Positions 1-64,000 of a stretch of DNA of 64,000 nucleotides are shown here, piece after piece. The notes beneath the pieces are model-generated. The model had not been told where the DNA came from. It saw only the letters and a list, made by a program, of their open reading frames with translations, and made no database searches. Source of the DNA: Promethearchaeota archaeon (lineage in GTDB: Archaea > Asgardarchaeota > Lokiarchaeia > Sigyniarchaeales > SOKP01); assembly GCA_016839555.1 (NCBI GenBank), contig JAEOUA010000008.1, forward strand, positions 192,001 through 256,000. Direction: 5' to 3'. A program made the translations under genes and the position numbers. Positions within the stretch are counted from its first letter, which is position 1, and each line of letters opens with the position of its first letter.

Positions 1-23
1 TGATTTTCTTTTTTTTACTTTTA

Positions 24-611
24 TTGCTTTACTTAAACAATTCCAATTTTTTCGATTATAAGATTGATATTTTTCAGGCCTCTCCATATATTATTTTGTT
101 TAAATTTGATTCTTCTGTTATATATTATTTCTTTTTTCTCGTTATCATTATTCTCTTCTTGATTTTAGCTGAAAAGTATAAAAAATCTTCAGCAAAAAGA
201 AACAGAAATTTAACTTTAATACATTATTTAATTGACAATCCTAAGAATTTAAATGTTTTATTTTTATTCTTTTTGATATCTACATTAACACTTTCAGAAG
301 AATTAGTGTTTAGATATTTTCTAATTAATTTACTTACATCTCTAACTTCTTTCAATATGTTTTTTATTGTTATTATAATTAGTTTTCTTTTCTCGTTTCT
401 TCATCTTCTCAATTTCAGAGTTTTTAACATCGATACAATTATCTTTTTTCTGATATGTTTTTATTGCAGTATCTTATTTTCAACCATTTTCCTCTCGAAT
501 GGGATTCTTTTTGCTTGGTTATTTCATTATTTATTTAATTGTGTTCTATTATCTATAGACATTTTCACCAAAAAATTAAGTCCTCTAAAAATATCAAATT
601 CAACATTCTAA
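24..611 (+). CDS. CPBP/CAAX (Abi) family intramembrane metalloprotease, probably 5'-truncated by the window edge
   Basis: EELVFR motif, FSFLH and WLFHYLFN motifs, multiple hydrophobic helices; paralogue at 24722-25585. Confidence 0.8.
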   Translation: MLYLNNSNFFDYKIDIFQASPYIILFKFDSSVIYYFFFLVIIILFLILAEKYKKSSAKRNRNLTLIHYLIDNPKNLNVLFLFFLISTLTLSEELVFRYFLINLLTSLTSFNMFFIVIIISFLFSFLHLLNFRVFNIDTIIFFLICFYCSILFSTIFLSNGILFAWLFHYLFNCVLLSIDIFTKKLSPLKISNSTF

Positions 612-727
612 ATCTTGAGATAATTCTCAATGTTCAGGTTCAAATTAGAACTAAAAAGAACATGTTTATAAACTTATTTTTAAAAGTTGTTTAGCATTTA
701 ACAAGTGTTAGGTTAGGTAGTTGCTAG

Positions 728-1627
728 TTGAAAGAGGAAAATTTTTGTCCAGAATGTAAGAAAGCTCAATTAATTTATGATGAAAAGACAGCCGAGATAA
801 TATGTGAATCTTGCGGACTTGTTGTTAAGGAAAGAGTTATTGATCATGGCCCTGAATGGAGAGCCTATAATCGAGAAGAAGAGCAGAGAAGAGCACGTGC
901 TGGAATGCCAACATCTTTATCAATTTTTGATAAAGATTTGGGTTCAGAAGTGGGTAAGAAAAAATCATTCATGTATAATAGTCAAAAAATAAAACACCTA
1001 AGAAAAGTCAACACCTGGATGAAAAGTCGGAAAGGGACAGATAGAAACTTAAAGAAAGCTTTTGGTTACTTGGATTCTATATGTTCCCAATTCCATCTGC
1101 CAAGATTAATGAAAGAAGGTGCGGCGTTATTATATAGAAAAATCTTGAAGAAAAATCTTGCTAATGGAAGATCAATTAAAATATTCATGGCAACGTCTAT
1201 TTATATAATATGTAGAAAATTTGAGTTTCCAATTAATGTTTCCGATTTAATAGAGTTTTATAATATAACAAATAAATCATTTAGACATTATTACTCTTTA
1301 GTCATTAAAGAATTTCAGATAAAATTACCTCCGATATCTATCTCAAAACTTATCACTAAATATGTCAATAGATTGGAATTTTCTTATGAAGTAGAGCATG
1401 AAGCTTTGAGAATTTATAAAGAATGTAGAGGAAAAGATTTTTTAATTGGAAAGGCTCCAGACAGTATTGCAGCTTCAATTATTTATGTGGCTAGCATTAT
1501 TACTAATGACAGGAGAACACAAGGAATAATTGGAGGAGAATGCAAAACAACAGAAGTGACGTTAAGAAATCTCTCTAAATTAATATTAAAGAATATTTCT
1601 ATAAATAAAATAACCAGCTTTATATGA
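728..1627 (+). CDS. tfb: Transcription initiation factor IIB (TFB)
   Basis: N-terminal CPEC..CESCG Zn ribbon, IDHGPEWRAY B-reader, two cyclin repeats ending TTEVTLRN. Confidence 0.95.
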   Translation: MKEENFCPECKKAQLIYDEKTAEIICESCGLVVKERVIDHGPEWRAYNREEEQRRARAGMPTSLSIFDKDLGSEVGKKKSFMYNSQKIKHLRKVNTWMKSRKGTDRNLKKAFGYLDSICSQFHLPRLMKEGAALLYRKILKKNLANGRSIKIFMATSIYIICRKFEFPINVSDLIEFYNITNKSFRHYYSLVIKEFQIKLPPISISKLITKYVNRLEFSYEVEHEALRIYKECRGKDFLIGKAPDSIAASIIYVASIITNDRRTQGIIGGECKTTEVTLRNLSKLILKNISINKITSFI

Positions 1628-1927
1628 ACACCAAAATTAAATGCTATTTTTAGGGGACTCTGCATCTGATTTATGCAGACTGTTAATGTTCCTAATTCTT
1701 TCCTTATTTTTCACTATACTTCTAAAAATTGCTACATATTTAAATAATTGTCAACCAGAGAAAAATTTTTTTGTATTCGGCTAACTTTTTGAAAATTAGG
1801 ATTTACTTCCAAACACCCCTCTTATAGAAGAATTTATCGTTCTAATAGATAAATTCTCTAGAAAATACATTTAAATGCCTCAGGTGTTAGTTTAATTTAA
1901 TCTAATTTATCAAGGTGAATTAAATAA

Positions 1928-2929
1928 ATGACGGTTGAGAATACAAATCAATATTTTGAAAATTTTTGTCCTGAATGTGGGGGCAACATTATTTGCAATG
2001 GCTTTGAAAGGGTATGTGAAAAATGTGGATTAGTAATTAATTCAATTTTTCAAATCTCTTCTTATCAATTTGAGGAAAATAAAAAGGATGGCAGTTCGTA
2101 TAAACAGTATGTTGCTTTAGGAAACAGAACTGATTTTGTTGGGGGGCTAGGGTCATACATTGATTATGAAAAATCAAAAAAATTAAAGGATCTTAAAGGA
2201 AATTATCTCTCCCCTAGTGGGCAGAGGTTATTCAATAGATTGAAAAAAAATTTTAGGTTTAGCAAAATTAAAAACCATGAGACAGAATATCGAATATTTA
2301 AGATTCTAAAAAGAGTTGCCATAAATTTAAATTTAACTCTAAATGTAAGAGCGAGTGCGGCACTCTTCTATAAGAAGATTATTAAGAAAGATGATGACGT
2401 AATTAACAATATTACATTAATAGCTTTCTGTATCTTTATGGCATGTAAAAATTTCAAAGCTCCCATCAGTATTAATGAAATCGCAGCGGAATTTAAAAAT
2501 CTTGGACACAGAGTAAATCCAAGGTTAATATTAAGAGATGGTTTAAAATATAAAAAGCATTTAGATAAAACGATTAGACCACCTATAAGTGAAATTTATT
2601 GCTCAAAGTTAGTTAATCAAGTTATTAATCACAAATCTCTTAAACAAAGATTAATACTAAAGAAGAGCCCTTTCCCTTTATTGGAATATCAGGTGGAGTT
2701 GAGGAAAATATGTAAAAAAATATTAGACCATCTTCCATTAATGGAGCGAGGGGGTAGAAATCCCTATATCTTGATGGGAGCCGTAATATATTTAGCTGAT
2801 AAACTATTAGCAAAAAAATATAATTATAAATCAGTTCTAACCCAATCAATAGTAGCAGAGAGTACCGACATTCCAGAATATTCAATAAGAGATCATTATG
2901 TTAATTTGTTAAAACCTCTTTTTAATTAA
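1928..2929 (+). CDS. Divergent TFB-like protein (Zn ribbon plus cyclin repeats)
   Basis: CPECGG..CEKCG ribbon, cyclin-like repeats, GGRNP and TQSIVAESTDIPEYSIRDH HTH; lacks the canonical EWR B-reader. Confidence 0.8.
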   Translation: MTVENTNQYFENFCPECGGNIICNGFERVCEKCGLVINSIFQISSYQFEENKKDGSSYKQYVALGNRTDFVGGLGSYIDYEKSKKLKDLKGNYLSPSGQRLFNRLKKNFRFSKIKNHETEYRIFKILKRVAINLNLTLNVRASAALFYKKIIKKDDDVINNITLIAFCIFMACKNFKAPISINEIAAEFKNLGHRVNPRLILRDGLKYKKHLDKTIRPPISEIYCSKLVNQVINHKSLKQRLILKKSPFPLLEYQVELRKICKKILDHLPLMERGGRNPYILMGAVIYLADKLLAKKYNYKSVLTQSIVAESTDIPEYSIRDHYVNLLKPLFN

Positions 2930-3079
2930 AAGAGAAGGTAAAAGGTAATCTTCTTTCCATAAAATTATAAATATCAAAATTACGAAAAACAAAAAAGAGA
3001 ATATGAATTTAATAAAAAAAATTTTTACACTTTTTGACAATTAAAGTGATTAAAATTTTATTTTTAAATTTTTCTCTAT

Positions 3080-3214
3080 TATTTTTCCATTCTAAAACGC
3101 AAAATAGAGAGACCCCAAGAATTTAATGAAGAAGCAAAAAATATAATTTTGGAATGGGTATCTATTTAACTCTATTTGTTTTAAATTAGAAATATAAAAA
3201 TGGAATAGAATAAT
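3080..3214 (+). repeat. Diverged direct repeat, copy 1 (orphan 3' end of a gene plus downstream sequence); copy 2 at 24455-24589
   Basis: Encodes YFSILKRKIERPQEFNEEAKNIILEWVSI* versus YFSILKRKIKRSQKFNEEAKEILLDWISF* at 24455; similarity continues about 45 nt past the stop. Confidence 0.85.
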
Positions 3215-3259
3215 AATCATATTTATAAAAATAGAGTATTTTTGTATAAATAATTAGCA

Positions 3260-3565
3260 TTACAAAATATCTAAGGGATCTGGTCCTAAACTTTCTTTTA
3301 CAAACCGAAAGTAATCATCTCCATCATAATCGCATTTGTAGATACCTAAAAATTGTTCTACCGTGATATGCAATTGGGCGGCCATTCTTCCAATTAAATA
3401 ATCCTCTATTATTTTTCCATGACTCCCTCTACTCACAAAAGTTTTAAATGGAGATCTACGCCCCTTATATGCAAAATAAATATCTATATGAGGACCCCCC
3501 TCCTCGGTTTCAAAGCCTTTTCTCTTAAATTCGCTTAATAATTTATGTCTTTTTATTGTAGCCAT
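3260..3565 (-). CDS. HicA-like mRNA interferase toxin
   Basis: KRKGFE..GGPH..F..KG..TFVSRGSHGK..IGRMAAQLHIT pattern fits the HicA dsRBD-like fold; overlaps the upstream partner gene. Confidence 0.65.
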   Translation of the reverse strand: MATIKRHKLLSEFKRKGFETEEGGPHIDIYFAYKGRRSPFKTFVSRGSHGKIIEDYLIGRMAAQLHITVEQFLGIYKCDYDGDDYFRFVKESLGPDPLDIL

Positions 3566-4565
3566 CTTTAATTTCCTTCAAATCTTTTTCATTTATTAAA
3601 TTGAGCAATTTATATTTGATTTTTTGAGCTCCTTTTGTTAATAAATCATCATTAACAATAAAATACCTTATGTGAGAAATAATACAATTATATAAATCAT
3701 TATACATTTCTGAGAATGTCTTCCCTGCGGCTACAATATTTAATTCTTCATTTTTAGCAAAAAATGCATCATATTTGAATTCTAATTTTAAATTTAGAGT
3801 TCTAGTGAATCTAATCCCTCTCACATCTTCTATTGGTAATATATTTATAACATTTAACATTTCGATTTTTTCAAGTTGATTTCTTATTGGATTGTAAAGA
3901 CCTTTTACTTTTATTACTTTTTTATACATATTGAGAAAACGAGGCTCTTCTTTTTCATCATATTTATATTCTATAGAATTTCCAAAGATATCTCTTATTC
4001 TTATATAAAGATCTCGTTCTCCATGAATTATGGTTAAGGCTCCTGTAATCTGCTCAATTCTTTTTTCAATATCCATTCTTCGCCATTTATTTAGAGTTTT
4101 TCTATAATTTTTTTTAGCTTTAAAAATTCTTATCGGTTCAGAATCATGAGTTTTTTTAAGTTCGATTGCAAATGATCCTGGGTATCTTGATAAACTTTTT
4201 ATACGTTTTAAAAATGTTCTTCTTATTTCTAAATCGTTAAAATATGCTTTTGCCTCATTATAATTACTTCCATCTCTGTCTCTATCAATTAAATTACTAA
4301 TCTGAGAGAAGTTTTGCATAACTTCATCAATTGGAGAAGTTCCAAAACTAGTTGTTTGGTATTGTGGGATCATAACAAAAACTTGTGATCCTTTTTTTTG
4401 ATCTTTAATTAATAAGGTATATATTTTTTTTTTAACTTGGGGATTTTGGGCTTCTCCTAAATCATAAATGGCTTTTTGAAATTGAGAAGCAAACCTAACA
4501 AAATTATCTATTGACACACTATTTTTTCGCAATAATTTTCTATTAAATATGAAAGCTAATTCCAC
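3543..4565 (-). CDS. Large protein with C-terminal HicB-like antitoxin domain
   Basis: C-terminal FFAKNEELNIVAAGKTFSEMYNDL resembles the HicB core; 23-nt overlap with the HicA-like gene. Confidence 0.55.
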   Translation of the reverse strand: MELAFIFNRKLLRKNSVSIDNFVRFASQFQKAIYDLGEAQNPQVKKKIYTLLIKDQKKGSQVFVMIPQYQTTSFGTSPIDEVMQNFSQISNLIDRDRDGSNYNEAKAYFNDLEIRRTFLKRIKSLSRYPGSFAIELKKTHDSEPIRIFKAKKNYRKTLNKWRRMDIEKRIEQITGALTIIHGERDLYIRIRDIFGNSIEYKYDEKEEPRFLNMYKKVIKVKGLYNPIRNQLEKIEMLNVINILPIEDVRGIRFTRTLNLKLEFKYDAFFAKNEELNIVAAGKTFSEMYNDLYNCIISHIRYFIVNDDLLTKGAQKIKYKLLNLINEKDLKEIKDGYNKKT

Positions 4566-4887
4566 TTTTTTACACTTTCAAATTCTTAAATATTTCTTAA
4601 ATATTTAATAAAGACTTTATTTTTTTTACACAAAGTAATATAAAAATATCACTCTATTAACATTTATAAAAATAAATAGTGTTATAACTTTTTTCTTAAA
4701 AAATAAGACTTTATTTTTTTATAAAAACTTTACTTTATTTTCTATTTTATATCATAAAAAAACTAAGATTCTACTTATTTAATCAACTTCTATATAGCCT
4801 ATTATTCTTGTGAGATACTATAAAATTGATATCCCCATTTTCATGAATTAACTAGTTTTTCCTTTTTGTTTAAATAATTATATTTAA

Positions 4888-5058
4888 ATGAAAAACATGA
4901 CAAGTATGCTTCAATCGAATAAAAAGAGAATGTGCTGCAAATGCGAAAATTATGACAAAAAAAAGGGAATATGTAAATTATTCAATAGAAAGCTCTCTGG
5001 GGATTATTGTTGTGTTGTTGATGGGAATAAAATTTTTTTTTTTAAAAGAAAAGAATAG
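4888..5058 (+). CDS. Small Cys-rich putative metal-binding protein (56 aa, below ORF-track cutoff)
   Basis: ATG 4888 to TAG 5058; CCKC-x9-C-x11-CC spacing. Confidence 0.45.
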   Translation: MKNMTSMLQSNKKRMCCKCENYDKKKGICKLFNRKLSGDYCCVVDGNKIFFFKRKE

Positions 5059-5123
5059 CATACCGTAATGATTATTTATGCATCATTTTGATTCGCTTGT
5101 ATCAATTAGGCGGTGTTTAAAAT

Positions 5124-5336
5124 TTGGTTTTAAAAGTCTTCGAAGAATTAGCATTAGATAAGTTGAGAACTCTGCAGCCTTGTTCATTAAAAAAATGGGC
5201 CAAAGCTTTGGGTTATAAATCTTCCCAAGCATTTTATTATACGCAAAAAAAACTTCTAAAAGCAAAAAGAATCACTCGAAAAAAGAGTGGAAGAATCTAT
5301 CTTTATAGAATTCTTGAAAAAGATGAAAAGAAATAA
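5124..5336 (+). CDS. Small winged-helix DNA-binding protein
   Basis: Basic 70 aa; SLKKWAKALGY...LLKAKRITRKKSGRIYLY wHTH pattern. Confidence 0.55.
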   Translation: MVLKVFEELALDKLRTLQPCSLKKWAKALGYKSSQAFYYTQKKLLKAKRITRKKSGRIYLYRILEKDEKK

Positions 5337-5372
5337 TTTTTACATTATAAAAAAATACTAAAACGAGTTAAG

Positions 5373-5858
5373 ATGAAAGATACTGATAACTTTGAAATTG
5401 AACAGAAAGCGAAGGAATTTTTAGAATTTTTAAATACCACTTCAGAAAATTTAAAGAATATTCTTAAAGAATGGAATGCATTAGATGATCCGGTTCAGAA
5501 TTTTATTATAGCTAAATTTATAGCTGATCAGAAGATAAGTTTGTTGAAAAGACCAAATGTTTTAAAAAAGCTCCCTAATGGTTATATTTTGACTGAGTAT
5601 AACCGTTATAAGGATGCAATAAAAGAATCTACAGACAAAAAGGATATTAAATTGTTTGAAAAAGAATTAAAAAAAATAACTGATGAATATGAATTTGCTC
5701 CTGAACATCTAAATGAATATGATAAAGAGGAATGGTATCGATATAAATGGGAAATAGAGGAGATTAAAAAGTCAATTTTAAAAGGGAAAAGAGTGGTTTT
5801 TAAAATGAAAGAATTACAACGCTTGAAAAAGGAGTTAAAAAAGATTGAAAAGTCTTAA
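5373..5858 (+). CDS. Hypothetical coiled-coil protein
   Basis: 161-aa ATG ORF co-oriented with neighbours. Confidence 0.55.
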   Translation: MKDTDNFEIEQKAKEFLEFLNTTSENLKNILKEWNALDDPVQNFIIAKFIADQKISLLKRPNVLKKLPNGYILTEYNRYKDAIKESTDKKDIKLFEKELKKITDEYEFAPEHLNEYDKEEWYRYKWEIEEIKKSILKGKRVVFKMKELQRLKKELKKIEKS

Positions 5859-6284
5859 CTATTTTACAATATATAGTCAATATTACTATTCAAGGTCTCA
5901 AGAAATTTAGGTTTTATAACTATAGAAACTGATAATTAACAAAATTAAGAAGTAGTACGAAACGGTATATATTGAATTAGCATTTTATTGCATATAAGCT
6001 ATAAAAACTGCAAAAAAAATATCTTCTAATTTTAACGCAAGCTTTTTAGGAATAGCTTCAAAAGTATTAAAGGATTCATAAAAGTTTATTTAAATTGAGG
6101 TAATTTCTCAAATATTAATAAAAAAGATTTAGAGTCATTTTATAATTCTAGGCAAAAAGATTTACCATATTTTCAAAAAAATTCATTAATTACTATATAA
6201 AAATTAAATAGATTTATAAGGTTAAATTTAATTGATTTAAACAAGGACTAATTAATAAATTTAATATCTAGGGTCAGAAGTAAG

Positions 6285-7025
6285 TTGGTGATTAATTTGC
6301 AGAATGAAAGGATAGTTATCCCTTATTTAGATCTTAAAAAGTTATATAGACTTAGTAAAGTTCCTCATACGACATATCAAGATTTAAATATTTCTAAAAA
6401 AACATTCATGAAATATATAAGGTTTCGAGATATTATCTTTGGGGGTATAATAAAAGCGGAATCGTTTACAGACTTTATTAGCAGATTAAGAGAAGAAATT
6501 AAAACGAAATTTCTTTCAAATAAAGATTTACAGAATTTAAAAAATAATATTTATAATCCTAAAATAATAAAAGATTTAATCGAGAAAAAGGGCAGAAAAA
6601 TATCATATAGTTCTTCGAAAGCACTATTATCATTGCTAAAAAAGATATATTTAATAGATCGAATTAGCGTGATAAATTTTATTAATAATGATACCGAGGA
6701 TGAGAGAAATAAAAATATCATTTTGAATTATATAATGCGAATTACGCGTCATCTTTCAGTTAAAGAAATTAAAATTAAGTTTTGGAATCACCCAAGAAAA
6801 AATAAAATTAACGATTATCTACTTGAACTATGGTTAGAAAAAAAAATAGATATTATTGGTTTAGATTTAACAAGGGATATATGTCAACAATACGGATTTA
6901 ATGAAATTCCTCCAGATTATTTGGACCAATTTGAGTCATTAGAACGTTATAGAATTCGTGAAACGGGAGAATTAAAGGCAAAAGTAATCATGAAAAATAA
7001 TTATAGAATTGATTTAATAATTTAA
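6285..7025 (+). CDS. Hypothetical protein, probably co-transcribed with the downstream ATPase
   Basis: 246-aa ORF ending 17 nt before the extended start of the ATPase frame. Confidence 0.65.
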   Translation: MVINLQNERIVIPYLDLKKLYRLSKVPHTTYQDLNISKKTFMKYIRFRDIIFGGIIKAESFTDFISRLREEIKTKFLSNKDLQNLKNNIYNPKIIKDLIEKKGRKISYSSSKALLSLLKKIYLIDRISVINFINNDTEDERNKNIILNYIMRITRHLSVKEIKIKFWNHPRKNKINDYLLELWLEKKIDIIGLDLTRDICQQYGFNEIPPDYLDQFESLERYRIRETGELKAKVIMKNNYRIDLII

Positions 7026-7042
7026 ATTTTGGGGAGATCATT

Positions 7043-8899
7043 ATAGTTAAATACACAGATATTCAAGAAGCAGTAGATCAATTTGAGATTCTCCGTGAAT
7101 ATAAGAGCCACATTTTTGAGGCTATTTGCGGAGCTTGGATTTCTGGGAGACCAATTAGGAGGACATTTGAAGATGTGAAAACGTTTTTAGTAAAGGATCT
7201 CGAAATGGCATATGAACTGAAAGAAATACTTAAGTTAAATTTAATTCCAGGATCGATTTACTATATATACAGTGAGAGGGCTCAATATGGTATAGGGAAG
7301 TCGCAAATAGCCTACTTTTTAAAAATCGGGTATGAAGAAAAATCCAGTAATAATTTAACTAAATTTTTGATCTTTAAAAGGCCCCCTGAAGGATATAAGG
7401 ATATAGAAGAGAAATTAAAAGCATGTTTAAAACAATGTAATAGGCAGAGACCATTCTATGTATTTATTGATGAAATCGACTTAATTATCGAACCTGACTT
7501 AAGTAATGAAGAAAAAGTTAAAAGAATTGAAAGACTTGGAAACATTCTTATCCAAATATCCGAAGAAGCAGCAACTATGGGATTACCGTTTTATATTCTT
7601 TTAATTTTTAGTTATCATATTCTAAAAATTATCGAGAATTTTCACAGTTCGAGAATTATGAGAAGATTTGAAGCTCTTTCGAGCGTGGATTATGATCTTA
7701 AGGAAGGGGATTTCAATAAAATTGCAAGGAATCTATTTGCTTTATTATGGGCAATGAATTATAGGAATATAAAGAATAAAATTGAAGATAAAGTTGATTT
7801 TTTTAGTTTAATAGGTGAAATGATAACAGATGTACTAAATAACATAGGCGAACTTGGTATTCAGATTGAGAGCTCTGTAATTGGAGCAGTAATAAACATA
7901 TACAAGATAATATATCAACTTATTTTTAAGAATGTTGATGGAGCTAATTTAAAAAAAAATAATAGGATATTAAATAATGACACAGATTTAGGCAGAGTAA
8001 TAGAAGGTATTGTTAAAGAATTTATAAAAAAAAGAATTTCTTTATTAGAATTTAAATTCGAAGAAACTATTGTCAAAGTTAAATATAATGAAAAGCAGAA
8101 AGAAATAGCGGGCTTTAAAACAGATGGATATTTTAAATTCTCAATTGGAGATAATAAGATCGGGATTATGCCCGTGGAAAGTACATGTGAAGATAAATTA
8201 GATTGGAGAAAAAAGAAACAATTGAAAGCTTTTTTGAATAATTACCCTATTTTGTTTGTTTGGATTTATCACAAGAAACAAGATGCTAAAGAACAGTTAC
8301 AAAATTTAGAAGATAAGGTAACTAAAGAGGTGTATACCATATTAATTCCACTAGATTTAGCTAAATATTCACTGCTTCTAGAGAAGAGAAGATTTAAGTT
8401 ATTAGAACATTTTAAGAGAAATCTTCCTCTTGATATCAAATCTTTTCTGCGTAAACAAGCACGTATTTTATATAACACATGGATGATGGAAAAACCGATA
8501 CCTGTCGTTATTGGAGAAAAAAAGAAGATTATAAGAAATAAGGAAATACATAATAAAGTCGAAAAATATTTAGAAAATTTATTTACTTATTTAGATGAAA
8601 AAACCAAGAGATCTCATAGTAGGATGAAAGAAATTATGGAAAAATATTTATCTTCATTAAATAAATCCTTTGATGAATATGGAATCAGTATTTCAGATTC
8701 TGATATATCAATAATATATAGAGAAATTGTAGAACAATTAAGGTCAGAAAATCTATGTCGTTTTACAGAGATTGAAGATAATAAATTTTTAATAAAAGAA
8801 GACAGTTTTAGCATAGAAAGTGCAATTGAAATTTGTGAGAAATTTATTACTGTAAGAATTGAAAATAAATGTAAAGATAAAGGCATTGGAATTAATTGA
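7043..8899 (+). CDS. P-loop ATPase with putative PD-(D/E)XK nuclease domain
   Basis: Walker A AQYGIGKS, Walker B VFIDEID, later E..TDG..PVEST REase-like pattern. The frame is open 44 codons upstream of the called GTG (7175) to an ATA at 7043 preceded by GGGGAG. Confidence 0.6.
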   Translation: MVKYTDIQEAVDQFEILREYKSHIFEAICGAWISGRPIRRTFEDVKTFLVKDLEMAYELKEILKLNLIPGSIYYIYSERAQYGIGKSQIAYFLKIGYEEKSSNNLTKFLIFKRPPEGYKDIEEKLKACLKQCNRQRPFYVFIDEIDLIIEPDLSNEEKVKRIERLGNILIQISEEAATMGLPFYILLIFSYHILKIIENFHSSRIMRRFEALSSVDYDLKEGDFNKIARNLFALLWAMNYRNIKNKIEDKVDFFSLIGEMITDVLNNIGELGIQIESSVIGAVINIYKIIYQLIFKNVDGANLKKNNRILNNDTDLGRVIEGIVKEFIKKRISLLEFKFEETIVKVKYNEKQKEIAGFKTDGYFKFSIGDNKIGIMPVESTCEDKLDWRKKKQLKAFLNNYPILFVWIYHKKQDAKEQLQNLEDKVTKEVYTILIPLDLAKYSLLLEKRRFKLLEHFKRNLPLDIKSFLRKQARILYNTWMMEKPIPVVIGEKKKIIRNKEIHNKVEKYLENLFTYLDEKTKRSHSRMKEIMEKYLSSLNKSFDEYGISISDSDISIIYREIVEQLRSENLCRFTEIEDNKFLIKEDSFSIESAIEICEKFITVRIENKCKDKGIGIN

Positions 8900-8928
8900 A
8901 TTATTATATAAGTCATTAAGTCAATTTT

Positions 8929-9427
8929 TTAATAAGTGTATAAGTGTAGCTTAAATTTCGCTCTTGAATCCCCAACATATTTATCTCTTTTTAAATATGT
9001 TGAACTCTTTTTGTTCAAGAGCAAGAAAACAATATCTCGTTCCAAACATTTGAATCCTTATATAATTTTGAATAAAATTAAAAAATCTCCGTTAATTTGC
9101 AGTCTATCCTTTAACAATGGAATATCTTTAATTTTATTGGGTTCTATGATGAAAATTCTTTTAGTTATATCTTGATCTTTCAAGTGATAAACTTTATAAT
9201 ATGAAAATTGTTGTTTATACAGATTAGGTATGATTTTTTTTAATTTTTCGTTTGAAAGAATCAAAATTTGATTATCCTTAATTTCATTGTTAAAATATTT
9301 TTTCTTGATATATGCAATAGAATGTTGGAGAGTCTTTTTATTATAAGAGATATGTTTTATGTTTACTTTTAATCCATTGATTTCAGAATAAGATGAATAT
9401 TTACCAAGATTTGTCGCATTCTTTATC
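8929..9427 (-). pseudogene. 5'-truncated paralogous copy of the C-terminus of the NERD-helicase (20656-21154)
   Basis: Translates to ILSNEKL..QQFSYYKVY..IIEPNKI..LQINGD..*GFKCLERDIVFLLLNK..SRAKFKLHLYTY*; internal TAA at 9058-9060. Confidence 0.9.
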
Positions 9428-9521
9428 TATATGTCTATTCAATCGAATGCCATGTATACCAATTATTATTTAAATTATCAAGGATGCAATTTAAACATTA
9501 GCTAAAAAATTCTATTTGTAC

Positions 9522-12374
9522 TTAAAAAAATTTCTCATCGTATTTATTAAATCGTCTTTTTATGGCAGATCTTCCTCCTTCCAATTTTAGAATGGAATCA
9601 ATACAACTCTCAAATCCTCCATATTTCTCAATCTCCCCAACTTCTCTATCTTCTTTCGGTCGGGTTTCTAAATGGTATAGGAGGTCCACATCTCCCAGTG
9701 TGGGGATATTAGGATTATGAGTTGCTACGATGATTTGTCTTTTTTGTTTCACGTCTAACAAATATTTTGAAAATTTCCTTATTGATTCTTGATCTAGCTC
9801 AGAATCCGCTTGATCTATTAGAAATGGAATTCTCTCTTCTAAAAGCATGATATATAGCAGAATAGCGCATCTTTCACCTATAGATACTTTACTTATATGA
9901 TAATGCCTGCTTAAGCCGCTCCTTCTATACGAAATCACGGGTTTTGAATCGATGTATGTTTTAAATAGTTCTATTAATGAATTATCGAATCTCTTTGGGG
10001 TATCATCATTTTTTATCAGTTCTTTTAATTTGTTTATCAAGACATGGTATTTCGACGGTATAATTTGCGATATTTGTTTTGCGTGTTTATTAATTATATC
10101 ATTTATAAGCTCAAAAGGTAAAAATTTATTGTGTATGATTTTTAATACTTCTTTTTTACCTCCTGAGTGAAATTTTTTTAACCAGTTGTAATATAGACTC
10201 TGTTTAAGATTTTTTGGTCTTGCTTTCATTCTTATTTTTGCTTTAATCTCCCATTCATTAATTCTTCTTTCAATGTTTTTTACAGCCTTTCGTCTTTTTA
10301 TCCGTATTTCAAGTGTTGTGTCAAATACTTTCTTGGCTAATTCATATAATTTTGTTTCCAGGATTCGTATATTTCTTTTAATCTTTGCAAAACTTTTTAA
10401 ATCTTCTTTCAATTCTTTCTTGATATCTTTTAGATTCAATACATCTTCTTGAAGCTTCAAAAGATACTTTATATCATACATTTCTAATATATCTTCGTAT
10501 TCCTTATTTTTTTTACCATAAAATAAATTCCATTCATTTAATAAGTCTTCATAATCTTTTTTAATTCTATTCTTTTTAATCGATAATATTTCCTTTATTT
10601 TATTTTGAAGTTGAATAATATTCTCATAAAAGTTATTAAATTTATTGATTAATTTATTGATCTCCTTTTTAAAATCCGAATTAATTGAGGAAAATGCATC
10701 AGCCTTAAAACTTAGATTTAAGTTCGATATTAATCGTTCAATCCAGTCATTTATTTTTATTTTTCTACTGTTTAATTCTGAATTAAATGAGATTAATGAT
10801 TCATATTTGTCTAAATTGAGTTTTTTCAGGATTTTTGTATGGGTTTCTTTTTTTTTTATTCTTTCGTTAATATCATAAATATTATTCTTGACCTCTTGTA
10901 GATTATCAAACTCATTATATTTCTCAGCCAATATCTTTTGCATTTTGGAGATTTCAGCAATAATATTATTCCTTTCCTTTTTTTCTGAAAAATCTTCTAT
11001 AAACTTGTCAACAATGTTTAATAGAGAACTGGTTTTTTTATGTAATCGAGGGATTTCAGTTTGACTCAAAGCTTCTATTTGTATGTTTTTTATAATTTCT
11101 TCTTGTTCTATTTCATAAAAAGTTCCTTGAGGGCTTAACTTATAAAATTCTCTTATAACATCATTTTCCCATTGTATTTCTTTAGTATCTTCTTGAATTA
11201 ATAATGTATTACTAATAGCAATAATATCATCATTGTCTTTGATAAATATTACTACTTTACCTTCATTTCCTAATTGCATCAAGATTTTGTTATTAAAGAT
11301 ATCTAAACATTCTTTATCCTCCGTAATGGACATTAATCCGAATCTTATGATATCAACAATGAATGATTTACCTGTGCCACGCCCCCCGATCAATACATTT
11401 AATTCGGGATTAAATCTAAAATATTTTTCTTTAAAGAACAATCCATTTACATAAAACCCAACTATGTATGGATTTTCGCGAACCCCGTCTAGAGCCGTTT
11501 TTACCCTTGTTTCAAAATCATATTCAATCTGTTTTAATCCTGTAATATTTTTTTCAGAAAGTTTCAAATATACGGTACCAATATTACAATACTCATATAA
11601 TGGGCAGGAAGGGCAAATTGAGTAAATTTTATCAAGAAGTGATGTATCGTGTGCATCTGAGGCTTTTATCTTTGCAAGGTTTCTAAGCTCTTCTATGTCA
11701 TGGAATTTCTGTGGTGTTTCTGTAAAGGTTTTCGGACAATTTTTATGTGGATTTAGACTTTTTGCTCCTATTGATGGTTTTCCTAAATTCCATAATCTTG
11801 TTAAAGGGCTTTTAACATATGTGATTAATGCCTCTCCTGTGACGTTTTTTGTAATTCCCTCTTCTCCTAGAGGATGAGGAAAGAATCCTATTACCTAATA
11901 ATTTGAAAAATCCTTTCTGAAATCATCTTTATTTCCCGATAAGCTTTTGTCTATTATATCCCCGTGATCTTTATTATTTTCATTAGGTTGGTCTTTCTTC
12001 CTTCCTATAGCACCTAGTAAATTACTAATATTTGATTCTGAAATATTTTGACCGTTAAAGATTATTGAAAAATGAGTATTTGATGAATCCTTCAATTCTA
12101 TACAAGGGAGAAATGTTATATCCGTATCGCGTTTTGTATTTAAGTTATTAAGAATTTCAATACCGCTTTTCAAATCCTTTAAATCCTTTTGCCTATGGAC
12201 CGTTAGACCAACGAGTTGAATTTTATGTTTTATTAGAATGTCGTATAGATCATTGCAATAATCTCCAATTGGAGTTTGTTCAGGTATCTCGAAATGTAAA
12301 TGTAAATCTGACTTATAAAATTGAGAGCCAATATGTTGCTCTATTAAATTTTTATAAACTTCTTCAATTTGCAT
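9522..12374 (-). pseudogene. PHP phosphoesterase-ABC/SMC-like ATPase fusion (TrlF/Ppl-like antiviral protein) with one in-frame TAG
   Basis: ORFs 11895-12374 and 9522-11567 share a frame, separated only by TAG at 11895-11897. PHP motifs DLHLH, FPHP, SDAH; GGRGTGKS, coiled coil, SIGER, LIDQ, VATHNPN, LEGG. Confidence 0.85.
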
Positions 12375-12849
12375 AGTGTCACTTTTGCTTTTAGATATTT
12401 TATTAAAAAGTATATTAAATATAAAAATCTAATGGTCTATTAGTCTTTTAAAATAGATTCTCTGTTTTCTATTATTCATTTCCAAAGCTAAAATTAAATA
12501 ATTTATTATTAAGAAAAATTTCCCTACTATATATATTCTTGATATTAATGTTGATTATGTATTTATTAATTAACTTAGTAGATATTTAAAAAGAAACTAA
12601 ATGTCAGATTAGCTTTATCTTGATTTTCCTATTTATTTTGTGAGATGAAAATAAGAATAGAATCGCAGTTTCCCTATATAATTATGAAAGCGTTAGAAGG
12701 AGTTGTATTGCAGATCCCTCTTTCATTATATGCGTTCATAGCTTATAATACTAAGTAACGAAAAAATGGGGAAAAAGATATATTTCTAAAGTGTGTATTA
12801 TAAGTCAAGAAAGAAATATTAGAAATAAAAATCTACTTAAAGAATAATA

Positions 12850-13821
12850 ATGATATTAACTGCCCCAAGAGACAAGACAAAAAAAAGACTTTTCGCTGTT
12901 TCGGGTAATAAATGCTATTTCCCTAACTGTAATACTCCACTAGTTGATTTAGAGAGTGGAACTGTAACTGGAGAAATTTGCCATATTAAAGGTAAAAAAC
13001 CAGATTCTCCAAGGTAAGATCCCAACCAATCTGATGAGGAAAGACACGGATTTAACAACCTTATCCTTATGTGTGGATTTCACCATAAAGTAATAGATGA
13101 TGATCCAGATTCGTACACAGTTTCTCGATTGTTGGATATAAAGAAAACTCATGAACAATCAAACATTAGGGGTAAAGAACTAAGCGATAATGCTACTAAT
13201 TTATTTATAAAAAATGTTACTGACGATTCTATAATCTTTACACAGGATCAGAAAGGAGGGCAAGTCGCACATTCAATAATTAATATTAATTATAAGAATC
13301 GAGATAATATTGATAAAGAGAATAAGGATCGTTTAAAACAAGAAATAGTCAGAACCTTTGAAGAGGGTGATCTTCGATCATTTTATGCTTCAATTTTTGA
13401 TTTTGGGTTTAAGGAAATAACTAGAATCTTACAATGGATTGTAATTGAATCGTATGATGCATATAATGACGGTGTTAATATAGTTCAATTAGTAATTGAT
13501 AAGGGTGATAGAAGAGATGAAAAAGTGGGGGATATGATATTTCACAGGGGTATTGAAAAATATGAGATTCAATTTAGTCCAACAACTTGCCAAATTTTTT
13601 TTGATGTCCGACAATTTTCATGGTTTAATAAAGAGGGTAAAATAATTTTTGCTGGCGGATGGGATAGCCAATATTATGGTAGTTTGATGATGATGTATTT
13701 TAACAACCAAACGCAAAGATATGGATGGCATTCGGTTGAAAGACCTGATATTGAAGATCGAAGTGAAGAAGCAAGGAATAATATACTCATATATTTGAAA
13801 GAAAAATTAGGTGTAAATTGA
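12850..13821 (+). pseudogene. HNH endonuclease domain plus unique C-terminal domain, interrupted by TAA
   Basis: ATG 12850 RLFAVSGNKCYFPNC..GEICHI..PR*D..NLILMCGFHHKVID; TAA at 13015-13017 replaces the Tyr seen in the paralogue (PRYD). Confidence 0.85.
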
Positions 13822-13947
13822 ATGAGATTTTATTAACGATAAATTATCTGAAAAAATTGAATAGATATTATTTATTATTGGATATTATGGTAAGTATTAA
13901 TGATCTAATTGTTAGAAAAGTAATTTGGGAAAACTATAAAATATCTT

Positions 13948-14601
13948 TTACCTAGCTCGATTGAAGATGTTAATTTCCCATCCATATTGAGATAACATTT
14001 GTTCTAGCATTTCTTCCACTTCTAAAGGAATCTTAAAGATATTACAAATATAATGGACAAACCTTCCTCTTATTATTTCAAGTTCTTTGTCTTTAATTTC
14101 AATTTTCTTGGAATTTCTATATATATCACCTTCAATCAGTATTTTATCAATTTGGTTTTTATTATTATTAAAGTGTTCTGCTAAGATTTTAAGATCTAAA
14201 TCAGGATTAACTAATTTTCTTTCATTCTTTAAAATCCATTCAAAAGAATAACATCCAATATAATCTACTACAATACTATGGGGTAATCCTATATGTAAAC
14301 CTCTTGTTGGTTTAAAATTTCCTGCATTTGCTATAATCTCCTTATTCTCGTCACATATCTTATCCAACAATGAATTAATTTGGAGCAATTTTTTAACTTT
14401 TTTATATCTAATTGCGATTTTAATATGCGGATCAAATTTTGGAGGGTAAAAATAATAAGTAAAGTAGCACCCATATACACATTCTTCTGTTTTTAATTTA
14501 CGAAGAAATTTATATATAACTGCTCCAAATTTATCTAAACCTTGCCTCGTATTTTTCGGATATGTGAAAATATCTCTATGTTGCAGATCGCCAAGCTCCA
14601 T
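13948..14601 (-). CDS. Hypothetical protein resembling the lantibiotic dehydratase C-terminal (elimination) domain
   Basis: YFTYY..DPHIKIAIR and FVHYICNIFKI..E echo the FFIRY..PHLRLR and HMxxNRL..E motifs of that family. Confidence 0.4.
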   Translation of the reverse strand: MELGDLQHRDIFTYPKNTRQGLDKFGAVIYKFLRKLKTEECVYGCYFTYYFYPPKFDPHIKIAIRYKKVKKLLQINSLLDKICDENKEIIANAGNFKPTRGLHIGLPHSIVVDYIGCYSFEWILKNERKLVNPDLDLKILAEHFNNNKNQIDKILIEGDIYRNSKKIEIKDKELEIIRGRFVHYICNIFKIPLEVEEMLEQMLSQYGWEINIFNRAR

Positions 14602-14958
14602 CTTAATTTGTCAATAATAATATTACATTATAACATATATACTTTAAGATTTATATTCTATACTATTTTAGAATCAAAAATATCTAATACTTCATCGAAA
14701 CTTTTACCGCTTAACTCTTGTATCTTTTGATTTCTATTGAAATGTCTTTCAGGATTAAACATCAATCCAATGTTTTGAGTCCTATCGAATCTTACCTCCT
14801 TTATTATATAAATTATTATTTCTTTAACCTATAATACACACAATAGAAATATATTTTTATGTAACAAATAATGAATTAATAGAGAATTATATAATTCAAA
14901 TTAATAGATAGTAATTAGACTAAAATAATTAAAATAAAAAACAAAATAGGGATAAGCT

Positions 14959-16449
14959 GTGGAACCATCCATAACTAAAGTTTATAAAGCGCTAAAAGAT
15001 TCTTATAAATATATTGATTACCGTTGTGCATACTTTAAAGAAGGTAATGAATGGATAAGTATAGTGTCTGCTTTTAGATTCACACGTAAAGAATATGATA
15101 AATTAAATGAGTATCACGAAAGATTAAGGAAAATAACACATAATACAGAATGGTTTAAAATTAAATTTGAAATCTTAAACATTAAAGAATGGAGAGCAAA
15201 ATGGGAAGAAACTAAGAAAGAAGTTAACTTTTTAGAAGATAATTTTGATCTCAATTCATTAGACTTATTCATAAATATGGAGTATAATTCACATCCTCCA
15301 ATAACAAAAATTGATAGAAAATTTAATACAATTCAATTTAATGTTCGCTCCGCAAGGTATGAAGAACATCAAAAAAGGCTTGAATCTTTAAAGGAAAAAA
15401 AGGAATTAAGGAGTATGGGAGTCACATCTGTATATCCAATCATTAAAAATACTTTACAAATTGATTTTAATAAAACTTCACAAATATTCTCCATTTTCCT
15501 TTTTCCAATTTATATTAAATTTAAAGATGTTAAGTATAGGGGAGATAATCTTTCAGGTGAAATTGAATATCATAAGCTTTTTTCTAACTCTAACCTTATA
15601 GTTAAACATGATTTAAGAGGGACTAACGAAGGAATTATAAAAAATCTAAGATTGGAAGAAAAAATAAATTTAGATCAAGATTATTACACTACTCAATTCG
15701 ATATTAAAATCGATAAAGAATTACATCAAATCGAAGAAAATTTTTCTCAATTCATATTTAGCATTTACTTAAGCCCTTTAAATATGGAATTAACAGACTA
15801 TAAAATATTTGCTTATGATTCAGAACGGACTCAAGAGAAAAGAATATATGAGGAAGAAATAAAAAGTGTCGAGATCCTTAAGGAATCTCAAGATTTATTC
15901 ATTAAACTAAATATTAAGGACTTTCAATTATCTGAATATGATGAACTCATCAATTTAATTAATAGATCTGCTTATAATGACAAATACTATAGAATCCTCC
16001 CAATCTTACTCAGATGCCTTTTTGAAAACCTTTTATATGATATTTTTCAAACAGGTCTTAATGTAAAGCACACTGAATTTTTCTTTCTAAAAAACCAATA
16101 TAGATCAAGGGACTTTTCTCAGTTAATCGCACTATTAAATATTTTGAAGGATAAGGATTTTAAATTATATCATAGAGATACTCTTAACCAGAATATGATA
16201 GAAACTTTAAAAGAAATCCAAAAGTTTGGTAATTGGAGTGTTCACGATATTATAAGGCAAGTAGATAGAGATTTTGCTGACAATTGCGAACAAAAAGTAA
16301 ATAGAGTGTTATTAGCACTTTTAACATTATATAAGAAACTACAAGGTAAAAATTTAGAAATAAAGGATGAAGACACACTTAATAGAATTAAAAAAACCCT
16401 TAATCTTGTCAATCTTGATGATTCATTTAAATCCAAAATTACAAGATAG
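14959..16449 (+). CDS. Protein with C-terminal HEPN/DUF4145-like helical domain; in frame with downstream SAVED-CD-NTase across a TAG
   Basis: LINLIN..ILLRCLFENLL..FSQLI..IQKFGNWSVH pattern. Confidence 0.55.
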   Translation: MEPSITKVYKALKDSYKYIDYRCAYFKEGNEWISIVSAFRFTRKEYDKLNEYHERLRKITHNTEWFKIKFEILNIKEWRAKWEETKKEVNFLEDNFDLNSLDLFINMEYNSHPPITKIDRKFNTIQFNVRSARYEEHQKRLESLKEKKELRSMGVTSVYPIIKNTLQIDFNKTSQIFSIFLFPIYIKFKDVKYRGDNLSGEIEYHKLFSNSNLIVKHDLRGTNEGIIKNLRLEEKINLDQDYYTTQFDIKIDKELHQIEENFSQFIFSIYLSPLNMELTDYKIFAYDSERTQEKRIYEEEIKSVEILKESQDLFIKLNIKDFQLSEYDELINLINRSAYNDKYYRILPILLRCLFENLLYDIFQTGLNVKHTEFFFLKNQYRSRDFSQLIALLNILKDKDFKLYHRDTLNQNMIETLKEIQKFGNWSVHDIIRQVDRDFADNCEQKVNRVLLALLTLYKKLQGKNLEIKDEDTLNRIKKTLNLVNLDDSFKSKITR

Positions 16450-17823
16450 AAGATAATAATTCAAGAGGATATTACACCTATTGATGAGAAAAGTGTAATT
16501 AAGTCTCTTCAACCTGATAAGGCAGCTGATGATGAAATAAAATTAGAGTGTAATATTCAAAAAAGTAATTGGAATAAAATAAAGACATATTTACAAAATC
16601 ACATAAATAATCTTTTTAATGAGAAGGAATATTATCAATTTGCAATATCTTCACTTGCTCGGATCTCGTGTGCCGTGTATTTGGGATATCTCCTTACAAA
16701 TCGTGTTAAAATTAGATATTCTCAATATCAAAGTGATTCACAGGTCTGGAATTGGTTAAAGGCTTTAGATAATTTAGACTTACCTAAATTACATACTTCG
16801 GGCTTGATAAAGAAAGAAAAGAGCAAGATTAACGAAATTATTATAAAAATATCTCTTTCAGCGAAAATTTTAGATGACCAAATCAACGAATTAGAATTGG
16901 ATATAAGAGATAAGATTGAAATTACTATAGATAACCCTTCGGAAGATTGGCTTAAATCAGAGAGTCAAATAGTTGATCTCGGTAAGTCATTTAGGGAAAT
17001 CCTAACCAATCTAAGGATAAATACTCCTAACTTAAATAAGATTCATTTATTCTATGCCGATCCAACTGCAGGTGCGATTGTGATAGGAAGACAAATCAAT
17101 CCTAGTATGAATCCCATAGTTCAACTCTATGAGTTTGATAGAAAAAAAGTTCCTAATTATCAAAAAATTCGAGATCAACTCGAAAAACCAACTGTTTATT
17201 ATGCAGGCTCTTTTCGAAAGAAAACTATGATTAATGTTAGTTATGATCTTGACATTATCCTATATTGGTCATCAAAGGCTTCCAGTACAATTAAAGAGTT
17301 TTATACTAAAGTTGGTATGGAGTTACAAAGGAATTGGAAAAGATTACGAGCAAAAAAAGTTGGATGGGAAATAGTTTTTAAAGGGGATTTTCATATTGAT
17401 GTAATATCAGGTAAAAGAAAGCATAAGAGTTATCGGGAAGCTTATTTATATAATCGAGAGATTGATGGAAAGTTTCTAACAAGCATAAATAAGCAAGTGA
17501 ATTATATAAAACGCCGTCGGCGAGGTGATGTTATCAAATTAATCAAACTATGGAAAAAAAGAAAATAAGTTCCTATTAAAACTTTTATATTAGAACTAAT
17601 GGTTGTTCGAGGGTGTAAAGATTTGCCTCGTAAAGAACTTGAACCTCAATTAGGAGGAGCACTTAAATATATATCAGATAATATTACTAAAATTAGACTT
17701 GAAGACCCAGCTAATCCTCAAAATATTATTTCAGACGATCTAACGAAGGAGGAAAAGAATCGTATTAGAAACCTTGCAAATCAAGCTTTAAATGCTAAAA
17801 ATTGGAATCAAGTGTTTTTTTAA
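16450..17823 (+). pseudogene. SAVED sensor domain fused in frame to a cGAS/DncV-like nucleotidyltransferase (CD-NTase), internal TAA
   Basis: SAVED: LAR..VYLGYLL..W.W..KISLSA..IHLFYA.PT...IGRQIN...VQLYEF. NTase: YAGS, YDLDI, HIDV, RLEDPANPQN. TAA at 17566-17568 is in frame with 17599-17823. Confidence 0.85.
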
Positions 17824-17879
17824 TTACTAGAAAAGTTGCGATGCAACCCCTTTTATTACTTTCTTAATTATGCAAAAGG

Positions 17880-19898
17880 TTAAATTTCCTCTATTTTCTC
17901 TTTTGGTTTATAGGTAATTTCATAAAAATAAAGAAATTGGATTAAATCATCTTTATTGAAAGGTATAAATCGTTTATTAGTTGCTTTACATAAATTTAAA
18001 GCTTCTGAAATAAAATTATGTGAAGTCGGTTTGTTATTAGCAAAAAAAATTATTTTTACTGTATTTCTTTGAGTTAATTTATTAACTTGGATAGAAGCAT
18101 TGTTATATTGGTTTTGTGTATTCAGATTAGTTGCTTTTAAAACTATGGCTTTTCCTTCATTTTCAGAGATCCAATAGCAATCTGCTAATTCTTCGGCACA
18201 ATGTGGTAATACTTCTTTTCCTAAAGGAAAAGAAAAAAGTTTAGTAAGACATATTTTATTGGGATATTTCCAACATTCTTCACAATCTTTAGCAGTAATT
18301 TCTTTACCACACTTTTCTTTTAATTTTTCAATCTTTTCTTGAATAATCGAATACTTTTTTGGACCAATTTCTTTTATAAACGATTTTTGTGTCTTTAAAA
18401 AATTAAAGTATTTCTTTTTTATTTTCTCATCTTCTAAATCTAGATACTCTAATTTTACAGATTGATAAAAAGGATTTTTGTATTCCACTCTATTTAGCTC
18501 ATTGTCAAGAGGGCATAACTCAGGATCTCCGCACCATTGGATTTTAATTACAAATTCTCCTTGGTTAAGGTTTATAATCTCTTTTCTCAACCCCTCTGAA
18601 GGAACATCATATCGATTTCCATTAATTAACGTTTTACAACGGAAGGAAGTTAAATATTGTTCATCAACATCCCATTTAAATTCAATATATTTTTTTCCTT
18701 CAATTTCTTCAAATTTAGGTTCTGGAAACTGAAAAGATTTAACAGGAAAAACAATTGTAAAATTTGGCTGATCTAGAACATTAAGGTTTATGCCCATAAA
18801 ATTATTAACTTTATCCGTTATATCAATCAAGGAGCCCCCTTCACCCTGAAATTCAATATTCTCAAAATCTCGATGTGAAAATTTCATATCATGATATTGA
18901 TCTAAATGGTCAAAGAAAATAAAGTTGATTAGATCAGCGCATAATATTCTTGCATAATCAAAATTTCCCCTTATTTTCTCCTTAAATTTTTTATTAAAAA
19001 AATAAGGTGGGACAGAGTAAACAAATTCAAGTATATAGTTATTAAAATTATATATTAGAAATGGATTGATTTCTAGCTTATTTTCTAAATCATTAAAGGA
19101 TAAAATCTCTTCAAATAAGCCAATCCGATTGTGTTTTGAAAAAATAGGTTCTTTCTGTTCAAGATCAGCATCAGTAAAATCAATTCTAAAATATAAAATC
19201 TCATTTATGCCATAATATTCTGAAGGTTTATTTATCCCATTTGGATTATAAGCCACTATTCTTACACGATTATTATTATAAGGCTCAAATAGAAATGATT
19301 CTTTAGTATCATTAGCTAGTTTTAATAATGTCTTGAAATTCCAATATGGACAAAAGGATGAAAATATCTCTCTTCCTTTACTCGTTAAATCAATAGTAAC
19401 TATGGTTCCCGCTAATAAATCAGTAGAACGATAGATCAAATCCAAATCTTCGAGTAATGCTAATAAAAAATTTGCCTTATAATCAGGTCTAATAGGAATA
19501 AGATTAAAAAATGTATCATCAAATGGATCTCCTATATGCTTCTTATGGTATTCTTCAATATAATTGAGTAATTTACATAATAAAATAATGTAATTTAGTT
19601 TATGTTCAATAAACTTTTCATAATAAATATAGGTCTTTAATCTAAGTCCATTATTGATTGTTAAATCTTTTTTTTCAAGTCGTTCCAAACCAATTTTTAA
19701 TTGATCATTGATTTCTAACTTTTTTGGTTTGGGAATCTTAAGTGTCCTTAAAGAATGATGAAGATATTGCAAATTTTTTAAAAATTTCTCACAATAGACC
19801 TTGATTACTTCTATTTCCTCTTTTATAAAATCATCAATTTCAAATTCAAAAATAGTTTTGGGCTCAAAAATAGAATCTATATGATTTTTAAAATCCAT
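17880..19898 (-). CDS. Large hypothetical protein with C-terminal Cys cluster and putative PD-(D/E)XK nuclease
   Basis: 672 aa; C..DCEEC..C..PH..ELADC..IVLK..Q at the C-terminus. Confidence 0.5.
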   Translation of the reverse strand: MDFKNHIDSIFEPKTIFEFEIDDFIKEEIEVIKVYCEKFLKNLQYLHHSLRTLKIPKPKKLEINDQLKIGLERLEKKDLTINNGLRLKTYIYYEKFIEHKLNYIILLCKLLNYIEEYHKKHIGDPFDDTFFNLIPIRPDYKANFLLALLEDLDLIYRSTDLLAGTIVTIDLTSKGREIFSSFCPYWNFKTLLKLANDTKESFLFEPYNNNRVRIVAYNPNGINKPSEYYGINEILYFRIDFTDADLEQKEPIFSKHNRIGLFEEILSFNDLENKLEINPFLIYNFNNYILEFVYSVPPYFFNKKFKEKIRGNFDYARILCADLINFIFFDHLDQYHDMKFSHRDFENIEFQGEGGSLIDITDKVNNFMGINLNVLDQPNFTIVFPVKSFQFPEPKFEEIEGKKYIEFKWDVDEQYLTSFRCKTLINGNRYDVPSEGLRKEIINLNQGEFVIKIQWCGDPELCPLDNELNRVEYKNPFYQSVKLEYLDLEDEKIKKKYFNFLKTQKSFIKEIGPKKYSIIQEKIEKLKEKCGKEITAKDCEECWKYPNKICLTKLFSFPLGKEVLPHCAEELADCYWISENEGKAIVLKATNLNTQNQYNNASIQVNKLTQRNTVKIIFFANNKPTSHNFISEALNLCKATNKRFIPFNKDDLIQFLYFYEITYKPKEKIEEI

Positions 19899-20129
19899 TT
19901 TCTTCTAAAACTTTTATTCATTATGAATAATTTAAAACTAAAAGTTATATAGAGTTAATTAATAAATTCATAATAATTCATTTTATTAAAATTATAGTTT
20001 CCATCCTAACAATAAAATTAATTTAGTTGCTGCACCTTTTATGAGTTTTGAGACAGAACAAAAAAATATGGAAAGACTACTTTAAAGTCGCTTAATTCTT
20101 TTTTATTACCTACTAAGCAAGAAATTCAA

Positions 20130-20597
20130 ATGACTGATTGTGGAGAATATATTTTTTTCTTGGATGCATTACAGGGAATAGATGCATTACTTTAGATGCC
20201 GATTTTTAGGAAAGGAATTACTGCTACATCTTTTGAGGCGCCTAATGTATCCCATAAGTCTTTTATAATAGAGGGAAATATTACTCATAGTTCACTTTGA
20301 AGTCCAGTTCTTTTGCTTAAGAAAACATTCATGAGTAACCGAGTCTTGCTTTTAGTAGTATTGACAGAAAGATTGAAGATCTTTAAACCTATATATGAAG
20401 ATAAAGAATATTTTGGTTCAGAATCAAATCAAGAGGATAAAACCGAATTATTAAGAGAATATAATGATTTGGATGTTGTTATTAATTCACAATTAATTCC
20501 CGAATTATTAAAAAAATCTATATCCGTTTACATAGAAAGAGGTAATTTTTCAAATATTAGCAAAAAAGATTTGGAATTATTTTATAATTCTGATTAA
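20130..20597 (+). pseudogene. Probable degraded gene
   Basis: Short broken frames with a 10-nt duplication GATGCATTAC (20163, 20182) upstream of the 94-aa ORF 20313-20597. Confidence 0.3.
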
Positions 20598-20655
20598 ATT
20601 AACTAATGGATTTTAGTTGAAAATTATAAAAGTTGTGAGAAATAAATTATATTTT

Positions 20656-22497
20656 TTAGTATGTATAAAGATGTAGTTTAAATTTTGCTCTTGAACCTCC
20701 AATATATTTATCTCTCTTTAAATCTACTGATGTGTTTTTATTTAACAATAAGAAAACGATATCTCGTTCCAAACCTTTAAACCCTTGTATTGTTTTAAAG
20801 AGAGTCAAATAGTCTCCATTAATTTGTAGTCTCTTTCTTAATAAGGGGAGCTCCCTAATTTTATTGGGTTCTATGATGATAATCCTATTTACTGTACCTT
20901 GATCTTTCAGATAATAAACTTTATAGTACGAAAACTGTTGTCTGTATGCATTAGGTAAAATTTTATTCAATTTTTCATTTGAAAGAATTAAAATTTGGTC
21001 ATCCTTAATTCCATTATTCAAATATTTTTTCTTAATATATGCAATTGAATAGTGAAGAGCTTTTTTTCCAGAAGAGAAATGTTTTGCGCTCACTTTTAAT
21101 CCATTAATTTCAGAATAAGAAGAATAATTACCCAAATGTGTAGCATTTTTTATCCATTTTCCTATTTCAACCGTATTTCTGAGATTTTTATCTAATACAA
21201 TTAAATCTTGATCAGGGTTCATTCCAAATTGCGTTGAAATAAATTTATTAGTAAAAAGATTTTGAGATTCATCAAAAAAGATATATAGTATTGATTTTTT
21301 CTGATTTTTGAGCATTCTTCTAATAAGTGATGCAAGATCCGGATGAATATCCTGGGCTTCATCTATTAAAATTGCATCATAAATTTGTATTTCTGAAATA
21401 TCATCGAGGTTTTCGTTTAAAATATTTGCACTTTTTTCGAATTGAAAATTATTATTAAAGAAATATAATTGCTGCAAATCTTTCCCCCCTAGTAATGCTT
21501 TAGCAAGAATTTTTATAAGACTATGCAAAGTTAATATCGATATTTTTGTGGCCAATTTATCTGAATCAATATTTAATTTTTCGCATAGATACGATTCAAT
21601 TGAATCTCTCAATTCTTTATTAAAGCATAAAAAGAGAGTTTTTTTATCTTCTTTATATAATTGTATAGCTTTTTTCATTGCTATAAAAGTTTTTCCCGAA
21701 CCCGCGCTTCCTTTGAACATGCAATGCTTTTTCTGAGAGAGGGATGTTAACAAATAATCTTGAACTTGATTTAACTTTTCTAACTGTTGTTCTCTGATTT
21801 CATAGTAATGTTTTATATTTACATAAGTATTTATAGAAGGTGTGATAAGTTTTAAGAAAAAGGGTTTTATATTGGGATTAAAAACTCGATTGTTATAGAC
21901 CTCTAATAACGAAATTAAATAGTCTTCAAGTGGAGAAGGACCTATTTTCCCTATTCGTTTCCAATTATTTTCATCCTCTAAATCAGAGTAATCAAAAATT
22001 TTTGAAGGGGGTAAAGAGAGGGAAAAATCGTCTTTTATTTGGCAATCGGGAAAGAAGCACCCACAATTATAAGAAAGTGGAAAATCTAATCGCCCATTAA
22101 CATTTTTTAATAAATGGTTTTTATCAGCATTCTGGGAAGCTTTATTGATATATAAGTCTTTAATAAAATACATTGATTTCTGAGCTTGCCGTAATGGATT
22201 TGCTTTAAGCTGATGTTTTCTATTTGAAAGTAGTTCCCTTGAGTGATAACGATTATTTTCGAAAGTGATTAAGCCACCTTTTGCCTCGATTATCAAGAAG
22301 CCATAATTCGCATTAAAAATAAGAAAATCTGCCTCTCCGTGCTCTTTTCTTAAATCGCTTGCCCATTCGATTGAGTGCCATGCATACCAATCATTACTTA
22401 AATCATCCAACAAGGTATAAAATTTGATTTCTGATCTTGGTAGGTTTTTACTTCGTTGTTGTAATTCTTGTAATGTTTCTGGATATTTATGTACCAT
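20656..22497 (-). CDS. NERD nuclease domain-SF1 (UvrD-like/DUF2075) helicase
   Basis: GEADFLI..LIIEAKGG (NERD); GSAGSGKT, ILIDEAQD, DESQ, NLRNT, FKGLE, SRAK helicase motifs. Confidence 0.9.
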   Translation of the reverse strand: MVHKYPETLQELQQRSKNLPRSEIKFYTLLDDLSNDWYAWHSIEWASDLRKEHGEADFLIFNANYGFLIIEAKGGLITFENNRYHSRELLSNRKHQLKANPLRQAQKSMYFIKDLYINKASQNADKNHLLKNVNGRLDFPLSYNCGCFFPDCQIKDDFSLSLPPSKIFDYSDLEDENNWKRIGKIGPSPLEDYLISLLEVYNNRVFNPNIKPFFLKLITPSINTYVNIKHYYEIREQQLEKLNQVQDYLLTSLSQKKHCMFKGSAGSGKTFIAMKKAIQLYKEDKKTLFLCFNKELRDSIESYLCEKLNIDSDKLATKISILTLHSLIKILAKALLGGKDLQQLYFFNNNFQFEKSANILNENLDDISEIQIYDAILIDEAQDIHPDLASLIRRMLKNQKKSILYIFFDESQNLFTNKFISTQFGMNPDQDLIVLDKNLRNTVEIGKWIKNATHLGNYSSYSEINGLKVSAKHFSSGKKALHYSIAYIKKKYLNNGIKDDQILILSNEKLNKILPNAYRQQFSYYKVYYLKDQGTVNRIIIIEPNKIRELPLLRKRLQINGDYLTLFKTIQGFKGLERDIVFLLLNKNTSVDLKRDKYIGGSRAKFKLHLYTY

Positions 22498-22605
22498 TAA
22501 AAACGCCTAACATTTAATTTCTTGCTATATATAATTATATTCTAACCCTTCTATTTAAATGAAAAACTCCTATTAATTAGTAATTTAATGATTATTCTTG
22601 GATAC

Positions 22606-22755
22606 GCAGCACCCCCATTTACATAGGGAAGATTTTTTCCCTAAAATTTTAAAGAAAGAATTCTTCATATTACCCCTGCATACATAGGGAAAAGCAAATA
22701 TACTATTTTTTTTCGTTCTTTAAATACGCTACACCCCTATATGCATAAGGAAAAA
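22606..22755 (-). CRISPR. Degenerate orphan mini-array: 3 x 28-nt type I-E-like repeats, 2 x 33-nt spacers
   Basis: Repeats start at 22606, 22667 and 22728 (period exactly 61). Plus-strand GCAGCACCCCCATTTACATAGGGAAGAT / ATATTACCCCTGCATACATAGGGAAAAG / GCTACACCCCTATATGCATAAGGAAAAA, with an internal CCC..GGG palindrome. Confidence 0.6.
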
Positions 22756-23019
22756 ACTATAATTTTTATTAGAATTACCAATTACACTATACATTTTAGT
22801 TATTTTTAATCTCAGTATTTGGATGAGCGGAAACTTCATTGTTTATATTTATATAAATCTATGTTTTTTTATTAGAAAAAGACTATTTAAAAATCGGGTT
22901 TTTAATATAAAAAAGAGTGATTAGAGTGTCTTCCGTCGCAAGGAATCAATGTAAAGAGTTAGAAGTTTTTACATCTGCGTATTATGTGCTCTGGACACTC
23001 TATGAACACTCCCCTTATT

Positions 23020-23259
23020 CTACCGTTTATCGGAGAATAAGATAATGACAAAAGCTAAGCTTGTGTCATTTAGTTGTAATACTAAACGAGCAATCATACT
23101 TTTGTCCTCCCTTTCGGTATCATTGAAATAAAAAACTTCGCCATACTTCAAAGAAGGTCTATACATAAAATCGTCTATTATCGTGTTCATTTTTGCAACT
23201 TCTACATCGCTGTTATGTGTCTTTCTTACTGAATTGTCGAAATTGAGGTTTATTTGCAA
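23020..23259 (-). CDS. Small hypothetical protein, possibly frameshifted at the 3' end
   Basis: 79-aa ORF preceded by GAGG; an alternative frame continues INGRIRGVFIECPEH. Confidence 0.4.
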   Translation of the reverse strand: MQINLNFDNSVRKTHNSDVEVAKMNTIIDDFMYRPSLKYGEVFYFNDTEREDKSMIARLVLQLNDTSLAFVIILFSDKR

Positions 23260-23496
23260 TGTAAAAACCTCTTATTAATAATATAGAGAAAAAATATTTA
23301 ATTTTATTTGAAAATAATTAATTTCACCACTATTCCAAATAAAGATTAGACCTAGTCTATAATTTCCTTGATAAAGAAGTATTCTCTAAGTTTTCTAATG
23401 AAATTAATGATTTTAGATATTTCTTAAAGAAGAAATTTTTTCCTTTTCCATTTATTCTAAATTTTTATATTTATTTTTAAATTATAACATGAAATT

Positions 23497-24084
23497 TTGA
23501 GGAGAAAAATGTCAACAGAAGGATTAATTGGGATTATATATAGCCGATTAAATATGAAGAATAAGCCCAAAACCCTTGAGAATTTCATAGGAACTTATGT
23601 ATCCAGTTTAGCGTTTACGTCAAGTTTAGGTCATGAAGTTGTTAATTTTATTAGAAAAGTTAATGAAGATAAGCAATGGGATCTTTTCAAATATAGGATT
23701 AAGAGAATAACACCAGTAAAAGCAACAGAAGAGGCAGGGTTAGAAGAGATTATCAAGTATAGACATTATGCTGATCCATCTTGGGGTGGTAAACTTTTTC
23801 ATTGGTATGTTTTATTAGGTAAGCTTCATGGAATCCAACATTACGTGGAAATATTAAAGGGAAATTTATATCATTTAATTGATAGCTCGATATTTATATT
23901 TGATAAAAATTGCTCTTATACTTATGTACTTAATTTAGACAATTTGACATTAGAGATTTATGTAAGAAGATTTGGAACCTCTTATGGTTGTGATAATAGA
24001 TTTGCAAAAGAAGTAGGTGCGATTAAAGGTGTTTTTCCATTTGAGAAGATATCTCCCAATATTTTCCCCAAGAGTATTATTTAA
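23497..24084 (+). CDS. Hypothetical protein of a type common in mobile elements (likely start ATG 23509)
   Basis: MSTEGLIG..SLG.EVV.F and YTYVLNLDNLTLEIY patterns. Confidence 0.6.
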   Translation: MRRKMSTEGLIGIIYSRLNMKNKPKTLENFIGTYVSSLAFTSSLGHEVVNFIRKVNEDKQWDLFKYRIKRITPVKATEEAGLEEIIKYRHYADPSWGGKLFHWYVLLGKLHGIQHYVEILKGNLYHLIDSSIFIFDKNCSYTYVLNLDNLTLEIYVRRFGTSYGCDNRFAKEVGAIKGVFPFEKISPNIFPKSII

Positions 24085-24208
24085 GATGACATAATAAACT
24101 TTATTAAATTATTTTTAAAAATAAGACAAAAGTCTTAATTAATTAGCAATAATAAACTCGATAAAAATCGGAAGAAAAATTATATATTTACCATTTAAAA
24201 TTAATTTA

Positions 24209-24544
24209 TTGAAATTATCTGTTAATGAATATTATGGAATGAACAGTGAAAGTTATCATTATTATGAGAAAATTATTGTTGTAATTGCGGAATATTTGAA
24301 AATTTCGATTTATGAATTAAAAATATTGGGAATAATTAATGAGATAATAGAGGATTTAAATGATTATGGAGGGTAGGGTATTTATGAACACCTTATTGGG
24401 AATTTAACAAAGTTTTTAATTGATAATCTAAAAAAAATAGAGCGCTTAAAACCTTATTTTTCAATTCTTAAGCGTAAAATAAAAAGATCTCAAAAATTTA
24501 ATGAGGAAGCAAAAGAAATACTTTTAGATTGGATATCTTTTTAA
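24209..24544 (+). pseudogene. Degraded hypothetical gene with in-frame TAG; its 3' end is repeat copy 2
   Basis: Frame ..DLNDYGG*GIYEHLIGNL..DWISF*, TAG at 24374-24376. Confidence 0.6.
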
Positions 24545-24721
24545 TATTATCTCTTTAAATTAAGAAATATAAATATGGAATAAAATAATGAGGCTGCTCT
24601 TAAATTTATACCTATTTATGTTCAGACAATATTTTCAAACTTTAAGAATGTCCATTATAGATTAGTTACAGAATTATAAGTCAATTTATTCTTTTATTTT
24701 AGTCCATACTAAAGATTTAAC

Positions 24722-25585
24722 CTAATCAATTAAGATTTCCCTATTCTCCTTTATTTTTCTCCTAGCAACAATACCTAATGATAAAAATGTTCCGTTATCG
24801 ATAAGATGAAACCACCATGCAAAAAGAAGGCCATTGGTTATAAAAACAGCAGAAAAGAGCAACCCATCAATAAAACATAATATTAAAAATTTTAGAGTGC
24901 CGAAATTAAATTTCTTAAAACCATAAAGATGGCCGATCGAGAAAATAAAGCTGGATAATGCGATATTATAAATTAAATTAAAAGATGTGATGGACGCTAT
25001 TATATTTATCAAAAAATATCTAAAAATTAGCTCCTCAAAAAATGTAGAACTGCACATTAACAAAAATAAAAAACATATATTTTGACCATTAGGATTTTTA
25101 ATTAATTGGCCTATTATTGGCAACTTTCTTGATATTGAAAACCTTTTATTATTCGATTTAAATAAGAAAAATGAAGAAATGATGATTAATAAAAGAATGA
25201 TAAAATAAAATAGTATAAAATAGTGAAATCTAAACAAATTAATATAAGAATAGTCCTCTAAAAATTTCGAATCATTGAATAAAAAAGGGGATTTTGTAAA
25301 AATAATATCTATGAGTATTAAGATGAAGATTGTTATAATTAACATATATCCTGGTAACTTTTTAATTTTGTTCTCTTTAATAATGATTCGAAATCCTGTC
25401 ATAAGTAAGATAATATTGAAAAGAATATAAGATATAAAGTTTAATAAATTATTTTTTAAAATTAAGCTAAACAAAAACATATTTATTGAAATGGAACTTA
25501 AAAGAGACAGAATATTATATAAAGATCGTTCATATTTAATTAACTTATTATTTTTCATATTTATTTTTCCGTTCTTTTTTCTCAA
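24722..25585 (-). CDS. CPBP/CAAX (Abi) family intramembrane metalloprotease
   Basis: EELIFR, FSIGH, WWFHLIDN; paralogue of 24-611. Confidence 0.85.
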   Translation of the reverse strand: MRKKNGKINMKNNKLIKYERSLYNILSLLSSISINMFLFSLILKNNLLNFISYILFNIILLMTGFRIIIKENKIKKLPGYMLIITIFILILIDIIFTKSPFLFNDSKFLEDYSYINLFRFHYFILFYFIILLLIIISSFFLFKSNNKRFSISRKLPIIGQLIKNPNGQNICFLFLLMCSSTFFEELIFRYFLINIIASITSFNLIYNIALSSFIFSIGHLYGFKKFNFGTLKFLILCFIDGLLFSAVFITNGLLFAWWFHLIDNGTFLSLGIVARRKIKENREILID

Positions 25586-25845
25586 TTTATTAATTTAAAT
25601 TCATGCTTTTTTTACTCTAAATGAACTTTAAAGCATGACAATAGAGAAAAGCTATTTCTCAATTTAATTTATACTGGTAAAAATTTAGATCGACTTTTTT
25701 AATATTAAAAGAATCTCAGCGATTTATTCGCTTAACAGGATTTTATTTGCCTTTATATTTAAAAAAAGGATCAGCAAGTAGAAATCTTTTGCTTTAATTA
25801 ATTTGCAAGTAACTTAATTAGTAGGCAAAATGCTGATAATTTAGC

Positions 25846-26752
25846 TTAAACTTCTCTTGAGAACCGTTCTCTAGGAAAACGAGGATTCCAATTTACCCCT
25901 GTTTGCTCACATACATTCTGAAAAATCTTTAGTATCTCTTTTCTTTTTGAATCAAACCAGAACATTAGACCTTGTTCTTTCCGTATAGTCTCTCTCCTTT
26001 CACTTCTTACATCAGAAGCAAATACATCTCGAATATCACGAAGAATGTTTACAATAATCTCGATTTTATCTCTTAAATTTTTATCTGAAAGATATGACAT
26101 TCCTTTTGAGGATGCTACTTTTTTTCCATTTCTCGTAAATAGAGTACCTGTATTAAATGCGGTTATTGTATCCTCCATTGCTTTATCAAAATCTATATAA
26201 GACCTTTCCATTATGAAGAGATCTTGAAATGCTGGGCGATCAAGGCAAGATGCAAAAAATCTAATTATCTCCTTATCTTGTTTTTTCTCTGAATCAATAT
26301 CATCTTTATAGTTAATATTAATAATAGAATGGGCAACTTGTCCACCTTTTTGATCCACTGTAGATATTTTAGACTCTTGTGAAAGATTAAAAATAAATTG
26401 TTCTACAATTTCTTTACTTGGTTTAATGCCTTTAAGGTTTTTTTTTTCGTGCTCAGCTTTAATTTCTTTTAATTTAGAAACGGTATATAAATCCAGGTCA
26501 TTATCTATTATATCGTGGTGAATAGGACACATTAAAAGTAAATTGTCAAATCCGTGTCTTTCTTCATCATTCTGGTTGCTATCATATCTTGGAGCTCCTG
26601 ATCTATTACCTTTAATATGACAGATTTCACCAGTAACTTTACCACTCTCTTCATCTACAAGATTATTTTTGCAATAAGGAAAATAACATTCATTACCTGA
26701 CACTGCAAATAATCTCTTAATTGTTTTTTGGGCGAGGATAGGTTAGGGGCAT
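25846..26752 (-). pseudogene. HNH endonuclease domain plus unique C-terminal domain; +1 frameshift in an A6 run near the 5' end
   Basis: ATG at 26752 gives MPLTYPRPK, then shifts out of the TIKRLFAVSGNEC frame. HNH motifs GEICHI, NLLLMCPIHH. The GTG ORF 25846-26703 stays open. Confidence 0.75.
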
Positions 26753-27113
26753 TCTTAATCATTTAAATTGCATTTTTATTCTAATTAACTAATTTCTATC
26801 CTACAATTAGTTATATTAAATAGCAATATAAATCTTTCCCTATTTTCCTTAATAATCATTTTTAAGTTTAAATGAGTTGAATTCATAACAGATTTCCACA
26901 ATTAATACATTGTTTATTCTTCTTTTTATAAGTAGTAATTATTTTTAAATTCTCTATTAAACATAATTTTAAAGAAGAATTTGTTGTTTAATATTCTTTC
27001 ATTATATTTTTTTATTTGTTTATAGAAATTAGCAAAGCATTTTTTAGGATTTCCAATAGAGATTATATGGTTGGGTTTATAAATCTACTTTTAAAAAATT
27101 ATTATTCTTTTAA

Positions 27114-27782
27114 ATGATTTGTTTAAAAATGAAAACAATAAAAAAAATAAAAGAAACAGGAATAAAAAAAGAGAATTTTCTTTCAAATATAAAGGTTCGG
27201 ATAAAAGTTATGGAAAGGATTAAGAAAGAAAGGAAAAACAAAAAGTTATATTTTGATGAGTTGTTATGGGGTATAATTCTTGAAGAGCTTGAATTGTTTA
27301 GGAATAACATTAAAAAGGGGATTTTTGACATCAAAGGGAGAAGTGATTATTTGAATGAATATAAAATGATGTGCTATTGTCGATCTAAAACAGCGTTTTA
27401 TTCCGATATCCCCTATTTTGGATTTACATTGCATTTTTCTAAAGACCAGGGGCAAGCAAAAAAAGCCCTCTCGTGGTTGCCCAAGATTGCAAAGACAGCT
27501 CTTCTCCAAATAATATTAAAACAAATTTCAAAAGAATTTCACTATCTTAGCTATATAATAGAAAAATTAGTATTAGAACCTAAAGCGAGAGATATAGTAT
27601 CTATTTGGGGTGTAATTGAACCTTTCTTCATTTTAGAATCATGGTATGCTTTTCAAACCTCGTGTATAGAGGCAGACACCGAAGACACTATAGAGATTGA
27701 ATCCCAAATATTTAAAACGCCTGTTTTTATGAGAACTGTTTTCTCGGTCATTAAATCACTTGAACAAGATAAGCTTATATAG
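27114..27782 (+). CDS. Hypothetical protein
   Basis: 222-aa ORF. Confidence 0.6.
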   Translation: MICLKMKTIKKIKETGIKKENFLSNIKVRIKVMERIKKERKNKKLYFDELLWGIILEELELFRNNIKKGIFDIKGRSDYLNEYKMMCYCRSKTAFYSDIPYFGFTLHFSKDQGQAKKALSWLPKIAKTALLQIILKQISKEFHYLSYIIEKLVLEPKARDIVSIWGVIEPFFILESWYAFQTSCIEADTEDTIEIESQIFKTPVFMRTVFSVIKSLEQDKLI

Positions 27783-27871
27783 AGAGTTGAAGGGGAATAC
27801 ACAGTACGTTTTTTTTTATATAAATGGGGAATATCATTTTTTTATTGTGCTCCCTTTCTCTCTCTTAAAAG
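27766..27871. repeat. About 105-nt imperfect inverted-repeat element, copy A
   Basis: Left arm AGAGAGTTGAAGGGGAATACAC pairs with right arm GTGCTCCCTTTCTCTCTCT; related copy at 32640-32750. Confidence 0.6.
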
Positions 27872-28062
27872 ATTCTAGCTTTCTGCTTAATAAATATATT
27901 CACTTAACATTTTCTTCTCACATTTATTTTAGTGTTGTTTATTAAATTCAAAGTGAAAAATAGGGACAATTCAAGAAAATGAACTTTCTGATTTCTCAAT
28001 TCTTTAATTCAAATAAAAAATATTTGATATAATTTATCAGAAATTTGTGCTGTAAAAGTAAA

Positions 28063-28920
28063 TTAATTATCCCAGATAGCTTCCATTTCTCTGAATCTTT
28101 TATTGAATTTCTTAACCAATTTTGTATCATTATAAAATTGATTAATAATCTTCGCTATATCAAAAAGGCTCATCTTTTGGCAATACTCCCTTGGATCAGA
28201 CACTCCTAGAGTAATCCATTTTGAGATAAAAGAAGGAGAAGCAATAAGGCTTCTTTCCTTTCTATTTATAGAAATAATTCCCTTTTGCCTTAAATAGATT
28301 AGTCTTAATTTAACAAGATACATAGGATAATTTAGGATCTGAAGTGCAGTCTTAATAGTTTGCAAGGTTGCTTTCCCCACTAACATTAAGGAAACATCAA
28401 CTATATAAGAATGAAGAAGAAACAGGGCCTCTTGACTATAATAATTTAAAGTCTGAACATTTTGATCGTAGTTTGTATAAACAGCATCTTTAGGGATTAT
28501 ATTTTTATTATTATTTTTTAAATACTTTTTCCATATAGTTATACTTCCGTGATACATTTTGTCTTCATAATAAAATGCTTTTCTAAATCCTAATTCTTTA
28601 AACATCTTCCTATAATATATAAAATCAGGAACAGAAAATAAAAAAGTCTTTTTTTTTAGGATTCTCCGAATTAATCCTGAAATATTGTTTGTTGGAATCG
28701 CTAGGTTTCTATTATGTTTATACATCTTACGTATCATTCTCTTTTTTGTCTCTAGGTCTAATCTATCAAACACAGCAGAGAGCCTAATCTCGTTTCCATT
28801 TCTAGAAATATAGCTACATTTTTCAAATTTGTCTGAAGTAAATCCGATTTTCTTGCCGAATTTACTATCAGGTTTTATTATTTCCCAATTTCTTGACGAT
28901 AAAGTCCTTTTCCCTTTCAT
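28063..28920 (-). CDS. Hypothetical protein; N-terminal domain paralogous to 28958-29905, possibly GNAT-like
   Basis: Shared DSxFGxKIGxTSDxF..SYI..I.LS.V..ELGFRK..IWKKY. Confidence 0.65.
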   Translation of the reverse strand: MKGKRTLSSRNWEIIKPDSKFGKKIGFTSDKFEKCSYISRNGNEIRLSAVFDRLDLETKKRMIRKMYKHNRNLAIPTNNISGLIRRILKKKTFLFSVPDFIYYRKMFKELGFRKAFYYEDKMYHGSITIWKKYLKNNNKNIIPKDAVYTNYDQNVQTLNYYSQEALFLLHSYIVDVSLMLVGKATLQTIKTALQILNYPMYLVKLRLIYLRQKGIISINRKERSLIASPSFISKWITLGVSDPREYCQKMSLFDIAKIINQFYNDTKLVKKFNKRFREMEAIWDN

Positions 28921-28957
28921 TTTAATAACCTTAATAATTTATTCAGAATCCGTCTAT

Positions 28958-29905
28958 TTAAACTCCCCTCACATTCACCGAGCCAACATTACAGAACGGA
29001 GACTTTTTTGGTTCCCTATGGTTACATTCTTTAAATCTATAAGGGTTTTTTTTACTATATTTCTTGCATACTTTTCTTGCAAATGTAATACTCTTGCCCA
29101 AGCTATTACTTTCATAAAGGAGCTTTAAATAACTTCTATTAAAGTCTTGCATAGTAGAAGAATTCATAACCATTAAAAATAATTCAGCATTTGAAGATGA
29201 TTTATGAAAATCTCTAATTTCAGCTTCAGTAAAATTATTAAATAATCCAACAGGAAGCTTTACATTAAGTTTTTTATTCACTTGATATTTATTTGTTTCC
29301 AAATTCTTTTGAATAGATATCCAAAATTCCTTCTCGACACCCTTTTTTGATGGTATATAATGGCAAAACCCAAGTTCCTTTAAACTCAAAAAATTATGAG
29401 TAGAGTCTCTCTTATTGAATTCACCTTCGCAAACGTAAATGGATTCTCTTCTTGCAAACAGATATTCAATTCGTTTCCAAAGAATTAAAAATCTCTCTTT
29501 TATATTTTTTTTAGGTTTATATTTCTTCCATATTACAATCTTTCTATTTAACTCTTCATCAAAAAGATATTCCTTTCTAAACCCTAATTCCTCCAATAAT
29601 AAACCATTATATTTAGATTGCGATACTATAATATTTTTATTAAGGCTTTGAATCCTCATTATTAAACTCCTAAAATATTCTAAGGGAATATATTTAGAAA
29701 TATCTATACTATCAGAAAAGAAATAATCATCAAAACTCTTCTCTCTTACATAAGATAAAATGATATCATCACCTTTCTTGAGGATATAAGAAGCTTCATC
29801 AAACCTATCAGAAGTAAGCCCAATCTTCCTTCCAAAAGGGCTATCAACCCTTACCATCTTAAATTCTTCATCTTCTATTCTAATAGTAGTTTTTTTTATG
29901 TTCAC
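28958..29905 (-). CDS. Hypothetical protein; N-terminal domain paralogous to 28063-28920
   Basis: Same shared N-terminal motif, unrelated C-terminus. Confidence 0.65.
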   Translation of the reverse strand: MNIKKTTIRIEDEEFKMVRVDSPFGRKIGLTSDRFDEASYILKKGDDIILSYVREKSFDDYFFSDSIDISKYIPLEYFRSLIMRIQSLNKNIIVSQSKYNGLLLEELGFRKEYLFDEELNRKIVIWKKYKPKKNIKERFLILWKRIEYLFARRESIYVCEGEFNKRDSTHNFLSLKELGFCHYIPSKKGVEKEFWISIQKNLETNKYQVNKKLNVKLPVGLFNNFTEAEIRDFHKSSSNAELFLMVMNSSTMQDFNRSYLKLLYESNSLGKSITFARKVCKKYSKKNPYRFKECNHREPKKSPFCNVGSVNVRGV

Positions 29906-29997
29906 TATTTTTTTACCTAATTTTAGCTGATAATTTAAATTTGTATGTTTAAACTTCTTTATTTAAAGATGTTTCTTATAAAAAGTATATATTTTAT

Positions 29998-31656
29998 TTA
30001 AAATTGCTTTCCACAGCTAATACAATATTTATTTCTCTTTTTATTTTCAAAACCGCACTTATCGCAGACTTTAATATACTTATGACTCTGTGATTCTTGA
30101 TTACTTTGTTTTAAATGTTTTATCTTTCTCTTCATTAAATATGAAGAAGTGAAAACAGTGGCAATAGAAATTAAAATAACACTTGCAATTAGTATGAGTA
30201 AGTTATATATATATTGCGAGTCTAAATTCGACTCAGAATCAGCGGGATCTTTTTGGTTTTTGATTTCAGCTCCGTCTGAATCTCCATCTCCATCAGAGTC
30301 CCAATTCAATGGATTTGTGTTCGTAATATACACTTCAAATCCATCTAATAATCCATCAATATCACTATCAGGATGTAGTGGGTTTGTCAAACCATAATAT
30401 TCATCATAATCATTAAGAAAGTCATGGTCTGTATCACTATTTTGAGGATTTAATCCTCTAAACAGTTCCAATACATCTTCAAGACCATCATTATCAATAT
30501 CTGTCGAATTGCTTCGAGAAAAAAGTCGTTTTTTATTACCTAGCACTTCTGCAAAAAAGCCCCATGAACTAGCAGATTTATTATTAGAGTAATTTATCGT
30601 TCCATTATAAGATTCAAATCCGTGTTCTGTCGTTGAACTTTCGGTTAAATCATATATTTTATAATCCAATTTATTGAGTGATTGGTTGTAAAAAGTAGTA
30701 ATTATTTTTAAATTCTCTATTAAACCCGTACCGTATATTGTAAAATTATATGCAAATCTCCCTTCAAAAGAATAAAAAAGTGGTCGAATTAAAATCGTAT
30801 TTAAAACTGAAACTCCAGAAATTTGATTATTTTGTTGTGGCTCAAAATAAAAATTTTGTGGTGGGTCAAAATAATAGCCGAACATAAATGAGAATACTTC
30901 ACACTCTTGTTTAGCATAAGCAAATATCTCTTCCATTGAAAGTACACCATCATCGTTTGAATCTGTTGCCTTTTTGGCGCCTTCTTTGAAAAAATATGTA
31001 AATACGGAACTCTGCAGAAGATACGTTTGGAAACAGGTTTCAAAGCTCCTGCATGACGTCATAATATGTACTCCTGAACCACTTGTTTCAGGGATGAACC
31101 CCCCACTATAACACGTATCCAAGATTACATATTTCTCACTACAATTTAATGAGTTTATTTTGGACGCTAAACTTTGGTCTGACATGGTAGACCAATCGTA
31201 AAAGCAAATTTTGTTTGTAGAATCAAAAGTTCCATGTCCTGTGAAATAAAATACAAATACATCATTTTCTGTTATTTTGGAGGCAATTTTATTGAAAGCC
31301 TTAGAGATTGTATGGGGAGATGCTTCTGTATCCTTTAAATATATAATATTACTATCAGCAAAATTGTATTCATTTTTCAGCAAATTCCAAATTTTCCCAG
31401 AACTATGTAAGGAGTATGGTAAATCGTCTTGGTTTCCGACATAGCCATAACTCTTAACCCCAATTATTATAGCGTAAGCATTTTTGGGTTTTAATGAACT
31501 TTGGCTTGACTCTATTTGTTCTTCTTGTTTTAGGGAATATGAATAGTCTATATTTTGTTTATCAACCTGAGCTAAAGGAATATTATATAATAACATGGTT
31601 GTTGATATAAACATAAATAAAATGAAAAAACAGCATACTATATTTATTTTCTTCAT
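29998..31656 (-). CDS. Secreted/membrane-anchored caspase-family (peptidase C14) protease with Ca-binding DxDxDG repeats and C-terminal Zn ribbon
   Basis: N-terminal hydrophobic signal; YFTGHG and ILDTCYSG dyad; four DxDxD repeats; TM helix; CDKC..CISCG. Confidence 0.85.
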   Translation of the reverse strand: MKKINIVCCFFILFMFISTTMLLYNIPLAQVDKQNIDYSYSLKQEEQIESSQSSLKPKNAYAIIIGVKSYGYVGNQDDLPYSLHSSGKIWNLLKNEYNFADSNIIYLKDTEASPHTISKAFNKIASKITENDVFVFYFTGHGTFDSTNKICFYDWSTMSDQSLASKINSLNCSEKYVILDTCYSGGFIPETSGSGVHIMTSCRSFETCFQTYLLQSSVFTYFFKEGAKKATDSNDDGVLSMEEIFAYAKQECEVFSFMFGYYFDPPQNFYFEPQQNNQISGVSVLNTILIRPLFYSFEGRFAYNFTIYGTGLIENLKIITTFYNQSLNKLDYKIYDLTESSTTEHGFESYNGTINYSNNKSASSWGFFAEVLGNKKRLFSRSNSTDIDNDGLEDVLELFRGLNPQNSDTDHDFLNDYDEYYGLTNPLHPDSDIDGLLDGFEVYITNTNPLNWDSDGDGDSDGAEIKNQKDPADSESNLDSQYIYNLLILIASVILISIATVFTSSYLMKRKIKHLKQSNQESQSHKYIKVCDKCGFENKKRNKYCISCGKQF

Positions 31657-31877
31657 ATTTTCTAAATTTACTTTTAAAGTAATTATTTAAACATAGTGAA
31701 GTTTTTATGCTGTTCTTTAAATTCTTTTTTTATATCTTTATTATTTAGCAAAAATAGAAATTAGATATGTTTTTAAGAGCATTCTTATAATAAAAATAAG
31801 CATTATTTTCGGATTTTAATTTTAAAATTATTTCTAAATAAATAATATCTACTAAATATTTTAACTAAAGTGATATA

Positions 31878-32162
31878 TTGTTGGAGGGGAAGAATAGAAA
31901 ATATTTATTGGAAGATTTACTGGGTTCTCGGGCAAGAGTAAAGATATTGAAAATTATAGCAAATGAAGGGGAAATAAATGTCAGTGCGCTCATTAGAAAG
32001 GCTAAAGTAAATCATAAAAATGCTCAAAAACATCTTAAATATCTTAAAGAAGTTAAGCTGGTTGAGCAAAAAAATTTTGGCCGTATAAAAATATTTAGAT
32101 TTAAGAAAGAGAATGTGAAAGCTAAAAGTTTTAAATGCTTTTTGGCTATATGGGAGAATTAA
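31878..32162 (+). CDS. ArsR-like winged-helix transcriptional regulator
   Basis: LGSRARVKIL..INVSAL..HLKYLKEVKLV...FGRIKIFR. Confidence 0.8.
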   Translation: MLEGKNRKYLLEDLLGSRARVKILKIIANEGEINVSALIRKAKVNHKNAQKHLKYLKEVKLVEQKNFGRIKIFRFKKENVKAKSFKCFLAIWEN

Positions 32163-32282
32163 TAACTCTTAAGAATTCATTGAATTATAAAGATAATTTA
32201 TAAATTGAAGTTAGAAACAATCTTTTTAACTATAAGGTTTAAGGGCAAATTAAAAAATTAAGTCAAAATTTTCGAGGAAGAT

Positions 32283-32669
32283 ATGGTTGAATTAATATCA
32301 ATGGCTAAAAAGAGAATGGGGAAAGATGTTTTTCTATTTTCGTCAAAGTATTATTTGGTTTTTAAATCTATTATGAAAGATTAAGAAATTATAAAGAAAT
32401 ATGAAGCTTTGTTCGTGTGGTATATTAAGAATCTTTTGTCTGAAATTCCTAATGAATAGATTTACATAAGAAATAGCTACATAAAAAACTTATCAGAAGA
32501 TTTTGCCGAGATAGCGTTTAGTATTTGTTTCCAATTTTTGATGTGGCGAGGATTAGTATTTTTAAAAGAAAAGAGTCATACTTTAGAAAAAAAATTGGTT
32601 AATGAAAATTTTTCGAGTAGTTTAAATAAGAGAAAAAAGAAGATAAGATGCTCTTTTAGAGCGTTGTAA
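32283..32669 (+). pseudogene. Degraded hypothetical gene with two in-frame stops
   Basis: ATG 32283 ..MKD*EIIKKYE..PNE*IYIRN.. to TAA 32669, one continuous frame. Confidence 0.5.
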
Positions 32670-32750
32670 GGGAAAGTAAAAATGATTCTGGAAGCCCGCT
32701 AATATGATATTTTAATCTTTTTTTTATGTGTCCCTTCTCTCTCTTAAAAG
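32640..32750. repeat. About 110-nt imperfect inverted-repeat element, copy B
   Basis: CTTTTAGAGCGTTGTAAGGGA ... TCCCTTCTCTCTCTTAAAAG; right arm nearly identical to copy A. Confidence 0.6.
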
Positions 32751-33028
32751 GGCAGTTCTTTTTTTAATAGATATATTAAAGGGAAGTTGTATGAATTAGC
32801 TTTTGATTCAGAAAATTACAAGTTTTTATGTTTAGTTTTAGATTAGAATGTAAAATTAGAAGGGAAAAGAATAATGTCGACAAGAGAATTTTAGGGGAGA
32901 TTAAGGAGTATTTAAAGGAATACGAGTTAATTGTGTAAATGGAAATTTTTAATTTTTTAATAAACCACTTAGATTTTTTTTGATACCCCTTAATATTCAT
33001 TTTCGATATTTCTAAAGGAGAAGTGTGA

Positions 33029-33828
33029 ATGAGTAAAGAAAAAATCAAAAAGGAAAAAAAAATAGATTTTTTGAAATTAGTTGACAATATTTCCTACAAT
33101 AATAAAAAGGTAATTGATAAAAAAAACAGTTTTCAGAAAATTGGATGGAATACTCCCGTTAAAGCAGAAGGCAACCCTCAAGACATAGTAAATGAAATAG
33201 TCAATTTAATAGAAAGTAATTACAATAAATTTGGAACTTGGGGAAATGCATTTGATTATATATTAGATTTAATTCTCTATACACTTACAAATCAAGAAGA
33301 AAAATATCTTTCTGTCGCTAAAGAAATTAATAAAGACGCAATTCTGGTAATCCCCAAAATTTTCGGTCTTCTTTTAGATGCTTTCTGCAATAAGTATTTA
33401 ATCTATGACTATTTAGGTCAAGTGTATATGAGAATAGCATATAAAAGCAAACAAGAATATTTTGGGCAGTATTTTACTCCATTCAATCTTGCAACTCTAT
33501 TGGCTACCATATTAATTCCAGATCCAAAGAAAGTGATTGAAGACGCAATAATAAGAGGAAAGAAAATCATGTTAAACGAGCCTGCAATGGGCTCGGGAGT
33601 GCTTTTTCTAGCCATTAAAAAAATTGTCATTGAAACTATCGGATTAGCGGGGCTGGATAATTTTCAGTTCATCGGGCAAGACATAGACGGGGTTACGTGA
33701 AAATGGCAAAACTCCAAATGATTATGACGGATTATCGCTATATGGCTAACTTTCTATTGGTAAGATATTCAGAAATTAGAAAAATGATTAGAAGATTACA
33801 TAAAAATCCTAATGGGATCAACAGATAA
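33029..33828 (+). pseudogene. N-6 adenine DNA methyltransferase-like gene, frameshifted
   Basis: DYLGQVYM, GQYFTP, EPAMGSG, GQDID; the frame shifts near 33698 into KMAKLQM; no NPPY motif. Confidence 0.75.
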
Positions 33829-34079
33829 AGTACCGAGCTTCAATTTTATTTATAATGCCACACTGATGAAATATGTAGATGGGAAAAAAATTTTTGTTTG
33901 GAATAGTTATCTTTTCTTTTTTATTTTCTAAATTAACATTTTTTAAATTTTAGTATAAAATATGCTAATTTATAAGTTTATATCTATATATACGATGTTA
34001 ATATTCATATAAACTCACTTAGTTTACATCTATATTAACATTGTTTATACCTATATAAACTATGAAATAGAAGTGTAAG

Positions 34080-34613
34080 ATGTCGATTAATGTTGGATTA
34101 ACCCATATTCAGAAAGTTTTATTGTTTTTATTAGCAAACAAAAGTAAGACCAGAATAATTCATTTTCAAGACATACAAGAACATTTAAATAGATCAAAAA
34201 GCCAAGTATCATTACTCTTAACAAGAATGGAAGAAGAAAATCTTATAAACCGATCCTATGTACGACCTCAACCTATTGGGATAACTGATCACGGAGAAGA
34301 AAGAATTAGGAATGAATGTATTGCAATTTTTAGATCTTATTTGTTTTCTCCTAATAAGAAAAAAGCAAAATCTAAAAAAGATCAGGAGAAGAACATTCTT
34401 AAACTAAAAAAGCAAAAAATTTTACAAATGTTAAACCTTGCTACAATTCAAAAATTTTTAGAAAAAATGGAAGAAATGATTAATACAGAATTTGGAGATA
34501 TCGATGATTATGTTATGAAGGCTAAATTAAATGAATTAAAAAATACTCTAATTGATAAAATTGATTTTTTACTAAGCGAGTTGTTTAAAAGAATTAAGCA
34601 AAAAATAAAGTAA
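34080..34613 (+). CDS. MarR-like winged-helix regulator
   Basis: LTHIQ..LL..IQEHLNRSKSQVSLLLTRMEEENLI.R..ITDHG. Confidence 0.75.
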   Translation: MSINVGLTHIQKVLLFLLANKSKTRIIHFQDIQEHLNRSKSQVSLLLTRMEEENLINRSYVRPQPIGITDHGEERIRNECIAIFRSYLFSPNKKKAKSKKDQEKNILKLKKQKILQMLNLATIQKFLEKMEEMINTEFGDIDDYVMKAKLNELKNTLIDKIDFLLSELFKRIKQKIK

Positions 34614-34812
34614 GTAGCATTGTTACAGACCGTCGAATTTCATTTTAAAAAAGTATGTTCTTTAAGGGTTACTTCTCCATTAATAAGGAAATTAATTTGA
34701 AACATTGTGTAGGACACTATTGCTAAGTTTTATTTTATTGGACTTATTTTCTAAGTATTTTTACATTTTGATTTCAAATGGGTGGTGAAGGTTGGTATAA
34801 ATATCATAAGAA

Positions 34813-34847
34813 GAGAGGCTACGATTCTACCACTATACCACGAGCGC
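34813..34847 (-). pseudogene. Orphan 5' half of a tRNA (Gly-like acceptor stem), ending in the anticodon loop
   Basis: Minus strand GCGCTCG TG GTAT AGTGGTA GAAT C GTAGC CT CTC; no 3' anticodon stem, T arm or CGAGCGC follows. Confidence 0.7.
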
Positions 34848-34998
34848 TCAAAACAAGAATTACATAGTAAAAAACTTAAGAAACAATTAAAATTTAACGA
34901 AATATTTCTTAGGATTCAATAAATGATTTTTAGCTACGAAAAATATTATTTTTATAAAAAAAATAATAATATAAAAAATTAGTTTTATTTTAGAGATA

Positions 34999-35650
34999 AT
35001 GCCAGCTAAAAACCCAAATTTTAAAATACTTTACTTTACACCTCACGCGGATGACATAGAGCTTGGAGTGCCCTTTATGTAACTGGAAACCTTAAGATTG
35101 GCCAATGAAGTTGTTGAAGTTATTATGACCAATAATGAATACGGAATTACAGAAGATGAGTTTAAAGGAAAGCGTCTCACCAAAATTAGGGAATTAGAAG
35201 TTAAAAAAGCAAAAAGCATATTCGAGAATGCAACTGAAAACAAAATTCGAGTCATTAGGATGGGATATATCAATGGGCACTTATCATTAAATAAAAGCTC
35301 TATAAATATTGTGTCTAATTTACTTCTTTGAGAAAAGCCAAACATTATTTTTATTCCCGATCCGTAGTACGTGCAAGATTTTCATGCAGATCATCTAAAT
35401 ACTGGACTTTGGGTATATTTTTCTCTAAAAAAAATTGGGAAATCATTCAAACCCCAGAGATTATTTTATTATTACTCTACGTAAAATTTTTATTATCTGA
35501 AATGCAATTGGAAAGATTTTGATATAGTAGAAAAAGCTATAGCAAGCCATAAAAGTCAATATAGTCCTTTGGAAAGTAAATTAATTATTTGGTTCTACAA
35601 TAAATTTAATATATTTTGGCATTATTTAAAGAAGGGGAAGATAAAAATAA
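34999..35650 (+). pseudogene. PIG-L/LmbE family deacetylase pseudogene
   Basis: PHADDIELG and DFHADH motifs in one frame broken by TAA (35080), TGA (35329) and a TAG; 3' end approximate. Confidence 0.8.
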
Positions 35651-35766
35651 TATATTTGGTTGCTTCATTTTTTTATACTATTCAAAATAACCTTTTTTAA
35701 TATTTATTTGAATTATTTCAATTTTATTTTAGTTTTAAGATTTTCACTCTGCTTTTTTTTAAAAAT

Positions 35767-36402
35767 TTAAGAGAGATTAGATTTAATTAATGAGAGAGCT
35801 TTATTTACTCGGTGTTTAATTTCATCAAAATTTTTGGTTGAAATCAATTCTTTTTTAACAATCCAGCTTCCTCCACATGCAAAAACATTTTTTAATTTAA
35901 GGTATTTTAACAAGCTTTCATTATTAATACCACCAGTAGGCATGAATTTTGCTTTCGGATATGGACCAGAAAGTATTTTTAACATTTTTGTACCTCCAGA
36001 TATGTCTGCAGGATAAAATTTAAAATGTGTCAAACCTTTTTCTAACCCCCATTCGATAAATGTAGGAATATTTAAACCGGGAATGATAGGAATTCTATTT
36101 TCAACACAATAATTAATTATAGTAGGATTAAAACCCGGAGTAACAATAAACATAGATCCCGCATTCATTGCTGCTTTAACCTGTTCGATTTTTAGTACTG
36201 TTCCAGCTCCAATAACCATCTCTGGAAAATTTTTTTTAATTAATGATATACATCTAGCTGCAACATCAGTTCTAAATGTAATTTCAATGATTGGCAGATT
36301 TACGTCTAAAAGAGTCTTTGCCAATGGAATAGCATTGTCAATATTTTCTATAACAACCACAGGAACTAATCTTAGTTCTTCAAACTTTTTATAAATTTCC
36401 AT
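35767..36402 (-). CDS. eda: KDPG/KHG aldolase
   Basis: IEITFRT, GAGTVL, FIVTPG, FKFYPA, FMPTGGI, GGSW. Confidence 0.92.
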   Translation of the reverse strand: MEIYKKFEELRLVPVVVIENIDNAIPLAKTLLDVNLPIIEITFRTDVAARCISLIKKNFPEMVIGAGTVLKIEQVKAAMNAGSMFIVTPGFNPTIINYCVENRIPIIPGLNIPTFIEWGLEKGLTHFKFYPADISGGTKMLKILSGPYPKAKFMPTGGINNESLLKYLKLKNVFACGGSWIVKKELISTKNFDEIKHRVNKALSLIKSNLS

Positions 36403-36487
36403 TTTTCTTAATAATTTGAACTTCTAATTTGATTTATAATATTTTTTTATTAATTGTAATTATATTTTAAATTCTTAATACCAGTTC

Positions 36488-38308
36488 TCAGATTTTATAT
36501 TTTTCTATCTGATAACATAAATTTACCATAGGTACTATAATTTGAAAATCGAGTATGTTCTGATTCTTTAAGAACTCTAATTCTTTTTCATCAACAGTGT
36601 TATAAGCAAACATCCCAAAATGATGAACAATTAGTAATTTAATACTAGTTTTCTTACATAAATCAAGTACTTCAGAGATTTTAAAATTTCCTGGGATACC
36701 ATGTTTTAGCCGATATTCATCTCTACCATTAATTGGAAGAAGAGCAATATCAACCTTATAGGATTTGATTTTATCATCAAGTCCACTATAGAAAATGCAA
36801 TCACCCGAATGATACATATTAATATCTCCAAATCTAAAAATATATCCTAAAAATGAATGTTCTCCTTTTTCATTTATTTTAAACTCCTCATGGGCAGCAG
36901 GAATGGGAAAAACTTTTATATAATCGTTTAATGTAATTCCCTGGTACACATTCGCTCCGATTATTTGCCCTTTTTTTATACCCCTTTTTACTGCTTCTTC
37001 AATTTCAGCCTTAGGAACAATAAATTTACACTCTGGATTATAATTTGAAATAAAACTTAGAGTTTCTGGGTCTAAATGATCTGTATGAGGATGAGTACTA
37101 AATACAAAATCAACATTTCTTACTTTTTCGGGAGATATCGGAGGATCCATAAGTCTTATATGAGGAAAAATAGTCCCTTTATATTTTTTAGACAAGTAAT
37201 CTGATAAATATGGATCGATGATAATATTCTTTCCTCTATATTTAATAATAAATCCTGCTTGTCCGAGCCATGTTAGTTGAATTTCATTTATATTATTATT
37301 TTCGTTTGTAAGAAAGGATTCTATAGAATTTATTTTTTTTATATGTAATGCAATTTGCTTTTGTCTAAAAAATTTTATAATGTTATTAACGGCAGTTTTG
37401 GCGGCTCTATTAATACTCTCAATTGTATATCCTCCAATATGAGGTGTTATTATTGTGTTTTTGTGTTTAAGTAAATCATCTAATTGAGGAGGTTCATTAT
37501 CGTATACATCAGTTGCATAGATTCTTATTTTTCCAGAATTTAATCCTTCTAAAATTTCATTTTTATCAACAACTTTTGCTCTAGCAGTATTAATAAGAAT
37601 TATACCCTCTTTCATTTGATTTATAGCTGATTTATCAATTAAGGGTTTATCAGTGGGAGGACAATGGAGGGTAATAATATCACTTTCTTTAAAAAGTACT
37701 TGTAAGGAAGTAAAATTAAAAGAAGGTAATGGATTTAAGTTTTTATCAGGATTGATATCATAGGCAAGAACTTTCATACCTAAAGAAAATGCCATCTTAC
37801 AGACCCTTTTTCCGATATTTCCAATTCCAATTACTCCTAAAGTTTTATTAGCAATCTCCATACCTTTAACACGAGACCAAATTCCCTTTTTAAGTTGATT
37901 ATTACAAAAAGGAATAGATCGAACTGAACTGAAGATCAAAGCCATAGTGAGTTCAGCAACTCCTTGCGCATTTGATTCTGGTGCAATTTTAATTTTAATT
38001 CCTAACTCATTTGCTGCATTTAAATCGATATTATCAATCCCGACTCCATTTCGGCTAATAATTTTTAGATTTTTTGACTTTTCAAGAACTTTTTTTGATA
38101 TTGGTTCAATTCCCGCAAGATAAGCTTCACATTGAGGTAATATTCTAAGTTGATCTTCTTCCGTAGGTTGAACACCTGGATTGGCAAATATGAGTTCGAA
38201 TCCCTCCTTTTCAAGCTTTTCCAAAGAGGGATGACCATTTTTAGTTATTGATCTTGGAGTAATATAAACTTTTTTCATATTATCATTTACCAATTTTAGG
38301 ATTTCCAC
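36488..38308 (-). CDS. Fusion: D-isomer 2-hydroxyacid dehydrogenase (SerA-like) plus MBL-fold hydrolase (UlaG-like)
   Basis: SRNGVGIDNID, GIGNIG, INTAR, TPHIGG; then WLGQAG, IDPYLS, THPHTDHLD, HSGD, HHFGMF. Confidence 0.85.
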   Translation of the reverse strand: MEILKLVNDNMKKVYITPRSITKNGHPSLEKLEKEGFELIFANPGVQPTEEDQLRILPQCEAYLAGIEPISKKVLEKSKNLKIISRNGVGIDNIDLNAANELGIKIKIAPESNAQGVAELTMALIFSSVRSIPFCNNQLKKGIWSRVKGMEIANKTLGVIGIGNIGKRVCKMAFSLGMKVLAYDINPDKNLNPLPSFNFTSLQVLFKESDIITLHCPPTDKPLIDKSAINQMKEGIILINTARAKVVDKNEILEGLNSGKIRIYATDVYDNEPPQLDDLLKHKNTIITPHIGGYTIESINRAAKTAVNNIIKFFRQKQIALHIKKINSIESFLTNENNNINEIQLTWLGQAGFIIKYRGKNIIIDPYLSDYLSKKYKGTIFPHIRLMDPPISPEKVRNVDFVFSTHPHTDHLDPETLSFISNYNPECKFIVPKAEIEEAVKRGIKKGQIIGANVYQGITLNDYIKVFPIPAAHEEFKINEKGEHSFLGYIFRFGDINMYHSGDCIFYSGLDDKIKSYKVDIALLPINGRDEYRLKHGIPGNFKISEVLDLCKKTSIKLLIVHHFGMFAYNTVDEKELEFLKNQNILDFQIIVPMVNLCYQIEKYKI

Positions 38309-38895
38309 TTAGGATTATCTATTAATGTAGGTTTATCATTCTGTTCTATCATTAATTTTCTAAAACCTTTCTTTTCTATAGTTTTGTAATCATGACCCGC
38401 ATCAGCCCTAAAACTAAAGAATAGAATTAATGGCTGATCTGGTGATATGTTTATACTTCTATGAGCAAATCTTGGTGGAACATATACAGAAATTCCGGGT
38501 TTCATTTCTCTTACTTCTACATCTCCTTCTGGATTTTCCATTAATAAATAACCATAACCTCTAAGGCAATAATATATTTCTGCTGTTTCTATTTTCTCAT
38601 GGAAATGCCCTTTTGTCATAAAATATTCTGCACCAACCTTTCCGGGATATACTATAGTTGTTCCATAAGCTAACTCTGAGGGATCTGCTTTAATACCCAA
38701 ATCATAAAATTCATAAACAATCAGATCCCTTCTTTTAACAATTTCTTTTAGTTTATTATTATCAAAATACATACCTTCCATATCCGAAAGCATCCGTTTT
38801 TTTGATTCAATTTCCGGAGAAATTCCAGTCTCCAAATTAAATTTAATCACTTTAGATTTTAGCTCATTATTCTTTCTCTTCATCTTTATTTGCAA
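38296..38895 (-). CDS. Cupin-type glucose-6-phosphate isomerase family
   Basis: PGKVG.EYFMTKGHFH, E.YY, HRSIN, AGHDY. Confidence 0.9.
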   Translation of the reverse strand: MQIKMKRKNNELKSKVIKFNLETGISPEIESKKRMLSDMEGMYFDNNKLKEIVKRRDLIVYEFYDLGIKADPSELAYGTTIVYPGKVGAEYFMTKGHFHEKIETAEIYYCLRGYGYLLMENPEGDVEVREMKPGISVYVPPRFAHRSINISPDQPLILFFSFRADAGHDYKTIEKKGFRKLMIEQNDKPTLIDNPKWKS

Positions 38896-38902
38896 ACACT
38901 TT

Positions 38903-39850
38903 TTATTTTGCTTCTATAGCTATATTAGAAATTTTTTCAAATTCTGGACCACTTGTTGGAATTTTTATATGGAAAACTTCAGCAATAACCCTCGTCCAAC
39001 CATATAGAAAATAGGTCCAACCATTTTCTACATGAAGCTCTTTTTCTTTTTGTTGGGCTCTTGCTTGATCTAAAAATACCAGATCTCCTCTATAATTATA
39101 ATCCCAAGCAAAACCTTTTTTTGGAAATTCTGCATTATTTGTAATGGGGGATCCTGGAGAATCCTTACCTAAACCCGTTCCATTAATAATTAATGATCCT
39201 TCTTTAAGTTGATTTACAATTGCATCATTATCTTCCGAATTAGGATTATGAAAATATTCCATATTTATACCTGTATTTATTTGCTCATGAATTATTTTCA
39301 TTTTTTCTAATCTTGGGGTGCTTCTATTTGCTATATAAAGTTTTGAGGGTTTATTATCGGATTCGAGTTCTTGCATAATGTATGCTGTTAATGCCAATGA
39401 TGCGCCCCCCGCTCCTATAATAAATATTTCTGCATTAGTTTTTTTCCAATGATTCTTAGGAATAAAAGACTCAAAGGCTAATCCAGCAGTGATAGGATCT
39501 TTAGCATGCCCCCATAATTCTCCATTTCTCTTGGAGATACAGCTTACCTCACCTAAAAGTTTTGTATAATATCCCACACTATCGAAGTAATCCTTTGCTG
39601 CTTCATAGAGATCGATTTTATGTGAGGTCACTAGTGCACCTAAAGAATTTTTGTCCTTCTTTATAAATTTTACAACTTTTCTATATTTTTCTGGTTGGTC
39701 ATGAATTTTATAGTTAATTCCTATAAATGATTTAGATATTCCAAAATATTCTGCCCATTTTGGATACACACGCATAATTGAGGATTGATGAGTTGAAACT
39801 CCGATATAATAAAATGTAGGAACTTTTCTTGGTGTAAAGTCAAAATTCAA
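38903..39850 (-). CDS. Shikimate dehydrogenase-like NAD(P)-dependent oxidoreductase
   Basis: VTSHK, GAGGA, NRS, INGTGLG, ENGW; divergent from AroE. Confidence 0.75.
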   Translation of the reverse strand: MNFDFTPRKVPTFYYIGVSTHQSSIMRVYPKWAEYFGISKSFIGINYKIHDQPEKYRKVVKFIKKDKNSLGALVTSHKIDLYEAAKDYFDSVGYYTKLLGEVSCISKRNGELWGHAKDPITAGLAFESFIPKNHWKKTNAEIFIIGAGGASLALTAYIMQELESDNKPSKLYIANRSTPRLEKMKIIHEQINTGINMEYFHNPNSEDNDAIVNQLKEGSLIINGTGLGKDSPGSPITNNAEFPKKGFAWDYNYRGDLVFLDQARAQQKEKELHVENGWTYFLYGWTRVIAEVFHIKIPTSGPEFEKISNIAIEAK

Positions 39851-40030
39851 TACCTATCATCTATAGTCAATTTTATTAGTTTTATGTTAATATATGTTAA
39901 AATTTATTAACATTTATAAACATTAAATACTTAAAATAAAAATTATTAATTTGTTCTAATTAAAAATAAAATAGAAAAATATAATTATAATTCTATAAAT
40001 CCAATAAAAATTAAAGTTCCTTTCTTAATA

Positions 40031-41527
40031 ATGGTTATTTTAACTATTGATCTTGGGACCCAAAGTATTAAGGCAGGATTAGTGGATTATGATGGGACTA
40101 TTTTACAAATAAGCCAAGAACCGCAACAAGTGAATCTTCCCAAAAAAGGCTGGGCTCAACAGAAACCTGAATTGTGGTGGAGATTAACTAAAAGTGTAAT
40201 TAAAAATGTTCTCCAAAAATCATCTATAAAAAAAAATGAGATAAATGGCATAAGTACATGTGGTCAAATGCATGGTCCAGTTGGGATTGATAAAAAGGGT
40301 AATATTACGACGGAATGGACTCAAATTTGGATGGATAAACGCTCTAAAAGCATTTGTGAGGAAATAAGAAATCACTACGACCAATCGCAATTGGCACAAA
40401 TTACAGGAAATCCAATAACAACTGGGTGGTCTGGAGTAAAAGTTAGATGGATAAAAGAGAATCAACCAAATATTTACAATAAAACTAAATGGTTTCTTGT
40501 ACCAAAAGACTTCATTAATTTCAAATTATCTGGTGTTATAGCAACAGATCCAAGTGAAGCATCAGGAAGTTATTTATTTGATATAAAAAAAGAGAATTAT
40601 TCCACAGAAATGGGAACAATTCTTGATATTGACATTCAAAAATTTGCAAAAATATATAAATCATATGATATAATTGGAAGTCTTAAAGAAGACATTGCGA
40701 GAGAGATTGGATTACCAAGTAAGATACCAATAATAGCTGGGGGAGGAGATTTTATTGTTTCATTATTAGGGATAGGAATGATTGAGGAGGGGACAGCTGT
40801 TGATATGAGTGGTACTAGTACTTTATTCGTTGTAAAAAAAGACAACCCTATTATTCATCCATTAGTTCAGAATTTAAAGCATGTTATTAGTGGTTGGACT
40901 CCTTTTACAATGTTAGATTGTGGAGGGTTAAGTATTGCTTGGTATAAAGATTTTATTAATTCAATGAAAGAAGAAAAAATATCATATGAAGAAATGATTG
41001 CGATGGCTGAAAAGATACCAATTGGTTCTAATGGATTATTATTTTATCCCTATTTACTTGGAGAAAGACGAACCGAAAATATATATGCAAAAGGAGCATT
41101 TTTTGGAGTCACTTTAACTCATAAAGTTTCACATTTTATAAGAGCAATAATAGAGGGAGTTGCTTTAGCAGTAGGGAAAGATGTAGAAATATTTAGAAAG
41201 TTAGGGGTTAAAATTAAACAAGTTTATTGTCTGGGGGGAGCCACGCGAAATAAATTACTCTATGAAATAAAAGCAAATATTATGCAACTACCTCAAATTT
41301 TGACCAATGAACCAGAAGCAAGTTTACGTGGAAATGGAATATTAGCAGCATATGGCTTAGGATTAATTAATAATATAAAACAAATTGCAAACCCAAGAAC
41401 TCTTAAAATAGAGATAATCAAACCGGATAAAATTTTAGCTAACAAATATCTATTCTTGTTAAAAAAATTTAAAAAAATGTATAAACACATGTTAGGATAC
41501 GAAAATGAAGATGTTCATTATATCTAG
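40031..41527 (+). CDS. FGGY-family carbohydrate kinase (xylulokinase-like)
   Basis: IDLGTQSIK, GQMHG, W.D.R, TD.SEASG, GGGD, PYLLGER, RAIIEGV. Confidence 0.92.
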   Translation: MVILTIDLGTQSIKAGLVDYDGTILQISQEPQQVNLPKKGWAQQKPELWWRLTKSVIKNVLQKSSIKKNEINGISTCGQMHGPVGIDKKGNITTEWTQIWMDKRSKSICEEIRNHYDQSQLAQITGNPITTGWSGVKVRWIKENQPNIYNKTKWFLVPKDFINFKLSGVIATDPSEASGSYLFDIKKENYSTEMGTILDIDIQKFAKIYKSYDIIGSLKEDIAREIGLPSKIPIIAGGGDFIVSLLGIGMIEEGTAVDMSGTSTLFVVKKDNPIIHPLVQNLKHVISGWTPFTMLDCGGLSIAWYKDFINSMKEEKISYEEMIAMAEKIPIGSNGLLFYPYLLGERRTENIYAKGAFFGVTLTHKVSHFIRAIIEGVALAVGKDVEIFRKLGVKIKQVYCLGGATRNKLLYEIKANIMQLPQILTNEPEASLRGNGILAAYGLGLINNIKQIANPRTLKIEIIKPDKILANKYLFLLKKFKKMYKHMLGYENEDVHYI

Positions 41528-41753
41528 ACTGAAGAAAAGTGGTGTATTTTAATTTACAAAATTATCTTCAAATCGAATTAGTTAAGAGAAATAATAATAC
41601 ATAAATTAAAATTAAATCCAAATTATCAAGTAAGATTTTGAAAAAGAAATATAAAAATACCAATGATTCTTTTTAAAAATGTTTATTATTTGTTATTGAA
41701 AAGAATTCTATATAATTTACATCATTTTAATGAAAAATATATAATTCTTAACA

Positions 41754-44339
41754 TTATCGATGTTCTGTTCTAGAAATGACTTCATCTTGTATTTCTTTTC
41801 CCAAGTCTGTAAAATATGCACTATATCCTCCGACTTTAACTATAATATCTCTATATTTTTCTGGATCTTTTTGAGCTGCCCTTAATGTTTTTGTTGAGAC
41901 TACAGTAGGTTGTAGTTGTTCGCCACCTAATTTAAAATAAGTTTTTATTAATGAAATCCATTTTTTCTTCGCTTCTTCAGTTTTTCCAATTCCAGAGGGA
42001 TGCATTCGAATATTTACAGCACACCCACATACATGTTTGTAGTCAAGTGCAGCAACAGATCGAAGAACTCCAGTTGGACCGTGTTCTTCTACATTATAGG
42101 GATTACAACTTGCAGCAAAAGGTTTTCCTGCCAATCTGCCATCGGGTGTCGCTAGTGATATCCTTCCATCGTAAGTATGGGAGGTCATACTAATAATAAA
42201 TGGTGCAAAAACGCCACCCTTATATGTTTTATACTTATAAGTTTCTTCAAATATATGATTTGTTACTTTTTTGGCTAATTCATCACACTCAGGATTTCCA
42301 TTCCCCCATTTTCCTTTTAAATCCATAATTAGAGAATGAATCCATTCATAACCTTGAGTAAAGTTATTATCAACCGCATCAACAAGCTCTCTTAATGTAA
42401 ATTTTTTTTCTTCGAAAACTAATTTTTTAATAACATATAAAGAATCAACCAAATTAGCTACACTGTTTAAAATTAATATTCCTTCAGCGTCATATTTAGC
42501 TCCTCCTTTTGTAACATCCTTTTTATTTTTTAAACAACCCTGTACAAAAGCTGATAAAAAGGGCGCAGGTAAATATTCAGCATATATTTGGTCTCGAATT
42601 TTTGTTGCTTCGACTATATGTTGGATAACATAATCTGATTGCTTATAGAAAGCTTCAAGGAAATCTTCAAATGTTCTAAATGTGTCTGGTTTACCCGTCT
42701 TAGGACCAATATTTTTCATCAATCCTACTAATGCCTTAGAATCGCCATTTCGAAGGGCTGTATCAAGTGTATGACTTAATAAAATTGCTGAAAAACTAAT
42801 TCCACCTGTTTTTCCAGGAGGGGACATATCTACACAACCAGTAATGCAATAACCTTGCGCATCTTTTTTAGTAATTCCCCGATTCATTAATGCTTTTATA
42901 GCAATATCATCATTTAACATAGAGAGGCTTGATATTCCATTATAACTAAGGTCAGCAACCTTTAAATATAATTCTTCTGGTGATTTATCGTGAAATCTTA
43001 CTGCAAAATTAAGGCAGGTTTTTGACCGGGCAGCTACTTCTAACATTATATAGGTTAGTTCATTTGTAGCATCTTCACCAGTTTCTGTAAGACCGCCTAA
43101 AGTAATTGGTTCGGAGCCTTCATATCTCTGGCTAAATTCTGAGACAGAATCTGAATAAGGACGAACATTATGGCTCATTACCTTTAATACTAATTCTTCC
43201 AGCAATTCTATGGCTTCTTCTCGAGCAATTCTTACTTCTTCAATATCGCGCTTATAATATGGATATAAAAATTGATCGAGACGTCCTGGCCCATGTACAT
43301 TAAATGGAAGTGCCAAATCAACAGAAGTTTTAATTATCCAATATAATTGTACTGCTTCTCGGAATGTTTTAGCCGGCTTTGTTTTTACATTATTACATAT
43401 TTTATACATTTTTGTTAATATAGCCTTTCTCTTAGATTCATTAGTATTGTTAATTTCTTCTTGAAGGTTTTTAGTAAGCCTGTTAGCAAATATCATTATC
43501 CCCTCAAGAGCAATATCAAGAGATTTTAAAAAATCTATTTGTTCTTTTGTTAAATTATCATCTTTCTCAATTTCCTCTCGAACCTCCTTTTGCATGTTTA
43601 ATAATCCTTTTTTAATTGCAGTCTCATGGTCAAGGATTATATGCCCTTGCCATCCACCAATAACAGCATTACTTGAAATTATTGGTTGATCTTGGGATTT
43701 TTTTATTGGTACATGATTAATAAAGTCATAAAAATCCCCTTTATAAATGTTATTTTCTAAAAGCTTTTTCTCAATTAAATCAGAAATATTCTTTCCTTTC
43801 CAATATGGGATTAATTTTTTTAGAAGTAATTCCTTATCCTCTTCTTTTATTTTAAATCCATTTATTTTTCTCTGTTCTAAAGAGTCAGATCCCATAGTTG
43901 GTATAGCAGCACCCATTTTTTTAGTATTTGCTATAAATTCAATAATATTTATTCCCTTATTACTCATATATTCTATAAAAGATTTGTTAAATTCCCTTTC
44001 AAATTTCTTCATTGCTTTTTCGTCAATTTCATATTCAAGTACTCTGTTCCATATACCACGCTCTAAATCTAGAGGTATTCCAAGGAAACTTTCTGTCCAT
44101 TTACCTGCAATACGATCATCTGGATCTATGTAGATCTGCATGTTTTCGTAAACATTTTTCATAGATAAGGCAATTCTGACGCCAACTGATAAATTACTTT
44201 TTTCAGTCTCAGACCACTTTTCAGTATAATATTTCGCTCTTTCTAGTGAAATTAGAGTCTTATCATCAAGAAACCTTCTACGAATGCGTTTTATTCTTTC
44301 ATTTTCCTTATTAATGATTTGGATATTTTGATCACTCAT
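41754..44339 (-). CDS. Glycyl radical enzyme (PFL-like family, unknown substrate)
   Basis: GRLDQFLYPYY, Cys loop TGCVD, KWGN, ATPDGR, Gly loop VKVGGYSAYF, QDEVISRT. Confidence 0.93.
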   Translation of the reverse strand: MSDQNIQIINKENERIKRIRRRFLDDKTLISLERAKYYTEKWSETEKSNLSVGVRIALSMKNVYENMQIYIDPDDRIAGKWTESFLGIPLDLERGIWNRVLEYEIDEKAMKKFEREFNKSFIEYMSNKGINIIEFIANTKKMGAAIPTMGSDSLEQRKINGFKIKEEDKELLLKKLIPYWKGKNISDLIEKKLLENNIYKGDFYDFINHVPIKKSQDQPIISSNAVIGGWQGHIILDHETAIKKGLLNMQKEVREEIEKDDNLTKEQIDFLKSLDIALEGIMIFANRLTKNLQEEINNTNESKRKAILTKMYKICNNVKTKPAKTFREAVQLYWIIKTSVDLALPFNVHGPGRLDQFLYPYYKRDIEEVRIAREEAIELLEELVLKVMSHNVRPYSDSVSEFSQRYEGSEPITLGGLTETGEDATNELTYIMLEVAARSKTCLNFAVRFHDKSPEELYLKVADLSYNGISSLSMLNDDIAIKALMNRGITKKDAQGYCITGCVDMSPPGKTGGISFSAILLSHTLDTALRNGDSKALVGLMKNIGPKTGKPDTFRTFEDFLEAFYKQSDYVIQHIVEATKIRDQIYAEYLPAPFLSAFVQGCLKNKKDVTKGGAKYDAEGILILNSVANLVDSLYVIKKLVFEEKKFTLRELVDAVDNNFTQGYEWIHSLIMDLKGKWGNGNPECDELAKKVTNHIFEETYKYKTYKGGVFAPFIISMTSHTYDGRISLATPDGRLAGKPFAASCNPYNVEEHGPTGVLRSVAALDYKHVCGCAVNIRMHPSGIGKTEEAKKKWISLIKTYFKLGGEQLQPTVVSTKTLRAAQKDPEKYRDIIVKVGGYSAYFTDLGKEIQDEVISRTEHR

Positions 44340-44499
44340 AGTAATTTTATAAATATATAAAATTTGTATATTATTATTTTACTAAATTATATTATATTAG
44401 TATTATTTATAAATATTGTTAACATTTATTAATGATTGTAAACATTTTTTAATTAATAATAAATTCCCCAATTTTTATATTAAAATCTAATTTGAAAAT

Positions 44500-45408
44500 A
44501 TGAAGGGCATTATTTTTGATATTCAACATTATGCAATTTTTGATGGACCGGGAATAAGAACATTAGTTTTTTTGAAAGGGTGTCCTTTATGTTGCAAATG
44601 GTGTCATAATCCTGAATCTCAGTTACTAAAACCACAATTATCATATTTTCAAGAAAAGTGTGAATTATGTGGGAAATGTGTTAAAAGTTGTGATAAAAAT
44701 GCTCTCAAAATATTTGAAGATGCCGTTATTTGGGATAAAGATTTATGTGATATGTGTGGAAAATGTGTTGAAACGTGTCCTAATAATGTCCTTGAAATTA
44801 TCGGAGAAAAAAAAGAAGTTAAGGAGATAGTAGAAGTTGTATCAAGAGATAAGATTTTCTATGAAGACTCTGGAGGGGGTGTAACAATCACAGGTGGAGA
44901 ACCTACAATGCAATTACCATTTTTATTAGAATTATTAACTAATTTTAAAAAAAAAGGAATTCAGACAGCTATAGAAACATGTGGATATTTTAATGAGAAT
45001 ATTATAGAAAATTTAACACATTTGGTGGATCTCTTTTTATTTGATATTAAACTTATTGATCCAGAAAAACATATCAAATATACTGGTGTATCAAATAAGA
45101 AAATTTTAAAAAATTTTAAAAAAATCTATGAAAAAGTGGGATCCAAAAGAATTATATGCCGAATACCTTTAATTCCAGGAATAAATACAAATACAAAAGA
45201 TATAGACCAGATTATTACATTTTTAAAGGATATAGATTATAAAGGGGCTGTTCATCTTATGCCTTATAATAAAATGGCGAAAACTAAATATGAAAAAATA
45301 GGCAGAAGTCAAGACTATATAGATTTTGGGGACTTGAAAGAAAAGAAAATAGAAATAATTATTGAAGAAATAGAAAAAGAATCTTATGAAGTAATTTGTA
45401 ATGAATAA
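44500..45408 (+). CDS. Glycyl-radical enzyme activating enzyme (radical SAM with ferredoxin insert)
   Basis: DGPGIRT.VFLKGCPLCCKWCHNPES, two CxxCxxCxxxC, TGGEP. Confidence 0.95.
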   Translation: MKGIIFDIQHYAIFDGPGIRTLVFLKGCPLCCKWCHNPESQLLKPQLSYFQEKCELCGKCVKSCDKNALKIFEDAVIWDKDLCDMCGKCVETCPNNVLEIIGEKKEVKEIVEVVSRDKIFYEDSGGGVTITGGEPTMQLPFLLELLTNFKKKGIQTAIETCGYFNENIIENLTHLVDLFLFDIKLIDPEKHIKYTGVSNKKILKNFKKIYEKVGSKRIICRIPLIPGINTNTKDIDQIITFLKDIDYKGAVHLMPYNKMAKTKYEKIGRSQDYIDFGDLKEKKIEIIIEEIEKESYEVICNE

Positions 45409-45440
45409 TAAGTATTATAAATATTGAATGAGGAACAGAA

Positions 45441-46847
45441 ATGGAAACAAAACAATTTGAAAAAAAGCTTGATACAAAATCAACAAACTTTATGATTTCC
45501 TATAGCTTTGGGCAATTGTCGGACGTCATTGGCTATCAAATGTTTACTTTTCTTATATTCACTTTTTATTATGCTATTATTGGCTTAAACGTGAATTGGA
45601 TTACAATAGGATTTATTATTTGGAGTGTTTGGAATGCTTTTAACGATCCAATGGTGGGTTATATTTCTGATCGATTGAACACAAAATGGGGGAGAAGAAA
45701 ACCACTTGTATATGTTGGAATTATTCCGTTATTAACTTTAATGGTATTATTATGGACACCTCCCTTGAATAGCAAAATTATTTCATTCATTTATTTTATT
45801 ATAATTATCTTAGCATTTGATACAGCTTATACATCATTTTCTATGGGTCAAGCGACTTTGTTTCCTGAGCTATTTAAAAACTTAGAGGAGAGGGCAAAAG
45901 CGAATAATATTCGACAAATTTTTACTATATTTGGATTAATTATTGCATTCATAATGCCAACTTTTTTCATACCTAAGTTGACAAATCCTCAATATATTGG
46001 AGGATATATATTAGCAGGAATCGTTGCTATGATCTTAATGGGCTTCTTTGGCATCATTTTTATCATATTTGGGTTAAAAGAACCTAAAGAATTTTCTGAA
46101 GACTATAAAGATACACCACCTTTTTTCACTTCTTTAAAAATATCATTAAAAAGAAAATCATTTAAATGGTACGTATTAGTTCATTTTGTAAACTGGTATG
46201 TTTATGGAATGTTGCCGACAATATTACCATTATTCGCAGAATATGTTTTAGGCATAGGAGAAGGGGAAACATTTTATATAGGTCTTTTACTTGGAGTCAC
46301 TTTTATTTCAGCATGTATTTTCATAGCTCTCTGGAAATACGTAGCAATTAAAATTGGTATAAGGAAAGGTTTTATGATTTCTATGCTTATATTCATAATC
46401 ACATTGTTCCCCAATTTATTCATAAATAATGTGATTCAGGGATTTATTGTATTCTTTTTAATTGGAATAGGATTAGCAGGATCTTTATTTTTCTTAGATA
46501 TTACAATCGCTGCGGTTATGGATGAAGATGAACTTGAGACAGGAGTACGTAGAGCGGGAGGAATCTATGGTATTAGCACATTTATATTAAGATTTGCTAC
46601 AATATTTATGTTTTTAACAATCAGCCTTGTATTCAATAGCACTGGATGGACTGTCTTTGATCCTATAGGAACAGTAAACACGCAATTAGGCTTAAGGATT
46701 TTGATTTTTGTATTTCCCGCTATAGCCCTCATTATAGGAATTCTTGGAATGTACAAATTTCCTATCACAGTAGAAAAATATACCGAAATGAAAAAAGAAC
46801 TTAGAAAATTACATGAACATAAACTTGAAAAAATCAGAAACACATAA
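45441..46847 (+). CDS. GPH/MelB-type MFS sugar transporter
   Basis: WNAFNDPMVGYISDR.NTKWGRRKP, DEDELETGVRRAG, about 12 TM. Confidence 0.9.
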   Translation: METKQFEKKLDTKSTNFMISYSFGQLSDVIGYQMFTFLIFTFYYAIIGLNVNWITIGFIIWSVWNAFNDPMVGYISDRLNTKWGRRKPLVYVGIIPLLTLMVLLWTPPLNSKIISFIYFIIIILAFDTAYTSFSMGQATLFPELFKNLEERAKANNIRQIFTIFGLIIAFIMPTFFIPKLTNPQYIGGYILAGIVAMILMGFFGIIFIIFGLKEPKEFSEDYKDTPPFFTSLKISLKRKSFKWYVLVHFVNWYVYGMLPTILPLFAEYVLGIGEGETFYIGLLLGVTFISACIFIALWKYVAIKIGIRKGFMISMLIFIITLFPNLFINNVIQGFIVFFLIGIGLAGSLFFLDITIAAVMDEDELETGVRRAGGIYGISTFILRFATIFMFLTISLVFNSTGWTVFDPIGTVNTQLGLRILIFVFPAIALIIGILGMYKFPITVEKYTEMKKELRKLHEHKLEKIRNT

Positions 46848-47045
46848 TAATGTAATTTAAGAATAATATTCAAAGGAATAATTGAAAATTTTAATTTAAC
46901 TAAAATTTTATTTTCATTTATTAATTATATTGAAAAAGAATTTTTAATGAGCTTTTAATAATATAATAATAAAAAAAAAAGGATTAATAACCAAATATTT
47001 TGAAAAACTTTATTTATAAATAAATTAAATATCGGATAATGGAAT

Positions 47046-47819
47046 ATGCTTGCAACGGAAAGAAGAAATCAAATAGCTAAACTAGTAAAAACTGAAGGGT
47101 CTATAACTATTGAGGATTTAACAAATATGTTCGATGTATCAAGAATAACAATCTGGAAAGACCTTAAAATGCTTGAAGAGCGTGGATTTCTCGCAAGAGT
47201 ACATGGAGGGGCTATGAGATTAGATAAATTAAATCCAGAAGAACAGGAATTTCCTATACGCAAACAGAGTTCATCTTTAGAAAAAAAGAAAATAGCTCAA
47301 TATGCTGCTAAAAATTACGTAGAAGATAACCAGATACTTTTTTTAGATGGAGGGACCACTGTCGTAGAGATGATACCATATCTAAATAAGAAGAATCTAA
47401 CCATATTGACTAATGGGTTTTTTACCTTGATAAAAGCAGCAAATTACTTGTCTGATATAAATTTCATAAGTCTTGGAGGAATTTTTAGAAAACCCTCTTA
47501 TACTTTTGTTGGCCCAGATACAGAAGATTTTATTTCACGTTATAAAATTGATACCGCATTTGTAAGTGCCTATGGAATCTCACTTAAAGATGGACTGATG
47601 GATCCTAACCCACTCGATATGGAAATCAAAAAAATTATGTGTGAAAATGCTAATAAAATTTTTGTCTTAATAGATTCTAGTAAATATGAGAAACATTCAT
47701 TGACTACTTTTCTAAATCTGGAAGAAATTGATCATTTGATAACAGATAACGGAGCTCCCGCTAAATTTTTGGAAGAATTAAAAAATCGTGGTATTGCTAT
47801 TGATATAGTAAAAATATAG
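47046..47819 (+). CDS. DeoR/GlpR family transcriptional regulator
   Basis: ERR..I, FDVSRITIWKDL, RVHGGA, FLDGGTT, DSSK, LITD. Confidence 0.93.
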   Translation: MLATERRNQIAKLVKTEGSITIEDLTNMFDVSRITIWKDLKMLEERGFLARVHGGAMRLDKLNPEEQEFPIRKQSSSLEKKKIAQYAAKNYVEDNQILFLDGGTTVVEMIPYLNKKNLTILTNGFFTLIKAANYLSDINFISLGGIFRKPSYTFVGPDTEDFISRYKIDTAFVSAYGISLKDGLMDPNPLDMEIKKIMCENANKIFVLIDSSKYEKHSLTTFLNLEEIDHLITDNGAPAKFLEELKNRGIAIDIVKI

Positions 47820-47980
47820 GTATATATTTAGAATTAAAAACTCTTGCTTTAACATTATCAATTTGAAAAAGTGAAATTAATTTAAAAGCTATACATAATA
47901 CTTTATATTTGTGATTCTTTTTTTGCTTTGTTTATAAAGTATGAGCATTTAAATAGGTCCCAAATTTACTTACAATAATA

Positions 47981-49120
47981 ATGGTGAATTATGTTTACAA
48001 AGAATATAAAACGGCATTAAACAAATTAAAGTTTCCAGACAGCTACTTTTGGTGTCGCTATACTCTTAATCCATATGTGGGATGCCAACATGCATGCGTT
48101 TACTGTGATGCTCGGAGTAAACGATATTATTTAGAAAATGTTGAGGAGGATGTAATAATTAAAGTAGGAATAGCGGAGAAATTAGAAAAAAAAATAAAAA
48201 ATTCAAGAACATTATTACCAGATGTTATAGGACCTGGGGGAGTTTGTGATGCGTACCAACCAATAGAAAAAAAAGTAAAAAATACACGAAAAATTTTAAA
48301 AGTCTTGAGAAAATATAAATTCCCTGTGAATATTGCTACAAAATCCGATTTAATTGTTAGAGATATCGATATTTTAAAAGAAATTGCAAAAGATACGTGG
48401 TGTACAGTAGGATTTTCCATAACCACTACAGATGGAGAATTAGCAAATTTTTTAGAACCGTATTCCTCTCCTCCAGATAAAAGATTCAATGCAATGAAGG
48501 AAATTAAGAATAATGCTCCAAATATACAGACAGGAACTTATTTTATGCCAATAATTCCATTTCTGGAAGATAATGATAAGAATTTAGATGATGTTATTAA
48601 AAAAACAAAAGAAAAAGTAGGCGATTTTGTTGTATTCGCACCGGGCTTAACTTTAAGAGATAATCAGAAAGAATATTTTATAAATAAGCTGAAAAATAGT
48701 AAATATAGAGACATAGTAGAACCCTTATTAAATCTTTATAGTGAAGGATATGATTCTGAACAAATGAACAGCTATATTTTAACTCAATATAAAAAATTAT
48801 TAAATTTATGCAAGAAATATAATTTGAATATACGAGAAAAACGATGGATTCCTTCAGATTATAGAAAATGGAATTATTTAATAGCAGAAAAGTTATTGAA
48901 TGAAGAATATTTGAATACAATTCAGGGAAAGCCAAATGATAGAATAAAATGGGCTGGCTTATATCTCAATAATCTTAAAGAATCCATCATTGATGTATAT
49001 AGAAGAGGAAAATTACATAATCTTAGAAATTTTAATTCGAAAATAATTGAATTTGTACAACCTTATTTAGAAAAAGGATTAGAAGAACAGAAAAAGAAAA
49101 GTTTGGATAGGTTCTTATGA
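47981..49120 (+). CDS. SplB/Rv2578c-like radical SAM protein
   Basis: NPYVGCQHACVYC, DAYQPIE, TKS.LI.RD.D. Confidence 0.85.
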   Translation: MVNYVYKEYKTALNKLKFPDSYFWCRYTLNPYVGCQHACVYCDARSKRYYLENVEEDVIIKVGIAEKLEKKIKNSRTLLPDVIGPGGVCDAYQPIEKKVKNTRKILKVLRKYKFPVNIATKSDLIVRDIDILKEIAKDTWCTVGFSITTTDGELANFLEPYSSPPDKRFNAMKEIKNNAPNIQTGTYFMPIIPFLEDNDKNLDDVIKKTKEKVGDFVVFAPGLTLRDNQKEYFINKLKNSKYRDIVEPLLNLYSEGYDSEQMNSYILTQYKKLLNLCKKYNLNIREKRWIPSDYRKWNYLIAEKLLNEEYLNTIQGKPNDRIKWAGLYLNNLKESIIDVYRRGKLHNLRNFNSKIIEFVQPYLEKGLEEQKKKSLDRFL

Positions 49121-49869
49121 ATAAAAATATCGATCAAATGATCAACAATATTAAAGGTAAATTGAAACAAACAGCTCCAGATTTAACTAAAGATCAAATT
49201 GAAAAAAGAAATAAAATTTTAAAATCTGAGGACCCTAAATTCTTTGGTTATGGTCATAAAATAGGTGAACTCGAAAAAATAGTACAGCAAATTGAAAATC
49301 AAACGGAATGCTCATATGAAGCGGCACTTGAAGTATTTAAAAATCTTATGAGTTCCCATATTCATGAAGAAAAATTTGCTGGATTCTTATTTATTAATCG
49401 TTTTAAAAGAGATTTTAACAAGGATTTAATCAAAATATTTAAAGAAGTAATCTCGAAATATTGCGATTCCTGGGCTTTATGCGATAGTTCTATGATTAAG
49501 GTTTTGGGTCCATATTTAGCTAAAAGAGGCAAAGAACAACTAGCAATAAGCACAATTAAATCATGGGCGAACTCGGACCTTTTATGGATAAGACGTGGTT
49601 CATTGGTTATTTATTTGAAAGCAATAATGATAAAAAAGGACTTCGATTATAACTTTCTAGTAAAACTAATAAAGCCATTAATAAATGATTCAGAACCATA
49701 TATACAAAAGGCAATTGCATGGCTTCTTAGGACATGCTCTCGCTATAAGCCAAAAATAATTTTTAGTTATTTATTGGAAAATAAAGAAAATTTTTCAAGA
49801 TCATTTTTAAGAGAAGCTGCTCAAAAGCTTTCAGATGCACAAAGAGAGATTATAATAGGAAAAAAGTGA
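49117..49869 (+). CDS. AlkD-like DNA alkylation repair protein (HEAT repeat)
   Basis: DSWALCD, WIRR, YIQKAIAWLLR, LREA; ATGA overlap with the radical SAM gene. Confidence 0.85.
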   Translation: MNKNIDQMINNIKGKLKQTAPDLTKDQIEKRNKILKSEDPKFFGYGHKIGELEKIVQQIENQTECSYEAALEVFKNLMSSHIHEEKFAGFLFINRFKRDFNKDLIKIFKEVISKYCDSWALCDSSMIKVLGPYLAKRGKEQLAISTIKSWANSDLLWIRRGSLVIYLKAIMIKKDFDYNFLVKLIKPLINDSEPYIQKAIAWLLRTCSRYKPKIIFSYLLENKENFSRSFLREAAQKLSDAQREIIIGKK

Positions 49870-49953
49870 GAAAATCTATTATAAATATTAAAAATACATA
49901 ATTTAATTAGATTATAAGGTAACTCTAACTAATAAAAAAATACATAATTAACA

Positions 49954-51561
49954 ATGCAATCTAAAAAACCCAATATTGTACTTATTCTCGCTGATGATAT
50001 GGGATTTTCTGATATCAGATGCTACGGTGGAGAAATCTCTACACCAAATCTTGATAATTTGGCTGAAGGTGGTATTAGATTCACTCAATTTTTTAATACT
50101 GCCCGATGTTCTCCCTCGAGAGCTTCCCTCTTAACTGGGTTACATCCACATCAAACAGGCATAGGTATATTAGTTGATGATTATAGCCCAGAAGGTTATG
50201 CAGGAGATCTTAATAATAATTGTATTACTATTGCTGAAATTTTAAAAGAAAATGGCTATAAAACTTATATGAGCGGTAAATGGCATGTATCTACTAGTAA
50301 ATTTGAAGTTCGTGATTCATGGCCAAATCAACGGGGATTTGATCATTTTTATGGAACTATTGTAGGAGCAGGGAGCTATTATTATCCTATTAGTCTTACA
50401 CGTGATAATAAGAATATTGAGCAAGAAACTCTAAATAAAGACTTTTATTATACTGATGCTATCACCAATAATGCTGTGAAATATATTAATCAACATTATA
50501 AGAGTACTCCTAACACTCCCTTTTTCTTATATGTGAGCTATACTGCCCCACATTGGCCACTGCATGCAAAGAAGGAGGTTATCGAAAAATATAAAGGGCG
50601 CTTTAAAGATGGATGGGATACTCTAAGGAAAGAGCGGCTCGAGCGTCAAGTAGATATGAATATAATTAATGAAAAATGGAAGTTATCAGATAGAGATCCA
50701 AGAGCCTCCCCTTGGAAAGATGTGAGGCATAAAGATTGGGAACAGAGGAGAATGGAAGTGTATGCCGCCCAAGTTGACATTATGGATAAAGGAATAGGTA
50801 AAATAGTAGATACTCTTAAAGAAAATAAATTATTAGAAGATACTTTAATAATATTTCTGTCTGATAATGGTGGATGCGCCGAACCTCTCGGAACGGTTAT
50901 GGAAAAGATAGCATTAGCAGATGCTTCGACAAGAAAATATACCCGTTCTGGAGAAAGAGTTAATTTTGGGAATAAACACTCTGTTATGCCCGGAGGAGAA
51001 AATACGTACCAAAGTTATGGCGCTGCTTGGGCTAATCTCTCTAATACCCCTTTTCGCAAATTTAAGAAATGGACTCATGAGGGAGGAATCGCTACTCCCT
51101 TTATACTTCATTGGCCTAAATCAATTAAACATAAGGGCGAAATAAGACATCAGCAAGCTCAATTAACCGATATAATGGCAACCATAGTAGATATTACGGG
51201 TATTGAATATCCTAAAAAGTTTAAGGGAAGAACTATACTTCCATTGGAAGGAACTAGCTTAGTGCCCATTTTTAATAACAAAGATAATAATAAAGGGATG
51301 CTGTTTTTTGAACATGAGGGAAATGCTGCTGTACGTGATGGGAATTGGAAGCTCGTCAGAGATTATCCCGAAGATTGGGAATTATATAATATGGAAGAGG
51401 ATAGGACAGAATTAAATAGTTTAATTGATCAATATCCCAATCGGGCTTTGAAGATGAAAAAAACTTATGAAGAATGGGCTAAACGCTGTGGAGTTATACC
51501 CCGAGAAAAGATGTTGGAAATTCAAAAAAAAAGATTTAGAAAATTATATAGCAAATATTAA
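49954..51561 (+). CDS. Arylsulfatase (Cys-type)
   Basis: PNIVLILADDMG, CSPSRASLLTG, GKWH, APHWP, SDNG, EGGI. Confidence 0.95.
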   Translation: MQSKKPNIVLILADDMGFSDIRCYGGEISTPNLDNLAEGGIRFTQFFNTARCSPSRASLLTGLHPHQTGIGILVDDYSPEGYAGDLNNNCITIAEILKENGYKTYMSGKWHVSTSKFEVRDSWPNQRGFDHFYGTIVGAGSYYYPISLTRDNKNIEQETLNKDFYYTDAITNNAVKYINQHYKSTPNTPFFLYVSYTAPHWPLHAKKEVIEKYKGRFKDGWDTLRKERLERQVDMNIINEKWKLSDRDPRASPWKDVRHKDWEQRRMEVYAAQVDIMDKGIGKIVDTLKENKLLEDTLIIFLSDNGGCAEPLGTVMEKIALADASTRKYTRSGERVNFGNKHSVMPGGENTYQSYGAAWANLSNTPFRKFKKWTHEGGIATPFILHWPKSIKHKGEIRHQQAQLTDIMATIVDITGIEYPKKFKGRTILPLEGTSLVPIFNNKDNNKGMLFFEHEGNAAVRDGNWKLVRDYPEDWELYNMEEDRTELNSLIDQYPNRALKMKKTYEEWAKRCGVIPREKMLEIQKKRFRKLYSKY

Positions 51562-51860
51562 TGGGAATTATTTAAACCTAAAAATTAATCCATTAATTTC
51601 CATTAAAACTTCTCTTTTATTAGCTTTCGCTTATAAATATATATTTATTAGGATTTTTTTCCATAACTCTTAAATTATTAGGTTAGCTTATATAGCTTTT
51701 AAGTATTTTTTGAGAAAGATTATCGGAAATTAAATCAGTAAACCGCTATGTTTCTTAAGATTGTCAAAGGTCAAGATATATAACTAAAAAAATTTATAAT
51801 CTATTTTTTATTTTTAAGAGTATCTTAATTATTAAATACTAAAACTTGAAAAAATAATTT

Positions 51861-51870
51861 ATTTTATAAT
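51861..51870 (+). promoter_or_regulatory. Putative TATA box of tRNA-Phe
   Basis: TTTTATAA about 25 nt upstream of the tRNA. Confidence 0.4.
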
Positions 51871-51890
51871 TATTAAAATATTACTTAAAT

Positions 51891-51993
51891 GCCAAGATGG
51901 CGTAGAATGTTGCCCAATTAGGGTAAATACGTAACCCGGGAACGCACCAGACTGAAGATCTGGGTATCGGGGGTTCAAATCCCCCTCTTGGCA
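51891..51993 (+). tRNA. tRNA-Phe(GAA) with a 29-nt intron (51906-51934) at non-canonical position 15/16
   Basis: GCCAAGA/TCTTGGC acceptor, GCGT/ACGC D stem, CCAGA-CTGAAGA-TCTGG anticodon arm, GGGGG-TTCAAAT-CCCCC T arm; junctions form a BHB-like motif. Confidence 0.93.
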
Positions 51994-52019
51994 TAAAATT
52001 TAATCTCTTTTGATTTATA

Positions 52020-52664
52020 TTAATTTTTTTCAAATATATCGAAGATATTTTTTTTCTTTCTTCTATCATCTTTAATTATAAATTCTCTAAAAACCTCATT
52101 GTCATCGTCAATAAATTCCCAAAAATCTTCATATATGTCCTTCAGGGTTTTTTCTTTCGATTCTAATTCATCTTTTCTAGATTTATTTGGTAATACTTCC
52201 ATTGTTACTTTATTATGAACTGATTTTTGCCCCATTCGAAGATTTGAGATGTTATGAGAAATATTTTCTTTCTTTTTAGGCAGTTTATACCCTTTAGGTA
52301 AATATTCCACATAATTTCCCTCCGTTATTAACGTTTCAAATAAAATTTTTTCTGATTTCTTCTTTTTTATTAACTTTTCCTTATAAAGGGGATCCTGTTT
52401 TTTTTCCATATTATTTTTAAATTCAAAATCAACTGATTGATATCCACGGATTTTATAATTTTTGTCTACAAACGCCTGAAAGGAATGGTCACAAATTAAA
52501 TATTTTGGAATCGATATAGTTGTTAGATTCTTAGCCTTATCTACAACTGATTTTGGAAATTCTAATTGTTTAGATGCGGAACATTTAGGACAAATAAAAT
52601 TAATTTTCACGGATTCAATTAATTGATTAACGTTAACACATTCTTTGCTATTGCTTAAAGTCAT
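52020..52664 (-). CDS. Lokiarchaeal-type Zn-ribbon hypothetical protein
   Basis: CPKC..TTISIP..ICDHSFQAFVDKN..IRGYQ. Confidence 0.7.
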   Translation of the reverse strand: MTLSNSKECVNVNQLIESVKINFICPKCSASKQLEFPKSVVDKAKNLTTISIPKYLICDHSFQAFVDKNYKIRGYQSVDFEFKNNMEKKQDPLYKEKLIKKKKSEKILFETLITEGNYVEYLPKGYKLPKKKENISHNISNLRMGQKSVHNKVTMEVLPNKSRKDELESKEKTLKDIYEDFWEFIDDDNEVFREFIIKDDRRKKKNIFDIFEKN

Positions 52665-52767
52665 ACTTTCCTCTATCAGAATTTTATATAAAAAATGATT
52701 TAAACTACGATAATTGCTTTAAAGAAGAAAATAATAAGAAATAATTTTTAAAAAAATCTGAAGAATA

Positions 52768-53307
52768 TTAACGCTCAAGAGTATATTTTATATTAAAATT
52801 ATCTTTCGATAAAATAAAATTGACTTTTAGCGAAGGAAGTACCTCGGATTCTATTTTAAATGTATGTTTACCTTCAGTTAATCGATTTAAATTGTTTTTA
52901 TTCATATGCAAAAGAATATCAATTGTATCTCCTAATGCGATGGTACGCCCTTTTAATTTTCCTTCTAAAATATCCTTTAATGTGAAGGTTTGTTCTTTAT
53001 GAATTAATAAGACATTTTCTTGAATGACTTCTTTATCGATAATTGTTTTCGATAAATCTATTTTTTCATTATCCAAATAAATTTGAAAAATTTCACCAAT
53101 GTTAAAGTTTTCTTGCTCTATTTTCTCTTTAGAAAGGTTTTGAATGTTTATTTCATTAGGAATGTCAAGCGGAATTACTACATTAATAGCTCTTATTAGA
53201 AGCGCGTCTTCCATTCCGTCGTTATCTAAATCAACGGTATATACACATTTATTTGGGGGAAATATTTTTTTAATTAATACTTTTAATGATGATAAGTTTA
53301 TACCCAT
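52768..53307 (-). CDS. Hypothetical protein
   Basis: 179-aa ATG ORF with a DLDNDG loop. Confidence 0.6.
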   Translation of the reverse strand: MGINLSSLKVLIKKIFPPNKCVYTVDLDNDGMEDALLIRAINVVIPLDIPNEINIQNLSKEKIEQENFNIGEIFQIYLDNEKIDLSKTIIDKEVIQENVLLIHKEQTFTLKDILEGKLKGRTIALGDTIDILLHMNKNNLNRLTEGKHTFKIESEVLPSLKVNFILSKDNFNIKYTLER

Positions 53308-53395
53308 TTTTTTTTCAATTTCTTTTTTCTTATATAAGATATATTATTTGTATATTTTTAAAGGGATGTTCTTATTTTCAAAAATTTTTAAATCT

Positions 53396-54418
53396 TTATT
53401 GATCTATTTCAGATATTTTTACAGGTCGATTATCATTGTAGGATTTTTGCGCTGCTTTTGCTATTAAGATACTCTGTAAACCATCTTCGCCATTTGGACT
53501 TGGATCTATATTTTTTTTGAGACAGTCGAAGAAAAATATTAACTCATTAATATATGAATTCCTATATCTCTCTAAGAAAAAATAGGGGATTTTATCTTTT
53601 CTTATATGTTCATTAGTGTAAATCTCTATGGTATTTGATGGTCGATTATCTGCAATAACACATCCTTTAGAACCAAATACTTCAGCTCTTTGATCATATC
53701 CATAGACTGCCTGACGAGAATTATCAATGATCCCTAAAGCTTCGTTTTTAAATTTTAAAACCGCTACTGCAGTATCAATATCGCCTGCTTTACCTATATC
53801 TGGGTTAATTAAAACAGCTCCATTCGCATATACTTCTTCAACTTCGCTATTTGCAAGAAATCGAGCCATATCCCAATCATGGATACTCATATCAATAAAA
53901 ATTCCACCAGATATTTTTATATATTCTATGGGCGGGGGAGCGGGGTCTCGAGAAGTGATTTTTACAATATGAGGCTTTCCAATTTGACCAGAATTAATCA
54001 CTTCATACAGTCTTCGAAAATTCTTATCAAATCGTCGATTAAATCCTATCATGAGGCTAACATTTTCTTTCCTTGTAATTGCAATGGTCTCTTTAATTCT
54101 TTTAACATTCGTGTCTAATGGCTTTTCACAAAATATATGTTTTTTAGCTTGTGCTGCTTTTTGAATAAATTTGGCATGTGTATCTGTTGAAGATGCTATT
54201 ATAACTGCATTGATGTCTGGATCTTTAAATATATCGGTAGCATCATCTGTGAGTTTCGGGATTCCTAATTGATTAACCCATTGAGTTAATTCATCATTTA
54301 TGTTAATATCTGAAATTATTTTTAGTTTTATACCAGGAATATGATGGATAAGATTCTCAATATGAATTTTACCAATTCTTCCCGCTCCAATTACTCCCAC
54401 ATTGAATATTTTTGACAT
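53396..54418 (-). CDS. iolG: myo-inositol 2-dehydrogenase (Gfo/Idh/MocA)
   Basis: GAGRIG, CEKP, GFNRRFD, TSRDP, SGGIF.DM.IHD, YGYDQR.EV.G, FFLERY. Confidence 0.9.
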   Translation of the reverse strand: MSKIFNVGVIGAGRIGKIHIENLIHHIPGIKLKIISDININDELTQWVNQLGIPKLTDDATDIFKDPDINAVIIASSTDTHAKFIQKAAQAKKHIFCEKPLDTNVKRIKETIAITRKENVSLMIGFNRRFDKNFRRLYEVINSGQIGKPHIVKITSRDPAPPPIEYIKISGGIFIDMSIHDWDMARFLANSEVEEVYANGAVLINPDIGKAGDIDTAVAVLKFKNEALGIIDNSRQAVYGYDQRAEVFGSKGCVIADNRPSNTIEIYTNEHIRKDKIPYFFLERYRNSYINELIFFFDCLKKNIDPSPNGEDGLQSILIAKAAQKSYNDNRPVKISEIDQ

Positions 54419-54629
54419 TATAGATTTTCAAATAAAATTATTTAATTGTTTTTCATATAATTTAATTTTATTAAAACAAATTATATCTAAATTTTTGATT
54501 CTAATATAATTTTAGATATTCACATAATAAAAGATCATAGCTAAATAAAAAGAAATTCAATTAATATCTACTTATATTTTAATACTTCAAAATCCAAATA
54601 ATAATTAATTAAAATTAAAAATAAAAAAA

Positions 54630-55883
54630 ATGACGGAAAAAGAAATTCAAGTATATGGAAAACGATGGGTTATTTTGCTTCTATTTATGTTTGCAAATAT
54701 CACTATGCAAATACTTTGGATCAGTTATGGATCTATTACCATTGAATCTTCAGCTTTTTATGGCGTTGGTGAGCTTGAAATCCTTCTTTTATCTCTGATT
54801 TTTATGGTAGTTTACATTCCAGTATCTTTTCTCGCCTCTTGGTCACTTGATAAATATAGCTTTAAATTCGGTACTAGCATAGGAGTTATTCTAGGTGCTA
54901 TTTTTGGTTTCTTGCGATTTATTGCGGGCTCAAATTATCTTTTTGCCTTTATAGCTCAGACAGGAATCGCTGTTGGCCAACCGTTTATACTAAACAGTAT
55001 CACAAAGCTCTCCGCTAATTGGTTTCCTGAAGACGAAAGAACACTTTCTACGGGATTATCCTTGATTTCTCAATTTGTAGGAATTGCTCTGGGCGTGTTT
55101 CTTTCACCATTCCTGATAAGTTGTACTGAATCTATTCCAATATTAACCGAACTTTTTCCAATGTTAATAGAATGTGATATCACACCAATGTTGTTTACTT
55201 TTGGAATTTTATCTGTAGCATCTGGAGTCTTATTTGTTATTTTTGTGAAAGATAAACCACCTACTCCACCATCTAAAAAAGAAACTGTTGAAAAAATCTT
55301 TATGTTTGAAGGACTTAAGAAACTATTTACAAATAAATACTTCATAATCCTTGTGATATTGTTCTTTATTGGATTAGGCACATTTAATATGGTCACAACT
55401 TATATAGAGTTAATTGTTGCTCCTCGAGGTTATTCCGCTTCCGATGCAGGAAATATTGGAGCTATCATGCTTTTTGGAGGTATAATAGGCTGTTTAATTA
55501 TGTCCACTCTTTCTGATAAATTTCAAAAGAGAAAGATATTTATCATATTTTCCGTGACATTAACAACAATATCCCTCACAATACTCTCTTTTGCAAGCTC
55601 CGCACTCTTACTATACATATTTGGGTTTAGTTTGGGATTTGGAATCTTATCTGCAGGACCAGTTGCACTAGAATATGCTGTAGAAATCACTACTCCGGTT
55701 CCTGAGGCAAGCTCAAACGGAATTTTGATGTGGATAGGCCAAATCGGTGGGATCCTCTTTATTTTAGGCCTTGTGGGCTTTACTCTACCTAATGGCGATT
55801 ATTTCCCTGCATTACTCTTGTTAAGTTTCTTAGCACTCGCTATACTTATCCTATCATTCTTTCTAAAAGAAGCGGAAAAATAA
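54630..55883 (+). CDS. MFS transporter (FLVCR/SLC49-like)
   Basis: Y..RWVIL, ANWFPEDER, PPTPPS, EYAVEIT.PVPE. Confidence 0.85.
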   Translation: MTEKEIQVYGKRWVILLLFMFANITMQILWISYGSITIESSAFYGVGELEILLLSLIFMVVYIPVSFLASWSLDKYSFKFGTSIGVILGAIFGFLRFIAGSNYLFAFIAQTGIAVGQPFILNSITKLSANWFPEDERTLSTGLSLISQFVGIALGVFLSPFLISCTESIPILTELFPMLIECDITPMLFTFGILSVASGVLFVIFVKDKPPTPPSKKETVEKIFMFEGLKKLFTNKYFIILVILFFIGLGTFNMVTTYIELIVAPRGYSASDAGNIGAIMLFGGIIGCLIMSTLSDKFQKRKIFIIFSVTLTTISLTILSFASSALLLYIFGFSLGFGILSAGPVALEYAVEITTPVPEASSNGILMWIGQIGGILFILGLVGFTLPNGDYFPALLLLSFLALAILILSFFLKEAEK

Positions 55884-55953
55884 CTCCACAACTTCTAAAT
55901 CATTTTCTTTTTTTTTTAACAATCTTTAATTTTTTTTAAAATTTTATTACATT

Positions 55954-57132
55954 ATGGAAGCAATAGAATTAAGTGCTAAATGGGAGCCTAAACCAAGTTT
56001 TAAACTTGGAAGTAAGGATATTGAAGGGAAACTAACATATCTGGGCTCTCAAGTTTGGCGATATCCTAACGTGAGAAAAATAGAAAAAGTAGTCCCGGAA
56101 ATCAAACCAAACGAGGTCTTAATAAAAGTAAAACGAGTTGGTATCTGTGGATCCGATGTCCACATGGCACAGACAGATAAAGAGGGATATATCTATTATC
56201 CAGGCTTGACCGCATTTCCAGTAATTTTAGGGCATGAATTTGCGGGAGAGATTGTAAAAGCAGGAATTCGCGCAATAAATAAAAGAACTAATCAACCATT
56301 TGAAGGGGGAGAACCGGTGACTGTAGAAGAAATGGTATGGTGTGGAGAATGCCGTCCTTGTTGTGATGGGTTTCCAAACCATTGTGAGCGCCTCCAAGAA
56401 ATAGGATTTTCCATAGATGGCGCCTATGCTGAATATATTGCCGTACCGGCGAAATTGTGTTGGAGCTTAAATAAATTAAAAAATCGATATGATGACATTT
56501 TTAAGATTGGGAGTTTAGTTGAACCCACATCAGTAGCATATAATGCCGTAATAGAACGAGGCGGAGGAATAAGACCTGGAGAAAATGTGGTAATTTTAGG
56601 TGGGGGTCCTATTGGTCTTGCTGCAACTAAGATTTTAAAAACAGCGGGAGCCGCAATATGCATAGTCTCAGAACCAGAAGAGAGTCGAGCAAATCTGGCA
56701 AAAAAGATGGGCGCTGATTATGTTATTAATCCCCAAAAAGAAAGTTTTGTCGAAGAAGTAAAAGAATATACGGATAATGAAGGAGCGAAGCTTTATTTAG
56801 AAGCTACAGGATTGCCCCATATAGTAACCGACGATATACAAAATGCAATCTGGGAATGCAAGGCTGTTAATAGCACAGTAGTAATCGTGGCAAGAGCAGA
56901 ACAGAGAATGCCCGTATGCGGTGAATATTTCCAAGTTAGAAGGGCAAGAATAGTTGGCGCCCAAGGACATTCAGGACATGGCACATTTCCTAATGTCATT
57001 AGTGCGATGAGCGCTGGTATGGATATGACCCCAATGATCACAAAGGAAATCAGTTTAGAAGAAGCTCCTGAGAATTTAAAAATCCTTCAAACAGATAAAG
57101 AAAATTGCAAAATAAGTATAAAAATTAGTTAA
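55954..57132 (+). CDS. iolM: scyllo-inosose 3-dehydrogenase (Zn-dependent MDR family)
   Basis: GICGSD.H, YPGLT.FP..LGHE, EEM.WCG.C..C, GAQGHSGHGTFP; clustered with iolG/N/O. Confidence 0.88.
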   Translation: MEAIELSAKWEPKPSFKLGSKDIEGKLTYLGSQVWRYPNVRKIEKVVPEIKPNEVLIKVKRVGICGSDVHMAQTDKEGYIYYPGLTAFPVILGHEFAGEIVKAGIRAINKRTNQPFEGGEPVTVEEMVWCGECRPCCDGFPNHCERLQEIGFSIDGAYAEYIAVPAKLCWSLNKLKNRYDDIFKIGSLVEPTSVAYNAVIERGGGIRPGENVVILGGGPIGLAATKILKTAGAAICIVSEPEESRANLAKKMGADYVINPQKESFVEEVKEYTDNEGAKLYLEATGLPHIVTDDIQNAIWECKAVNSTVVIVARAEQRMPVCGEYFQVRRARIVGAQGHSGHGTFPNVISAMSAGMDMTPMITKEISLEEAPENLKILQTDKENCKISIKIS

Positions 57133-57157
57133 ATTAAGTTAAACTTAATTTTCTATT

Positions 57158-57640
57158 TCAAATTGAATTATTTTTCATTTTTTTTATCTTATTTATCCAA
57201 TCAGGCACCCTAAGATTAATTATTTTTTCCAAAAATGGGATATATGGTTTTATATCTAAAATTGGGCTCTCATTGAAGGCGTCTAAATTTTTTACGAATA
57301 GTACATTTTCTTCTCTTTTTAGAAGTTCAGATATGGTTAAACAAATTGGATTTGGTCTCACTTGGGAGTGAGTGGAAAATATTCCTACTTCTGGAAACTT
57401 TGGATTGCCTTTAGGATGAACCTTTTTAATCTCTCTTCGTTTCATTGATACTAAATGCGCCCAATAGCATACTATTATATGGGAAAACTCTTCAATACCA
57501 TCTAAACATTCAATATACTCATCAAAAATGATTATTTTAGAAATAGTTTTTTTATTACCAATTGCTTTTAAGAGACTTTTATCTATAATATCTATATTTG
57601 TTTTAACTTCTCCTATTGGAATAATTTTAATTTCGGCCAT
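57158..57640 (-). CDS. tsaA: TrmO/TsaA-like SAM-dependent methyltransferase
   Basis: LDGIEEFSH, GIFSTHSQVRPNPI, LDA...PILDIKPY. Confidence 0.85.
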   Translation of the reverse strand: MAEIKIIPIGEVKTNIDIIDKSLLKAIGNKKTISKIIIFDEYIECLDGIEEFSHIIVCYWAHLVSMKRREIKKVHPKGNPKFPEVGIFSTHSQVRPNPICLTISELLKREENVLFVKNLDAFNESPILDIKPYIPFLEKIINLRVPDWINKIKKMKNNSI

Positions 57641-57724
57641 TTTGAATTAGATTTTTCGGGTTATTTTTAATGTATTGAAAAACTTTAGATGAAATTATAA
57701 ATATATGTTTAAATTATTTCAAAT

Positions 57725-58543
57725 TCATTCATTAAAAATATTTCGTAAATATTTTGCGCTTTCTTCAGCAACATCTTCAAAACTGGGCTTCATAATAGTT
57801 TCAAGCGAATAAAATCCTTTATAATCTGCATTTTTGAAAATATTTATAAAAGTTTTAAAGTCAAAATGTCCTGATCCTGGAGATCTTCTATTACAATCAG
57901 CTAAGTGAATATGACATATTTCGGAGACATTTTTTCTAAGATCATCCCAAATAGAATTAGGATCTTCCTCTAAATGGATATGAAATGTATCAACTAATAA
58001 TTTTATATTATCCGAATCTAATTTCTCTATTAATCCTAACGAATTTGAAAGGGTGTGATAAGAATCTATTTCGAATCTGTTAATTGGTTCCAGTGCTAAT
58101 AAAACATTTTGATCTTCTACTAGCTCTATACACTTAGTTAAAGAGGAAAAAATATTTTCTCTCTCCTTCTCTGGACTACTTTTATGTCTATATCGCCCTC
58201 TTATTAATCCTATTATTACTTTTGAATCACTTTTTGCCGCAAAATTAATATATTTACTTATGCGGTTAATTGCTTCTTTTCTTATGCTTCTTTTTTTATG
58301 CCCTAATGAATATCCATAACGGATATAAGTGCCTCCCGTTCCTAACGCCGGAATTTTCATATCAAATGAATTAATTACTTCCATTAATGCTTGTGTATCT
58401 ATTTTTTCGGGCTTCAAAATACTAAGTTCTATTCCAGAATATCCCAGTGGTTTTAGATATTCACATAATAAAGAAAATTTCTTAATTATTTCTTCTCGTT
58501 TAACCGTCAATTCATTTAAATTAGCGACTATACTTAAATTCAT
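57725..58543 (-). CDS. iolO: 5-keto-L-gluconate epimerase (TIM-barrel sugar epimerase)
   Basis: ALGTG, IIGLIRG, LEPINRFE, DTFH, HIHLAD.NR..PG.GH. Confidence 0.8.
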   Translation of the reverse strand: MNLSIVANLNELTVKREEIIKKFSLLCEYLKPLGYSGIELSILKPEKIDTQALMEVINSFDMKIPALGTGGTYIRYGYSLGHKKRSIRKEAINRISKYINFAAKSDSKVIIGLIRGRYRHKSSPEKERENIFSSLTKCIELVEDQNVLLALEPINRFEIDSYHTLSNSLGLIEKLDSDNIKLLVDTFHIHLEEDPNSIWDDLRKNVSEICHIHLADCNRRSPGSGHFDFKTFINIFKNADYKGFYSLETIMKPSFEDVAEESAKYLRNIFNE

Positions 58544-58779
58544 TTTCCTATCCTCCTTATATCTACAATAATAACAACATTTAACATTAAATTTATCATT
58601 TCCATAGTTTAGATTTTTAAAAAAAGATAATAAAAATCTTATTATTTTTAAAGTTCCTCTTTATTCATCGCTATTCCAAGCAGCTTTATTAAATTATAAG
58701 TACTTTTATCCTTAAGGAATAAACTTTTTAATCGCATTTTCTTACTATTCCATATATATTTAAGAAAATAACTAATTTT

Positions 58780-59766
58780 GTGAAGAAAATGGGAAATTGG
58801 GAATTTCCAAGACCAGGAAAAATAGAAAGTTCCGATCCAAAATTGTATCTCCAAAATATGAATATGACGGATGTGAAGGAACGTTTAGAAGTTAATGATC
58901 TAATTATTTTAGTTGTCGGAAGTGTTGAAAATCATGGACCATCGTGTCCATTAGGGCAAGATACCTACCAATGCACGCGAATGTCAGAGATTATTGCGGA
59001 AAAGACAAGTTGTACCTTGGCACCACCCGTATTCTACGGATCTCATCCGTTCCATCATGTAGGCATGCCAGGAACAATAGTGATCCCCGAAGAGATCTTT
59101 ATTGGGCAATTGAGAGCTATCATGGCAGGACTTTGGAATATGGGATTCAGGAAGCAGATAATCTTTAATAATCATGGGCAAGAATATGTAATACCCACGG
59201 CGTTACATCAATTTGCAAAGCGATATCAAGTCCCTGCAATTCTCTTGAATTATAATTGGTACCACGGTATTTCGGAATTAATTTCTGGAAAAGACGTAGG
59301 TAATTTAGAAAGTGGTTTTGAAACGACTTTCGTACATGCTGATGAAGTGGAAACTTCATTTGCCATGGCATTATTTCCAGAATACGTAGCGGAGCAAAAG
59401 CGGCAAGACACCACTCCAAGAGGATTTTTAGAGTCGAAATTCTTTGATAAAGCAGGAAATTGCCTGCATCGTCCTATTACATGGTATGGGGCAGTTGGAG
59501 CAGGTCCAGTTGAATTCGCTGCGTATCCAGAGGGATGTGTGGGGGCTCAAACCAAAGCAACACCAGAAAAGGCGGAAAAAGCTATAAATAAGATATTGGA
59601 TACTTTTGAAGAAATGGTAAATATGATTTTAGAAAAGTATCCACCAGGCACATTACCCGAGTGGAAAGAGATGACTCAAAGATTTAGTGAAAAAGAAATG
59701 GAACTATTATTGAAAGGACCTCTTAATGGTGGAAAACATATTTACACCATTTGTTATCCACCTTAA
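58780..59766 (+). CDS. iolN: 3-dehydro-scyllo-inosose hydrolase (creatininase family)
   Basis: GSVENHG, YGSHPFHH.GMPGT, NNHGQE, FVHADEVETS. Confidence 0.88.
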   Translation: MKKMGNWEFPRPGKIESSDPKLYLQNMNMTDVKERLEVNDLIILVVGSVENHGPSCPLGQDTYQCTRMSEIIAEKTSCTLAPPVFYGSHPFHHVGMPGTIVIPEEIFIGQLRAIMAGLWNMGFRKQIIFNNHGQEYVIPTALHQFAKRYQVPAILLNYNWYHGISELISGKDVGNLESGFETTFVHADEVETSFAMALFPEYVAEQKRQDTTPRGFLESKFFDKAGNCLHRPITWYGAVGAGPVEFAAYPEGCVGAQTKATPEKAEKAINKILDTFEEMVNMILEKYPPGTLPEWKEMTQRFSEKEMELLLKGPLNGGKHIYTICYPP

Positions 59767-59792
59767 TTTTTTTTATTTTTTTTGAATTTTTT
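59767..59792 (+). terminator. Oligo-T archaeal terminator after iolN
   Basis: T8-A-T8 tract immediately after the stop. Confidence 0.5.
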
Positions 59793-60073
59793 AAAAATTT
59801 TAATTTATTTTTAAGGTAATACGTGAAAATTAAATTTCTTTAATTTGATTTCGTATCTTTAATTTCTAATTTTAATCATCAGTTTATTTAAAAGATAAAA
59901 AATCATATTTGAAAAACTGAACATTATTTAATCATGTATATTATATAACGAAAAGAATTATAGATTTATTGGGATCTCCTATTGAAAATAAATAATTTTA
60001 AATATCCGAACTTTGTTATGATTATAATTATAACCTAACTTTTTTTTTAAGAAATTAATTAGATTTAGAACAA

Positions 60074-60391
60074 GTGTTGAAAAGAGGGGTTGAATATATG
60101 GCAAATCTGGAGGAAGAAATACAAAAATACCTTTCATATTTTAAAAAGAAATTATACTATTTTAATCAAGAAGAGATTGATCAAATTTTAATCTCTGATA
60201 ATTATTTTAAATTCATCAATACTGTTTATGACTATTTTAACTCACAAGTGGCCTCAAATAATACTGGAAAACAGCGATTAAATATAGAATGTTATATCGA
60301 CGCTGATGAAGTTATAAATAAATTTTGGCTCGATCTCTTAGGAAATAAAATTAATGACTCAATTAAGTCTTATTTAAAAATTGGGACTTAA
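60074..60391 (+). CDS. Hypothetical protein (likely start ATG 60098)
   Basis: GAGGGG upstream of ATG 60098. Confidence 0.55.
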   Translation: MLKRGVEYMANLEEEIQKYLSYFKKKLYYFNQEEIDQILISDNYFKFINTVYDYFNSQVASNNTGKQRLNIECYIDADEVINKFWLDLLGNKINDSIKSYLKIGT

Positions 60392-60525
60392 TTATATTTA
60401 ATTTTTAATAAAAATAAGTTTTTATTTTTTAAATATGAGGATTAATCTATAGTAAAGTAATTTTTTTAGAGATTTAAGAAAAGAGAAGAAACCGGCAGGA
60501 TTCAAACCTGCTTTATTTCAAATTT

Positions 60526-61767
60526 TTATTTTTTAAGTGCATTTAAGAATAATTCGATAAGATCAATCATCACCATATCTGAACCTAATTCATCTATAGC
60601 ATCAGAAAGATTTCTGAAACAAAAGGGACAAGTGCTAACTAGGAATTGTACATTTAAATCTTCTGCTTCTTTTACTCTATTTTTCGCCATTTCGAGGGAT
60701 AGCTCGGGAAATCCTTTTCTTAAACCTCCACCAGCCCCACAACACATTGCTGCTTCCCGATTTGTTTTCATTTCTGAGAAAACTGATATTTTGCGTAATA
60801 TCTTTCTGGGAATATCGTATATGCCCATATGACGTCCTAAATGGCAAGGATCATGATAAGTTGTCGTTTTTTCCAACTTTTCCAATTTAATATCATTATT
60901 TGCTAATAATTCCTCTAAAAACTCTACTGTGTGCTGAACCTGAATTCCTTCTAAGAGGTTCCCATAATCTTTCTTTAAAGTACGATAACAACCAGCGCAA
61001 CTTGTAACGATTTTTTTAATTCCTTTATCTTTAAATAATTTAGCATTTAAATTAGCTACTTTTTCAAATGCCTTCTTATCGCCTGTACGTAAAGCTACAC
61101 TTCCGCAACAAATTTCATTTTCTCCTAAAATTCCAAAATCCACATCTAATATATTAAAGATTTTAGCAGTAGCTATAGCTATTCTTTGAATTTTAGGAGT
61201 TAAAGCGGTTGTACACCCAACATAATATAAAATATCCGCCTTCTCCTTGTCAAGATCCTTAATTTTAAAATCTAGCTTTTTAATCCAATCATTTTTATCT
61301 TTATTATTTCTTTCATATGGATTTAACAATTCTACTAAAGCTTTATTCATGGCTTCATGAGGTTCAAGAGCATATCCCGCTTCAACTAAATCTGCTCTTA
61401 AAGCTTCAAATACCTCTACTTGAGCCATCCATTTTGCATTAGCAAAATCAATATATTTATTATGAGAATTATGACAAAAATCATCACATGCTCCACATAC
61501 TGAGCATTGAAAAAAAATCTCACTAAGTTCCTGGCTTAATTCAAGATCTCCCCATATTAAGCCTTTTAAGATAATATTTTTACCTCGAGCAAAAAACGGC
61601 TCAAAATTAGGAGTAAGATTTGTTTTATATACCGGACATACATAATAGAAGTTTTTTTCTGGCCAATTTGCAACTCTACATTGACCACAATGTACGCAAG
61701 ATAACGCAGCATCTTTTACTTTTAATAAATTTTTTAATCTATCTTCTTTAACAGCCATATGAAACAC
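60526..61767 (-). CDS. Fe-S oxidoreductase, GlcF/HdrD-like with two CCG domains
   Basis: CVHCGQC, CSVCGAC, EICCG, YHDPCHLGR, CCGAGGG, CPFC. Confidence 0.9.
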   Translation of the reverse strand: MFHMAVKEDRLKNLLKVKDAALSCVHCGQCRVANWPEKNFYYVCPVYKTNLTPNFEPFFARGKNIILKGLIWGDLELSQELSEIFFQCSVCGACDDFCHNSHNKYIDFANAKWMAQVEVFEALRADLVEAGYALEPHEAMNKALVELLNPYERNNKDKNDWIKKLDFKIKDLDKEKADILYYVGCTTALTPKIQRIAIATAKIFNILDVDFGILGENEICCGSVALRTGDKKAFEKVANLNAKLFKDKGIKKIVTSCAGCYRTLKKDYGNLLEGIQVQHTVEFLEELLANNDIKLEKLEKTTTYHDPCHLGRHMGIYDIPRKILRKISVFSEMKTNREAAMCCGAGGGLRKGFPELSLEMAKNRVKEAEDLNVQFLVSTCPFCFRNLSDAIDELGSDMVMIDLIELFLNALKK

Positions 61768-61769
61768 CT

Positions 61770-63281
61770 TTAATATTCGTCTCCCAGGTAGAATTTTCCA
61801 GGAGATATAATACCATTAGGATCCAGAGCTTTTTTAATGCTAATCATAAAATTATAATATTCTGAGGTTAGTGCTCCAGAATCAACTAAAGCTCTTCCAA
61901 TTATTTCTCCCATCCAATAGTGAATTCCTCCTAATTCTTTTATTTGGGAAATAATCATGTCTTTCCATAATTCATATTGAATTTCTCTATTCTTGGGTTC
62001 TGAATGAATGGCTAATCCTCCTGTTACATCAATATAAGTAGGGTTACATCCAAACGCTATAAAATTAGCTCCTCCGCCCCCAATATCCCATAATTTTTTA
62101 GTATTTCTAGTGGTCCAATCATTATAGAATTTTACATAATCTGGTAATTGATAAGTTGGGCATTTTAAACAAGTTCCTAATGATGTTCCTTCAGGACCAT
62201 ATAATCCCCAATAGATATGTGCCCACTGCCAGCGTCCATTCTCTTCATAAAACCATTTTCCTAAATTTCCTTCTTCTACGGTATCTCCCAATTTTCTTAA
62301 TTCATAATTTGAAGCTACTTTTTCTATTTTCTCCACATTAATCTCTAATTCTTTTTGAGAATCTGCTACAGCAGTATAAAAGAGCACGCTCCCTTCTACT
62401 CTCGCATTGACTAAATTCTTTTTAATCTTAAACATGGTAAGAAGGCTAGTATAACCCTTAGTATAATAATAAAAATCATGTAGAGGAAGTCTTCGATGTT
62501 GCCATTCTGACATCACATTTGTTCCTTTCACCGCTTCACTCATATCTTCAGAACTATTTATTTGATAAGTGCTATAAGCAGCATATTCTGGGATTGGATA
62601 AATTTGTAAAGATGCTTTAGTTTTAATCCCATGAATGCCTACATCTCCCAAAAATAAACCCGAATAATCTGGTCCTAAACCAAATCGTGTGAAGGGTTTT
62701 TCACAGAAAGAATTGGCTTTTGCCCCTGTATAAATAATATCACCCATAGGTAAAACTACTTCAAGCCCGACACATTGCTCGGTAACATTTCCATACATAG
62801 CAGCACCTCCGCCACCTACAGAATTATTCGAAAGCCCTCCTCCAACTGTTGCTGAAAAGCCTGATGCAGGACCGGTTGAACCTGTATAATAACCAATGCC
62901 TACATGGCTAAGTTGTTCACATAATTCGCTCCACGAGATACCTACTTCCACAGTGACAATATAATTTTTTAAATCTATATCTAATATTTTATCCATTCTT
63001 GTTAGATCAAGCACAATGCCTCCATCTCCTATTGGTTTGGCACCTCCTGTTAAATCTGCTCCACCGCCTCTTGGGATAACTTTAACTTTATCTTGATTAG
63101 CAATTTTTAAAATTTCTGAAATTTCTTCAGGAGATTGAGGTCTCACTACAATATCGGGTATCCCTTGTAATACAGTGTCACAATTCATTGAATAAGAATA
63201 ACAGATTGCCTTAGAATTTGAAATATATTTAGGTCCTACTATATCTTCTATCTTTTCATATGTATCTTCAATTGAATTCAT
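61770..63281 (-). CDS. FAD-binding oxidoreductase (GlcD/D-lactate dehydrogenase-like)
   Basis: P.IVVRP, PRGGG, TVGG, GLEVVLP.G, IKKALDPNGIISPG. Confidence 0.9.
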   Translation of the reverse strand: MNSIEDTYEKIEDIVGPKYISNSKAICYSYSMNCDTVLQGIPDIVVRPQSPEEISEILKIANQDKVKVIPRGGGADLTGGAKPIGDGGIVLDLTRMDKILDIDLKNYIVTVEVGISWSELCEQLSHVGIGYYTGSTGPASGFSATVGGGLSNNSVGGGGAAMYGNVTEQCVGLEVVLPMGDIIYTGAKANSFCEKPFTRFGLGPDYSGLFLGDVGIHGIKTKASLQIYPIPEYAAYSTYQINSSEDMSEAVKGTNVMSEWQHRRLPLHDFYYYTKGYTSLLTMFKIKKNLVNARVEGSVLFYTAVADSQKELEINVEKIEKVASNYELRKLGDTVEEGNLGKWFYEENGRWQWAHIYWGLYGPEGTSLGTCLKCPTYQLPDYVKFYNDWTTRNTKKLWDIGGGGANFIAFGCNPTYIDVTGGLAIHSEPKNREIQYELWKDMIISQIKELGGIHYWMGEIIGRALVDSGALTSEYYNFMISIKKALDPNGIISPGKFYLGDEY

Positions 63282-63330
63282 TAATTAATATCCACCTTTT
63301 TAAATAATAATAAAAATAAAAAAATTAGAG

Positions 63331-63999
63331 TTACTCTAAAATTTTCCCATTCGGGAGGGTTTGATCACATTCTACATAAAATCCCCCTAATGTTTTTCGA
63401 GCATCTTTTAAAACCTCATCACATATATCGTATTTTGAAAATTTAGATTTAACAAAATCTGTTTTCACTCCCAGCTTTTTTGAAAAATTTTCCCATTTCA
63501 TATTCGTTTGTGTTAATTGTCTTAGTGCATATTTTTTATTATCTGCAACATCAGGAATTAACTTTAAGTTAAATAAAGGCATATTTTCAACCATTCCTTT
63601 AGGATCCATCCCTGGAGGATTATCAAGAACTTCTGCTTTAATTTTTAAAAAAGTTATATTTTTTCGAGTTAAACTCCCTGTTATAATATTCCTACCATTT
63701 ATTTCCTGAATAGGAGAAAGTTTAATATCACATAGTTTCTTTGGGTAGCCCCAGATTTCTCTTCCGGCAGTCAAAGCTTCATCTGAATCCACATAAATAT
63801 TAAGCACGAAAGAGCCCTGCACATCCTTATAAGTACAATTGAGCAATATCAAATTTTCATTATAAGGCCCTACTGTAGAATCTGGATATTCAGAAATAAA
63901 GATTGAATCAAATCCATATTCAATAGGTTCTAATTCTGGCGGGAGATATTTTTCTTTTATACCAGGAGCACATTGAAAAAGTAATATTAATGCTCTCAT
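63331..63999 (-). CDS. Acetoacetate decarboxylase family protein (5' end beyond window)
   Basis: GPYNE, AGREIWGYPKK. Confidence 0.85.
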   Translation of the reverse strand: MRALILLFQCAPGIKEKYLPPELEPIEYGFDSIFISEYPDSTVGPYNENLILLNCTYKDVQGSFVLNIYVDSDEALTAGREIWGYPKKLCDIKLSPIQEINGRNIITGSLTRKNITFLKIKAEVLDNPPGMDPKGMVENMPLFNLKLIPDVADNKKYALRQLTQTNMKWENFSKKLGVKTDFVKSKFSKYDICDEVLKDARKTLGGFYVECDQTLPNGKILE

Positions 64000-64000
64000 T

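Follow-up and report, generated by a model that had tools for sequence, protein, structure and literature searches.

Positions 14959–17823 (+) of the window, by which is meant the whole 64,000-nucleotide stretch of DNA that was analysed, form a single frame of 955 codons that holds the remnants of two genes. The host belongs to the Asgard archaea, as had been proposed from the sequence, and within them to the Loki group (Promethearchaeia); the name of one homologue refers to Ca. Lokiarchaeota. The locus contains the following features:

14959–17166 (+): effector gene remnant, with an N-terminal module, a HEPN-fold domain and SAVED; ancestral length about 745 aa
14959–15792 (+): N-terminal module, an alpha/beta domain (residues ~1–185) followed by an Ig-like beta-sandwich (~186–278)
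15910–16344 (+): HEPN-fold domain, DUF4145/c2405-like, from structural matches and sub-threshold DUF4145 matches
16447–16449 (+): nonsense change TGG>TAG; TGG (Trp) in relatives
16450–17166 (+): SAVED, untranslated past the TAG (Pfam SAVED, NF033611); its last short segment is deleted
17162–17184 (+): junction scar, from DNA alignments to the related loci L071, L242 and L161; blastn breakpoints at 17167 and 17182
17167–17823 (+): CD-NTase gene remnant (PDLC00803); the intact gene encodes about 254 aa
17566–17568 (+): nonsense change GAA>TAA; GAA in L242, L071 and L079

Translation through both stops showed that the TAG and the TAA are the only internal stops, and no frameshift was found in the 2.9 kb of the frame. 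An earlier reading made from the sequence alone (the sequence-only reading) had described one 955-codon frame with two stops that encodes a HEPN-like domain, SAVED and a CD-NTase, and both the frame and the domain calls hold, the latter through structural matches, Pfam and PADLOC. The codons 3′ of the TAG do encode the start of SAVED, as was claimed: the match to the PADLOC SAVED-HNH profile begins at residue 4 and that to Pfam SAVED at residue 57 (E 2e-34), and NCBIfam NF033611 also matches. SAVED also reads into the CD-NTase without a stop; the PADLOC cyclase profile PDLC00803 matches the read-through sequence with an E of 1.7e-58, aligning to the frame only from profile position 31 of 253. 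The cyclase motifs GS (17206), DxD (17245–17253), third Asp (17398) and DPxNxxN are present.

Both stops replace sense codons that are retained in relatives. The TAG, where the SAVED region begins, is TGG in L241, L071 and L073, and Trp occupies this position in all five other aligned orthologues. The TAA lies inside the cyclase. In L242, which has 87% DNA identity to the window, the codon is GAA and the 36-nt context is otherwise identical; GAA is also found in L071 and L079. Single-lesion genes in a metagenome-assembled genome invite suspicion, and it could be argued that the stops and the junction between the two genes are assembly errors, or that the stops are read through. However, the lesions recur without a difference in contigs from three samples and cannot be put down to assembly. 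Run X1, possibly the source sample, has a contig over 15712–18511 with 0 differences. A contig of X2 (17239–17861) spans the TAA and is identical to the window, as are two contigs of X3, one that spans the TAG (16395–16627) and one that spans the junction (17044–17208). The latter is the sole independent contig over the junction and reaches only 27 nt past the second breakpoint. X1, X2 and X3 are marine-sediment samples from one study, and the comparison was made with contigs rather than reads. Recoding of the stops is rejected because two different stop codons replace different residues, Trp and Glu, and even with read-through the deleted helices of the cyclase would stay missing. An error of assembly or a read-through frame is thus extremely improbable.

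Why does a single frame run through both genes? At all 19 of the 19 related loci the SAVED frame is closed by a stop and the CD-NTase is encoded separately, in a different frame. The spacing between effector and cyclase in relatives is −17 to +7 nt; in L071 (effector 8001–10244, cyclase 10247–11011), for example, the effector stop is followed 2 nt on by the start of the 254-aa cyclase. Between the last SAVED motif and GS lie 205–217 nt in the 19 related loci vs 78 nt in the window. Alignment to relatives with 82–87% DNA identity resolves the difference into two deletions. The first removed about 115–116 nt and has its breakpoint in the A-run at 17162–17167, and the second removed 15 nt near 17181/17182. 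A 15-nt piece of a cyclase helix is retained between them, and about 131 nt are missing altogether. The deletions took the effector's last 6–9 codons and stop, which are the end of SAVED, and the start of the cyclase, of which residues 1–29 and about 5 residues near 35–39 are gone. Some 13 residues now separate the SAVED end from GS, near the figure of about 11 given earlier. The piece between the deletions (17168–17184) is itself an inverted repeat, perfect over 6 bp around a loop of 5 nt, which is not perfect in relatives; it may be due to chance or may have guided the deletions.

The model of the intact orthologue cyclase (pLDDT 93) has helices at residues 3–13 and 18–35, and it aligns from residue 1 to the N-terminus of the solved CdnD, CdnB and DncV structures. 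The window cyclase lacks helix 3–13 and most of helix 18–35. Among 61 cyclases, 6 of the 44 columns conserved in ≥90% fall in the deleted part, and 53 of the 61 lack at most two conserved columns. Changes at conserved sites are also found outside the deletions. Pro116, invariant in 61 of 61 cyclases, is Ser in the window, and the conserved SAVED motif AGP, present by pattern match in 12 of 14 relatives, is ADP (17059–17061). The caveat attached to the sequence-only reading, that the fusion might be an in-frame deletion scar in a dying operon that has lost the N-terminal helix of the cyclase, is borne out by the mapped deletions.

Very probably the locus is what remains of a type I CBASS operon of two genes, now pseudogenised and run together by deletions. 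The ancestor had a first gene for an effector of ~745 aa, with the N-terminal module, HEPN and SAVED, and a second, separate gene for a ~254-aa CD-NTase in another frame, 1–7 nt downstream or overlapping. By chance the two deletions left effector and cyclase remnants in frame, and besides the two nonsense changes the operon took a change at each of two conserved sites. Some observations count against a scar. Both deletions kept the frame open, which has a chance of about 1 in 9, in a region that was picked out precisely for its open frame, and the 2.9 kb are free of frameshifts. The excess of amino-acid change on the window branch of the cyclase (dN/dS ~0.26–0.46) excludes zero in only 1 of 3 triplets; branch dN/dS by triplets is too noisy for dating the decay.

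The main proposal of the sequence-only reading was an ancestral single chain that joined cyclase, sensor and RNase, and this is not supported. A true, working HEPN-SAVED-CD-NTase protein that was later silenced by the two stops could explain the frame that is open across both deletions and the GS, DxD and third Asp that the cyclase keeps despite its lesions. Rare cyclase-effector fusions are, moreover, already known forms of CBASS according to PMC13276650, which cites Millman 2020. However, the fusion is found in no homologue. None of 180 cyclase loci (151 distinct cyclases at 95% identity, 163 of the loci with SAVED nearby) has SAVED and cyclase in one ORF, and among 251 domain-bearing proteins the sole one with both is that of the window. 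A search for longer fused cyclases (446–2000 aa) gave 1190 candidates with none significant, which is weak evidence by the search's own caveat. From an evolved fusion one would expect two whole domains and an added linker, whereas the junction lacks helices that all full-length relatives keep and the end of SAVED is trimmed. The frame has no complete cyclase, carries two stops and shows a fusion that is not conserved. A working single chain is highly improbable, and no real all-in-one protein underlies the frame; type I CBASS with a new effector variant is represented here by a dead copy. As to the arrangement that had been set against the single chain, with HEPN-like protein, SAVED effector and cyclase all encoded apart, the cyclase gene is indeed separate and full length in every related locus, but the HEPN-like and SAVED domains form one protein in relatives. 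Long frames 5′ of the cyclases in L099, L180, L189, L192 and L232 were also considered; they overlap the neighbouring SAVED gene but in a different frame, and do not represent fusions. In the wider family, cyclases are fused C-terminally to AGS_C in L120 (4989–6254) and L233 (4980–6407), and L120 has an adjoining second CD-NTase. These fusions keep a complete cyclase, whereas the join in the window truncates both domains and is without an intact counterpart.

It is almost certain that the ancestor belonged to type I CBASS. A CD-NTase of the Pol-beta fold with GS, DxD and third Asp lies beside a co-oriented SAVED effector, and no PADLOC match to Cap2/Cap3 or HORMA/Trip13 was found in the ORFs that flank the window locus or in seven neighbours of related loci. 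The copy in the window genome is not intact, with two stops and two deletions, and its CBASS cannot signal. No second SAVED or cyclase of the same family was found in the genome, which is 92% complete. Pfam SMODS matches nothing in the genome, not even the window remnant, and therefore is no test of absence. The cyclase had been called OAS-like, but the best of its listed structural matches are bacterial. The fold of the intact orthologue matches CdnD and CdnB with Z of 24 and CdnC with 21 (rmsd 2.6–4.0). The top-50 structural matches listed are CD-NTases, cGAS, CCA-adding enzyme and NF90/NF45; OAS is not among these 50, and this absence is not exclusion. The closest solved structures include clade C/D trinucleotide synthases. 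The likeness to CdnD (P. aeruginosa, 6p82), CdnB (B. fragilis, 7ljo) and CdnC (E. coli MS115-1, 6p80) extends over the whole length of the fold and includes GS/DxD/D, but the identity is only 15–21%, the intact orthologue is more compact (254 aa) and cyclases of this family score below the NCBIfam equivalog cut-offs. In several other Asgard loci (L034 6596–9431, L035, L036, L037, L163, L166 and L169) 2–3 CD-NTase paralogues lie around one SAVED effector. The effectors are HNH-SAVED where checked, and the CD-NTases are often transcribed divergently to the effector.

Among the known systems closest to the operon is the type I CBASS of Cap5 (HNH-SAVED). Both have two genes, a CD-NTase and an effector with a C-terminal SAVED domain, the PDLC00803 cyclase family usually lies beside HNH-SAVED, and the window SAVED nests among those domains. 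Unlike Cap5, the effector gives no HNH match and has a HEPN-fold and a variable N-terminal module instead, and the window copy is dead. HEPN-fold and SAVED are joined in 14 database proteins. Since intact relatives carry both domains on one chain, this fusion is genuine and the TAG is a nonsense change within it. P0009 of L071 (747 aa) is intact and collinear with the window over 740 aa at 62% identity. Another intact effector is P0045 (742 aa), and the genome G160 has HEPN-like and SAVED domains in one 561-aa ORF. Intact HEPN-SAVED lies directly before an intact CD-NTase of ~254 aa at 8 loci (L071, L072, L074, L079, L080, L241, L244 and L245), the 5′ part of the effector being missing in L241. 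A tree of 46 SAVED domains places the HEPN-linked ones together with two others, one of which (L170) is HNH-SAVED, in a single clade (support 98/97), and this clade sits inside a set dominated by HNH-SAVED effectors. The tree points to an origin of HEPN-SAVED by domain swap in a bacterial-type CBASS, in which the HEPN-fold apparently replaced HNH in a Cap5-like system. The tree is midpoint-rooted, so the direction from HNH to HEPN is a parsimony reading.

The N-terminal module of the effector is interchangeable, as other HEPN-SAVED proteins carry a different N-terminus of ~130 aa or ~290 aa. In the AlphaFold model of orthologue residues 1–495 an alpha/beta domain is followed by an Ig-like sandwich and then by a helical domain. 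The structural matches of the beta-sandwich reach a Z of only 5–6, the N-terminal module has no Pfam or PADLOC match, and Foldseek with the 495-aa model gave Ig-like and noise matches only, among them iota-toxin rows with a meaningless TM of ~0.1. Matches in an Atlas search were below thresholds. The module may be a general sensor or targeting module. It also begins proteins of ~1330 aa (L044 1483-, L046), and AlbA_2 or PLD domains occur in Atlas look-alikes, which are weak (TM ~0.4–0.45). For the part of the effector outside SAVED there is no PADLOC or NCBIfam model, and a metagenome scan with P0001 alone gave no match.

The top structural matches of the HEPN-fold domain are nearly all HEPN, with Z of 7–9.7, rmsd of 3.0–3.8 and 114–134 aligned residues; such Z values are middling for helical domains, and the ranking is consistent. 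DUF4145 (PF13643) gives sub-threshold matches in 16 of 27 members, with 13.3 bits vs a cut-off of 23.1 and a best family E of 0.009. An alignment of the domain gave no match to the sequences of solved structures. The domain is under purifying selection (dN/dS 0.09–0.18), and its conserved residues are R352-x3-E356-N357 and Q421-x2-G-N-x3-H429, the His codon being 16243–16245. The Arg of the Rx4-6H motif is absent from the window protein and from 13 of the 14 SAVED-linked proteins; Gly takes the canonical place, and one turn upstream lies Gln. A complex prediction for the HEPN homodimer scored 0.21, which gives no verdict and carries no weight as evidence. Among described families the closest is the DUF4145-like/c2405 HEPN (PMC3710099), which shares the HEPN fold, the conserved His and the upstream acidic motif. 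In c2405 the His is kept and the Arg lost, and the domain is fused to AbiTii (PMC3710099). P0040, a close homologue of the window protein, is likewise fused to AbiTii, but the window protein gives no AbiTii match. The window HEPN differs further in its fusion to SAVED in a CBASS operon; in the table of PMC3710099 the rows for DUF4145 and c2405 list no such fusion.

How the intact system might act can be outlined from established CBASS and Cap5 behaviour. Upon virus infection the CD-NTase would make a cyclic oligonucleotide. SAVED would bind it and oligomerise, on the model of Cap5, which is activated by ligand-driven oligomerisation (PMC12804361). The HEPN domains would thereby be brought together, and a composite site would cut RNA and lead to arrest or death of the cell. 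The chance that intact relatives (e.g. L071, L079 and L244) represent an undescribed CBASS, in which the signal of the CD-NTase switches on a HEPN-SAVED ribonuclease, is put at about even. The predicted RNase step has itself an even chance and is rated no higher because the motif Arg is mostly replaced. If it does cut RNA, HEPN-SAVED is possibly a ribonuclease with a non-canonical active site that dispenses with this Arg. No description of HEPN-SAVED or SAVED-HEPN proteins was found in the literature covered, which is without Burroughs 2015, Makarova 2020 and Millman 2020, and the word undescribed is provisional.

It is conceivable, if somewhat less probable, that HEPN in the intact system is a binding or oligomerising module and not an RNase, toxicity residing elsewhere, e.g. 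in the N-terminal module. The motif Arg is Gln in 13 of the 14 SAVED-linked database proteins, P0060 alone keeping Arg, while distant family members mostly have Arg (58 of 82) or Lys (21). Among the loci with an intact pair, L080 is one with the motif Arg. KEN and PrrC depend on the Arg for their activity (PMC3710099). However, the His, the upstream RxxxE-N and the GN are essentially invariant over ~170 sequences, and HEPN is the sole domain common to all HEPN-SAVED proteins, whose N-termini differ. The copy that keeps Arg also speaks against a purely binding role, and for families that have the His without the Arg, activity via another basic residue is listed as a possibility (PMC3710099).

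The part of the window effector 5′ of the TAG is an ORF of 496 aa, and it could be that this N-module/HEPN protein still works alone, free of cyclic-nucleotide control, while SAVED and the cyclase decay. The TAG sits at a domain boundary, and natural proteins of 500–520 aa with the N-module and HEPN but no SAVED exist (L045, L060 and P0083). The HEPN domain of the window keeps all invariant residues, with a window-branch dN/dS of ~0.11–0.18. On the other hand, private amino-acid changes have accumulated, 17 in the N-module vs 5 and 8 in the closest relatives and 10 in HEPN vs 1–7, and the gene starts with GTG where relatives have Met. Two stops equate to a neutral divergence of only about 1%, too little for dN/dS to tell. 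Survival of the ORF by itself is considered unlikely. The same HEPN domain is widespread in family f1, where 27 of 134 genomes match the 496-aa query (L045, L047–L060, P0013–P0043, P0046–P0097). In Loki-group genomes this module has been shuffled onto many unnamed N- and C-terminal domains, and once onto AbiTii. The family-f1 HEPN fusions without a PADLOC model are candidate stand-alone defence genes.

CBASS in Asgard archaea is already known (PMC12988326; bioRxiv 10.64898/2026.02.13.705702), and the targets of CBASS effectors given in reviews are DNA, membranes, NAD+, ATP and proteins. If HEPN-SAVED cuts RNA it would be a new effector class for CBASS, and the intact HEPN-SAVED family is a useful by-product of the dead window locus. 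Part of the same evenly weighted reading is that this candidate RNA-cutting CBASS of Asgard archaea would follow the logic of OAS-RNase L and Csm6 but be built independently. Csm6/Csx1 of type III CRISPR (CARF-HEPN) also fuse a sensor of cyclic oligonucleotides to HEPN (PMC9704534). They differ in that the window protein has SAVED rather than CARF, the reversed domain order, a signal from a CD-NTase rather than Cas10 and another HEPN family. [quoted passage not shown] The likeness is analogy only, as the sensor and the HEPN family are both different. The locus is also a warning: where the genes of an operon are tightly packed, a deletion scar can join them in frame and pass for a multidomain fusion.

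The locus lies in a decaying defence island, and the decay is island-wide. A PHP-ATPase gene (9522–12374, −) has one in-frame stop, TAG 11895–11897, and an HNH gene (~12844–13821, +) has one in-frame stop, TAA 13015–13017; both are otherwise open. A promoter scan gave results at chance level. Related SAVED/cyclase operons are often broken too, each independently, by frameshift in L032, L073 and L195 and by a stop in L161, L215 and L226. In L033 of G160 a resolvase plus TnpB/Cas12f-like element (3294–5170), IS607-like by architecture, lies directly after a truncated cyclase. The frequent loss of the operon would fit a costly suicide system. Elsewhere in the window, a 68-codon fragment at 9058–9264 (−) closely resembles the C-terminal part of the NERD/helicase ORF at 20656–22497, ~11.5 kb away, and is a diverged partial duplicate.

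Follow-up and report, generated by a model that had tools for sequence, protein, structure and literature searches.

The window analysed here is a stretch of 64,000 nt from a Promethearchaeota archaeon (C7:192001-256000 of a 3.74-Mb assembly in 12 contigs, 29.5% GC and 92% complete). On its minus strand, at 22605-22755, it carries an array of three imperfect-palindrome repeats of 29 nt with two unique 32-nt spacers, at a period of 61/61 nt. The array lies in a non-coding region of approximately 1 kb that separates the start of a helicase gene (22497) from the next credible gene to the right (23497 onwards). Apart from the repeat itself, this 999-nt intergenic region had no homologue in 60 relatives. 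The features of the locus are, in the direction in which the array is read:

22756..22905, minus strand: AT-rich leader-like DNA upstream of repeat 1; a by-eye likeness to bona fide leaders, without statistical support.
22727..22755, minus strand: repeat 1, leader-proximal, 29 nt; a 7-bp stem including one U.G pair; 40.0 bits.
22695..22726, minus strand: spacer 1, 32 nt, 16% GC, unique; no informative match in its own genome, phages or plasmids.
22666..22694, minus strand: repeat 2, the most decayed copy; stem down to 5 bp, handle GTAATATG; 35.7 bits.
22634..22665, minus strand: spacer 2, 32 nt, 19% GC; elsewhere in the genome it matches best a stretch of 19 identical nt, at chance level.
22605..22633, minus strand: repeat 3, distal, closest to the helicase; a 7-bp stem including U.G pairs; 39.8 bits.
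20656..22497, minus strand: intact gene, outside the array, for a 613-aa protein with NERD and SF1 helicase domains (Pfam helicase families, NERD, PADLOC).

The array is upstream of the helicase gene and co-oriented with it, the start codon (22497, minus strand) being approximately 107 nt from the distal repeat. The N-terminal 230 amino acids of the helicase match NERD (PF08378, E 6.8e-9), and its best PADLOC model is RTasNERD-Hel, the reverse transcriptase-associated NERD-helicase of DRT systems (E 8.4e-37). A Pfam scan of the neighbouring ORFs found no reverse transcriptase among them. Other defence-type genes nearby are a SAVED-domain protein (Pfam) and an HNH effector-like gene (PADLOC), and at 8932-9528 on the minus strand lies a second, pseudogenised copy of the C-terminus of this helicase, 67% identical in amino acid sequence to residues 413-613 of the intact protein and interrupted by eight stop codons. 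Given these neighbours, the array sits in a chromosomal defence island, and not in a recognisable virus or plasmid.

A repeat search of the window located the unit in direct orientation at 22602-22630, 22663-22691 and 22724-22752, the starts being 61 and 61 nt apart. We placed the repeat boundaries at 22605-22633, 22666-22694 and 22727-22755, which is the register of the bona fide 29-nt repeat family described below. On the minus strand, the three copies read TTCCCTATGTAAATGGGGGTG, TTCCCTATGTATGCAGGGGTA and TTCCTTATGCATATAGGGGTG. Each contains TTCC(C/T)TATG, a 4-nt loop and GGGGT(G/A), and folds as a hairpin of 5-7 bp whose U.G pairs form on the minus strand only. Allowing up to two mismatches, the motif occurred six times in the 3.74-Mb genome, three of them at the array, while a reversed control pattern did not occur at all, indicating that the repeats are real and not a product of chance. 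Similarly, the three copies scored 36-40 bits with a covariance model, compared to 15 bits for the next-best match in the 64-kb window. The three-copy repeat is thus real, far beyond chance. The first-pass annotation, made from the letters of this DNA, had described such an array, and we retain it with boundaries redrawn to 29-nt repeats and 32-nt spacers. It had also anticipated that automated finders would miss the array; indeed, Tandem Repeats Finder reported nothing there, and an Rfam search of the region returned no match. However, the ATACGC that it had noted as a flank common to repeats 1 and 3 is the repeat's own 3' end (GCGTAT on the minus strand).

Like CRISPR arrays in general, the locus has at least three direct repeats of 23-50 nt and unique spacers of similar length. 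It does not have the identical or near-identical repeats that are also expected of one array, as the pairwise identity among the three is 19-21/29, and we therefore classed it as a decayed derivative rather than a working array. Homologous spacers, which would have pointed to a simple tandem duplication, had been raised as an objection to the CRISPR reading. The two spacers match at 8/32 positions in register, compared to a background mean of 11/32 for AT-rich 32-mers, and are not homologous to each other.

Several further elements surround the repeats. At approximately 22540-22567 (minus strand), a possible fourth terminal repeat vestige can be seen by eye, agreeing with approximately 16/28 consensus positions including a GGG run; it follows the third repeat by 66 nt, not 61 nt, and is below the covariance-model threshold. 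A 12/13 inverted repeat connects the two spacers (22648-22660 and 22712-22724), for which we roughly estimate a random chance of about 1%, and an extra inverted half-site, TTCCCT, lies at 22637-22642, beyond the distal repeat. Aligning 22756..22905 with five bona fide leaders brought out some positions in common; a profile built from these five leaders did not score the array site above genomic background, and its top match, on C10, was coding DNA. Approximately 160 nt upstream of the leader side of the array, a GC-richer segment (22915-23011) can form, on either strand, a long closed stem that encloses a further hairpin (z -3.1 and -2.9); Rfam gave no match for it, and the 60 relatives no homologue.

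To place the repeat, we searched for its relatives. In a pattern search of 161 genomes of the class, the motif was clustered in only one other genome, that of the same-genus Promethearchaeota archaeon isolate BC1 (G005; SHMU01000068.1). This sister array (C68:10323-10719, minus strand) consists of seven repeats that recur every 60-61 nt and are separated by unique AT-rich spacers; its terminal repeat is strongly degenerate, as in real arrays. We aligned the ten copies, three from the window and seven from G005, and built a covariance model from the alignment. Running the model over 151 genomes of the class revealed long, regular and homogeneous arrays with a 61-nt period in eight further genomes. 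Those retrieved include G038, G037, G048, G049 and G052, all of which carry cas7e. Their repeat is ATTGTCCCCACGYATGTGGGGGTGWACCG, with variants ATTGTCCCCACG(T/C)ATGTGGGGGTG(A/T)ACCG, and in G038 a complete cas3-cse1-cse2-cas7e-cas5e-cas6e-cas1-cas2 operon precedes the array (C163), which starts 270 nt beyond cas2. Solitary matches of the model in other genomes all fell within genes, one of them enoyl-CoA-hydratase-like, and we dismissed them as chance. Searching GTDB genomes and IMG/VR for tandem motifs of the TATG variant brought up only unrelated tandem repeats.

The three window repeats agree with the Asgard family repeat at 19-20 of 29 positions. Across the window and G005 copies, most agree at 19-23/29, the degenerate terminal repeat of G005 reaching 14/29, whereas random 29-mers from the window averaged 6.7 positions with a maximum of 16. 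The geometry agrees as well: repeats of 28-29 nt, spacers of 32-33 nt and a 61-nt period are those of the operon-attached type I-E arrays, in which 29 + 32 nt make up the period, a 7-bp G/C-rich stem with a 4-nt loop occupies repeat positions 5-22, and an 8-nt handle forms the 3' end. The window repeats have the stem and loop at these same positions and also share the 5'-terminal ATT and the GTG...CG of the handle. They resemble the operon-adjacent repeats in sequence and in structure. The related Asgard arrays differ from that of the window: their repeats are identical and number in the dozens, their spacers are normal in composition, and cas genes adjoin them. The window has three heterogeneous repeats with altered handles and a stem variant, CCCTAC/GTAGGG, in which a C-G to U-A double change has taken place at the fourth pair.

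This stem variant is also found elsewhere. Several metagenome contigs carry homogeneous arrays of TTCCCTACGTATGTAGGGGT with a 61-nt period (L123 and L124 among them, whose arrays reach their contig ends and were compared with the window array by repeat and period), and the same repeat is present in the bacterium Ligilactobacillus equi DSM 15833 with cse1-cse2-cas7e-cas5 on the same contig. The L. equi array resembles that of the window in its 61-nt period and in mixing two handle classes within one array; it differs in that its repeats are homogeneous within each class and Cascade genes adjoin it. The window repeat is thus established as a diverged member of the type I-E family that serves complete systems both among related Asgard archaea and in bacteria. 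The type I-E-like reading of the first-pass annotation is thereby supported, as membership follows from comparison with arrays that carry their cas genes, and the match to a known CRISPR repeat family that the annotation had called for was found.

Two genomes of the same family, G017 and G125, have type I-E-type arrays with no Cas6e or Cas7e match beside them, in assemblies that may be incomplete. That of G017 (C227:1440-1600) consists of two perfect repeats and a degenerate third in a 1.5-kb non-coding gap, and that of G125 (C19, approximately 18036-18495) of eight perfect repeats a few kb from topoisomerase VI genes.

We searched the genome of the window for the genes that such an array requires. 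Pfam searches for Cas1, Cas6e and Cas7e were negative in this genome and positive in control genomes, and tblastn with the nine type I-E Cas proteins of G038 returned nothing at E < 0.4 in this genome or on the G005 contig. Similarly, tblastn detected no cas pseudogenes near the window array or the G005 array. Cognate type I-E cas genes were thus not found in the 92%-complete assembly, which extends to the genome what had been noted for the 64 kb, namely that the array is without cas genes. Type I-E is also scarce in the relatives, Cas7e being present in none of seven genomes of the genus, in two of 134 further genomes of the family and in eight of 161 in the class.

The genome's own CRISPR-Cas system is type III. 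Its locus (C6:1-15817) encodes a Cas10 palm, three large RAMP proteins or fusions, a Csx1 HEPN-CARF protein and two NE0113-type CARF proteins, and arrays of 19 repeats (at the end of the contig) and of 5 repeats enclose it, both built from an unrelated 37-nt repeat. No Cas1 was detected by Pfam anywhere in the 92%-complete genome, this locus included.

Among the parts of the window repeats, the handle has diverged most. The 8-nt 3' handle of a repeat becomes the 5' handle of the next crRNA and must be recognised by Cascade. In every window copy, the handle differs from the family GTG(A/T)ACCG at three of eight positions; GTG..GCG is kept in two copies, and the third reads GTAATATG. Two handle classes are present in the window and G005 arrays alike, as in the working L. 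equi array, leaving the ancestral handle uncertain. The stem is an intact 7 bp, with U.G pairs, in two copies, and is two pairs short (5 bp) in the middle repeat. Adaptation duplicates the leader-proximal repeat; the heterogeneity of the repeats must therefore have arisen after the last acquisition.

The spacers of the window and G005 arrays have a GC content of 0.12-0.31, compared to 0.345 in the active-looking type III array of the genome, and the two in the window (16-19% GC, below the genome average) contain homopolymer runs. BLAST searches against phage and plasmid collections returned no match for them. The best non-self match of spacer 2 is 19 nt exact in a HEAT-repeat host gene on another contig. 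We rejected this gene as a target, since the match does not stand out from the null (of 120 random AT-rich 32-mers, 5 did equally well) and no repeat relics accompany it. Overall, the window spacers look like intergenic filler and gave no informative match in their own genome or in the phage and plasmid collections.

The first-pass annotation had proposed looking for the same repeats upstream of homologous NERD-helicase genes. In six genomes with homologues of the helicase (36-54% identity), the repeat motif was absent within 1.5 kb upstream. In G005, the array lies on contig C68 and the helicase homologue on contig C40. The G005 array is inside a segment of approximately 10 kb (about C68:4553-14650) that breaks the alaS neighbourhood, which in the genome of the window is colinear and unbroken at C5:300-306 kb. 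The genes that flank it there, which are unrelated to those of the window, encode a 1635-aa protein without assigned function, a PLD-like nuclease and a CBS-like protein. The linkage of array and helicase is not conserved. The window and G005 arrays therefore have a common repeat ancestry, and not a common context.

The same G005 insertion also contains a 540-aa ORF without a Pfam or PADLOC match and is followed by a duplicated N-terminal fragment of alaS (14656-15135); no integrase was recognised in it (C68:4553-14650). On C40, approximately 250-380 nt upstream of the G005 helicase homologue, lies a tRNA-like sequence with an apparent intron and a 3' CCA, which could mark a tRNA-linked integration site.

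We think it probable that the array is an ordinary relic, what is left of a type I-E array after the loss of its cas genes, now being worn down by mutation. An active type I-E system, with ATTTTCCCTAYGTA..TAGGGGTG..CG as its repeat variant, would once have been present in an ancestor or on a mobile island, its leader on the 22756+ side and its array read on the minus strand. Adaptation would then have ceased and the cas genes been lost, after which the repeats would have drifted by approximately 20% each, mainly from G/C to A/T, with most change in the handle that Cascade must recognise. The array would yield no working crRNA today, and its place before the helicase gene would be an accident of island shuffling. 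Among the origins that had been suggested for the array at the outset, this is the one that the analysis favours; an element-borne mini-array or a regulatory crRNA drawing on host Cascade, and an RNA partner of the helicase, are disfavoured.

Orphan arrays without cognate cas genes are known from Enterococcus faecalis CRISPR2 (PMC4580645) and from lost-locus remnants (bioRxiv 10.1101/2023.03.03.530964), and the degenerate ones among the latter resemble the window array further in that their repeats decayed after locus loss. E. faecalis CRISPR2 has intact repeats and functions once Cas9 is supplied (PMC4580645), unlike the window array, whose repeats have drifted by approximately 20% in a lineage largely without type I-E. 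Three points sit less easily with a relic. The 61-nt phase is exact despite a repeat divergence of approximately 20%, a mild difficulty, as by rough estimate a few indels should have arisen and none did, although two periods alone do not reach significance. Two species of one genus both retain such arrays. Finally, 8% of the genome is missing, and a small type I-E locus could be unassembled.

The retention of hairpins and phase could instead reflect exaptation, to which we give a small but real chance. The array would then be a decoy for the Cas6e or Cascade of type I-E systems that the island meets, or a cis element leading into the defence gene. Several observations are consistent with this. 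Over the ten aligned copies, the stems pair in 91% of cells; every one-sided stem change is U.G-compatible on the gene's strand (minus) only; and, by hand count in the same alignment, stem G/C changed in 4 of 63 cells compared to 11 of 45 for non-stem G/C. The handle and the spacers show no sign of constraint, in contrast to the stem G/C positions and the 61-nt phase, which are preserved. In addition, both arrays are co-oriented with the next downstream gene, and that of G005 is carried in the approximately 10-kb insertion beside alaS. RNA anti-CRISPRs that mimic repeats (Racrs) are established in phages and plasmids, and they resemble the window array in keeping the Cas6-binding hairpin without cas genes (PMC10651486).

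However, covariation in the stems was no higher than in shuffled controls. Orthology between window and G005 repeats is likewise without support: two registers tie at 66/87 with spacer identity at background, and with no register standing out, orthology, and hence selection, cannot be shown. The rarity of type I-E (0/7 in the genus, 2/134 in the family) leaves little for a decoy to target, and the downstream genes differ between this genome and G005. Racrs, as a rule, occur as single units close to acr genes on viruses or plasmids (PMC10651486). The window, in contrast, has a three-unit array with canonical-length spacers, in a chromosomal defence island of a lineage poor in type I-E and not in a recognisable virus or plasmid. 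We accordingly consider it unlikely that the heterogeneous arrays of this genus are alive as guide-free decoys or structured leaders, with selection keeping their Cas6e-type hairpins and 61-nt phase.

The array could also still be working in trans, its crRNAs loaded by a type I-E Cascade from unassembled DNA or from a co-resident element, in defence, in conflict between elements or in regulation. The intact geometry, with two of three hairpins intact, would allow this, and the cas-less arrays with perfect repeats in the family assemblies G125 (eight repeats) and G017 (two to three) offer a parallel. Regulatory mini-arrays are moreover known in type I-E loci (bioRxiv 10.1101/2023.03.03.530964), and such CreA-like RNAs, like the window array, consist of few units with degenerate repeats and lie upstream of a gene. 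They are found inside class 1 cas loci, with spacers that match a nearby promoter with a PAM (bioRxiv 10.1101/2023.03.03.530964), whereas the window array has no cas locus and its best partial spacer match is the HEAT-repeat gene on another contig. The host Cascade that the first-pass annotation had invoked for use in trans was not found in this genome, whose system is type III, and no type I-E cas genes were found in the 12 contigs or in the genus. With the handle altered in all three copies, and with spacers of 16-19% GC that have no target in phage or plasmid collections and a self-match within the null, we regard a working array as distinctly unlikely.

Considered apart from CRISPR, the repeats could be protein-binding sites: operators or upstream activating sites through which a dimeric regulator would control the helicase gene, or else iterons or the ends of a mobile element. 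They form three 16-bp imperfect palindromes (CCCYAT-N4-ATRGGG) with dyad symmetry, approximately six helical turns apart, located upstream of a promoter-like AT-rich stretch and accompanied by the half-site TTCCCT noted above. Yet the units align with cas-attached CRISPR repeats over 29 nt, the asymmetric 3' handle included, and this homology makes an independent origin very unlikely. The motif is also missing upstream of the six helicase homologues, and no inverted set of sites marks an element end in the window. Operators, iterons, ORB-like sites and transposon ends were therefore dropped in view of the G005 sister array and the bona fide type I-E arrays. The suggestion that the array supplies guide or scaffold RNAs to the NERD-helicase as a dedicated partner, for which only adjacency and co-orientation speak, is barely credible, given that the homologous loci of six genomes are without repeats and that in G005 the array is in an unrelated island on another contig than the helicase homologue.

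Taken as a relic, the array belongs to a well-known class, as orphan and degenerate arrays and lost-locus remnants have been described before, and it adds one case to them. It makes the small point that relic arrays persist in defence islands, where standard finders miss them. For the curation of Asgard spacers, relic pseudo-spacers of this kind should not serve virus-host assignment. If the hairpins were under selection, the locus would instead be a case of repeat exaptation in archaea. As a decayed type I-E array, it would indicate that a lineage now equipped with type III once held a bacterial-style type I-E system, or acquired one on islands, and would thereby document the turnover of CRISPR types.

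Follow-up and report, generated by a model that had tools for sequence, protein, structure and literature searches.

A glycyl radical enzyme with a C-x-D cysteine loop among putative Entner-Doudoroff-like sugar genes in a Promethearchaeota archaeon

We analysed a 64,000-nucleotide stretch of a Promethearchaeota archaeon genome (the window; positions 192,001 to 256,000 of contig JAEOUA010000008.1), which carries a cluster of nine genes that includes one for a glycyl radical enzyme (GRE), a radical enzyme sensitive to oxygen. The families of these genes had been named in a reading made from the DNA letters alone (the sequence-only reading). Pfam and NCBIfam profile matches bear these names out, with open reading frames at the positions given in Table 1.

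Table 1. Genes and candidate operators of the cluster, numbered from the first nucleotide of the window.
Feature	Position	Strand	Evidence
KDPG/KHG aldolase (Eda family)	35767-36402	-	PF01081 219 bits; NF004325 255 (cut-off 241); TIGR01182 239 (cut-off 156)
D-2-hydroxyacid dehydrogenase + MBL fusion, single 606-aa frame	36488-38308	-	Pfam 2-Hacid_dh_C/2-Hacid_dh, Lactamase_B_2/3
Cupin-type phosphoglucose-isomerase homologue (cupin GPI)	38296-38895	-	PF06560 121 bits
Divergent shikimate-dehydrogenase-family NAD(P) oxidoreductase (SDH-like)	38903-39850	-	weak NCBIfam shikimate DH matches
Candidate shared operator, SDH-like/FGGY divergent intergenic region	39887-39920		TTAACATTTATWAA motif; tentative
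FGGY sugar kinase, xylulokinase-like	40031-41527	+	FGGY_N + FGGY_C; TIGR01312 XylB 347 bits (cut-off 380)
GRE (PFL-like + Gly_radical), 861 aa	41754-44339	-	PF02901 511 bits; PF01228 80 bits
Candidate operator, exact copy, GRE/activase divergent intergenic region	44419-44432		motif search
GRE activase, radical SAM	44500-45408	+	TIGR02494 340 bits (cut-off 174)
GPH/MFS_2 cation:sugar symporter	45441-46847	+	PF13347 200 bits; TIGR00792 138 bits, under its cut-off
DeoR-family repressor	47046-47819	+	HTH_DeoR + DeoRC (Pfam)

The activase gene diverges from that of the GRE, with 160 bp between them. Its product has a C28xxxC32xxC35 motif and two CxxCxxCxxxC motifs (auxiliary ferredoxin-like clusters), and it reached none of the specific activase equivalogs in NCBIfam; to judge by their sequences, GRE and activase are both intact. 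Homologues of the MFS_2 symporter (64-67%) adjoin the closest GRE relatives, and its best specific match in NCBIfam is a glucuronide transporter at 70 bits. The DeoR-family repressor is kept (69-70%) beside the activase in two congeneric genomes. Allowing at most one mismatch, the motif TTAACATTTATWAA matches nine sites in the window where 1.6 would be expected, and three of the nine lie in the SDH-like/FGGY intergenic region; it recurs at the equivalent region of a congeneric genome. We tentatively regard it as a shared operator of the cluster.

The aldolase passes the curated cut-offs of its family and keeps the Glu, Arg and Schiff-base Lys (equivalents of E. coli E45, R49 and K133), the PTGG and GGSW loops and the phosphate-loop residues. 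The route ends in an Eda-type aldolase, much as had been proposed for an Entner-Doudoroff-like one. The 2-hydroxyacid dehydrogenase part of the fusion is closest to archaeal 3-phosphoglycerate dehydrogenases (best PDB match 1wwk, phosphoglycerate dehydrogenase, 196 bits), and the MBL part is probably a UlaG-like hydrolase or lactonase; the two are adjacent genes at four other loci and fused again at one more. The cupin protein matches the Pyrococcus/Thermococcus cupin phosphoglucose isomerase (PGI) structures 1qxj, 1x7n and 1j3p over its whole length (193 bits) and is, as far as similarity tells, close to genuine archaeal PGI. No Pfam match was found for the SDH-like protein, its PDB matches are weak (1nvt and the 5-ketofructose reductase 7cok), and its Atlas neighbours are named 'putative shikimate dehydrogenase' at 0.98. 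The FGGY kinase, whose best PDB match is 2itm (188 bits), does not reach the XylB equivalog. The SDH-like dehydrogenase, cupin PGI, PGDH-like dehydrogenase and UlaG-like lactonase would all seem to resemble enzymes of phosphorylated sugars.

The GRE translation carries CITGCVDMSPPGKTGG (ITGCVDM) and IIVKVGGYSAYF (VKVGGYS), the two loops on which the sequence-only reading had been built. Cys502-Val-Asp504 is encoded at 42828-42836 and Gly838 of KVGGYS at 41826-41828; in the Gly loop, Lys replaces the Arg and Gly the Ala/Ser of the RVxG[FWY]-type loop. Both C-(V/T)-D and KVGGYS are kept in 121 of 121 homologues of at least 55% identity, so the motifs are no accident of a single copy, and C502 is invariant in an alignment of 150 sequences. 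With its PFL-like barrel, C-terminal glycine-radical domain, Gly loop, Cys-loop Cys and cognate activase, the protein is a member of the GRE superfamily. It is not a pyruvate formate-lyase (PFL), from which the earlier reading had also set it apart: it has one Cys, in G-C-V-D, where PFL needs two adjacent ones, and it scores 119 bits on TIGR01255 against a cut-off of 994.

That the GRE would match no characterised enzyme had likewise been anticipated. No NCBIfam equivalog cut-off was reached, the scores on curated isofunctional models being 470 of 1000 for HpsG, 467 of 1100 for HypD, 428 of 1000 for HpfG and 408 of 1050 for CutC; the PFL2-3 subfamily model was also missed (507 of 678). The best solved relative, glycerol dehydratase (GD), aligns at 399 bits and about 30% identity. 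The family is discrete: it shares no more than 36% identity with GREs outside it, with bit scores falling from 877 within the family to 436 for all other GREs, and none of the curated models or solved structures compared assigns it. Characterised GRE eliminases and isomerases all carry CxE (2026 GRE review, PMC13450708), in agreement with what had been claimed for eliminases, and the motif can be read directly in E. coli YbiW (GCIE) and PflD (GCVE). The CxE of 1,2-eliminases is absent from this GRE, which has C502-V-D504, the Asp being invariant in its crown clade.

An AF2 model of the GRE (pLDDT 94.3, pTM 0.93) gives TM-scores of 0.8-0.85 to about 50 GRE structures. The best Foldseek matches are 1r8w (TM 0.84/0.92), the B12-independent glycerol dehydratase of Clostridium butyricum (1R8W/1R9D), which is also the best match in sequence and shares the ten-stranded fold, and 5i2g/9rco, the 1,2-propanediol dehydratase of Roseburia inulinivorans. 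The GRE has in common with these dehydratases the catalytic Cys, the general-acid His, an acidic residue two after the Cys and an activase of its own that bears two additional Fe-S motifs. His233 (QGH233) aligns to GD His164, the general acid, and Asp504 to GD Glu435, residues whose roles have been described (PMC13450708); the His is also kept in YbiW and PflD. The differences lie in an identity of only about 30%, a missed TIGR01774 subfamily cut-off, the KVGGYS Gly loop and the genomic context, which is a sugar kinase, an aldolase and an importer here and a 1,3-propanediol dehydrogenase or a microcompartment there. GD H281, S282, Y339 and D447, which we take to have pocket roles, are N, V, S and F in the GRE, and the Glu is Asp. 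A helical insert of about 48 residues (106-152, predicted helical) marks the GRE clade and is absent from GD, YbiW and PflD.

The KVGGYS loop is common to the whole family, which divides into a basal sister group with the canonical GCVE and a crown group with C-V-D, the Asp being invariant in at least 60 diverged crown members. The GCVE of the sister group indicates that the acid position is functionally retained. Thirteen positions, the Asp and 12 others, separate D-type from E-type members, several of them in stretches that align with GD H281/S282, Y339 and D447 and with HpsG R672. Sugar-type neighbours (MFS_2, FGGY, Eda or DeoC within 8 kb) occur beside 38 of 63 C-x-D members and 0 of 20 members of the C-V-E sister group, a recurrent association of the GCVD clade with sugar genes; the Glu-to-Asp change thus coincides with a move into sugar contexts. 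Around the basal half of the family lie TetR, MtaA-like, SDR, epimerase, ADC-like and acyl-CoA dehydrogenase genes.

Four Asgard loci have co-directional, tightly spaced operons of the form SDHl-cupin-2HADH-MBL-Eda-FGGY-GRE-AE. Bacteria (Syntrophaceae, Desulfobacterales, Desulfomonilia and others) have the operon TetR-MFS2-GRE(-GRE)-AE-FeADH-FGGY-DeoC, in which the two tandem GREs are paralogues from two old subclades and DeoC passes the TIGR00126 equivalog (199 bits, cut-off 117). Asgard and bacterial operons are co-conserved at 58% for the GRE, 57% for the activase and 52-54% for the FGGY kinase, whose orthologues in Asgard operons are 62-64% identical to it; the kinase is co-inherited with the GRE across domains. 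Of the 20 genomes of the phylum with the SDH-like module, 17 also contain a D-type GRE, the frequency of the family being 39 in 400. The module of dehydrogenase, isomerase, lactonase and Eda is not strictly dependent on the GRE, since it stands without an adjacent one in about half of its genomes, and no member of the GRE family was found in two near-complete genomes that bear it. The two closest GRE homologues (77-78%) have no module within 10 kb. Many of the Asgard loci are closely related, so part of the synteny is inheritance and not independent evidence.

From gene content, motif conservation, clade structure, recurrent linkage and fold, we infer that the cluster serves the anaerobic breakdown of a sugar-derived compound that the cell imports, a route in which the GRE would take the committed, chemically difficult step. 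With a probability of about 0.55, the GRE is an eliminase-type C-O cleaver, either a dehydratase or an ether-opening enzyme, that yields the carbonyl-CH2 unit for both aldolases with Asp as the base. The activase would generate a radical on Gly838 that is relayed to Cys502, and the Cys502 thiyl would abstract H from an OH-bearing carbon. Asp504, in the place of Glu, would deprotonate the OH of that carbon, and His233 would protonate the neighbouring oxygen, which would leave as water (dehydration) or as the ring ether (ring opening). Once the H atom had been handed back, the product would be a carbonyl beside a new CH2, and this matters because both Eda in Asgard and DeoC in bacteria need that motif. 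Eda converts a 2-keto-3-deoxy acid phosphate to pyruvate and glyceraldehyde-3-P, and DeoC converts 2-deoxyribose-5-P to acetaldehyde and glyceraldehyde-3-P. The FGGY kinase would add the terminal phosphate before or after the GRE step.

Like the classical and semi-phosphorylative Entner-Doudoroff pathways (Zwf, Pgl, Edd/gluconate dehydratase, KdgK, Eda), the module offers an isomerase, NAD(P) dehydrogenases, a lactonase and Eda, one dehydrogenase being surplus in the mapping. These enzymes would form an Entner-Doudoroff-like set that lacks exactly a kinase and a dehydratase, gaps that FGGY and the GRE fill positionally, and this would make a 1,2-diol dehydratase of an aldonate(-6-phosphate) or alditol(-phosphate) the most economical role for the GRE. 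Against this, UxuA, a UxaA-like enzyme, two dehydratases of the IlvD/Edd family and two of the enolase superfamily are encoded in the same genome, which leaves no obvious need for a radical enzyme on common aldonates. The C2-H of aldonates is also acidic enough for ordinary dehydratases.

It is also conceivable, though we consider it unlikely, that the GRE is a YbiW/PflD-like ring-opening isomerase with an anhydro-sugar or its acid as substrate; candidates would include 3,6-anhydrogalactonate, derived from the galactans of red algae, and 1,5- or 1,4-anhydro-alditols. The ring C-O would be cut without net loss of water, the freed terminal OH phosphorylated by the FGGY kinase, and the product cleaved by an aldolase. 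The logic would be that of E. coli 'anhydroglycolysis' (a GRE, a class I aldolase and a Fe-ADH-family reductase), where YbiW/PflD convert 1,5-anhydroglucitol-6-P and 1,5-anhydromannitol-6-P to 1-deoxyfructose-6-P for FsaA/B and GldA (PMC13450708); in E. coli, ybiW adjoins fsaA. This is the only characterised case of a sugar-acting GRE that feeds a class I aldolase, with C-O scission beside a ketyl radical, and its paired paralogues for epimers resemble the bacterial tandem GREs, which would fit two epimers giving one product. Ring opening would account for a kinase that follows, in place of the PTS that phosphorylates the YbiW/PflD substrate, and a sulfatase 2 kb downstream and GH2 glycosidases beside GRE-less modules hint at algal or glycoside substrates. 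However, YbiW and PflD, both CxE, are only 29-30% identical to the GRE, which falls outside the group of GRE isomerases (YbiW, PflD, HplG) and is marginally nearer to diol dehydratases in sequence and fold. Their aldolases are Fsa-type, where those here are Eda or DeoC, and the 1-deoxy-ketose products of YbiW-type enzymes would be unfit for DeoC, Eda or PGI. Moreover, 3,6-anhydrogalactonate is opened by ordinary enolase-superfamily enzymes.

We regard as improbable a GRE that acts on a small non-sugar (for instance a short diol, amino alcohol or sulfonate) and whose place among sugar genes comes from gene order passed down by descent, or from a secondary reaction such as one that removes what an aldolase releases, and not from a first committed sugar step. 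The non-sugar genes around the basal half of the family, the 25 of 63 D-type members without a recognisable sugar gene within 8 kb and the GRE-less modules are consistent with it. But orthologues of the kinase accompany the GRE and its activase in compact operons of both archaea and bacteria, the CutC, HypD, HpsG, HpfG and IslA-type NCBIfam equivalog cut-offs were all missed by more than half, and the GD pocket residues are swapped mostly for smaller or aromatic ones, suggesting a larger substrate. Among the C-S cleaving GREs (IslA, IseG, HpsG), HpsG ranks second among the solved matches (373 bits) and shares a TSH motif in the pocket-lining hairpin. HpsG holds its sulfonate by R183, Q187 and R672 (PMC13450708). 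In the GRE these positions, the two Arg being sulfonate-binding in HpsG/IslA, align to Gly, H233 and F714, which, with the missed HpsG and HpfG equivalogs, argues against a C-S lyase.

Quite improbable is a truly different radical chemistry marked by Asp504, such as C-C cleavage, decarboxylation or isomerisation without C-O scission. It would fit the absence of CxD from characterised GREs in the literature, including the review (PMC13450708), an Asp invariant across the diverged crown members with twelve other positions changed together with it, and a Gly loop that departs from RVxG[YF]. The KVGGYS loop, however, is shared with the GCVE sister group and is thus a family trait unlinked to the Asp; Glu to Asp is a conservative change, His233 is retained, and the fold and best matches are those of eliminases. 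Elimination also yields the deoxy-carbonyl product that the two neighbouring aldolases require. Given the GCVE sister group, the conserved His233 (GD H164) and a pLDDT-94 model nearest to glycerol and 1,2-propanediol dehydratases, the simplest view of Asp504 is of the same catalytic base with a shorter side chain, set in a remodelled pocket. The interpretation offered by the sequence-only reading therefore stands as to a GRE that clusters with no characterised enzyme, the sugar linkage and the Eda end step, and its 'new GRE chemistry' finds no support. An alkyl- or benzylsuccinate synthase (hydrocarbon activation) is scarcely credible: single-Cys GREs of Asgard (Hermodarchaeota) have been annotated as Ass/Bss at about 30% identity (PMC8163825) and one KVGGYS-family member comes from a Hermodarchaeota MAG, but the solved benzylsuccinate/methylalkylsuccinate synthases rank near the bottom of the GRE matches (207 bits; TM 0.80), the activase falls short of the BssD equivalog (220 bits, cut-off 496), and the neighbours are a sugar transporter, kinase and aldolase, with small-subunit and beta-oxidation genes absent among the cluster genes.

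Within eliminase-type C-O cleavage, we offer one more specific proposal, as a speculation: C-x-D GREs may be radical dehydratases of phosphorylated, or soon-to-be-phosphorylated, open-chain sugars. In this archaeon, the GRE would take the place of Edd, turning 6-phosphogluconate or gluconate into KDPG or KDG. The result would be a complete Entner-Doudoroff pathway with a putative non-orthologous replacement at each step but Eda (cupin PGI, SDH-like dehydrogenase, MBL lactonase, FGGY kinase and GRE). In bacteria, the paired GREs would take ribitol and D-arabitol, or their 5-phosphates, to 2-deoxyribose(-5-P) for DeoC. If this is true, deoxy-sugars would be reached by a radical route that needs no reductant, and sugar alcohols could be fermented in a new way.

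Nine genes form the glycyl radical enzyme (GRE) cluster of this AT-rich window (G+C 27–34%). An ORF listing with Pfam and NCBIfam scans recovered every one of the nine named in the sequence-only reading, and the two motif stretches of the GRE, CITGCVDMSPPGKTGG and IIVKVGGYSAYF, could be read in its translation. The GRE and activase genes are divergent, separated by a 160 bp gap, and the activase carries a CxxxCxxC motif and two ferredoxin-like motifs. The D-2-hydroxyacid dehydrogenase (2HADH) and metallo-β-lactamase-type (MBL) hydrolase share one fused frame here and in at least one other genome (L109:11558-13360); in most Asgard operons they are separate, overlapping genes. A tRNA scan of the 30–53 kb part of the window found none. 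The GRE of this cluster is real, intact and uncharacterised.

Genes of the GRE cluster, from the ORF listing and Pfam/NCBIfam scans
Feature	Position in window	Strand
Eda-type aldolase	35767-36402	-
D-2-hydroxyacid dehydrogenase + MBL hydrolase, one 606-aa frame	36488-38308	-
Cupin, archaeal phosphoglucose-isomerase family	38296-38895	-
Shikimate-dehydrogenase-like (SDH-like) protein, divergent	38903-39850	-
FGGY kinase	40031-41527	+
GRE, 861 aa	41754-44339	-
GRE activase	44500-45408	+
MFS_2/GPH symporter	45441-46847	+
DeoR regulator	47046-47819	+

The two intergenic regions between divergent genes of the cluster, at 39887-39920 and 44419-44432, share an AT-rich 14-mer, TTAACATTTATWAA, for which the window has nine hits with at most one mismatch against 1.6 expected. 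The same 14-mer is found in the matching intergenic region of a congeneric genome, which likewise carries the DeoR gene. We tentatively regard it as a candidate DeoR operator.

Among radical enzymes, no class is growing faster than the GRE eliminases. The nearest homologues of the window GRE, 60–95% identical, come from Lokiarchaeota, Promethearchaeota and Hermodarchaeota MAGs, and the next, at ~58% identity, from Dehalococcoidia, Desulfobacterales and other anaerobic bacteria. The closest homologue in a search of the phylum (G170:C9:164551-167130, 78% identity) has a single TGA within its reading frame, which may reflect a sequencing error, a pseudogene or recoding. In keeping with the sequence-only reading, the enzyme clusters with no characterised GRE. 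It reached none of the NCBIfam equivalogs (score/cut-off: HpsG, a C–S cleaving GRE, 470/1000; HypD 467/1100; CutC 408/1050; PFL 119/994), and its closest solved relative is the B12-independent glycerol dehydratase (GD, 1r8w), at 399 bits and ~30% identity. An exhaustive search of 1.8 billion representatives returned two full-length representatives at ~878 bits, the next full-length GRE scoring 436 bits at 36% identity, a gap that delimits a discrete family. An AlphaFold model from a 150-sequence alignment has a complete GRE fold (pLDDT 94.3, pTM 0.93); one from an 18-sequence alignment reached a pLDDT of only 59 and was discarded. The best structural matches of the model are GD and 1,2-propanediol dehydratase (5i2g, 9rco), with HypD, CutC, PflD and YbiW close behind. 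According to a 2026 review, which mentions no CxD enzyme, CxE is kept in all characterised GRE eliminases and isomerases (PMC13450708). Our literature search on GREs, those of Asgard archaea included, found no account of this family and no link of a GRE to KDPG aldolase, DeoC, FGGY kinases or alditols.

We collected 78 loci on contigs from one genome per species, called and clustered their ORFs, annotated the recurrent clusters and built a tree. The Gly loop KVGGYS is common to all family members. A basal set of 20 sequences, 47–52% identical to the query and mostly bacterial with a few from Asgard archaea, has the ordinary GCVE (E-type), whereas 63 sequences with C-(V/T)-D (D-type) form a crown clade with a support of 100; one extra GCVD sequence (L076) is placed in the basal set. 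The recurrent sugar-gene linkage expected for the GCVD clade is borne out: an MFS_2, FGGY, Eda or DeoC gene lies within 8 kb of 38/63 D-type GREs vs. 0/20 E-type GREs. For ADC, ACAD, SDR, epimerase or URO-D genes within the same distance, the counts are 7/63 and 19/20.

The switch from Glu to Asp was accompanied by change at 13 positions, which we mapped by pairwise alignments to GD and HpsG. F346, V348 and P351 fall in the segment aligned to GD H281/S282, E407 is next to the counterpart of GD Y339, F516 and S517 match the position of GD D447, and F714 that of HpsG R672. H233, equivalent to the general-acid histidine H164 of GD, is kept, as is an acid two residues after the Cys. By these alignments the pocket appears to have been rebuilt as the family entered sugar contexts. 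Because pocket positions changed while the acid and the general-acid histidine were retained, the comparison speaks for chemistry of an unchanged kind, directed at a new and probably larger substrate. A new GRE chemistry, as proposed from the sequence, is not supported: with both residues retained, and with KVGGYS shared by the GCVE sister group, this is best read as an eliminase-type GRE.

D-type GREs occur in three operon contexts. Type A, in the window and other Asgard genomes, comprises SDH-like, cupin, 2HADH, MBL, Eda, FGGY, GRE and activase genes in that order. It forms a single co-directional operon with tiny gaps at four loci (L022, L023, L026 and L047), is attached to GREs of four different Asgard subclades, and in the window is split into divergent units. 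Type B, also from Asgard archaea, has a core of MFS_2, Eda, activase and GRE, with genes for a geranylgeranyl-reductase-like flavoprotein, PIG-L, DUF2804, an M29 peptidase and a class III aminotransferase in its vicinity. Type C, with the order TetR, MFS_2, GRE, activase, Fe-ADH, FGGY, DeoC, is found in MAGs of Syntrophaceae, Desulfobacterales, Zymogenaceae, Desulfomonilia, Spirochaetota and Leptospirales; its DeoC passes the deoxyribose-phosphate aldolase equivalog (199 bits, cut-off 117). Many type C operons hold two tandem GRE paralogues from two separate old subclades with a single shared activase (L027:378-5788, L028:9851-15183, L030, L031, L034), recalling YbiW/PflD, the E. coli pair of ring-opening GRE isomerases, which acts on epimers. 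Between types A and C, the FGGY kinases share 52–54% identity, vs. 27% for other FGGY genes, and by this measure are orthologous, so GRE, activase and kinase stayed together across the archaeal-bacterial divide. The synteny among Asgard archaea owes much to shared ancestry.

The SDH-like gene, taken as marker of the SDH-like/cupin/2HADH/MBL/Eda module, occurs in 20/400 genomes of the phylum; the organism's own taxonomic family, with 134 genomes, accounts for 18 of these. The SDH-like, cupin, 2HADH/MBL and Eda genes stand together in at least 16 fetched regions; an adjacent FGGY gene is seen in 11 regions, and an adjacent GRE in 8 as well as in the window. Module copies lacking the GRE adjoin GPH importers (47–51% identical to that of the window) and GH2 glycosidases. 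A D-type GRE lies somewhere in 17/20 module genomes, the GRE family occurring in 39/400 genomes overall, though related genomes among these do not count as independent cases; in two near-complete genomes with the module, no member of the GRE family was found. Against genuine Pyrococcus/Thermococcus PGI the cupin reaches 193 bits; the 2HADH comes nearest to archaeal 3-phosphoglycerate dehydrogenase, and the MBL resembles the UlaG ascorbate-6-P lactonase. The cluster Eda retains the residues that serve E. coli Eda in catalysis and in its phosphate loop, in agreement with the suggested route ending in a KDPG-type aldolase. By these resemblances the module has the appearance of an Entner-Doudoroff-type route that works on sugar phosphates. 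It has no kinase or dehydratase of its own, and FGGY and the GRE could supply exactly these two; one of its dehydrogenases is left without an assigned role.

GRE diol dehydratases convert -CH(OH)-CH(OH)- to -C(=O)-CH2-, and ring-opening isomerases do the same on -CH(OH)-CH(OR)-. DeoC requires an aldehyde with an α-CH2 and a β-OH, and Eda a 2-keto acid bearing a 3-CH2 and a 4-OH; glyceraldehyde-3-P is a product of either aldolase and calls for the terminal phosphate that an FGGY kinase provides. Given these demands, C–O scission to a deoxy-carbonyl is the simplest account of both operon types. In the GRE, a ketyl radical would undergo β-scission of the C–O bond to give this motif, Asp504 serving as base and His233 as acid. 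We put the chance that the GRE performs a C–O elimination feeding the aldolase slightly above even, at roughly 0.55.

Candidate substrates are aldonates or 6-phosphogluconate in Asgard types A and B, which would give KDG or KDPG, and pentitols or their 5-phosphates in bacterial type C, which would give 2-deoxyribose(-5-P), the tandem paralogues there taking C2 epimers such as ribitol and D-arabitol; this specific ‘radical ED/deoxyribose’ version we consider improbable. Since 6-phosphogluconate is formally 1-carboxy-D-arabinitol-5-P, both substrate proposals would fit one binding mode. The notion that the GRE fills in for a missing aldonate dehydratase is weakened by the genome (3.74 Mb, 12 contigs, 92% complete, the window on contig 7), which encodes UxuA, a UxaA-like enzyme, two IlvD/Edd-family and two enolase-superfamily dehydratases. 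With these present, a radical enzyme is unneeded for common aldonates, which favours a substrate without an activated C–H bond (an alditol or ether) or plain redundancy. Hexitols, dehydrated to 3-deoxyfructose, are one further candidate class and would employ every enzyme of the module; we do not favour this route, as it offers no energetic gain over ordinary mannitol catabolism. The same genome has a second Eda and five GREs, the other four 29–35% identical to the window GRE; neither DeoC nor an E-type GRE was found in it.

Several neighbours of the cluster deserve mention. The DeoR gene is followed, 2 kb downstream, by a formylglycine-type sulfatase (PF00884 and SGSH_C; 49954-51561, +), which hints at use of sulfated glycans; upstream of the sulfatase are a PA0069-family radical SAM protein and a DNA-alkylation-repair protein (47981-49120, 49117-49869). 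The stretch 53396-59766 encodes a GFO/IDH/MocA oxidoreductase, an MFS_1 transporter, a Zn-ADH, a xylose-isomerase-like TIM barrel and a creatininase-family protein, with a TrmO-like gene inserted. At 60526-63999 (-) are a CCG/4Fe-4S protein, an FAD_binding_4 flavoprotein and an acetoacetate-decarboxylase-like protein cut by the window end; at other Asgard loci (L065, L068, L070), FAD_binding_4 and ADC families likewise flank E-type GREs. The E-type GREs themselves sit in a conserved, non-sugar operon (L054-L078, e.g. L058:938-8723, L071, L073) of TetR, an MtaA/URO-D-like protein with an HMG-CoA-reductase N domain, GRE, activase, NAD-epimerase/3β-HSD, SDR, an acetoacetate-decarboxylase-like protein and acyl-CoA dehydrogenase, hosted by diverse uncultured bacteria and a few Asgard archaea; it is a second orphan GRE pathway. 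On the upstream side of the cluster, a caspase-domain protein (29998-31656, -), an N6 DNA methylase fragment and a MarR-like gene (33029-33700, + and 34080-34613, +) are consistent with an adjoining accessory or defence region.

Among other explanations, ring opening of an anhydro-sugar, as by YbiW and PflD, fares best, and we consider it unlikely. The sulfatase near the cluster and the GH2 genes beside modules speak for it; the two E. coli MG1655 enzymes are 29–30% identical to the window GRE and differ in lacking the ~48-residue helical insert (106-152) of its family. A sulfoquinovose or sulfo-ED pathway was suggested by the GPH importer, DeoR, lactonase, aldolase and G6P-mimic isomerase, but we rejected it: the GRE is without sulfonate-binding residues, the co-inherited kinase would have no role, and a review of sulfoquinovose gives other families for those steps. 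At ~30% identity, published Asgard GREs were assigned to the alkyl- or benzyl-succinate synthases (PMC8163825); for this family, the gene neighbours, the weak matches to BSS and the score of the activase speak against such an assignment.

We class the window GRE as an uncharacterised variant of an eliminase-type GRE, with a testable pathway hypothesis, rather than as a new chemistry. It belongs to a large, discrete family in which Glu became Asp where the family entered sugar-type operons, and whose hosts are Asgard archaea and sulfate-reducer-type and spirochaete MAGs. Eda and DeoC, recurring beside the GRE, allow an inexpensive coupled assay and narrow the candidate substrates to a few, so that a hypothesis on an orphan GRE becomes testable. 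Asgard archaea are the closest known relatives of eukaryotes. If the C–O elimination proposed here is true, a radical step would be added to central sugar or polyol catabolism, pyruvate formate-lyase annotations of such Asgard GREs would be corrected and that of hydrocarbon-activating succinate synthase might be touched, and the view of what Asgard archaea live on in sediments would be refined.
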